In this document: piece after piece, positions 1 through 24,000 of the stretch
How positions within the stretch are numbered: the stretch's first letter is position 1
Layout: each line of letters opens with the position of its first letter
DNA from: Aeromonas veronii bv. veronii
GTDB taxonomy: Bacteria > Pseudomonadota > Gammaproteobacteria > Enterobacterales > Aeromonadaceae
Length of the DNA: 24,000 bases
Assembly (NCBI RefSeq): GCF_000820225.1
Contig: NZ_CDDK01000025.1
Location: 153,041-177,040, forward strand
Direction of reading: 5' to 3'
Made by a program: the position numbers and the translations under genes
The notes under the pieces: generated by a model
Databases searched by the model: none
What the model was told of the DNA's origin: nothing
The model's input: only the letters and a program-made list of their open reading frames with translations

Positions 1-724
1 TCGCGGTCAGGCTGATATAGGGGAAATCGAACACCCCATCGGCATTAGCCTTGATGGTGCCCGAGTCGGTGTAATAGAGGCGAACGTGGGGCTTGTCCTT
101 GCCCCCTTGCCAAATCAGGGTATTGCCATCGATAAGATGAGCGCTGGCCCCCGCCACGCCAAAGGCGGCGGTAAAGGCTTCGGCACGGCTGCCAAACAGA
201 TCTTTCTTGCCCGCGACGATAGCCACGGTGCGATCCGGATGCTCACTGAAGCTCACCTTCATATCGCTGCCGGTCAGGTTGGCCAGATCGCCGTTGCGAG
301 CGATAAAGTTGATGCACCCTTCCACATTTTTGAGCGGCACGACCCAGGCCGGACCAAAGCTGTCGGCAGTGGCAGGAGTCTTGCTCTTGTCATCCCACCC
401 GGTATTCAGGCCGCTATCAGAGGTAGCGTTACAGGCATCGTTGTTCCAAAGGTGCAGGCTGTGGCTGTCAAACGGTGCCTTGGCCCCTTTGGCTGCCGAC
501 TGGGTATCCACCAGCGCAATGACCACCTGATTTTCGCCGGCAACCAGCAACTCTTTCGGGGGATCCATCTTGGGCAGACGAGCGACAGGCCCATCGGTGA
601 CTTCAGGTGTAGGCGGTGTAGGGGGGACGGGGTTCACACCGGAGGCATCAGAGCTGTTGTCATTACAGCCAGACAAAAGCGCGAGCAGTGAGGCTGTTAC
701 CAGCGCCACTTTGGTCTTTTTCAT
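1..724 (-). CDS. pulA: Pullulanase lipoprotein, N-terminal ~240 aa (the gene continues beyond the left window edge)
   Basis: This ORF is missing from the supplied track because it runs off the window. My minus-strand translation from the ATG at 724 (an alternative ATG lies at 730) gives MKKTKVALVTASLLALLSGCNDNSS..., which carries a lipobox LLSGC. It continues ...LHLWNNDACNATSDSGLNTGWDDKSKTPATADSFGPAWVVPLKNVEGCINFIARNGD...VSFSEHPDRTVAIVAGKKDLFGSRAEAFTAAFGVA...LIWQGGKDKPHVRLYY. This is collinear with the N-terminal region of Klebsiella PulA as I remember it. Confidence 0.85.
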   Translation of the reverse strand, partial: MKKTKVALVTASLLALLSGCNDNSSDASGVNPVPPTPPTPEVTDGPVARLPKMDPPKELLVAGENQVVIALVDTQSAAKGAKAPFDSHSLHLWNNDACNATSDSGLNTGWDDKSKTPATADSFGPAWVVPLKNVEGCINFIARNGDLANLTGSDMKVSFSEHPDRTVAIVAGKKDLFGSRAEAFTAAFGVAGASAHLIDGNTLIWQGGKDKPHVRLYYTDSGTIKANADGVFDFPYISLTA

Positions 725-992
725 ATCCATATTTTTATAATTCCCGCTGTAGTTAGTCTCGATAGTCGAGCACCCGGTCATTGCCAGGCGGTGCCATATT
801 AATCAGCGGAAATCGATTCAAATGTGAGCGGAAAGGCAAAAAAACCATCCAGTTTCAACAAGATAACGTTTTCAGACTGAAATTTCGATCCGGCTCACAG
901 ACCTCGCGGCCATTTGGCCTCATATCTGGAAAACGGCAGTCACGGGGTCAGAAAAGCAATGTCTGATCAAGTGGATAGACAAGGAGTAAACA

Positions 993-1406
993 ATGAAACG
1001 GATTGAAGAACAGGCAAGACGACTCGATCAGGAGTATCAGGCGATCGGGCAGCTGTTCGACCAGTTTTGCCAGCAGGCTGGCACCCTGGCCGAGCAGTAT
1101 CACTTCTTCAACTGGCCCGATTATGAAGACTCGCCCCCGCTGAGCCGCGCCTTCACCCTGCTGGGGGAACCCCGCGAACTGCGGCTGCGCTGTCAGCCCG
1201 GTGAGCGATCCGCCCTCAATGGCCTGATCCAGGTGGTCTCGGAGGATGGCACCATAGATGCCAGCCTCGGGTTTCGCGCAGATGGTCAGCTGCTGCTGGA
1301 GTCCGGCAAGCTGCTGGACAACCCGCCCGGACTACTGCTCAAGCTGCTGCTCGGCGCTGTGTGGCAACACAAGCCCCAGGATGAAATCACCGGGCAGCCG
1401 CACTGA
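993..1406 (+). CDS. Hypothetical cytoplasmic protein, 137 aa, no recognisable domain
   Basis: The ORF is preceded by the SD-like sequence caaggagtaaacaATG. Third-position GC bias is similar to the neighbouring genes. There is no signal peptide or TM segment, and I recognise no family. Confidence 0.6.
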   Translation: MKRIEEQARRLDQEYQAIGQLFDQFCQQAGTLAEQYHFFNWPDYEDSPPLSRAFTLLGEPRELRLRCQPGERSALNGLIQVVSEDGTIDASLGFRADGQLLLESGKLLDNPPGLLLKLLLGAVWQHKPQDEITGQPH

Positions 1407-1435
1407 CATCAGAGTGCCAACGGCACTGAAACCAA

Positions 1436-1460
1436 GGGGGCCAAGGGCCCCCGTTATTTA
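1436..1460. terminator. GC hairpin between convergent genes, possibly a bidirectional terminator
   Basis: GGGGGCC-aag-GGCCCCC is followed by gTTATTTa. It lies between the stop of the 993-1406 ORF and the stop of the CDF gene, and overlaps the latter's stop. A second small hairpin, gtgcc-aac-ggcac, lies at 1414-1426. Confidence 0.4.
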
Positions 1461-2419
1461 TCCTGTTCGCTGGCGATTTCGATGGTCACATGCACCAGCT
1501 CTTCATGGATCGCCAACCGTTCGCGGATCTGCTGCGCCGGTAGCGGATTGACCATCAGCAAAGAGAGCACGCAGGCATACTGCTGCTGCCCTACCCGCCA
1601 GACATGCAGATCGCGAATATCAGTGCCCGGCAGTTCGGCAATGACCTCGCGGATCTCCGCCACCAGCGGGGTATCCATCTCGGCATCCAGCAGCACCCGA
1701 CCGGAGTCGCGCAACAGGCCCCAAGCCCATACAGCAACCAGCCCTGCACCCACTATGCCCATCAGCGGATCCAGCCAGTCGGCCCCCCACAACATACCCC
1801 CAGTCAGCGCCAGAATCGCCAGCACGGAAGTGGCCGCATCCGCCAGCACGTGGATATAGGCGGCGCGCAGGTTGAGATCCTGATGGCCGTGGTGATCGTC
1901 ATGGTCATGATGATGGTCGTGGCCGTGATGCTCATGATGGTGGTCATGCCCATGGTGATGGTGGCCGTGATCATCCTTGAGCAGCCAGGCACAGGCGAGA
2001 TTCACCAGCAGCCCCACCAGCGCGATGGCGATCGCCTGTTGATAGTGGATCGGGCTGGGATCGAGCAGCCGGAACACCGACTCGAACAGCATCAACCCGG
2101 CCACTCCTACCAGCAACAGGGCGCTGGTGAAGCCACCCAGCACCTCGATCTTCCAGGTGCCGAAGCTGAATCTGTGGTCGCTGGCGAAATGGCGGGCGGC
2201 GCGGTAGGCCAGCACAGAGAGACCGAGCGCCAGTGCGTGGGAGCTCATGTGCCAGCCATCCGCCAACAGCGCCATGGAGTTGTAGAACCAGCCGCCGCCA
2301 ATCTCCGCCATCATCATGATGACGGTCAACAATACGGCCCAGCGGGTCTTCTGTTCGGCCAGCGGATTGCCCTCGTGGATGACGGGTTGATGACAGTGTG
2401 ATTGAGCGAGGGATGACAT
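1454..2419 (-). CDS. Cation diffusion facilitator (CDF) metal efflux protein with a long His/Asp-rich cytoplasmic loop; probably Ni/Co (DmeF-like) or Zn
   Basis: I chose the ATG at 2419 (MSSLAQSHCHQ...) because it follows ctcaggagaaatccATG. The longer track ORF starting at 2446 would run into the operator. CDF hallmarks are a TM2 LLADGWHMSSHALAL, a TM5 IHVLADAATSVLAI (HxxxD) and a C-terminal dimerisation-domain-like DIRDLHVWRVG. The loop reads DDHGHHHHGHDHHHEHHGHDHHHDHDDHHGHQD. Confidence 0.85.
   Translation of the reverse strand: MSSLAQSHCHQPVIHEGNPLAEQKTRWAVLLTVIMMMAEIGGGWFYNSMALLADGWHMSSHALALGLSVLAYRAARHFASDHRFSFGTWKIEVLGGFTSALLLVGVAGLMLFESVFRLLDPSPIHYQQAIAIALVGLLVNLACAWLLKDDHGHHHHGHDHHHEHHGHDHHHDHDDHHGHQDLNLRAAYIHVLADAATSVLAILALTGGMLWGADWLDPLMGIVGAGLVAVWAWGLLRDSGRVLLDAEMDTPLVAEIREVIAELPGTDIRDLHVWRVGQQQYACVLSLLMVNPLPAQQIRERLAIHEELVHVTIEIASEQDK
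1881..1975 (-). repeat. Codon-level low-complexity tract (CAT/CAC/GAT/GAC) encoding the His/Asp-rich loop of the CDF protein
   Basis: The plus strand reads ...atggccgtggtgatcgtcatggtcatgatgatggtcgtggccgtgatgctcatgatggtggtcatgcccatggtgatggtggccgtgatcatc. This is an imperfect atg/gtg/atc triplet repetition, which is the complement of His/Asp codons. Confidence 0.6.
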
Positions 2420-2449
2420 GGATTTCTCCTGAGAGCGATGATGCAATAT

Positions 2450-2467
2450 ACTATACCCCAGTATAGT
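2450..2467. promoter_or_regulatory. Probable RcnR/CsoR-type operator in the divergent CDF-rcnR promoter region
   Basis: ACTATAC-CCCA-GTATAGT is a perfect 7-bp inverted repeat flanking a C tract. This is the AT-rich-arm plus G/C-tract layout known for RcnR and DmeR operators (TACT-G/C tract-AGTA type). Each arm reads TATAGT on its own strand, which is -10-like for each divergent gene. Confidence 0.65.
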
Positions 2468-2490
2468 TTTATTGATCGAGAGGATCCGTC

Positions 2491-2766
2491 ATGTCCCACA
2501 CCATTCACGACAAAAAAAAGCTGCTGGCACGGGTGCGCCGCATCAAGGGACAGGCCGGTGCGCTGGAGAGCGCGCTGGAGCAGGAGAGCGACTGCGCCGC
2601 CATTTTGCAGCAGATCGCCGCCATCCGCGGAGCCGTCAACGGCCTGATGCTGGAGGTGCTGGAGGGACATATGCGCGAGCATCTCGGCGCCGCCGATGCC
2701 ACCCCGGCCGAGCGGCTGGAGGATCTGGATCAGGTGGTCAGCGTCCTGCGATCCTATTTGAAGTAA
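2491..2766 (+). CDS. rcnR: RcnR-type Ni/Co-responsive transcriptional repressor (CsoR/RcnR/FrmR family)
   Basis: The 91-aa product, MSHTIHDKKKLLARV...SDCAAILQQIAAIRGAVNGLMLEVLEGHMREH..., is near-collinear with E. coli RcnR as I recall it (MSHTIRDKQKL...CAAVLQQIAAIRGAVNGLM). I counted ligand positions His3, Cys35, His60 and His64, which give the RcnR H-C-H-H fingerprint. An SD gagagga sits upstream. Confidence 0.85.
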   Translation: MSHTIHDKKKLLARVRRIKGQAGALESALEQESDCAAILQQIAAIRGAVNGLMLEVLEGHMREHLGAADATPAERLEDLDQVVSVLRSYLK

Positions 2767-2893
2767 GCAGGATCGCGGCGACATCCCTTCAGGCTCGACC
2801 AGCGTCGGGCTTGAGCCACCGCCAGCTTTGCGCCATGATGTCCAGCCCGGCTGACCGCCGGTTTTACTGGACAGTCAATTTCAAGGATCCCCC

Positions 2894-4090
2894 ATGTTTG
2901 AACACGTCGATGCCTATGCTGGCGACCCCATCCTGACTTTGGTCGAGACCTTCCACAAAGACACCCGCGAGCAGAAGGTGAACCTGGGGATCGGCCTCTA
3001 TTACGACGAGCAGGGCCGCATTCCGCTGTTGCCGTCGGTGCAGCAGGCCGAAGCCCAGCGCGCCGCCGCCCCGGCCCCGCGCCCCTACCAGCCGATGGAA
3101 GGCGCCGCCAACTACCGCACTGCGGTGCAGCACCTGCTGTTCGGTGCCGACCATGAAGCGGTCAAGGCGGGACGTATCGCCACCATCCAGACCATCGGCG
3201 GCTCGGGCGCCCTGAAGATCGGCGCAGATCTGCTCAAGCGCTACTTCCCGACCTCCGAGGTGTGGGTCAGCAATCCCACTTGGGACAACCACAAGGCGAT
3301 GTTCGAGGGGGCCGGCATCAAGGTGCATGACTACCCCTACTACGATGCTGCCACTGGCGGCGTGCAGTTTGATGCGATGATCGACTGCCTGAGCAGCCTG
3401 CCGGCCAAGAGCATCGTGCTGCTGCACCCCTGCTGCCACAACCCGACCGGGGTGGATCTCTCCTGTGCCCAGTGGGATCGGGTGATCGCGCTGGTGGTCG
3501 AGAAGAACCTGATCCCCTTTATGGACATCGCCTATCAGGGCTTCGGTGATGGACTGGAAGAGGACGCCTACGCCATCCGCGCCATGGTGGCCGCCGGTGT
3601 CAGCTTCTTTGTCAGCAACTCGTTTTCCAAGAACCTCTCCTTCTACGGCGAGCGCTGCGGTGGCCTGTCGGTCATCTGCAAAGATGCCGAAGAGGCGAGC
3701 CGGGTGCTGGGCCAGATGAAGGCCACCGTACGCCGCAACTACTCCAGCCCTCCCACTCACGGTGGCCAGATCACCGCGGCGGTGATGAGCCAGCCCGAGC
3801 TGCACGCCATGTGGGTCGATGAAGTGACCGAGATGCGCACCCGCATCAAGGCGATGCGCCAGAAGCTGTTCGAGGTGCTGAGCGCCAAGGTGCCGGGCCG
3901 CGATTTCAGCTACTTCATCAACCAGCGCGGCATGTTCAGCTACACCGGCTTCACCCCGGAGCAGGTAGATCGCCTGCGCGAGGAGTTCGCCGTCTATCTG
4001 GTACGCTCCGGCCGCATGTGCGTGGCGGGCCTCAATAGCCGCAACGTCGACTACGTAGCTGACGCCATGGCGGCGGTGCTCAAGGGCTAA
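2894..4090 (+). CDS. tyrB: Aromatic-amino-acid aminotransferase (class I PLP aminotransferase)
   Basis: The 398-aa product has [16 protein letters not shown]..., [31 protein letters not shown] and [20 protein letters not shown] (PLP lysine in SFSK), plus [12 protein letters not shown]. It is clearly closer to E. coli TyrB than to AspC at the N-terminus and around these motifs. Confidence 0.9.
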
Positions 4091-4098
4091 TCCGCATC

Positions 4099-4124
4099 AG
4101 CCCCGCTTTGGCGGGGCTTTTTGT
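4099..4124 (+). terminator. Rho-independent terminator of tyrB
   Basis: AGCCCCGC-tttg-GCGGGGCT is followed by TTTTTGT, 9 nt after the tyrB stop. Confidence 0.8.
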
Positions 4125-4150
4125 CTGTTTCATTCGCTTGTGGAGTCGTT

Positions 4151-5083
4151 ATGGATCTGATCGCACTCTCGAGATTGGGCGGTCGCCATCTGGTCACCCT
4201 GCACCTGCTGCTCGACAACCAGAGCGTCACCCGCACCGCCGAGCGGCTCTGCACCACCCCTTCCACCGTCAGCAAGACCCTCAACCAACTGCGGGATCTG
4301 CTGGGGGATCAACTGCTCTACCGTCAGGGAAACCAGCTGTTGCTCACCCCCATGGCCGAGCGACTGGCTCCCACCCTGCACCGGTTGTTGGGGGAGCTGA
4401 ACGGCCTCACTCGCCAGAACGCCTTCAACCCGCAGCAGTGGCAGGGCAGCTTGCGGCTGGGATTGCGCGAGAGCGTCATGACCTGGCCGGTGGGCCCCAT
4501 TCTGGGTCAGCTGATGCAGGAGGTGCCGGGCATGGTGCCGGAGATCTGGAACAAGGATGAGCAGGGGCTGGAGGCGCTGACAGCGGGCAAACTCGACTTC
4601 GTGATCCTGCCCCATGACCAGAGCCAGCCGTTGCCGCGCCAGCCCGGGCTGGTGTGGGAGACCCTGCGGGAAGAAAAACTGGTCTGCCTGCTGCGCAAAG
4701 ACCACCCAGCGCTGGCCAAGCCCTGGGATCTCGATGCCTACCTGAGCTGGCGCCATATCGCCATCCGGGATCAGGAGCTGGCCAACCCCTTCTTCGAGCA
4801 GAGCCTGGCCCAGCAGCAGGTGCGTCGCCAGATTGGCGCCACTCTGCCCGATTTTGCCAGCGCGGCGGCCCTGCTGCCCCAGACCGATCTGATCCTCACC
4901 GCCATCGGTGGCTGGGCGGCCTGCATGGCCAGTCAGCCGGATCTGGTGATGCGTCCGGCACCGTTCGATTACGGCAAGGTGAGTCACAGTCTGGTCTGGT
5001 ATGGCCCGGCCGGTGATGGCTCGGCCCGTCACTGGTTCCGCCAGCGGATCCTGCAACTGGGTCGCGAATTGATTGAGCCCTGA
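4151..5083 (+). CDS. LysR-family transcriptional regulator (YidZ-like)
   Basis: I chose the ATG at 4151 (tggagtcgttATG) over the track start at 4121, which lies inside the tyrB terminator. The N-terminal wHTH is LVTLHLLLDNQSVTRTAERLCTTPSTVSKTLNQLRDLLGDQLLYR. The C-terminal segment CLLRKDHPALAKPWDLDAYLSWRHIAI resembles E. coli YidZ. Confidence 0.85.
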   Translation: MDLIALSRLGGRHLVTLHLLLDNQSVTRTAERLCTTPSTVSKTLNQLRDLLGDQLLYRQGNQLLLTPMAERLAPTLHRLLGELNGLTRQNAFNPQQWQGSLRLGLRESVMTWPVGPILGQLMQEVPGMVPEIWNKDEQGLEALTAGKLDFVILPHDQSQPLPRQPGLVWETLREEKLVCLLRKDHPALAKPWDLDAYLSWRHIAIRDQELANPFFEQSLAQQQVRRQIGATLPDFASAAALLPQTDLILTAIGGWAACMASQPDLVMRPAPFDYGKVSHSLVWYGPAGDGSARHWFRQRILQLGRELIEP

Positions 5084-5105
5084 GCCGGACGACAACGAGC
5101 AGAGA

Positions 5106-5133
5106 TTGATGTTTCACCGCGGCGAAACATCAA
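5106..5133. terminator. Perfect 10-bp hairpin between convergent genes (terminator-like, no clear U tract)
   Basis: TTGATGTTTC-accgcggc-GAAACATCAA lies between the LysR stop (5083) and the DUF1820 stop (5147). Confidence 0.4.
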
Positions 5134-5146
5134 GGGCAATAAGGGA

Positions 5147-5470
5147 TTAGGGACGTTTGGTATAGATGGGGCTGGGGAAGGAGGCGACGTTGCTGCCCAG
5201 ATCCGTGATGCGGGCAGCCCCCTGCTTTTTCACCTGATCGATGCGCAGCACCTGATGCATGGGAATAAGGGTCTGGCGCACATCGGCAAATTCGCTCTTG
5301 AGCTTCTCGTGACTGGGATCGACGATAAGCGCCGTATGGTTATCCCAGACAAAATCGGCAATCTCGATAAAACCGAACAGCTGGCCCTGATTGACTTCGC
5401 GCACATACACTTCGTAGCGCTCGCTGTGGCAAATAAACTGAACTCGATATAACGCCTTGCTTTCACTCAT
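5147..5470 (-). CDS. DUF1820-family small protein
   Basis: The 107-aa product has LYRVQF...YEVYVREVNQGQLFGFIEI.DFVW......IVDPSHEKLKSEFADV...IPMHQVLRIDQV. This matches the conserved pattern I remember for DUF1820 proteins of Pseudomonas and other gammaproteobacteria. The SD is weak. Confidence 0.65.
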   Translation of the reverse strand: MSESKALYRVQFICHSERYEVYVREVNQGQLFGFIEIADFVWDNHTALIVDPSHEKLKSEFADVRQTLIPMHQVLRIDQVKKQGAARITDLGSNVASFPSPIYTKRP

Positions 5471-5608
5471 GATTATCTGTCATTGAGGGGTAAGAAGATG
5501 GCCATTATTCTAGCCGCCGTTCTCGCCCCCTCCAATAGACAGAAATCACAGTTGCGGCCTTTCCATGCCACACCTAACGCCATGACGGTCACCGGATGAC
5601 GCAGCCAC

Positions 5609-6496
5609 TCAACCCATCAAGGCAGGCAGTGAGACCAGCCCCAATCCCGCTGCACGCAAACGGCTGGCCAGCTGTTCCAGCTCGGTTTGGCTAGCCTCTG
5701 GCCATTGCATCGCCTCCCCCCGCACCCCGTGGTGGCGAAAGCCGTTGAGGCGAATGGGCACAGGCCCAAGCTGCTGCAAGAAGGCGGCAAGATCCGCGTC
5801 CAGCTCACCATTCGCATCCAGAAAATCGCTCTTGCCCGGCACATGGAGCAGCCGCAACTCGGCCAGCTTGCCGTGGCGTGCCAGCAGTTGCAGCGATCCC
5901 AGCACCCGCTCGCGACCATAGCCGGTCAGAGTGTGATGCACCGAGTCACGCCACCCCTTGAGGTCGATCATGGCGCCGTCGAGCACCGGCAGCAGCCGCT
6001 GCCAGCCGGTTTCGGCCAGCGAACCGTTGCTGTCGAGCAGGCAAGTGAGATGGGTCAGATCCGGCGCGGCCTTGATGGCGGTAAACAGAGCCGCCACGAA
6101 AGGAAGCCGGGTGGTCGCCTCACCGCCGGAGACGGTAATTCCGCTCAGCAATGGACCATAGCGGCGCAGCAGGGCCAGCACATCGTCCACCGTCATGGTG
6201 GCAGTCTTGGGGTTGGCACTGCGCGGGCAGACATCCAGACAAGCGTCGCAGTCGGTGCAGAGCGCCGTCTGCCATTGTACCTTGCCTTCGCTCAAGGTGA
6301 GGGCGCCGCTCGGGCAGACCGCAAGGCAGTCACCGCAATCGTCGCACAGCCCTATGGTGTGCGGGTTGTGGCAGCCGGGGCAGCGAAAGTTGCAACCCTG
6401 CAGAAACAGCACCAGCCGGTTGCCCGGCCCGTCGACACAGGAGAACGGCAGCACCCTGCTTACCAGGGCGCTGCGTGTTGGCAAAACATCAGCCAT
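5609..6496 (-). CDS. yjjW: Glycyl-radical-enzyme activating radical-SAM protein (YjjW type) with two extra ferredoxin-like clusters
   Basis: The 295-aa product has FSCVDGPGNRLVLFLQGCNFRCPGCHNP (CX3CX2C radical-SAM motif preceded by the activase VDGPG motif). It also has CDDCGDCLAVCP and CTDCDACLDVCP (two CxxCxxCxxxCP motifs) and the SAM-binding-like motif ITVSGGE. It starts 11 nt after the yjjI stop. Confidence 0.8.
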   Translation of the reverse strand: MADVLPTRSALVSRVLPFSCVDGPGNRLVLFLQGCNFRCPGCHNPHTIGLCDDCGDCLAVCPSGALTLSEGKVQWQTALCTDCDACLDVCPRSANPKTATMTVDDVLALLRRYGPLLSGITVSGGEATTRLPFVAALFTAIKAAPDLTHLTCLLDSNGSLAETGWQRLLPVLDGAMIDLKGWRDSVHHTLTGYGRERVLGSLQLLARHGKLAELRLLHVPGKSDFLDANGELDADLAAFLQQLGPVPIRLNGFRHHGVRGEAMQWPEASQTELEQLASRLRAAGLGLVSLPALMG

Positions 6497-6506
6497 CGGT
6501 GCGAAC

Positions 6507-8033
6507 TCAATACTCGCCGATGGTCGATTCGTGGGCGACCACTCGCGGAGCTCGCTGACGAATGGCGGTCACTTCACTCGCCTCCGCACCGAGACAGGTG
6601 GTCTGCAACCGCGAGCCTTCTTCTGCAAAGCGGGCCACGTCGCTCTTGCGGATCATGTAGCCGGTCACCCGCACCAGATCGCTGTCGGCCACGTTGGCGG
6701 TGAACTCGCGCATACCGATGGCGAGCGCCCCTTTGCAGAGCTGCAGCAGTGCCTGCGGGTTCTGACGGATGGTGGGATCCAGCGTCAGGATCTCGCTGAT
6801 CCCCGAATGGTAATAAGTGTGGTGCGGCGCCAGTGCCAGCACATGGCTTGCCGGATCCGGCTCATGCCCGTAGGGGATGCGCACCCCGGGAGTGACCGCT
6901 ACATCGATGCTGAGGCCACCCTGTGAGTGCAGCAGCGCGCGACCACCCCAAGCATGGGTTTGCGGCGTCGCAGTGACATATTCCGAGAGCTGGGCCGAGA
7001 TGCGATAGCCAAGCTGGTTCGCCTCCTCGCCATGGCCGTAGCGATCCGGCAGATTCTCTTTATCCATCAGGATATTGACCGCTTCCGCCATGCCGTAGAT
7101 GCCGAACATGGGGACAAAGCGATCCTCATCCAGCAGCCCCTCTTTCACCAGGAAGCTGTCGAAGAAACCGGACTCATCGTGAAGGAAGGCGGCCCGCGCG
7201 TCGATCAGCTGAGAGGCCAAGCGGCAGTAATGGGGCAGCAGGCAACCGAGGAAATCATCGATCCCCTGACACTGCTCGGCGACCCGCTTGAGGGAGATGC
7301 GCACCAGGGTATTGGCGCCACCCGCCTGCGGCAGGGCGTTGTAGCAGCTGACGATACCAAAACCACGAGCGTCGAAGGTATCGCGGTGGATCGGGTAGTT
7401 GGCGATGTGCGGCTTGCTGCACTCGGCGATGTTCTTCACCGCCTGCAGCAGCAGATCGTCCGGGGTCTGCTCCGGATCGTGGAAGAAGGTGAGGTTCGGC
7501 GCCACCTGCTTGAGCTCGTTGTCGATACGCAGGATCAGGCGGCAGATGCGGTTGTCATCCGGCCCGATGTTGACGTGCATGAAGGCGTCCGGCAGCACCC
7601 TGTCCAGATAGACCCAGAACCCCTTCAGCTTGTGATAGAGGGTCTCGTCATCCAGTTCGCCGACGAAGGGCAGCAGCAGGTGGTCGAGCCGCCCCAGCCA
7701 GACCGGCATGCCGGTAACGGAGGGGACATGGTGATAGAGGATGCGCAGGGCGTTGAGCGCCTCGTCGAAATCCTGCGGCGCCGCCAGCTCAAGCCAGGCA
7801 GAGCCCTGAGTCAGAAATTTTTCATAGTCCGGCAGCACATAACGCGGCTTGTAGGGGGCGTGCCCTTCGAACATGTCGCAGATAAATCCCTGCTCCATCG
7901 CCTCGGCGACTGCGGCAGGCAGGTCGGGGTAGGGCAACGCATTCTCGGCGGCCAGCGCCAGCGCGTGGCTCTTCTGGGCAGCGGAGAGATGGGGATCGCG
8001 CACGATACGCTGACAGGTTTCGATCAAAGACAT
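6507..8033 (-). CDS. yjjI: Short atypical glycyl-radical enzyme of unknown function (YjjI / DUF3029 type)
   Basis: I chose the ATG at 8033 (gaaggagtgtcccATG), giving 508 aa; the track start at 8132 has no SD. A glycyl-radical fingerprint, DLVRVTGYMIR (RVxGY), lies about 60 aa from the C-terminus. The size and the pairing with a YjjW-type activase match E. coli yjjI-yjjW. Confidence 0.8.
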   Translation of the reverse strand: MSLIETCQRIVRDPHLSAAQKSHALALAAENALPYPDLPAAVAEAMEQGFICDMFEGHAPYKPRYVLPDYEKFLTQGSAWLELAAPQDFDEALNALRILYHHVPSVTGMPVWLGRLDHLLLPFVGELDDETLYHKLKGFWVYLDRVLPDAFMHVNIGPDDNRICRLILRIDNELKQVAPNLTFFHDPEQTPDDLLLQAVKNIAECSKPHIANYPIHRDTFDARGFGIVSCYNALPQAGGANTLVRISLKRVAEQCQGIDDFLGCLLPHYCRLASQLIDARAAFLHDESGFFDSFLVKEGLLDEDRFVPMFGIYGMAEAVNILMDKENLPDRYGHGEEANQLGYRISAQLSEYVTATPQTHAWGGRALLHSQGGLSIDVAVTPGVRIPYGHEPDPASHVLALAPHHTYYHSGISEILTLDPTIRQNPQALLQLCKGALAIGMREFTANVADSDLVRVTGYMIRKSDVARFAEEGSRLQTTCLGAEASEVTAIRQRAPRVVAHESTIGEY

Positions 8034-8155
8034 GGGACACTCCTTCACGGACAGAGCCCATATCCTTACCATTTGCAGGCTTTTTTTGAAGTGACATTCA
8101 TGACATGACGGATGTCGAATAATGACATCCATTACACAAGATCACGGCTCACGCT

Positions 8156-8491
8156 TCACCAAGGTAGGAGCTCGGCTATGCCTCCCAGCCAGCGCAGCAG
8201 GAAGAAGCCCCCCATTCCACCCACCACCACAACCAGAGTCGGCAGCCGCAACAGGGTCAAGAGCATCACCCACAGGGTGGCGGTCAGGTAGTCAGGATCC
8301 CAGTCAAGACCTATCCCCGGCTCGTAGCTAAAGACGATGGGCAACCAGATGGCAGTCAGCACCGACTGGGCCGAGAAGCCGAGAAACGCCCCCATCTCGG
8401 CACCCGGCTGATATCGGGTCAACCGAGAAAAGAAGGCGAAGCGGTTGAAAAAGGTGATCAGGGCCAGCAGGCCAATCATCAGCCAGCTCAC
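8156..8491 (-). CDS. azlD: AzlD-family small membrane subunit of a branched-chain amino acid exporter
   Basis: The product is 111 aa and very hydrophobic (about 3-4 TM). A GTG start follows AGGAGGtagcGTG directly after the azlC stop; an alternative ATG lies at 8479. This is the typical azlC-azlD (ygaZ-ygaH-like) pairing. Confidence 0.75.
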   Translation of the reverse strand: MSWLMIGLLALITFFNRFAFFSRLTRYQPGAEMGAFLGFSAQSVLTAIWLPIVFSYEPGIGLDWDPDYLTATLWVMLLTLLRLPTLVVVVGGMGGFFLLRWLGGIAELLPW

Positions 8492-8492
8492 G

Positions 8493-9200
8493 CTACCTCC
8501 TCATCCGGTGCAACACATAGCCCACCACCATGCCAGCCAGAGCCGAGACGATGATGTGGATCTCCGCCAGCAGCGGCTTGGTAAGCAACGCTGTGCCGCC
8601 GCTCACCAGAGTGGCCGCCACCATGGGCAAGTTTTTCATGGCGGGAATGGTCATGGCGATGAAGGTGGCCGCGATGGCAAAATCCAGCCCCATGCTGTCC
8701 AGTCCATCGATGTACTGGCCGGCCGCGATGCCGAGCAGGGTCGCCAGATTCCAGAACAGATAGAAGACGAATCCCGCGATGAGCGCGTAGGCCGGATCAA
8801 AGTGGCCGCTGCGCTCCCGGTCTTTCAGCGCCACAGCGAACATCTCATCAGTCAGGAAAAAAGCAAGGCTGGCCCGCCAGCGCAGGGAGAGCGGCAATAC
8901 GTCACGGCGGAAGGTGAAGCCGTATAGTAGATGCTGGGAAGTGATCACCATGGTGGAGCCCATGATGGGCAGCAGGGGCGTGCCCGCCCCGAACAGGGTC
9001 GTGGCCGAGAGCTGGGCGGCTCCGGCGTAGACCAGCAACGACATCAGCTGAGCCTGAAGCGGACTCAGCCCTGCCTGCAACGCCAAAGCGCCACACAGGA
9101 TCCCCCAGGGGATCACCGAAATGGAGAGCGGGAGCATATCCAGTGTGGCACGCCACCAGAGCATCCCCGTTCGCTCGGGCACGCTCGTTACTGACATCAT
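8493..9200 (-). CDS. azlC: AzlC-family branched-chain amino acid exporter subunit
   Basis: I chose the ATG at 9200 (caaggaagatcacATGATG). The AzlC-like segment reads LPLSISVIPWGILCGALALQAGLSPLQAQLMSLLVYAGAAQL...VITSQHLLYG...FFLTDEMFA. Confidence 0.8.
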   Translation of the reverse strand: MMSVTSVPERTGMLWWRATLDMLPLSISVIPWGILCGALALQAGLSPLQAQLMSLLVYAGAAQLSATTLFGAGTPLLPIMGSTMVITSQHLLYGFTFRRDVLPLSLRWRASLAFFLTDEMFAVALKDRERSGHFDPAYALIAGFVFYLFWNLATLLGIAAGQYIDGLDSMGLDFAIAATFIAMTIPAMKNLPMVAATLVSGGTALLTKPLLAEIHIIVSALAGMVVGYVLHRMRR

Positions 9201-9280
9201 GTGATCTTCCTTGTCACAGCCAAAGCGAGCCGAAAAAACTAGCACGGGACAGCAAGCGCTGTCACGTCATCACTGGCGGG

Positions 9281-9309
9281 AAATAAAACGCCCGCGGAGT
9301 CGCGGGCGT
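9281..9309 (-). terminator. Rho-independent terminator of the L,D-transpeptidase gene
   Basis: The minus strand reads ACGCCCGCG-actc-CGCGGGCGT followed by TTTATTTCC, 12 nt after the stop at 9321. Confidence 0.7.
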
Positions 9310-9320
9310 GCACAAGGGGA

Positions 9321-9800
9321 TCAGGGCTCGATGACGATGGGCGTACCCGGATCAATAGCGTCCCACACCTCATCCAGCTCGTGGTTGAGCATGGCGATAC
9401 AGCCGTTGGTCCAGTTGGAAGGCTGAACCCTGCGGTTGCCAATGCTGTTGCGCTGGCCGTGGATCATGATCATGCCACCCGGACGAACACCCAGCTCATT
9501 GGCGCGCTTGATGTCATCCAGGTTCGGATAGTTGATATGGATGGCTTTGTAGTAGCCGGAATTGGTCTTCTTGTAGTCGAGGGTGTAGCGCCCTTCCGGC
9601 GTACGCTGATCCCCTTCCTGCTGCTTGTGCCCCTTGGGCGCCGGGCCCAGAGCAATCCAGTAGCGCTTCAGTTCTTTGCCATCCTTCATCAGGGTCAGGC
9701 TGTAGGTCGACTTCTTGACCACCACCAAATCGGCTTTTTCGGTCAAGGCAAAACTCAATGCGGGCCAAAGCCCCAACAAACACAGTAATACGGCTCTCAT
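9321..9800 (-). CDS. Small secreted L,D-transpeptidase (YkuD domain)
   Basis: I chose the ATG at 9800 (gagggatggaATG), giving 159 aa. The signal peptide is MRAVLLCLLGLWPALSFALTE. The catalytic motif is MIMIHGQRNSIGNRRVQPSNWTNGCIAM (His...TxGC). Confidence 0.8.
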   Translation of the reverse strand: MRAVLLCLLGLWPALSFALTEKADLVVVKKSTYSLTLMKDGKELKRYWIALGPAPKGHKQQEGDQRTPEGRYTLDYKKTNSGYYKAIHINYPNLDDIKRANELGVRPGGMIMIHGQRNSIGNRRVQPSNWTNGCIAMLNHELDEVWDAIDPGTPIVIEP

Positions 9801-10079
9801 TCCATCCCTCGACAAGCCTCTGGTGCGGGCTTTTCTTGTTACCAGATCATCTGAACGATGCCCGCCGAGCGGCGAGCGAGCGCCATGATATTGGATCGCC
9901 ATCAATACTCAATATGCCCGGCAAAACATATCTTGCCGCAGCCAGGCCATCTTCCTTGAACGCTGTCATTTTGCATTGGTAATTAATAGTTAAAACAACA
10001 AGATACAAAAAATTATCGCGCTGGCACCCGGGGCAATGATCGGCGAAGATAACACTCCACTCCCCGACAGGATCATGCC

Positions 10080-13000
10080 ATGCGCTCTTCGTGCCGCCTC
10101 GCCACCCTGCTGTTCTCGCCACTCCTGCTCTGGCTGCCCGCCAGTGTCGCCGCCGATGCACTCTGGCTGCACGAGCCCGCCCTCTCCCCCGATGGCAAGC
10201 AGCTTGCCTTCACCTGGCAGGGGCGCATTTTTGTCGCCAGTGCCGAGGGTGGCCCCGCTACGGCGCTCACCGGCAGCGACTACCTGAGCCAGCGGCCGAT
10301 CTGGTCGCCGGATGGCAAACGGCTCGCCTTTGCCGCCAATCTCTACGGCAACGAGGATGTGTTCGTGGTACCCGCCAGCGGCGGCGAGATGGTGCGCCTC
10401 ACTCGCGATTCGCGCACCGATCTGCCGCAAGCCTTCAGCGCCGATGGCAAACGGCTGTTGCTGAGCAGCCAGCGCCTGGGGGCGCCCGATGCCGACCATT
10501 TTGTCGCGGAAGGCTACCAATGGGGCGAGCTCTACTGGACCCCGATCACCGGCGGCACCTTGCAGGCCGATCTGCCGCTGCCTGCGACTCTCGCCCGTCC
10601 CCACGGGGAGCGGCTCGTCTACCAGATGCCCGCGGCGGATCAACCCTTTCGCAAGCATCAGCACTCGTTTGCGGTGCCCCGCCTCTGGCTGTTTGATGGC
10701 AAGCAGCACAAGCAGCTGACCGAAGATCGGGTGGCGGCCACCGATCCGGTCTGGAGCGACAAGGGAGATGCTCTCTTTTACCTGAGCGAGCGCAGCGGTG
10801 ATTTCAACGTCTGGCGCCGGGATCTCGCCAGCGGCAAGGAGCAACAGCTGACCCACTATCAGGGCCATCCGGTGCGGGGGCTCAGCGCCTCTCGCAATGG
10901 CGATCTGGTCTGGTCATGGCTGGGGGAACTCTATCGCCTCGATGCCGATAGCAGCGAGCCACGCAAGCTGACCCTCACCCCGCAAGTGGCCAGCGCGCCG
11001 GATGAGGCGAGCGAGGCCCTGACCCTGGCAGACGAAGCGCTGGTCAGCGAAGAGGCGGATGAGCTGATCCTGGTGAGCGAGGGCAACCTGTTTGCCGTTG
11101 ACCCCGAGCGGGATCGGGTGCGCCAGCTGACCCGCGATCCGAGCGAGCAGTCCAGCCCCCTCTTCGCCGAGCAGGGCCGCGCCCTCATCTATCTGTCGGA
11201 GCAGCAGGGGCACGCCGCCCTCTATCGCCTGCGCAAGGGGGATCCGGATCTGCTGTTCAGCGATCCTGGCACTCTGACCGAGAGTCTGCTGCTGGCGATT
11301 CCCGACAAGGGGATCAGCCGTCCGGTGCTATCCCCCGACGGCAAACAGCTCGCCTTCGTGGTCGATGGTCAGGCCATTCATCTGCTCGATCTGGCGAGCA
11401 ACAAGCAGCGGGAGCTGGTCCCTGCCAGCCTCAACCCCTCGCGCCACGAGGTGCATCTCGCCTTTGCCCCAGACTCCCGCCATCTGGCGCTCACCTTCCG
11501 CCCCGATGCGGCAGAGCAGGAGATCGCGGTGATCGACACGGCCAACCCCAAGGCCAAACCGGTCAATGTCAGCCTCAACGGCTATCAGGATGGACAACCG
11601 GGCTGGAGTCAGGATGGCGCCATCCTCTACTGGCAATCGACCCGGTTTGGCGCACTGGGGCCCGATGGCGAGCCCCTCGTCACCAACCTGCTCGGCATTT
11701 ACAGCAGCCGCGCCGCCAGAGCCGATGCGATTGCCGAGCTGGAGCCGCCGAAAGGGGGATACGGTTTTGAGAGCGATCGTCTCAACCATAGAGAAGCACT
11801 GCTGCTGCAACCCACCGGCACCATGCTCGCCAGCCGCATCATCGGCGACCAGCTGATCTATCTGGTGGAGGAGATGGGGGTCAACAGCGAGAGCGAGATC
11901 AAGGGCTACAGCCAGGATCTGCGCAAAGGCAAAACCAGCGAACTGTTTGGCGAGCAGCCCGGCCCAGCGCTGGCAAGCCTCAACCAGCAGGGCACCCTGG
12001 CTACCCTGGTGCGGGATGGGGAGATCACCCGGATCCACCTCGACTCCGGCGAGGCCACCAGCGCCCCCTTCGCCTTGCAGCCCACCAGCCGCTGGCAGGC
12101 ACGCATGACCGCCGCCTTCGATCAGATCGCCCGGCTCACCCGGGACGAGTTCTATCTGGACGATATGAACGGGGTGAACTGGGATAGCTATGTCGCCGCT
12201 TACCGCCGCCTGCTGCCGGGCATCGGCAACCCGCGGGACTTTGGCAACCTGCTGGCGGAGCTGGCTGGCGAGCTCAATGTCTCCCACACCTGGGGCAGCG
12301 GCCCCGCCCCCTTCCCGCGCATGGCGGACGAGACCGCCAGCCTTGGCGGCTACTGGCAGGATGGCGAGCAAGGGGTGATGCTCACCGCCCTGCTCTCTGG
12401 CGGCCCGCTGGATCAGGAGAGCGATATCGCCCCGGGCGCCCGCCTGCTCGCCATCAACGGCGTCCCGATTGCCAATCTGGCCGAGCTGGATCAAGCCCTT
12501 AACCATCAGGCCGGTGCCCGGCTCGCCCTCATCTTCCAGCAGGAGGGCAACAAGCAAACTGACGAGGTGGTGCTCACCGCCATCGACAAACAGCAGGAGT
12601 ACCAGCTGCAACAGGATCGCTGGATTGAGAAACGGCGGGAGCTGGTGGCCAGCCTGAGCGGAGGACGGGTCGGCTACGTCTATCTGCCGGCAATGAATAG
12701 CGAGGTCTACGATGCGGTGGTGGCGGATGCCCTCGGCAGACAGCGCAATCGCGATGCGCTGATCGTCGATGTCCGCTTCAACAGCGGCGGCTATCTCGCC
12801 AATACCCTGGTAGAGTTTCTGACCGGCAGCGGCAGCACCAAGGGGATGGCCAGCAGCTGGCCCCGTCAGGGCAAGGGGGAAACCGATGCCGCCACTCGCC
12901 AGTGGACCAAGCCCTCGGTGGTGCTGGTCAACGCTGGCAGCTACTCGGAAGGCTCCGCCTTCCCCGAGTACTACCGCACCCTCAAGGTCGGCCCCATCGT

Positions 13001-13247
13001 CGGCGATCCGGTGCCCGGCACCGGCACCATGGTCTACAGCCACGACTCCCGGCTAATCCCGGGACTCTCCTACGGCATTCCGACCCTGGGGCTGCGCAAA
13101 CCGGACGGTACCTTCTACGAAAATCAGGAACTGACCCCGGATCTGCAGGTGCCCCTCACCCCCGCCGACATGGTGGCCGGGCGCGACCCGCAACTGGAGG
13201 CGGCAGTACAAGCCGCCCTCAAGCAGTTGCCAGCCAACGCCAAATAA
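10080..13247 (+). CDS. Secreted tricorn-like protease: TolB/PD40-type beta-propeller repeats + PDZ + S41 (tail-specific) peptidase domain
   Basis: The product is 1055 aa with signal peptide MRSSCRLATLLFSPLLLWLPASVAADA. PD40-like repeats recur (LSPDGKQLAF, WSPDGKRLAF, FSADGKRLLL, LSPDGKQLAF, FAPDSRHLAL). A PDZ-like segment reads GARLLAINGVPIANLAELDQAL. The S41 core contains GYVYLPAMN...LIVDVRFNSGGY...VVLVNAGSYSEGSAF. Confidence 0.8.
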   Translation: MRSSCRLATLLFSPLLLWLPASVAADALWLHEPALSPDGKQLAFTWQGRIFVASAEGGPATALTGSDYLSQRPIWSPDGKRLAFAANLYGNEDVFVVPASGGEMVRLTRDSRTDLPQAFSADGKRLLLSSQRLGAPDADHFVAEGYQWGELYWTPITGGTLQADLPLPATLARPHGERLVYQMPAADQPFRKHQHSFAVPRLWLFDGKQHKQLTEDRVAATDPVWSDKGDALFYLSERSGDFNVWRRDLASGKEQQLTHYQGHPVRGLSASRNGDLVWSWLGELYRLDADSSEPRKLTLTPQVASAPDEASEALTLADEALVSEEADELILVSEGNLFAVDPERDRVRQLTRDPSEQSSPLFAEQGRALIYLSEQQGHAALYRLRKGDPDLLFSDPGTLTESLLLAIPDKGISRPVLSPDGKQLAFVVDGQAIHLLDLASNKQRELVPASLNPSRHEVHLAFAPDSRHLALTFRPDAAEQEIAVIDTANPKAKPVNVSLNGYQDGQPGWSQDGAILYWQSTRFGALGPDGEPLVTNLLGIYSSRAARADAIAELEPPKGGYGFESDRLNHREALLLQPTGTMLASRIIGDQLIYLVEEMGVNSESEIKGYSQDLRKGKTSELFGEQPGPALASLNQQGTLATLVRDGEITRIHLDSGEATSAPFALQPTSRWQARMTAAFDQIARLTRDEFYLDDMNGVNWDSYVAAYRRLLPGIGNPRDFGNLLAELAGELNVSHTWGSGPAPFPRMADETASLGGYWQDGEQGVMLTALLSGGPLDQESDIAPGARLLAINGVPIANLAELDQALNHQAGARLALIFQQEGNKQTDEVVLTAIDKQQEYQLQQDRWIEKRRELVASLSGGRVGYVYLPAMNSEVYDAVVADALGRQRNRDALIVDVRFNSGGYLANTLVEFLTGSGSTKGMASSWPRQGKGETDAATRQWTKPSVVLVNAGSYSEGSAFPEYYRTLKVGPIVGDPVPGTGTMVYSHDSRLIPGLSYGIPTLGLRKPDGTFYENQELTPDLQVPLTPADMVAGRDPQLEAAVQAALKQLPANAK

Positions 13248-13262
13248 CGGCGCCCATCGAGC

Positions 13263-14555
13263 TCAACGAAAGCGAAACAGCTCGCGATGCAGATGCCCGT
13301 CCGGCAACAACCGGGTCAGGGCATCTGCCATCCCCTCCGGCCCGCAAAACCACACCTGCTCGGGTGCATCCTGCGCAATGCGGGCAAGCTCCAGTCGCCC
13401 GGCCGCCTTGTCCAGATGCAGCTGATAGCGCACGCCGGTGCGATGACAGAGCTCGACCAACCGCTGGTGGTAGACAGCCCCCGCCAGATCCGGCGCACAC
13501 TGGATCAGGGTGATCCCCTCGCCCCGCTCCCCACGGGCTGCCAGCCCCTCCAGCCAGGCGACGAACGGCGTGATACCTATCCCGGCCCCCAGCCAGAGGG
13601 CTCTACCTCCCCCTTGCGGGGCGACAAAGGCGCCATAGGGCCCGGTCACCACCACCCCATCCCCGACGCGCGCCTCTGCCACCAGCTGACGGGTATGATC
13701 CCCGAGCGCCCGCACCGCGATCACCAGCTGGCGCCGATCCGCTGACACCCGCACCAGGGTAAAGGGATGCGGCCCCTCCTTGGCATCAAATTCGAAGAAG
13801 GCAAACTGACCCGGGCGGTAATGGGCGAGCGACCGCTCCAGCTGCATGGTCAGCTCGCAGGTCTGATCCGCCAGCGCCCGCACCGCAATGACACGGCCCG
13901 GATGGCGATCCCGCGCTCCCACTTGTCCCAACAGGGAGTAGAGGGCCCCGATAGCGCCGATCCCGCCGATCAACCAGATCGATACCCCAACCGGCGTCAT
14001 GGCTCCCACCTGAGGCAACAAGCAGAGCCCGTGCCCCCACCCCACCAGATAGATGAGCGGCGCCAGCCGGTGGATCAGCCGAAAGCGACCATAACTCACC
14101 AGCGCCAGCAAGCTCACCACCACCAGCGCGATCAGCAGATAGAAACTCCACTCACCCAGGGTATTGCCAAGGGCATGGAGCGAGATGCCATTACCTGCGC
14201 CAGCCCCAGCACCGCTGGCCCCACGCCGCGCGGGACGACTCAGTAAACCTGCCGAGACCGCCCACTTGGGCGCCTCCACCAGCAGCCAGTGGGCGGTCAG
14301 CGCCAATGCACCGCCGATGGCCGTTTGGCGGTGCCATCGCAACATCCGGTCCAGACCGCCACACCACACCTCCAGCTGCGGCAGGCGCAATGCCAGCAAC
14401 AACGAAATCGCCATATAGGCCATCCCCAGCAGACCCGTCAGCAGCAACATCTCATGGCGCCAGGGCCACACCCCGTTGGCATCCCCCGCATAACCCAGCC
14501 ACCAGACTCCGACCGCCAGCAGCGGCAACAGCCACCACATCCATTTGTTCGTCAT
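13263..14555 (-). CDS. Bacterial NOX/FRE-type flavocytochrome: ferric-reductase transmembrane domain fused to an FNR-like FAD/NAD(P)H dehydrogenase domain
   Basis: I chose the ATG at 14555 (ccagggagcatgttATG), giving 430 aa. There are two His pairs, WH-x13-HW and IH-x12-HG, with the same spacing as the bis-heme ligands of eukaryotic NOX2. Other motifs are the FAD motif GPHPFTL, the NAD(P)H motif LGAGIGITPF and the C-terminal WFCGPEGM. Confidence 0.8.
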   Translation of the reverse strand: MTNKWMWWLLPLLAVGVWWLGYAGDANGVWPWRHEMLLLTGLLGMAYMAISLLLALRLPQLEVWCGGLDRMLRWHRQTAIGGALALTAHWLLVEAPKWAVSAGLLSRPARRGASGAGAGAGNGISLHALGNTLGEWSFYLLIALVVVSLLALVSYGRFRLIHRLAPLIYLVGWGHGLCLLPQVGAMTPVGVSIWLIGGIGAIGALYSLLGQVGARDRHPGRVIAVRALADQTCELTMQLERSLAHYRPGQFAFFEFDAKEGPHPFTLVRVSADRRQLVIAVRALGDHTRQLVAEARVGDGVVVTGPYGAFVAPQGGGRALWLGAGIGITPFVAWLEGLAARGERGEGITLIQCAPDLAGAVYHQRLVELCHRTGVRYQLHLDKAAGRLELARIAQDAPEQVWFCGPEGMADALTRLLPDGHLHRELFRFR

Positions 14556-14675
14556 AACATGCTCCCTGGTTCCATCGCGGCAGGGCCTCATCTCCCTGCT
14601 CATGGCGCCATTGCACACCCGTCCGGTCACAAGACTTTGCCAGAGGGGGAAGCTTGTGTGGCAATGTGTGACAAA

Positions 14676-14706
14676 CGGAAACAAAAGAGGGGCCGACTGG
14701 CCCCTC
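14676..14706 (-). terminator. Strong intrinsic terminator on the minus strand with no obvious gene to terminate (upstream of the NOX-like gene)
   Basis: The minus strand reads GAGGGGCC-agtc-GGCCCCTC followed by TTTTGTTTCCGTTTG. It lies about 120 nt upstream of the NOX-like start codon and about 445 nt downstream of the operon's own terminator. Confidence 0.65.
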
Positions 14707-14863
14707 GTGATCACCCTTGTTGGCTCGCCCCTCTTCACAGGAGATGGCGCACAATCCACCTCCGCTGTGATTGACGACCTGCCAGAAAAAGGAATCAAAT
14801 GGGGACGTTACATATCTGCGGCGGAAAACCTGCTGCCCACTCTTCTGCACAAGGAGTCCCCCC

Positions 14864-15097
14864 TTGCTTTCATCCACTGAACAACGCGTCTGCCCGAGTT
14901 GTCAGCGCGAGACCAACCATGTCGTGGTGCTGGTCGACAAATCCTTTGGCCAGCAGCTGACACCGGAGCAAAAGCGCAAAGCGTTTATCAAGGACTTCAT
15001 TACCGGCTGGGCCGCCGGCCCCTTTCTGGCAAACATGGATCGCTTTGAACGCCACACCATCTGTGAAAATTGCGGAAATAAAGTTATTGATGAATGA
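14864..15097 (+). CDS. Possible small zinc-ribbon protein (77 aa, TTG start)
   Basis: The start context is aaggagtccccccTTG. The product is LLSSTEQRVCPSCQRETNHVVVLV...RHTICENCGNKVIDE, with CxxC motifs at both ends. Third-position GC is enriched through the middle of the frame. I recognise no family. The longer track ORF from 14771 lacks an SD. Confidence 0.45.
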   Translation: MLSSTEQRVCPSCQRETNHVVVLVDKSFGQQLTPEQKRKAFIKDFITGWAAGPFLANMDRFERHTICENCGNKVIDE

Positions 15098-15150
15098 AAA
15101 AGGGGGGGGGCAATTGCGGGCGTCAATACACCAGCCACCTTTTATGGCCG

Positions 15151-15190
15151 AAATCCAAAAGAAGGCGTTGCGATTCAGGATCACAACGCC
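15151..15190 (-). terminator. Rho-independent terminator of the three-gene synthase operon
   Basis: The minus strand reads GGCGTTGtGATcctgaATCgCAACGCC followed by TTCTTTTGGATTT, 8 nt after the adaptor gene stop at 15198. Confidence 0.65.
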
Positions 15191-15197
15191 ATAGACA

Positions 15198-16247
15198 TCA
15201 ATCAAACAACACGGTCACCGGCAACCCTTCCACTTGCAGGTTCGGGGGTAATTTTTCATCCAGCGAGAGTGCGACCTTGAGGGTTGCTTTCTCCCCTTCA
15301 AACGGTGCTGCAAGCTGGGCTGGCAGCTTGTCTGCAAGCTCCACAGGTCTGGCAACCCTAGCCGCCAAACGCTCACCACTGGGCAACTTGACGATAGCCT
15401 TATGACCCGGCTTCATCGAGGAGAGGTATTTTGGCAATACGTAGGCAATGACCAACGGGTCTTCCCGCTTAGCGATCAACGCGAGGGGGGCCCCCGAGAA
15501 GACCCAGTCCCCCTCCTGCACCAGCACATCTGAGACCTTGCCGGTAGCTGGGGAAAGGGGTTGCTGCTGCCTAGTGATAGCTTGCATCTCGGTTAGCTCC
15601 TGCACCAACTGGTGGCGCGCACTGGCCAGTGGCCCTGTCAGCTGATCTTCTTTGATCTGCAACTCTTGCTGCATTTTTTCAGATCTTGCCTTCTGCAAAT
15701 CGATACGAGACTGGGTCCAGCTCAGCAAGGCACTGGCATACTCGGCGCTGGAAACCAGTTTCTCCTTCCTATACCCCGCGTACTCCTGATAGATCCCCTC
15801 CTGCTCATTAGCCCCCCGCTCTGCGATACGAATCTGCTCATCCAGGTTACTCAATATCGCCTGTTCGGCAGCGCTCTTGTCCAGCTCGATCGCTTTTAGA
15901 CGTGCTTTACGCCCCTCTATATTGGCCCGTAGCGTCGGCGACTCGAATCGCATCAGGGCATCCCCTTGCGAGACGGCTTGACCGGGAGACATATAAATGT
16001 TGCGAATGAAGCCATCTCCATTGGCCACCACAAGTTGAGGTTCCGTCGTGATGATGGCAGGCGCCTGGGTCAGCCACCACTCTCGTCCCAGATACCAGAG
16101 CAGTATGATGACGGGGCTGAATGCCAACAGCAGGATCAGATACCAGCGGGCCCGAAATGCGATGCGCTTGGCGGGGGCATAGAGCACCCGAATCCCTTGA
16201 TCAGAGGTAGCGTCCTGTTTCTTGGGGGGATTAAATGTGACTTTCAT
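15198..16247 (-). CDS. HlyD-family periplasmic adaptor / membrane fusion protein (MxdC/BgsB-like)
   Basis: The ATG at 16247 overlaps the GT2 stop (TGATG, 1-nt overlap), giving 349 aa. There is an N-terminal TM anchor (WYLILLLAFSPVIILLWYL) and a lipoyl-like hairpin (GFIRNIYMSPGQAVSQGDALMRFESP). A long coiled coil follows (EGRKARLKAIELDKSAAEQ...LQKARSEKMQQELQIKEDQL), then a second half-barrel (GKVSDVLVQEGDWVFSGAPLALI). Confidence 0.85.
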   Translation of the reverse strand: MKVTFNPPKKQDATSDQGIRVLYAPAKRIAFRARWYLILLLAFSPVIILLWYLGREWWLTQAPAIITTEPQLVVANGDGFIRNIYMSPGQAVSQGDALMRFESPTLRANIEGRKARLKAIELDKSAAEQAILSNLDEQIRIAERGANEQEGIYQEYAGYRKEKLVSSAEYASALLSWTQSRIDLQKARSEKMQQELQIKEDQLTGPLASARHQLVQELTEMQAITRQQQPLSPATGKVSDVLVQEGDWVFSGAPLALIAKREDPLVIAYVLPKYLSSMKPGHKAIVKLPSGERLAARVARPVELADKLPAQLAAPFEGEKATLKVALSLDEKLPPNLQVEGLPVTVLFD

Positions 16248-17587
16248 CAGAATTTGTTTCCTCGTTTTAATACCCACCAGGGAGCCATACTGCTCTCCTC
16301 ATGACCGCGACGGAAAATTTCGTTGAGCAGTGCCACGGCACACCATAGACGCATCAGCAGGGTATAGAGCGGATACAGCAACAACCATGGCAACATACGC
16401 ATATCCGCTTTAGGCCGCTCGGAAATGGCAAGCAAAAACACCATAAAATTGACCAGAGTAAGAAGCAGATAGACCTGGTAGAGGCACAGCATCAAGGCCG
16501 TAACGAACGGACCAGGATAACTTAACACCAGCCACCAGCTGTACCCCATGACCAACAGCGGCAACACCACGTTTTGTGCCACCCCGTAGATCAGAGTGAA
16601 CAAAAAGGTCTTCCATCCCAAGATGCGCGGAGTCAGCGATAGCTTGTGTTTGCGCAGGTAGAGAAACAGCAAATCCCCATCCCAGCGCAGACGCTGGTTT
16701 GCCAGGGTCACCAAATCTGCAGGGGCGTCCGTGTGACCAATGGCTCTGGGGGCAAAGCCGATCTTCAGATTGGGATGGCGTTTGAGGTAGTGCTTGATCC
16801 GCACCGTTAAATCCAGATCTTCTGCTGTGTGGGTATCCCACCCTCCAATCTGGCGCAGGAAATCGAGGCGAAAAGCCCCGAATGCCCCCGAAATATTGTT
16901 GATCAGGTTCCATTCGCTCAGACCCGTTTTGCCCCCCTGCATGGAGATCATGTACTCGATCCCCTGCATACGGGTCAGCAAACCATCGCGCAGGTTGCGC
17001 ACCCGCAACGCCCCACCAACGGCGGGCACGTTCGGGTCATCGAAGCAGGCGACAATCTCATCGATCATGTTGTTGTCGAAGGAAGTGTCCCCGTCTGCAT
17101 TCATGACTATCTCGCCTGTTGCCGCCGACAAGCCAGCATTGAGGGTCGATACCCGCCCGCCACGCTGCCACTTGGGCAGTAGCACTAGGGTACGTCTCTC
17201 ACATCCCTCAAACTCGGCGATACAGTTTAAGGCCGCCTGATAGGTATGGGCATTGGCCTTGGCACCATCGATCACCGCAATGATCTCCAGATGGCCGCGA
17301 TAGAGCTGTTCCTTGAGGGTCAGAATGGTCGAGCGGATCGCCTCCCCCTCGCCGTAACAGGTGATGATGCAGGAGACCTTGGGACAACGATGTGACAGGG
17401 GTAAATCAGACTTTTTGGGCAACTGACGGGCAAACCACTTGAGGATCCCGGTCAGGGTCAGCGCCATCAGGGGCACCTCCATCAGCAGCAACATGGGAAG
17501 CAGCAGCAGGATCATCCTGGGCGAAAACTGCAGACTGCCCAGGATCTCGGTCAGGATGTACCGAACCGTACTCATCCACTCAGGCAT
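16247..17587 (-). CDS. Integral-membrane processive family-2 glycosyltransferase (PgaC/IcaA/NodC/BcsA-class synthase; MxdB-like)
   Basis: The product is about 446 aa. Two N-terminal TM segments precede a GT-A core with VSCIITCYGE, AVIDG, NADGDT (DxD), HTAEDLDLT (TED) and NQRLRWDGD (QxxRW). The C-terminus carries 3-4 TM segments. The start is either the ATG at 17587, overlapping the upstream stop (ATGCCTGA), or the ATG at 17575. Confidence 0.9.
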   Translation of the reverse strand: MPEWMSTVRYILTEILGSLQFSPRMILLLLPMLLLMEVPLMALTLTGILKWFARQLPKKSDLPLSHRCPKVSCIITCYGEGEAIRSTILTLKEQLYRGHLEIIAVIDGAKANAHTYQAALNCIAEFEGCERRTLVLLPKWQRGGRVSTLNAGLSAATGEIVMNADGDTSFDNNMIDEIVACFDDPNVPAVGGALRVRNLRDGLLTRMQGIEYMISMQGGKTGLSEWNLINNISGAFGAFRLDFLRQIGGWDTHTAEDLDLTVRIKHYLKRHPNLKIGFAPRAIGHTDAPADLVTLANQRLRWDGDLLFLYLRKHKLSLTPRILGWKTFLFTLIYGVAQNVVLPLLVMGYSWWLVLSYPGPFVTALMLCLYQVYLLLTLVNFMVFLLAISERPKADMRMLPWLLLYPLYTLLMRLWCAVALLNEIFRRGHEESSMAPWWVLKRGNKF

Positions 17588-18923
17588 CCTGAAGGCTCCC
17601 ATCCAGCCAGCGGCTCAACCAGAGGGCAGTATCTTCACCCAGCGTGGTAGGGAGCGGCTCTACCTGCACATTCAGCGTCAAGGCATCCAGCCCCTCGACA
17701 TTGTTGAGCGCCAGGATCCGCCCCTGCAAGATCTGCCAATCCTCCACACTGGTGTGCGGCAGCAACAACAGCAGTCGATCATCGGCATACTGGCAAACCA
17801 CATCGGTATCCCGAAACAATGCCTGCAGACGAGCCAGCAAGGCCCCCAATCTCTGCTGAGTCTTCAACAGGCCCAATTCGGCGCGCAGCTCGGCGAGCTG
17901 CTCGATCTGGATAGCCAAAAGGGTATGGTTGCCGCCGTGGCGCTGCAGCAGCCGGTTGCTCCATTGCAGCAGCCAAGGGAAGTGATCCATCGCCATCGGA
18001 GCCCCCCAAGTCAGGGGCAGATGCAACTGCTGAGTACCCTCGCGAGCAATATGGCGAGCCAGTTTGCCGATGCGGTACTCATAGATGGGAGACACCAACA
18101 GATCATCGGGTTTGTGAGCCCGCCCACACTCATGACATCGCGCCTGTACTGCCGCCTCCATGAAACGGGCATGGCAAGAGAGACAGCGGTACTTTTCCAG
18201 TGGTCTGTCGTAGTCGACCCCTATATGACGCAGGGTTGTCACACACTTGGGACAACGCAGCAAACCCTGTTGCATGAAGACATCCTGATCGTCCACATGA
18301 CCGCAGGTGAAACAGTGCACCGCAGGCTTGGCCTGGATGGCGATATGGGAACATTCTGGACATACGTCGACAAAATTAAGATGAGCAGAGCTGCAACTGC
18401 TGCACAGGCGTACTCGATCGACCAGTTGTTCAATCTGCAATAGCCGCTCGGAGACCAGTTGCGGCAAGGATGCAGTTGCATCGGCCCCCAGCAAACAATC
18501 CAGCAGCGGGTAGCTGTAGCCCTGGCGACAACCTGCCTGCCAGCGAGGTAACAAACGGAAATGAGCCCTCGGCCAGCTGTACCAGGCCAGCTTCTCCATT
18601 TCGTCGGGGTGTTCACGCGGCGTCAGCAATGACAGTCGCTCCAGCATGTCTGGTGCTCTCTCATCCAACTGTGACAGAAGGCCATCAGACAGAATCGGAG
18701 ATAGCGGGCTTTGCGTCACGCAAAATACGGGATACAGAAAGCGAGAAGAATCGCGACGGATCGCCAGCAAGATTCGATCCTGCTCTTCACTGGGTAAGTT
18801 AAGCAGCAATACCGGCAGTTCGGCTGGCCGCCACTGGGACAAGTCACTGAGAGACCGGGTGTTTCGCTCTACCGGTGTCCCCAGCAAGGAGACTAGGCTG
18901 AGCGGTTCACTTGTACTCGTCAT
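17580..18923 (-). CDS. Multi-domain regulator: N-terminal domain of unknown fold + three tandem zinc ribbons + degenerate GGDEF domain retaining the RxxD I-site (putative c-di-GMP receptor; MxdA-like, TackOD1-like middle region)
   Basis: The product is 447 aa with SD gaggtgatttttccATG. Six CxxC motifs lie at residues 174, 188, 204, 224, 247 and 263 (CSSC, CPEC, CFTC, CPKC, CLSC, CHEC). The C-terminal segment LLAIQIEQLAELRAELG...LARLQALFRDTDVVCQYADDRLLLLLPHTS aligns to the GGDEF-domain consensus. ADDRL replaces GGDEF and IQIEQ replaces the metal-binding DxDxF, while RDTD sits exactly 5 residues before the degenerate motif, as the RxxD I-site does in PleD. Confidence 0.8.
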   Translation of the reverse strand: MTSTSEPLSLVSLLGTPVERNTRSLSDLSQWRPAELPVLLLNLPSEEQDRILLAIRRDSSRFLYPVFCVTQSPLSPILSDGLLSQLDERAPDMLERLSLLTPREHPDEMEKLAWYSWPRAHFRLLPRWQAGCRQGYSYPLLDCLLGADATASLPQLVSERLLQIEQLVDRVRLCSSCSSAHLNFVDVCPECSHIAIQAKPAVHCFTCGHVDDQDVFMQQGLLRCPKCVTTLRHIGVDYDRPLEKYRCLSCHARFMEAAVQARCHECGRAHKPDDLLVSPIYEYRIGKLARHIAREGTQQLHLPLTWGAPMAMDHFPWLLQWSNRLLQRHGGNHTLLAIQIEQLAELRAELGLLKTQQRLGALLARLQALFRDTDVVCQYADDRLLLLLPHTSVEDWQILQGRILALNNVEGLDALTLNVQVEPLPTTLGEDTALWLSRWLDGSLQDA

Positions 18924-19337
18924 GGAAAAATCACCTCATTCAGCAGGCAAAAATAGGGGATGGCCCGATGGGGCTTTTACCTCAGTATCAACCTAGATAG
19001 AAAAAGTGGAGAACAGACTCACCATCCAGGCCGGTGCAAGTGTCACAGCCGACACAAATGACCGATGTTTGGAACATTAGAGGAACCAGAAGAGAGCCAA
19101 CGATAACCAAGGCCATATTCCTATATGCCACCCAGCCATCTCCGGGCGGAGCCCTGAGGCTTTCTGAAGCGGGTTAACACCTGGGGAGGCAAGAGCGCCA
19201 GCGCTGTCCAAAGAATAATAATCAGCAAACGCTATAGTGTAATTACTTATTACTTCATCCATTGAACTCTACGCAACATCAAAATACTGAAATATTGGGG
19301 TTACACGGATTTTTCTGCAGAATTATTGCGCTGATAT

Positions 19338-19370
19338 GATATAGCCCTGCACGGGTTGCAGGACTATATC
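19338..19370 (-). terminator. Long hairpin downstream of the M3 peptidase gene (terminator-like, poor U tract)
   Basis: GATATAGCCCTGCA-cgggt-TGCAGGACTATATC forms a 14-bp stem with one C/T mismatch (a G-U pair on one strand). It lies 38 nt after the stop at 19408. Confidence 0.4.
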
Positions 19371-19407
19371 CACATAAATGGCTCAACCTTAGGAGCCGCA
19401 TCCCGCG

Positions 19408-21240
19408 TCAATGCTTGATGCGCTGGGCTACCCACGCTTCGAAATCGGCCAGCATACGGGTTTCCGACTCGCTGTTGTCGGCAATAAGCTCGGCGCCGTG
19501 TACCACCCGGATATGGGCATCAAGCGGGCTTCCCTCACCCGCCGCGGGGCGCTGCTGCGCGGCGGCCATGCAGGCTTGTGCCTGTTGCCACGCTTCGGCG
19601 ACGCTCAGGTTGCACGCCTCGGCCAGCGGCACGGCACTGAAGCCTTCACCGGTCAGGCTGCGCAATGTCTCATCATGAGTCATGCCATTGCCCGGCCCCC
19701 AGTAGTGGGCAGCCAGATCCGGCCCGATACGCGGGTTGTCGGTGAGGTAGCCATCACGCTTGAGGAAGTAGGCGCGGGTCTGCTCCACCGCCATCAGCGC
19801 CAGCAGGTAGCCGTGATAGGCGCAGGCCGACTCCTGATTAAGGAGGTGCGGAATGGCCAGCAGCGGGCGCGGGCTCTCGACACCGAGGATCTTGCGCTCC
19901 CACTTGCGGGCCAGCGCCAGCACAGCCTCGGGAGTACGTTCAGCCTCATCCATGGCGTAAAGATCCCGCTCGAAGTAGGCCACCAGCGCGATCTGACGTT
20001 CGTTAAAAGCGCGAAACGGCTGACGCGCTTCAATCATCTCCTTGATGAGGGCATCAGGCACAGCCTCTCCCGCCGCATTTCTGGCGTAGCGTTTGAGCCA
20101 GTCGGCATCGTCCAGCAGGCTGTCGCAGAACATTGACTGGGTCTCGGCATAGGCCATGGAGGTGGGCGGAAACTCCTGTGAGAAGCAGGGGGCGTTGCCG
20201 GTGACATTGGCAAAATGCGCGGCGTGGCCTCCCTCGTGGAACAGGGTGTTGAGGCCACTCCAGCCGCTGCCCACCTGCGCCGGATCGGCCAGGCTGGTGA
20301 AGTTGACCACAGCTGGCACCCACTCCCCCTGTTGGAAGAAGCTCGGTACCGGGCCGTGGCAGAAGCCGTTCTCGTATTTCCCCTCCCGGGTCAGCAAATC
20401 CAGGGTCAGGGTCGCCCCGCGATACTGGATGCCGAGCCGACGGAAACTCTCAACCCAATCCCGCAGCGCCCGTGAGAAGGGCACGTAAGGATCGAGCTGG
20501 CGGGTGACGTCGCCGCTCACGCTGTAACGCAGGTTGTGGGGCAGCAGGGCCGCCTCGCCCTTGGCGGCCTTCAGCTCGGCCAGGCTCTGCTGCAACCGAG
20601 CGTCGGTGCGGGCAATAAAGTCGTCGAGGATGGCGAACAGCTGCTCCGGGCTCATCTGCTCGTTCTTGCGCACCTTGTAGTCGAAGTAGTCGCGATAGCC
20701 CATGGCGCGGGCAAAGCGGTTGCGGATCGCCACCACCTCGAGAAAACCGTTGCCGACCACCCACTGCTCCAGGGTGTGGAACATGGCGAGCGCGCTCTGG
20801 CGCACCGCCTCGTTCGGGCTGGCGGCAAGGGAGGTACTCGCGGCGGGCAGGCTGCCTGCGACCTGCTGGCCCTGCTCATCCAGCAGGGTCAGTTTCAGCC
20901 CCTTGCGGCGGGCGAACAGCGCCGCCTCGGCAGCCACCAACTCATCCATCAGGGCGGATGCGGCGGGATCTTCAATCACATTGCACTCGAAGAAGGCGAT
21001 CCAGCCTTGCAGACCGCGCTTGAGATCATCCTCGTCGGCCTGCGCCAACATCTCCCGCAATTCGGGCAGACGGGCCGGATTGGCACAAAAGGCCTTGTAG
21101 GCCTGCTCGGCCGCGGTGAAACCGGCCTGATCGTCGCTGGTGCCCATATAGGTGGACCAGAAGAGATCCTCCTTGCGCCTGTGCACCTGTAGGTAGTCGG
21201 CGTTGAGCTGGTTGAAGTAATTCCTGGCAATGGAACTCAT
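19408..21240 (-). CDS. M3-family zinc metallopeptidase (oligoendopeptidase-like)
   Basis: The product is 610 aa with SD agagggaatttATG. The zinc motif is LNTLFHEGGHAAHFANV (HExxH). The protein is cytoplasmic (no signal peptide), and its length and helical character fit M3 oligopeptidases. Confidence 0.75.
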   Translation of the reverse strand: MSSIARNYFNQLNADYLQVHRRKEDLFWSTYMGTSDDQAGFTAAEQAYKAFCANPARLPELREMLAQADEDDLKRGLQGWIAFFECNVIEDPAASALMDELVAAEAALFARRKGLKLTLLDEQGQQVAGSLPAASTSLAASPNEAVRQSALAMFHTLEQWVVGNGFLEVVAIRNRFARAMGYRDYFDYKVRKNEQMSPEQLFAILDDFIARTDARLQQSLAELKAAKGEAALLPHNLRYSVSGDVTRQLDPYVPFSRALRDWVESFRRLGIQYRGATLTLDLLTREGKYENGFCHGPVPSFFQQGEWVPAVVNFTSLADPAQVGSGWSGLNTLFHEGGHAAHFANVTGNAPCFSQEFPPTSMAYAETQSMFCDSLLDDADWLKRYARNAAGEAVPDALIKEMIEARQPFRAFNERQIALVAYFERDLYAMDEAERTPEAVLALARKWERKILGVESPRPLLAIPHLLNQESACAYHGYLLALMAVEQTRAYFLKRDGYLTDNPRIGPDLAAHYWGPGNGMTHDETLRSLTGEGFSAVPLAEACNLSVAEAWQQAQACMAAAQQRPAAGEGSPLDAHIRVVHGAELIADNSESETRMLADFEAWVAQRIKH

Positions 21241-21516
21241 AAATTCCCTCTTGTTATGGGGTCACCCGCAGCGGGGCCCACTCCTTTTTTTAGTGAAATG
21301 CCAAATGATTCACACTCTTTGGCAAAAATTGCGCAGGGATGCGCATCAACACGCTACCAAAAAGTGGGGGTTGCTGTCTGCTGACTATACTGATGTTAAA
21401 ACGCTCATTTGAGAAAGCTCGGCAAGAGACTGAAAGTAAATGAGTTGTTAACTCTTACGAACTGGCTGCCGCAGTACAGAGCCACATAAAATCAACAGGG
21501 AAATGAGGGTTTAGTC

Positions 21517-23199
21517 ATGTTCAAGCTCGGTGATATTACCGTGAGCCGCAAATTGATTTTGCTGCTCGCACTGGCGTTTGTCGGTTTTGTCTCGCTGCTG
21601 CTTATCTCGGCCAACGCGCTCCAACGCAATCTGATGAGCGAGCGAGAGGCGCGGCTCAATGCGGTACTGGAGCAGGCCATGAGCCAGATCCAGTTTCTGG
21701 CCAGCACCCTGCCAGCAGAGCAGGCTCAGCAGGAGGCACGCAAGCTGCTGACCAACACCCGCTTTGATGGCAACAACTATTTATTCGTCATCGACGAGAA
21801 CCGCACCATGGTGGTTCACCCCATCCGTCCCGAACTGGTCGGCCAGAAGATGGGTGAAGGGGGCGCCGCCACCGCCGGGCAGTTCTGGTATCAGATGGTG
21901 GATATCGCCAAAGGGGGCAAACAAGGCACTCTGCAATATGTGTGGGTCGGCCCGTCGGGTGAGACCGCCGACAAGCTATCCATGGTCTCCGGCTATCAGC
22001 CCTGGGGCTGGATCCTCGGTTCCGGCATGCTGCTGCAAGATATTCAGCAGACCATCTGGGCCCAGTACATGAAGATGGGGACCGCCACCGCCATCGTGAT
22101 CCTGCTGATGGGGCTGCTGGGCTGGCGTATTACCCATTCCATCGTCTCCCCCCTCAGCCAGATCAACCACGCCATGCAGCGGGTCGCCAAGGGGGATCTG
22201 GTGGTAAGCATCCCGGTACAGGGCAAGGATGAGCTGGGAGTGGTCGCCCGCTGCACCAACCAGAGTCTCGATGCCATCCGTCACGCCCTGCTGGAAGCCA
22301 GCCAGGGGGCTCGCAACGTGGCGGATGCCGCCCTGCGCATCGCCGCCTCTGCCGAGCAGACCAATCAGGCGGTCACCAGCCAGCGGGATCAGCTGGCCCA
22401 GCTCGCTACCGCCATGAACGAGATGAGCGCCACCATCTCCGATGTGGCCGGACACGCCGAAAATACCGCGCGGGATACCCAGGAAGCGACCGGTGAAGCG
22501 GGCCTCGGCAACCGTGATGTTCATGCCAGCGTGCACGGCATCAAGGCGCTGGCCACCGAGGTGGAGCAGGCCACCCAGCAGGTCAACCAGCTCAAAGAGG
22601 GAGTGATGCAGATCAGCGAAGTGACCGCCGTCATCAGCGCCATTTCGGAGCAGACCAACCTGCTGGCCCTCAACGCCGCCATCGAAGCAGCACGGGCTGG
22701 CGAGCAGGGCCGCGGTTTTGCCGTGGTGGCCGACGAGGTGCGCCAGCTGGCCAGCCGCACTCGCCAATCCACCGAAGAGATCCAGAGTACCATTGCCCAA
22801 CTGCAGCAACGGGCCGTCACCGCCGCCAACGCCATGGATACCAGCCGCAAACTGGCAGAGAGCAGCGTCAACCAGTCCCAGCAGGCGGGGCAGGATCTCA
22901 CCCTGATCGTCAACCACATCCAGCATGTAAGCGACATGGCAACCCAGATCGCGACCGCCGCCGAGCAGCAGAGCATGGTGGCCGAGGATATGAACCGCAA
23001 CGTCAGCGGCATCAACGACTCGGCGCTGGAGATGTCCCAGTCCGCCTCGCAACTGGCGCAGGAGAGCGAGCTGCTGGCCGGTCTCTCCCGCAGTCTGGAT
23101 GAGCGACTTGCGGTGTTCAAACTGGGTAAGGAGTCCGCCGCGGCGCCGATGATGGCGCCCCAATCTCCCCCCTCCGGCGAGCAGCACGCCCGCCATTGA
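21517..23199 (+). CDS. Methyl-accepting chemotaxis protein with a periplasmic single-Cache-type sensor, HAMP and MCP signalling domain
   Basis: The product is 560 aa. It has an N-terminal TM and a sensor region with [25 protein letters not shown] and [12 protein letters not shown] (sCache_2-like). A second TM is followed by HAMP ([17 protein letters not shown]). The conserved hairpin region is [35 protein letters not shown]. Confidence 0.9.
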
Positions 23200-23230
23200 T
23201 GGCGTCAATCTGTGTCGCCTTGTCATCCGA

Positions 23231-23258
23231 CCTGCCAGCTCAGCTGGCAGGTTTTTTT
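23231..23258 (+). terminator. Rho-independent terminator of the MCP gene
   Basis: CCTGCCAGC-tca-GCTGGCAGG is followed by TTTTTTTAC. Confidence 0.8.
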
Positions 23259-23469
23259 ACGCCGCAAAACACGCAGCAAGCATGCATCTTATTGGCATAT
23301 TCAACGGTATTCGACGCCATTCACAAACAAGAGAACAATTTAAAAACAGCCAGTTAGAATGATTTACGCGCCATTGGATGATGCATTTAAACATTCAACT
23401 TCAAATAGCGAATCAATGCAGTGCACAATGCTGATGGCCGAACATTTGGCCCATCACTAATCATCTAGT

Positions 23470-23552
23470 CATTTGGCAAACTGACCGAAAGGTCGGGACG
23501 CAAAGCCTCCGGTCTACAGACGTTTTGTCCAGGATAGCGGGGTTGCCACACG
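23470..23552 (+). promoter_or_regulatory. c-di-GMP-I (GEMM-I) riboswitch aptamer in the gbpA leader
   Basis: The sequence is GGCAAACugaccGAAAggucGGGACGCAAAGCCUCCGGucuacagacguuuugucCAGGAUAGCGGGGUUGCC. The strings GGCAAAC, GGGACGCAAAGCCUCCGG and AGCGGGGUU.CC, and the GAAA tetraloop-capped P2 hairpin, match the V. cholerae Vc2 aptamer sequence I remember almost base for base. GGCAA and UUGCC close P1. In V. cholerae the Vc1 member of this class lies upstream of gbpA. Confidence 0.85.
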
Positions 23553-23615
23553 CAAGTGTGTATCGGGGAATCCCCAGGCCAACTGACTGCCCACATCTGT
23601 CGAACAGAGGAATGT

Positions 23616-24000
23616 ATGGCAGCAAAAATCCAACTCAATCACATCGCAGCGGTGCTGGCTCTGCTGGCCAGCGGCAGCGCCCTGGCTCATGGCTACATCA
23701 GCCAGCCAGAGAGTCGCAACTATCTGTGCAAAACCGGCGGCAACAGCCAGTGTGGCGGCGTGCAGTGGGAACCCCAGAGCGTGGAGGGCCCTTCCGGCTT
23801 CCCGCAGAGTGGCCCGCAGGATGGTCAAATCGCCTCGGCGGGCAGCCCGCGCTGGAGCGAGCTGAACATCCAGACCAGCGACCGCTGGACCAAGCGTGAA
23901 GTACAGCCCGGCCCCTTCGCCATCAGCTGGACCTTCACCGCCAACCACGTCACCCGTAACTGGCGCTACTACCTCACCAAGCAGGACTGGAACCCCAACC
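23616..24000 (+). CDS. gbpA: N-acetylglucosamine-binding protein A / AA10 lytic polysaccharide monooxygenase, N-terminal 128 aa (continues beyond the right window edge)
   Basis: This ORF is missing from the track because it runs off the window. My translation from the ATG at 23616 (cagaggaatgtATG) gives MAAKIQLNHIAAVLALLASGSALA/HGYISQPESRNYLCK...CGGVQWEPQSVEGPSGFPQSGPQDGQIASAG...TSDRWTKREVQPGPFAISWTFTANHVTRNWRYYLTKQDWNPN. After signal cleavage the mature N-terminus is His1, as in LPMOs. The sequence is collinear with V. cholerae GbpA (IQYEPQSVEGPDGFP...WTFTANHVTKDWKYYITK). Confidence 0.85.
   Translation, partial: MAAKIQLNHIAAVLALLASGSALAHGYISQPESRNYLCKTGGNSQCGGVQWEPQSVEGPSGFPQSGPQDGQIASAGSPRWSELNIQTSDRWTKREVQPGPFAISWTFTANHVTRNWRYYLTKQDWNPN

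Follow-up and report, generated by a model that had tools for sequence, protein, structure and literature searches.

An Aeromonas veronii operon probably orthologous to the mxdABC biofilm-matrix operon of Shewanella oneidensis

A three-gene set of Aeromonas veronii is probably orthologous to mxdABC, the biofilm-matrix operon of Shewanella oneidensis, and a synthase-dependent exopolysaccharide machine under c-di-GMP control via a separate receptor subunit. The set was found in a 24,000-nucleotide stretch of genomic DNA, hereafter the window (Table 1). Reading of the open reading frames placed genes A, B and C co-directionally on the minus strand with an overlap at each junction. The A/B junction is ATGCCTGA, where the ATG is at 17587 and the TGA occupies 17582-17580 (minus strand); the B/C junction is TGATG, a 1-nt overlap at 16247. 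Both the translational coupling and the TGATG overlap proposed in the initial annotation were thus borne out. Alternative starts are available for gene B (an in-frame ATG at 17602, giving 451 aa instead of 446 aa) and gene C (a GTG at 16277). The operon-specific terminator claimed earlier was likewise recovered, its stem at 15190-15164 lying directly past the gene C stop and being far longer than at other terminator-like sites (six sites in 14800-19450, a count close to the shuffle mean of 4.0). The GC content of the operon is 54-59%, compared with 61-67% in the Aeromonas flanks. Scanning of the window neighbours against Pfam gave no polysaccharide-modifying or porin genes, in agreement with the initial annotation.

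Table 1. Coordinates of the operon genes, their domains and associated signals in the window.
Feature	Position	Strand	Description
Gene A, mxdA orthologue	17580..18923	-	447 aa, cytoplasmic, no TM segment; predicted c-di-GMP receptor
Small alpha/beta domain at the gene A N-terminus, aa ~10-100	18624..18896	-	pLDDT 95-98, beta/alpha pattern
Gene A TackOD1 domain, aa 106-285	18069..18608	-	Pfam PF18551, E 3e-56
Degenerate GGDEF-fold domain of gene A, aa ~312-430	17634..17990	-	Pfam GGDEF E 4e-8 (weak) and Foldseek
RxxD inhibitory-site-type motif, R371-D-T-D374	17802..17813	-	predicted c-di-GMP site; R and D invariant in 40/40
Gene B, mxdB orthologue	16247..17587	-	446 aa; membrane-embedded processive GT2
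Gene C, mxdC orthologue	15198..16247	-	349 aa from ATG; HlyD-family periplasmic adaptor
Shine-Dalgarno-like GAGGTG	18932..18937	-	direct sequence reading; 8 nt before the start codon of gene A
Intrinsic terminator of the operon	15154..15190	-	11-pair stem with 6 G-C pairs, then TTCTTTT

The three proteins were compared with the authentic MxdA, MxdB and MxdC of S. oneidensis MR-1 (P0239, locus L081). Gene A, which is 100% identical to A. veronii proteins, showed 36% identity to MxdA P0239 (E 2e-84, over 414 aa); gene B showed 61% identity to MxdB (E 0) and gene C 35% identity to MxdC (E 4e-69), all three in full-length alignments. The resemblance to mxdA-mxdB-mxdC pointed out in the initial annotation therefore proved to be true orthology by full-length alignment. 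The MxdA and MxdC identities, at only about 35%, are a point against the main reading. Among the best 80 species-level genome loci, only five of which represent Aeromonas species, the co-directional order A-B-C was kept in all 76 with adequate contig; the remaining four were interrupted by contig ends. Abutting or overlapping junctions were likewise seen in Aeromonas, Tolumonas, Aliivibrio and Shewanella.

In S. oneidensis MR-1 the locus is mxdABCD (SO_4180-SO_4177), and its core proteins are orthologous to those of A. veronii, with domain architectures, gene order and tight coupling alike. It differs in possessing mxdD, whereas the A. veronii operon does not. In Shewanella the locus is regulated by ArcS/ArcA and BarA/UvrY and has a link to CheY3. 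The initial annotation had remarked that no mxdD equivalent follows the adaptor. This absence was confirmed by tblastn of the window, but it is not peculiar: mxdD, a gene of 118 aa, was found only in the MR-1 locus and one further Shewanella locus among the 80 loci. It is a gene specific to the S. oneidensis clade and not a core gene, so that its absence from A. veronii is the rule. Mutants of S. oneidensis in mxdA or mxdB lose aggregation and three-dimensional biofilm (PMC3691769).

Gene C begins with a 35-aa cytoplasmic N-tail that is better conserved than any other region of the protein; a single TM segment (aa 36-54) and a coiled-coil hairpin come next. The TM segment and the Pfam matches HlyD_D23 and HlyD_3, both above threshold, agree with its earlier description as a single-TM HlyD-type adaptor; the NCBIfam matches RND_mfp, EmrA and type_I_hlyD all fell below cut-off, and comparison with solved MFPs gave no significant sequence match. 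Of the best 80 loci, 24 have a TolC-family gene, encoding ~700 aa with a signal peptide, inserted between genes B and C, and the Aeromonas caviae plasmid pKAM329_3 carries the same insertion under the RefSeq name 'TolC family protein'. Exactly in the lineages with this gene, the gene C hairpin is 14 alignment columns shorter and ends in a near-invariant GAATRGE tip, which is what docking of this tip on the outer-membrane partner would predict. At the level of sequence, the in-operon gene and the hairpin co-variation support export through an outer-membrane channel. The borrowed TolC-like channel suggested for A. veronii is indirectly supported by these relatives and by analogy with the GT2-plus-HlyD pair BgsA/BgsB, for whose mixed-linkage beta-glucan tolC is required (PMC13438883). 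Because neither tolC nor another outer-membrane gene is found within the window, the exit route of A. veronii is one that we infer.

Alternatively, gene C could serve the synthase as an obligatory periplasmic partner, much as BcsB or a polysaccharide co-polymerase does, and not be a TolC conduit; the polymer would then be periplasmic, cell-bound or released by some other exit. The missing sequence match to any solved MFP, the scores below all curated MFP cut-offs, the window without an outer-membrane gene and the conservation of the cytoplasmic N-tail, which suggests an inner-membrane role, would fit such a partner. We nevertheless consider it unlikely, given the two Pfam HlyD matches, the TolC-family gene adjoining gene C in the 24 loci and the plasmid, the co-variation of hairpin length with that gene and the TolC requirement of the analogous Bgs system.

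Gene B matched the Pfam families Glyco_tranf_2_3, Glycos_transf_2 and Chitin_synth_2. Hydrophobic helices (N-terminal ~18-55; C-terminal 328-346, 361-379 and 402-420) flank a catalytic domain containing VIDGA (D107), DGD (D165/D167), T-A-E-D (E256/D257) and QRLRW (298-302). Across 30 gene B orthologues, no variation occurs at residues D107, D165, D167, E256, D257, Q298, R299, R301 and W302; two family-specific elements, RWDGD and a C-terminal HEESSMAPWW tail, are invariant too. The processive GT2 signature reported in the initial annotation held for D, DxD, QRLRW and the flanking TM helices, but its 'TED' is actually TAED. For the AF2 model (pLDDT 86, pTM 0.85), the top Foldseek matches were hyaluronan synthase (TM 0.60-0.67), BcsA/cellulose and chitin synthases, and the top of the list contained membrane-integrated processive synthases only. 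The modelled fold thus supports the assignment of gene B as a membrane-embedded processive GT2 synthase, consistent with the synthase-translocase class first proposed.

The literature searched contained no definition of the Mxd polymer and no isolation of it for any family member, matching the initial view that the mxd polysaccharide is chemically undefined. By sequence comparison, gene B is nearest to the PgaC/IcaA family yet lies outside it and is no PgaC equivalog. That the operon is a streamlined pga/ica-type system producing PNAG or a close GlcNAc polymer could be argued from PgaC_IcaA (TIGR03937), the best curated family match of gene B (nearly full length, E 4e-37), from the automatic annotation of gene B orthologues as PgaC or N-acetylglucosaminyltransferase by several sources and from the Chitin_synth_2 match. 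We regard this as distinctly improbable: gene B scores 128 bits against a PgaC_IcaA cut-off of 422 and shares just 28% identity with E. coli PgaC over 68% of the protein, the invariant RWDGD and HEESSMAPWW are specific to its own family, and the Pfam scan of the window neighbours gave no pgaA-, pgaB- or pgaD-like genes. PNAG systems also use the PgaA porin instead of an MFP. PgaCD/IcaAD resembles the operon in its overall 2+3 TM topology around the GT2 domain and in c-di-GMP control, to which PgaCD is subject, but it works with PgaD, the PgaB deacetylase and PgaA, none of which is present here, where export relies on an MFP, with or without TolC.

A short oligosaccharide or glycolipid, exported like a small molecule via MFP-TolC in a NodC-like way, would be a very improbable product in place of a matrix polymer. 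NodC is the third-best NCBIfam match of gene B (E 2.6e-19), and MFP-TolC systems usually carry small molecules or proteins; however, the NodC match scores 69.5 where the cut-off is 550, the C-terminal helices of gene B model as a processive-synthase channel, the mxd mutant phenotype is a loss of aggregation and three-dimensional biofilm (PMC3691769), and what BgsA/BgsB/TolC exports, at g/L scale, is a true polymer (PMC13438883).

Gene A (AF2 mean pLDDT 86) is predicted to comprise three domains. Its N-terminal domain had no Pfam match in 40 members, only non-significant KdpE receiver matches (E 0.36-0.8) and an hhalign probability of 0.2 against a thin REC profile. The central TackOD1 domain, matched in 40/40 relatives, makes up the largest conserved portion of gene A and was overlooked in the earlier domain reading; its six CxxC pairs (12 Cys) and invariant H203 predict a multi-zinc ribbon. 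The C-terminal domain has a GGDEF fold by Foldseek (probability 1.0 to SiaD, PleD, WspR and DosC; E down to 5e-8). ADDRL (aa 380-384) occupies the GG[DE]EF position and RDTD precedes it by exactly five residues, the spacing canonical for an I-site, as expected from the dead GGDEF with a retained RxxD described at the outset. GG[DE]EF was absent in all 40 relatives, which have 34 different pentapeptides at this position. In the Pel system of Pseudomonas, the degenerate GGDEF of PelD is the c-di-GMP receptor, acting through RxxD, for a polysaccharide machine. Gene A shares with PelD the degenerate GGDEF with RxxD, but PelD is membrane-anchored with a GAF domain, whereas gene A is soluble with the TackOD1 zinc ribbon and an N-terminal domain outside any assigned family; Pfam PelD_GGDEF matched just one of the 40 relatives (E 0.098).

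According to the citing accounts, MxdA is a c-di-GMP-binding protein that has the cyclase PdgA and CheY3 as interaction partners (Gambari 2019, cited in PMC7666153 and PMC11395469). This binding, together with the invariant RxxD beside a fully degenerate active-site motif, fits the receptor role initially proposed for gene A. Databases name gene A a 'diguanylate cyclase', and an indirect effect on c-di-GMP levels was what was first reported for MxdA (Rakshe 2011, as cited in PMC3691769). That gene A is instead an enzyme, or acts on the c-di-GMP pool indirectly, and is no receptor gating the synthase is scarcely credible with GG[DE]EF kept in none of the 40 members, 34 pentapeptides at the site and later work, as cited, presenting MxdA as a c-di-GMP-binding effector (PMC7666153, PMC11395469).

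With gene A as receptor, we propose the following mechanism. Genes A, B and C are transcribed as a single unit and translationally coupled, as their sequence shows. Soluble, catalytically dead gene A would bind c-di-GMP at RxxD, as its S. oneidensis orthologue binds this ligand, and the liganded form may activate gene B, probably docking via TackOD1 or the N-terminal domain at regions of the synthase or adaptor that face the cytoplasm. Two such regions are candidates for this contact: the invariant tail at the C-terminus of gene B (HEESSMAPWWVLKRGxKF) and the cytoplasmic N-tail conserved in gene C; no natural fusions were found among six unusually long relatives. From its motifs and fold, gene B would polymerise a UDP-sugar and thread the chain through its own transmembrane channel. 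Gene C would form a periplasmic duct through which the chain reaches a TolC-type outer-membrane channel whose gene lies elsewhere in the A. veronii genome, as suggested by relatives with a TolC-family gene in the operon and by the BgsA/BgsB/TolC precedent.

Compared by description, Sinorhizobium meliloti BgsA/BgsB is likewise a c-di-GMP-activated GT2 synthase with a HlyD-type adaptor and TolC encoded elsewhere (PMC13438883). BgsA has seven TM helices and binds c-di-GMP with its own C-terminal domain, whereas gene B terminates just beyond its last helix, with a distinct TackOD1-GGDEF protein as the predicted receptor; the S. meliloti gene order is bgsB-bgsA. For the extracellular cellulose of Thermosynechococcus, a synthase, a HlyD-like adaptor and TolC-like export have also been proposed for a GT2-made polymer (Maeda 2018, cited in PMC13438883). 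That system, from a different phylum, has a cellulose synthase that carries a regulatory domain itself, and the citing account describes no TackOD1 receptor. The mxdABC-type system is real and widespread and is already known genetically, and the tripartite logic of the operon has already been published for BgsA/BgsB/TolC and, as cited there, for cyanobacterial cellulose.

The three minus-strand genes of the operon overlap one another. Gene A matches A. veronii proteins with 100% identity. It ends in GAT GCC TGA; gene B has an in-frame ATG at 17587, inside ATGCCTGA, giving an overlap of 8 nt; an additional in-frame ATG of gene B is present at 17602. The B/C junction is TGATG at 16247, in which the final base of the gene B TGA is also the first base of the gene C ATG (1-nt overlap). 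GAGGTG is located 8 nt 5' of the gene A start. The hairpin directly 3' of the gene C stop has by far the longest stem of six terminator-like sites in a 4.6-kb scan, a number of sites not above that in shuffled sequence. Re-reading of the sequence bore out both the coupled junctions and the operon terminator of the initial annotation. No c-di-GMP riboswitch or other RNA element was detected at E<=1 in the 484-bp leader 5' of gene A. A Pfam scan of eight neighbouring ORFs between 5609 and 23199 found an M3 peptidase, a ferric-reductase-like protein, a tricorn-like protease and a methyl-accepting chemotaxis protein (MCP) among them; these ORFs included no polysaccharide-related gene, as expected from the earlier remark that the operon comes with no porin or modifying genes. 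A 108-aa ORF with CPSC...CENC cysteine pairs and no Pfam match, situated between the operon terminator and the ferric-reductase-like gene, may encode a small zinc-ribbon protein or may be no gene. A YjjI-like glycyl-radical enzyme (Pfam E 1e-214) with an adjoining radical-SAM activase-like gene is also encoded in the window, unconnected with the mxd operon.

Coordinates of the operon, its conserved segments, neighbouring features and related loci (nt; aa where stated)
Feature	Sequence	Coordinates	Strand	Remark
Gene A (mxdA orthologue)	window	17580-18923	minus	ORF call
Gene B (mxdB orthologue)	window	16247-17602	minus	ORF call
Gene C (mxdC orthologue)	window	15198-16277	minus	ORF call
Gene B C-tail	window	16247-16303 (aa 429-446)		HEESSMAPWWVLKRGxKF; pLDDT <50 in model
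Gene C N-tail	window	16143-16247 (aa 1-35)		conserved cytoplasmic segment
Gene C hairpin region	window	~15690-15800 (aa ~150-185)		alignment of 79 MxdC-type adaptors
Operon-end hairpin	window	15190-15154	minus	11 pairs, 6 G-C, then TTCTTTT
108-aa ORF	window	14771-15097	plus	
YjjI-like enzyme and activase-like gene	window	5609-8132	minus	
Cache-HAMP MCP gene	window	21517-23199	plus	
c-di-GMP-I riboswitch	window	23465-23550	plus	Rfam RF01051
ORF 3' of riboswitch	window	start 23616		
mxdA (TackOD1)	S. oneidensis mxd locus (L081)	7001-8389		
mxdB (GT2)	S. oneidensis mxd locus (L081)	8386-9714		
mxdC	S. oneidensis mxd locus (L081)	9714-10769		
mxdD	S. oneidensis mxd locus (L081)	10951-11307		118 aa
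Four-gene form	plasmid pKAM329_3 (L082)	4482-10304		
GT2, HlyD, galE	A. scapharcae plasmid (L083)	5863-9229		

A cluster look-up identified one relative of gene A, P0239, as MxdA of S. oneidensis MR-1. Gene A matches it over its full length (36% identity, E 2e-84) and has the same Pfam architecture; gene B is 61% identical to MxdB over 447 aa (E 0) and gene C 35% identical to MxdC over 350 aa (E 4e-69). The likeness to mxdA-mxdB-mxdC proposed in the initial annotation is one of full-length orthology. The fourth gene of the S. oneidensis locus, mxdD, encodes a low-complexity single-TM protein that was detectable only in this locus and in another Shewanella locus (L018), and tblastn gave no match to it in the window, where its absence had been noticed before. 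Because mxdD is confined to these two loci, the conserved core is ABC and the lack of mxdD in the window is normal; mxdD is clade-specific and not defining for the Mxd system. S. oneidensis mxdA and mxdB mutants show no aggregation and no three-dimensional biofilm; MxdB has been proposed to make an exopolysaccharide, MxdC is efflux-pump-like and MxdD is without homology (PMC3691769). PMC7666153 and PMC11395469 (2024), citing Gambari 2019, describe MxdA as a c-di-GMP-binding effector that has the cyclase PdgA and CheY3 as partners and 'probably activates the Mxd machinery'. The literature searched contained no paper defining the Mxd polymer and no genetic study of an Mxd-type module beyond S. 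oneidensis; VPA0393/VPA0394 of V. parahaemolyticus are treated in a pan-genome study simply as 'hypothetical' genes, IcaA/BcsA-like and EmrA-like (PMC11961994).

A pattern scan with the alignment of gene A relatives, performed on one genome per species, revealed at least 587 places encoding a relative, and the best 80 loci were kept. These include Aeromonas, Photobacterium, Aliivibrio, Vibrio, Shewanella, Rheinheimera and Tolumonas as well as Cellvibrionaceae, Pseudomonas/Stutzerimonas, Burkholderia, Methylococcales and Comamonadaceae; Vibrio parahaemolyticus, V. mimicus/cholerae, Aliivibrio fischeri, Plesiomonas and also plasmids are carriers of the Mxd-type module. When searched by tblastn with the window proteins, all 76 loci with enough contig had the order A-B-C on one strand, the remaining four (L002, L010, L032 and L046) being cut by a contig end. 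B is the most conserved (51-98% identity), with A and C at ~30-39% outside Aeromonas and Photobacterium. The three-gene arrangement is not due to chance, since it is found again in dozens of genera. Exhaustive HMMER searching of 1.84 billion cluster representatives returned 249 clusters (50% identity) at E<=1e-30, rising to 1141 with the threshold relaxed to E<=1e-10, and the gene A family is mostly 440-480 aa long among the matches listed. The GC content of the operon region (15001-19000) is 54-59% versus 61-67% in neighbouring genes, and Aeromonas species representatives account for only five of the best 80 loci among at least 587; the low GC and the few Aeromonas loci suggest that the operon is an accessory, horizontally acquired module in Aeromonas.

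Two further features of the window relate to c-di-GMP and chemotaxis. A c-di-GMP-I riboswitch (74.7 bits, E 2.9e-13) precedes an ORF that begins MAAKIQLNHIAAVLALLASGSALA|HGYISQPESRNYLCK and whose product, by eye, resembles a GbpA-type chitin-binding or LPMO protein; the two would make up another c-di-GMP-controlled locus, 4.5 kb away from the mxd genes. The Cache-HAMP MCP gene is two genes from the operon, and A. fischeri (L014) and the plasmid pKAM329_3 (PAS-domain MCP) likewise have an MCP gene next to it; this adjacency may be a coincidence or may be tied to the Shewanella MxdA-CheY3 link. One A. fischeri contig bears two paralogous A-B-C operons (L014 and L022) ~14 kb apart, the former with EAL-GGDEF and CHASE-GGDEF genes directly upstream and the MCP gene downstream. 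The two upstream genes are presumably VF_A0475 and VF_A0476, which encode studied c-di-GMP enzymes (PMC10402110); an mxdA-type gene of A. fischeri is not mentioned in that study.

Gene A encodes a protein of 447 aa without hydrophobic segment. Its top family match is TackOD1 (PF18551; aa 106-285, E 3e-56, 190 bits versus a cut-off of 32), defined as an archaeal response-regulator output domain that is rich in conserved cysteines and whose function was called 'obscure' (PMC5847659), and the Pfam match to GGDEF is weak (aa 324-405, E 4e-8). There are six CxxC pairs, of which 11 of the 12 cysteines are invariant in 40 relatives, as is H203, and C174 is nearly so. In an AlphaFold2 model generated from the relatives' alignment (mean pLDDT 86), the C-terminal third has the GGDEF fold (Foldseek matches to SiaD, PleD, WspR and DosC, probability 1.0). 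The window protein reads ADDRL where GG[DE]EF would stand; none of the 40 relatives has GG[DE]EF, with 34 different pentapeptides occurring at the site, and R371 and D374 of the RxxD motif, five residues before the lost site, are invariant in all 40. This combination of a dead motif and a kept RxxD, pointed out in the initial annotation and now substantiated by the relatives and the fold, is characteristic of a cyclase domain that has become a receptor. PelD-type receptors have a degenerate GGDEF with RxxD in common with gene A, a likeness of sequence and fold only; they possess a membrane anchor and a GAF domain, whereas gene A has neither a TM segment nor a GAF match. No NVDEF motif was found at the aligned position in P0239, which reads TRDGL. 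None of six unusually long relatives is a fusion of the A protein with the synthase or adaptor, all having only TackOD1 with or without GGDEF. Shortened gene A forms of 389 and 302 aa (P0027 and P0034) recur in Aeromonas salmonicida and may be pseudogenised.

Gene B, read from the 17587 start, encodes 446 aa and has Pfam matches to several GT2 families and Chitin_synth_2. D107 (VIDGA), D165/D167 (DGD), E256/D257 (T-A-E-D) and Q298/R299/R301/W302 (QRLRW) are invariant in 30 orthologues, in which a family-specific RWDGDL and the C-terminal tail are also strongly conserved. In the structural model (pLDDT 86, pTM 0.85), a GT-A domain is surrounded by long helices at the N-terminus and four membrane helices at the C-terminus, and the protein ends 26 residues past the last helix. 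Its top Foldseek matches are the Chlorella virus and Xenopus hyaluronan synthases (TM 0.60-0.67, probability 1.0), followed by BcsA (ranks 16 and 25) and fungal/oomycete chitin synthases; all the best structural matches are membrane-embedded processive synthases. From its motifs, model and fold matches, gene B is predicted to be a processive synthase-translocase, as initially annotated, and it falls outside the families whose product is known. The best curated family is PgaC_IcaA (TIGR03937), matched over nearly the whole length with 128 bits, and identity as a PgaC/IcaA PNAG synthase was rejected at the equivalog cut-off of 422.3; none of the pgaA, pgaB, pgaD or icaBCD partners was found by Pfam among the eight neighbour ORFs (5609-23199). 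NodC (TIGR04242; 69.5 bits, under the cut-off of 550) was likewise rejected, and so was BcsA, with no PilZ or BcsB match in Pfam and the short C-terminus. Being nearest to PgaC/IcaA by sequence yet far outside that family, gene B has a GlcNAc- or Glc-based beta-glycan as no more than a reasonable guess for its product. Nucleotide-sugar genes provided no clue to the sugar, for galE or an epimerase stands beside the operon in some loci and neither is kept across loci. The epimerase is close to the operon in three Shewanella loci. On a plasmid of the alphaproteobacterial Alisedimentitalea scapharcae, a GT2 gene whose product is 64% identical to gene B is followed by HlyD and then an overlapping galE, which is not kept in other loci; the genes upstream of this GT2 are annotated merely as hypothetical.

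Gene C (349 aa) has one TM at aa 36-54 and HlyD_D23 and HlyD_3 Pfam matches above threshold, in keeping with the single-TM HlyD-type adaptor recognized earlier; in NCBIfam, it matches RND, EmrA and type I adaptors at sub-threshold scores throughout. Among 79 MxdC-type adaptors, the cytoplasmic N-tail (first 35 residues) is the most conserved part, with M1, K2, K9, P13, G18, V21, Y23, K27, R28, R34, W35 and Y36 as conserved residues. This hints that the adaptor may also sense events on the cytoplasmic side, and this N-tail and the gene B C-tail are putative sites at which the receptor could dock.

In 24 of the 80 loci, a gene for a protein of ~700 aa with a match to Pfam OEP, the TolC-type outer-membrane efflux family, lies between B and C; its carriers are Pseudomonas, Stutzerimonas, Paucimonas, Phytopseudomonas and Burkholderia catarinensis. 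The four-gene form is also present on the 29-kb, MOBP mobilisable Aeromonas caviae plasmid pKAM329_3, annotated in RefSeq in the order 'diguanylate cyclase', 'glycosyltransferase', 'TolC family protein' and 'HlyD family ... adaptor'. The plasmid proteins are 36%, 54% and 28% identical to window A, B and C, respectively; the TolC-family protein bears a signal peptide and shares 94% identity with its counterpart in Stutzerimonas stutzeri TS44 (L071). Neither gene C nor the TolC-family protein had a solved-structure relative in sequence searches. In tripartite pumps, adaptors meet TolC-type channels at the hairpin tip. Across the 79 adaptors, the hairpin is 14 alignment columns shorter and has a near-invariant GAATRGE tip exactly in the lineages with their own TolC-family gene; three-gene lineages, including the window, have a longer hairpin with a (Y/F)xx(K/R)G.VS..(D/E)YA-type tip. 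This co-variation speaks for docking of MxdC on an outer-membrane factor, with three-gene operons borrowing one encoded elsewhere in the genome. The same pairing of a GT2 synthase with a HlyD-family adaptor occurs in S. meliloti BgsA/BgsB, for which PMC13438883 (2026) reports that tolC is required for the mixed-linkage beta-glucan and proposes a tripartite complex, citing a similar proposal for cyanobacterial cellulose. The Bgs synthase binds c-di-GMP by its own C-terminal domain, whereas gene B has no extra C-terminal domain and the receptor is a separate protein. The window operon is an orthologue of the genetically described mxd system, and its export logic has already been published for two other GT2 synthases.

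These orthologies, folds and syntenies support the reading of the operon as an mxdABC-like synthesis-export unit, for which a tripartite model can be outlined. c-di-GMP would be bound at the RxxD of gene A, by analogy with the S. oneidensis orthologue, the one member for which binding is experimental; gene A would activate gene B, possibly via the invariant, poorly modelled B C-tail or the gene C N-tail; gene B would polymerise and translocate the glycan, which gene C and a genomic TolC would carry out. Other assignments could be made: gene C could be a BcsB-like co-factor instead of a duct, the polymer could be PNAG in view of the nearest curated family, and gene A could be an enzyme. These three explain the TolC-gene insertion and the hairpin co-variation less well than the tripartite model does, and the same is true of the product being an oligosaccharide.

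The Mxd-type module is common, and the comparison gives a concrete export model, from synthase to adaptor to TolC. Its mutational targets are R371, D374 and the six CxxC pairs in gene A, the C-tail in gene B and, in gene C, the hairpin tip and the cytoplasmic tail. With its low GC and a four-gene relative on a mobilisable plasmid, the operon looks like an accessory trait of Aeromonas, and it could contribute to biofilm differences between strains. We consider it possible, and somewhat doubtful, that MxdA-type proteins, built of an N-terminal domain of unassigned family, a TackOD1 zinc ribbon and a dead GGDEF with I-site, form a widespread, distinct class of stand-alone c-di-GMP receptors that physically gate a GT2-adaptor-TolC machine for a chemically new polymer, with TackOD1, not otherwise known except as the archaeal output domain, docking on the machine and taking CheY~P input. 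If true, chemotaxis signalling would feed straight into the export of matrix in Aeromonas, Vibrio, Shewanella and Pseudomonas relatives.

Follow-up and report, generated by a model that had tools for sequence, protein, structure and literature searches.

The mxdA orthologue of Aeromonas veronii probably encodes a c-di-GMP receptor composed of a TackOD1 domain and a degenerate GGDEF domain

Analysis of a 24,000-nt stretch of the Aeromonas veronii genome (hereafter the window) revealed an orthologue of mxdA. This gene is the first of an mxdABC operon that probably serves the synthesis and export of a biofilm exopolysaccharide, and its product is probably a cytoplasmic c-di-GMP receptor and not a cyclase. 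The features on which this reading is based are collected in Table 1. The protein presents 0 transmembrane (TM) segments, and its AlphaFold2 (AF2) model, the structure prediction proposed in the preliminary description of this DNA, reached a pLDDT of 90.2 and a pTM of 0.79. The 484-nt leader located 5' of the gene gave no match to Rfam.

The comparison with MxdA of Shewanella oneidensis MR-1 (SO_4180, AAN57153.1, a reference sequence taken as MxdA by its source names) showed 36% identity over 414 aa by BLASTP (E = 2e-84), and an identity of just 36% is a limit on the claim of orthology. Both proteins carry the N-terminal domain, a TackOD1 domain with six CxxC motifs, and a dead GGDEF domain with an RxxD motif; MxdA of MR-1 matches TackOD1 with E = 5e-71 and GGDEF below the threshold. 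In Shewanella, the mxd genes are required for 3-D biofilm and aggregation (PMC3691769). Shewanella MxdA is reported to bind c-di-GMP and to have CheY3 and PdgA as interaction partners, and it is proposed as the trigger of Mxd exopolysaccharide synthesis (PMC7666153; PMC11395469). The preliminary description had considered a zinc-ribbon array fused to a c-di-GMP receptor domain and coupled to a synthase as a device with no characterised precedent. This view does not hold because the gene corresponds to Shewanella mxdA, whose product is already known to bind c-di-GMP and whose locus continues with a polysaccharide synthase needed for biofilms. Moreover, the TackOD1-GGDEF fusion was already remarked on by Galperin et al. 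in 2018 (PMC5847659), and "TackOD1 domain-containing metal-binding protein" is an annotation already in use for such an architecture. Conservation was studied in 114 full-length homologues (31-100% identity) and in 131 representatives of 50%-identity clusters, about 245 members together. Clustering at 50% identity divides the TackOD1 family into 2184 clusters, of which 750 have E <= 1e-30.

Table 1. Features of the mxd locus, with positions numbered from the first nucleotide of the window.
Feature	Position	Strand	Remarks
mxdA-like gene	17580..18923	-	ORF; 447-aa soluble protein with N-terminal domain, TackOD1 and degenerate GGDEF
Shine-Dalgarno GAGGTGA	18931..18937	-	7 nt 5' of the mxdA-like ATG; read from sequence
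N-terminal alpha/beta domain, possible pseudo-receiver (residues 1-105)	18609..18923	-	pLDDT >90
TackOD1 domain, PF18551 (residues 106-285)	18069..18608	-	Pfam E = 3.1e-56
Six CxxC knuckles (12 Cys) and invariant H203, H233	18126..18404	-	Predicted metal sites
Degenerate GGDEF-fold domain (residues ~296-447)	17583..18038	-	Pfam, Foldseek, profile alignment
QIEQL (residues 339-343), replacing metal-binding DxDxF	17895..17909	-	Profile alignment to 3IGN
RDTD, RxxD I-site (R371, D374)	17802..17813	-	Predicted c-di-GMP contact
ADDRL (residues 380-384), replacing GG(D/E)EF signature	17772..17786	-	Profile alignment to 3IGN
mxdB-like gene, processive family-2 glycosyltransferase (GT2)	16247..17602	-	Overlaps the mxdA end; candidate starts 17602, 17587, 17575
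mxdC-like gene, membrane-fusion protein (MFP), HlyD-type	15198..16247	-	Maximal ORF up to 16277
Intrinsic terminator	15164..15190	-	11-bp stem and T-run; directly 3' of the mxdC stop

Concerning the operon, the mxdA-, mxdB- and mxdC-like genes overlap and are translationally coupled. The mxdB-like product aligns with MR-1 MxdB over its full length with 61% identity, matches Pfam GT2 and Chitin_synth_2 as well as, weakly, the NCBIfam models of PgaC and NodC, and is related to hyaluronan synthase structures. It contains the motifs DGD, TAEDLD and QRLRW and about five TM segments. The mxdC-like product shows 35% identity to MR-1 MxdC over its full length (350 aa; E = 8e-69), matches Pfam HlyD_D23 and HlyD_3, and has one N-terminal TM segment. 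The likely start of its gene is the ATG that shares 1 nt with the mxdB stop (TGATG), and the alignment to MR-1 MxdC begins at M11. The gene order and this 1-nt mxdB/mxdC overlap are the same in the MR-1 mxd locus. However, the MR-1 mxdABCD operon includes mxdD, whereas no mxdD was found in the A. veronii window, in which no co-directional ORF follows the mxdC terminator. Since this terminator lies directly after mxdC, the A. veronii operon is considered to consist of three genes without mxdD. Small mxdD-like genes were found in the MR-1 and V. cholerae loci. The three-gene operon of A. veronii has no outer-membrane component.

The genes for the TackOD1 protein, the GT2 and the MFP are adjacent in the six loci examined (6/6), which are the A. 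veronii window, V. cholerae, Pseudomonas sp., S. oneidensis, a Cellvibrionaceae MAG and one distant member with 27% identity to a Shewanella homologue. This adjacency, together with the overlapping mxdB-like gene, bears out the coupling of the gene to a GT2 synthase that had been proposed previously.

Regarding the N-terminal domain, its near-invariant residues are L52, L78, D80 and G81. A tentative assignment as a pseudo-receiver had been made for this part of the protein, and comparisons of profile and structure point weakly in that direction. The hhalign comparison with a hand-assembled set of five REC sequences gave P = 6e-4 and a probability of 29%, in a register corresponding to CheY beta3-alpha5. 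Foldseek returned many weak REC matches (CheY, PhoB, Rcp1) with E of 0.2-0.8 and TM of 0.43-0.49. On the other hand, Pfam Response_reg (PF00072) matched 0 of 96 family members, even at E <= 1. Furthermore, the phospho-acceptor Asp is missing: N42 aligns to CheY D57 in the A. veronii protein, unlike in MxdA, and Asp at this position is limited to about one third of the members. Residues 1-105 are described here as a possible, weakly supported pseudo-receiver.

A comparable arrangement is found in the archaeal REC-TackOD1 regulators from Thaumarchaeota and other TACK archaea (PMC5847659), which share with the A. veronii protein PF18551, the Cys-knuckle array and an alpha/beta domain of ~100-120 aa directly N-terminal to TackOD1. 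The archaeal proteins, however, have no further domain C-terminal to TackOD1; their receiver is bona fide, their Cys array consists of five CxxC plus one HxxC, and they belong to type IV pilus loci, whereas the A. veronii protein has no Pfam REC, presents a sixth CxxC in place of the HxxC, and has the dead GGDEF domain appended. A speculative and rather unlikely reading is that TackOD1 is a receiver-coupled switch, so that the decayed pseudo-receiver and TackOD1 would dock free CheY~P and MxdA-type proteins would work as AND-gates. If this were true, the processive polysaccharide synthase would be on only when a chemosensory phospho-signal and RxxD-bound c-di-GMP are present together; it would also be the first function for TackOD1 and would explain the CheY3-MxdA interaction.

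The Cys-rich middle region corresponds to TackOD1, as the preliminary description had suggested, and the Pfam TackOD1 profile matches it end to end (190.4 bits against a cutoff of 32, covering profile positions 7-188 of 188). The six CxxC motifs are located exactly where they had been placed, at residues 174/177, 188/191, 204/207, 224/227, 247/250 and 263/266. All 12 Cys are invariant in the 114 full-length homologues and nearly so in the 131 cluster representatives; judged from these alignments, the conservation of the array is far beyond chance. The knuckles may pair into three consecutive 4-Cys ribbons, as described before, or in a nested arrangement. Neither sequence search nor Foldseek found a solved homologue of the domain, and in the searchable literature the term TackOD1 is confined to the 2018 paper that named it. 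The Cys region shows weak Pfam matches to DZR and Zn_ribbon_6, and Galperin et al. (2018) reported an HHpred link of TackOD1 to Zn-bound YfgJ (PMC5847659). From these zinc-ribbon-like profile matches and the YfgJ link, Zn binding by TackOD1 is predicted, and the array may be simply structural.

It had also been suggested that the Cys array is sensitive to metals or redox conditions. Such a sensor could be a redox switch of the Zn-thiolate type or an Fe(Cys)4 centre similar to that of rubredoxin, with oxidation or loss of the metal gating the receptor. In that case, redox or metal status would be integrated with c-di-GMP, and this would be compatible with the receptor function preferred here. 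The 12 invariant Cys, the invariant H203 and H233, and a weak NCBIfam match to a rubrerythrin-like domain (E = 6e-4, below the cutoff) could be consistent with such a sensor. Moreover, starvation and the Arc system affect both mxd expression and biofilm in Shewanella, although the regulation there is transcriptional (PMC3691769). Nevertheless, structural zinc ribbons ordinarily show this pattern of CxxC...CxxC knuckles placed on beta-hairpins, which the DZR and Zn_ribbon matches and the YfgJ link also fit, and the sequence offers no feature by which sensing and structural sites could be told apart. In the loci examined, no redox partner genes are conserved beside the operon. The sensing role finds no support here and is considered unlikely.

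Another function could be attributed to the zinc-ribbon module, since DNA or RNA binding is frequent among zinc ribbons: the protein would be a c-di-GMP-responsive regulator of transcription or RNA and would not activate the synthase directly. Structural comparison of the TackOD1 part gave weak matches to the Zn modules of PriA, MCM and PolD, and the indirect effect on cellular c-di-GMP reported for MxdA (PMC3409153) would be feasible for a regulator. However, these structural matches are all non-significant (E > 0.02), and the archaeal REC-wHTH-TackOD1 proteins have a separate DNA-binding domain. Furthermore, the translational coupling with the GT2 gene and the strict adjacency in 6/6 divergent loci indicate a subunit-like role, and the regulator is therefore very improbable.

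The C-terminal region is related to GGDEF by profile search, as previously stated. The score of Pfam GGDEF exceeds its cutoff (33.5 bits against 23.8), whereas that of NCBIfam GGDEF does not (14 bits against 37.4). The fold was recognised by Foldseek, with SiaD, WspR, PleD and DosC at E of ~1e-7 (TM to target 0.56-0.70), and by the alignment of the family profile to the c-di-GMP-bound GGDEF structure 3IGN (E = 2e-10). In this alignment, RDTD falls on the RQSD I-site and ADDRL on GGEEF, with the canonical spacing of 5 residues, and RDTD also aligns to RVTD of MxdA. R371 and D374 are invariant (114/114 homologues), in agreement with the conserved I-site proposed before. Among the 50%-cluster representatives, R is present in 108/131 and D in 120/131; the Arg is missing from ~18% of these distant representatives, perhaps partly due to alignment error. 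The earlier view that the domain is catalytically dead is also confirmed, since ADDRL occupies the signature position, the metal-binding Asp is replaced by Gln, and GG[DE]EF was found at that position in 0 of about 245 family members. The replacement of DxDxF was likewise correctly noticed, but the alignment to 3IGN places it at QIEQL (339-343) and not at IQIEQ (338-342). The I-site-bearing active cyclases PleD, WspR and Marinobacter 3IGN share with the A. veronii protein the GGDEF fold and an RxxD located 5 residues before the signature position. Unlike these, the A. veronii protein retains neither the signature nor the ligands for metal and GTP, and the I-site is therefore its sole recognisable nucleotide site.

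MxdA itself was originally read, reportedly by Thormann et al. in 2006, as a diguanylate cyclase from its 'NVDEF' motif. This motif of the Shewanella clade lies in the DxDxF segment: it occupies the same beta1/alpha1 segment as QIEQL, offset 3 residues downstream, and its N aligns to Q342. It is not conserved in the A. veronii protein, which has QLAE- there, and NVDEF was absent from the GGDEF signature position among the first 265 sequences. An unorthodox yet active cyclase can hardly be credited: family members are often named 'diguanylate cyclase' by NCBI and Pfam GGDEF is over its cutoff, but the catalytic residues are replaced as described, the NCBIfam score is insufficient, NVDEF is not located at the signature and is missing from the Aeromonas protein, and later papers, among them PMC7666153 and PMC3409153, refer to MxdA as degenerate, as an effector and as having just an indirect effect on c-di-GMP.

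The receptor reading leads to a possible mechanism. c-di-GMP would bind A. veronii MxdA through the RxxD motif, at R371 and D374, and the resulting change could be relayed through the tightly packed TackOD1, with a predicted structural metal on the 12 invariant Cys, and the N-terminal domain. This would activate or assemble the membrane-embedded processive MxdB-like GT2 synthase, and the polymer would then cross the periplasm with the help of the MxdC-like membrane-fusion protein. If the situation in Shewanella is a guide, MxdA may also serve as a docking site for CheY~P and a local cyclase.

A similar working logic is known from PelD of Pseudomonas aeruginosa, the degenerate-GGDEF c-di-GMP receptor of the Pel machine, whose RxxD I-site senses c-di-GMP and licenses a polysaccharide glycosyltransferase of the same operon. 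The A. veronii protein also combines a dead GGDEF fold, RxxD and a glycosyltransferase encoded in its operon. However, PelD is anchored to the membrane and has a GAF domain, while the A. veronii protein is soluble, with no TM segment or GAF, and has TackOD1 and the N-terminal alpha/beta domain. The type of the partner glycosyltransferase is also different, and the PelD_GGDEF profile gave a faint match in just 4/96 family members. As for other candidates, V. cholerae CdgG was ruled out as a homologue, being a different protein with an SGDEF motif. The 'degenerate' VF_0355 and VF_A0216 of V. fischeri were also rejected, their primer-derived N-termini differing from those of the A. fischeri family members.

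These results assign the A. veronii locus to the Mxd class, whose exopolysaccharide machines are controlled by c-di-GMP and are of relevance to biofilm formation in this pathogen of fish and humans. Moreover, they make it explicit that MxdA, which has been studied experimentally, belongs to the TackOD1 proteins. Because TackOD1 is a zinc-knuckle domain of a large family without a solved structure, MxdA and its orthologues are an entry point to its function.

The arrangement of the TackOD1 protein, the GT2 and the membrane-fusion protein (MFP) resembles that of the Shewanella oneidensis mxdABCD cluster, which encodes a membrane GT2 (MxdB), an efflux-pump-like protein (MxdC) and a hypothetical protein (MxdD) (PMC3691769). 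MxdA of strain MR-1 (AAN57153.1) was reached through a Psychromonas member of the family, whose Shewanella matches led to a Shewanella-clade query and to the cluster containing this accession. It is 36% identical to the window protein over 414 collinear residues (E=2e-84), and it carries TackOD1 (E=4.7e-71) and a GGDEF match just below the cutoff (22.5 bits). The window GT2 and MFP are 61% and 35% identical, end to end, to MxdB and MxdC, respectively, and in MR-1 the genes mxdA, mxdB, mxdC, and mxdD are consecutive, with overlaps as in the window. Genes for the trio also lie side by side in a V. cholerae strain, a Pseudomonas, and a Cellvibrionaceae MAG, as well as in a member with only 27% identity to a Shewanella homologue. 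Given this collinear homology, the shared gene order and the recurring trio, orthology with mxd can be considered secure as judged from sequence, apart from mxdD, which belongs to the MR-1 operon and is missing from that of A. veronii.

[quoted passage not shown] The preliminary description was confirmed in its observations, each of its positions for the six CxxC motifs, RDTD, ADDRL, and IQIEQ being correct, and was largely right about the domains, but its claim of an architecture with no characterised precedent does not stand: this is another MxdA/Mxd member, already annotated in databases under the TackOD1 name. The coordinates are collected in the table.

Features of the stretch around the mxdA-like gene
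Feature	Position	Strand	Remark
mxdA-like ORF	17580..18923	-	447 aa
Shine-Dalgarno GAGGTGA	7 nt 5' of mxdA-like ATG	-	sequence read
Six CxxC	residues 174/177, 188/191, 204/207, 224/227, 247/250, 263/266; nt 18126-18404	-	
IQIEQ	residues 338-342	-	
RDTD	residues 371-374; nt 17802-17813	-	RxxD I-site position
ADDRL	residues 380-384	-	occupies GGDEF signature position
GT2	16247..17602	-	overlaps 3' end of mxdA-like ORF
HlyD-type MFP	15198..16247	-	ATG shares 1 base with GT2 stop (TGATG)
Terminator	15164-15190		11-bp stem; closes three-gene unit
Intergenic leader	18924-19407		484 nt, AT-rich in part
Sigma-70-like site	19215-19243	-	weak
Small ORF	14771-15097	+	convergent with operon; putative gene
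MCP (sCache_2-HAMP-MCPsignal)	21517-23199	+	two genes upstream of mxdA-like gene
c-di-GMP-I riboswitch RF01051	23465-23550	+	74.7 bits, E=3e-13
LPMO_10 ORF	23616-24000	+	runs past window end
YjjI-like glycyl-radical enzyme and radical-SAM activase	5609-8132	-	unrelated neighbour
Tricorn-like PD40/S41 protease	10080-13247	+	unrelated neighbour
Ferric-reductase-type TM/FAD/NAD protein	13263-14798	-	unrelated neighbour

The Cys-rich middle of the protein is TackOD1, as had been suggested, with a full-length Pfam match to PF18551 (residues 106-285, model 7-188 of 188, E=3.1e-56). This domain was first defined in response regulators of Thaumarchaeota, where it serves as the output domain (REC-TackOD1 and REC-wHTH-TackOD1); the archaeal form has five CxxC and one HxxC and occurs in type IV pilus loci, its "functions ... 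remain obscure", and "in bacteria [it is] often fused to the GGDEF" (Table S5) (Galperin et al. 2018, PMC5847659). Sequence search found no solved structure resembling it, and the Foldseek neighbours (Zn modules of MCM, PolD, and PriA) were all non-significant.

The C-terminal relation to GGDEF, proposed as refutable by profile search, was upheld. Pfam matched residues 324-405 with 33.5 bits (gathering score 23.8), the NCBIfam GGDEF model stayed far under threshold (14 versus 37.4), and the family profile found the c-di-GMP-bound Marinobacter GGDEF structure 3IGN (E=2e-10). A confident AlphaFold2 model (96 homologues as input, pLDDT 90.2, pTM 0.79) matched in its C-terminal third only GGDEF domains of the PDB (SiaD, WspR, a T. 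maritima DGC, PleD, and DosC; E ~1e-7, TM to target 0.56-0.70). In the alignment to 3IGN, RDTD falls on the I-site RQSD and ADDRL on GGEEF, in agreement with a retained I-site and a catalytically dead domain. The metal-binding motif is also lost, as had been stated, although the residues were one off: QIEQL (339-343), rather than IQIEQ, aligns with DIDHF.

These features extend to the whole family. Among 114 full-length homologues (31-100% identity), R371, D374, and the knuckle cysteines are invariant, except C266 (Cys in 111/114); H203, H233, D237, D239, W321, and R328 are also invariant, T373 is 94% conserved, and none has GG(D/E)EF at the signature position. Four homologues (P0001-P0003 and P0005) are ~100% identical (rounded) to the window protein, the named ones being from A. 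veronii strains, which places the window on the chromosome of this species. A profile of residues 1-296 searched against 1.84 billion cluster representatives gave 2184 clusters at E<=1e-3 (750 at E<=1e-30), and nearly all of the best 150 have 440-490 aa, which indicates the same architecture. Across 131 of those representatives the knuckle cysteines hardly vary, 108 retain R371, 120 retain D374, and none carries a catalytic signature. Throughout the family, the GGDEF domain is thus dead but keeps its I-site, which at the level of sequence is the signature of a receptor. A few representatives, such as P0158 (971 aa) and P0184 (752 aa), carry N-terminal extensions of 300-530 aa ahead of the TackOD1 unit; these had no Pfam match and are possibly extra sensor domains.

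Thormann et al. (2006) reportedly took MxdA for a cyclase whose GGDEF motif has the unusual form "NVDEF". MxdA and close relatives do contain this pentapeptide (SIQMLNVDEFL, ~residues 358-362), but away from the signature position. In the alignment it falls in the beta1/alpha1 segment (DxDxFKxxND in active cyclases), ~25 residues upstream of RxxD. Only the S. oneidensis clade has it; in the Aeromonas protein the residues there are QLAE- (residues 342-345). This placement agrees with later work, in which MxdA is no longer regarded as a cyclase.

Residues 1-105 are modelled as a small alpha/beta domain (pLDDT above 90), for which a pseudo-receiver had been suggested. In a comparison with five REC sequences, hhalign placed residues 33-98 of the family N-terminus on CheY 48-128 (P=6e-4), with the LLLNL strand on the D57-bearing strand. 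However, Response_reg of Pfam matched none of 96 family members, and the many Foldseek matches of the 1-296 model to CheY, PhoB, and Rcp1 had E values of 0.2-0.8 (TM 0.43-0.49). The D57 equivalent is Asp in about one third of members and Asn in the window protein. Residues 1-105 are thus at most a possible pseudo-receiver. MxdA binds free CheY3 and the CheY of E. coli and V. cholerae, and not that of P. aeruginosa (PMC7666153). Since archaeal TackOD1 is fused to receivers and MxdA binds CheY, the N-terminal domain and TackOD1 might form a CheY~P docking module, making MxdA a two-input gate, an attractive but unproven idea.

Regarding the operon, the GT2 presents DGD, TAEDLD, and QRLRW motifs and ~5 TM segments, and has PgaC, NodC, chitin synthase, and hyaluronan synthase among its relatives, each match falling below the equivalog cutoff; the MFP has a single N-terminal TM segment. 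The leader contains only the one weak sigma-70-like site, and nothing in Rfam matched it. In Shewanella, the mxd operon likewise has a long leader and is controlled by ArcA and UvrY. In the clusters of Pseudomonas sp. C27 (locus L003, 9813-11867) and of a distant family member (L005, 2964-4850) there is an additional protein of 630-680 aa; it had no Pfam match and might serve export in the outer membrane or periplasm, a component that is missing from the three-gene operon of the window.

As for the neighbours, the small ORF encodes a zinc-ribbon-like pair (CPSC...CENC) and had no significant Pfam match. In Pseudomonas sp. C27, the TackOD1 gene likewise has an MCP gene immediately upstream (L003 3338-5260); the proximity could be a coincidence, yet it is worth noting beside the CheY3-MxdA interaction reported in Shewanella. 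Downstream of the strong riboswitch match, the truncated ORF begins with a signal peptide and a His1 LPMO_10 domain (E=4e-28), which points to a GbpA-like chitin-binding protein. A c-di-GMP-I riboswitch before gbpA is the classic Vc1/gbpA arrangement of V. cholerae, and here it would be a second c-di-GMP-controlled output less than 5 kb from the mxd-like operon.

The homology, the loss and retention of motifs and the operon coupling are direct observations of this analysis. By analogy with the Shewanella work, the window protein, soluble as predicted from its lack of hydrophobic segments, would bind c-di-GMP at the RxxD site of its dead GGDEF domain and might dock CheY. The compact body of TackOD1 and the N-terminal domain may then relay the signal to the MxdB-like processive synthase, a route of activation that we infer, and the MxdC-like adaptor would take part in polymer passage across the periplasm. 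PelD of the Pel system follows the same working logic, whereas the architecture here is a different, soluble one. The remaining interest of this family lies in the function of TackOD1 and in the possible pseudo-receiver.
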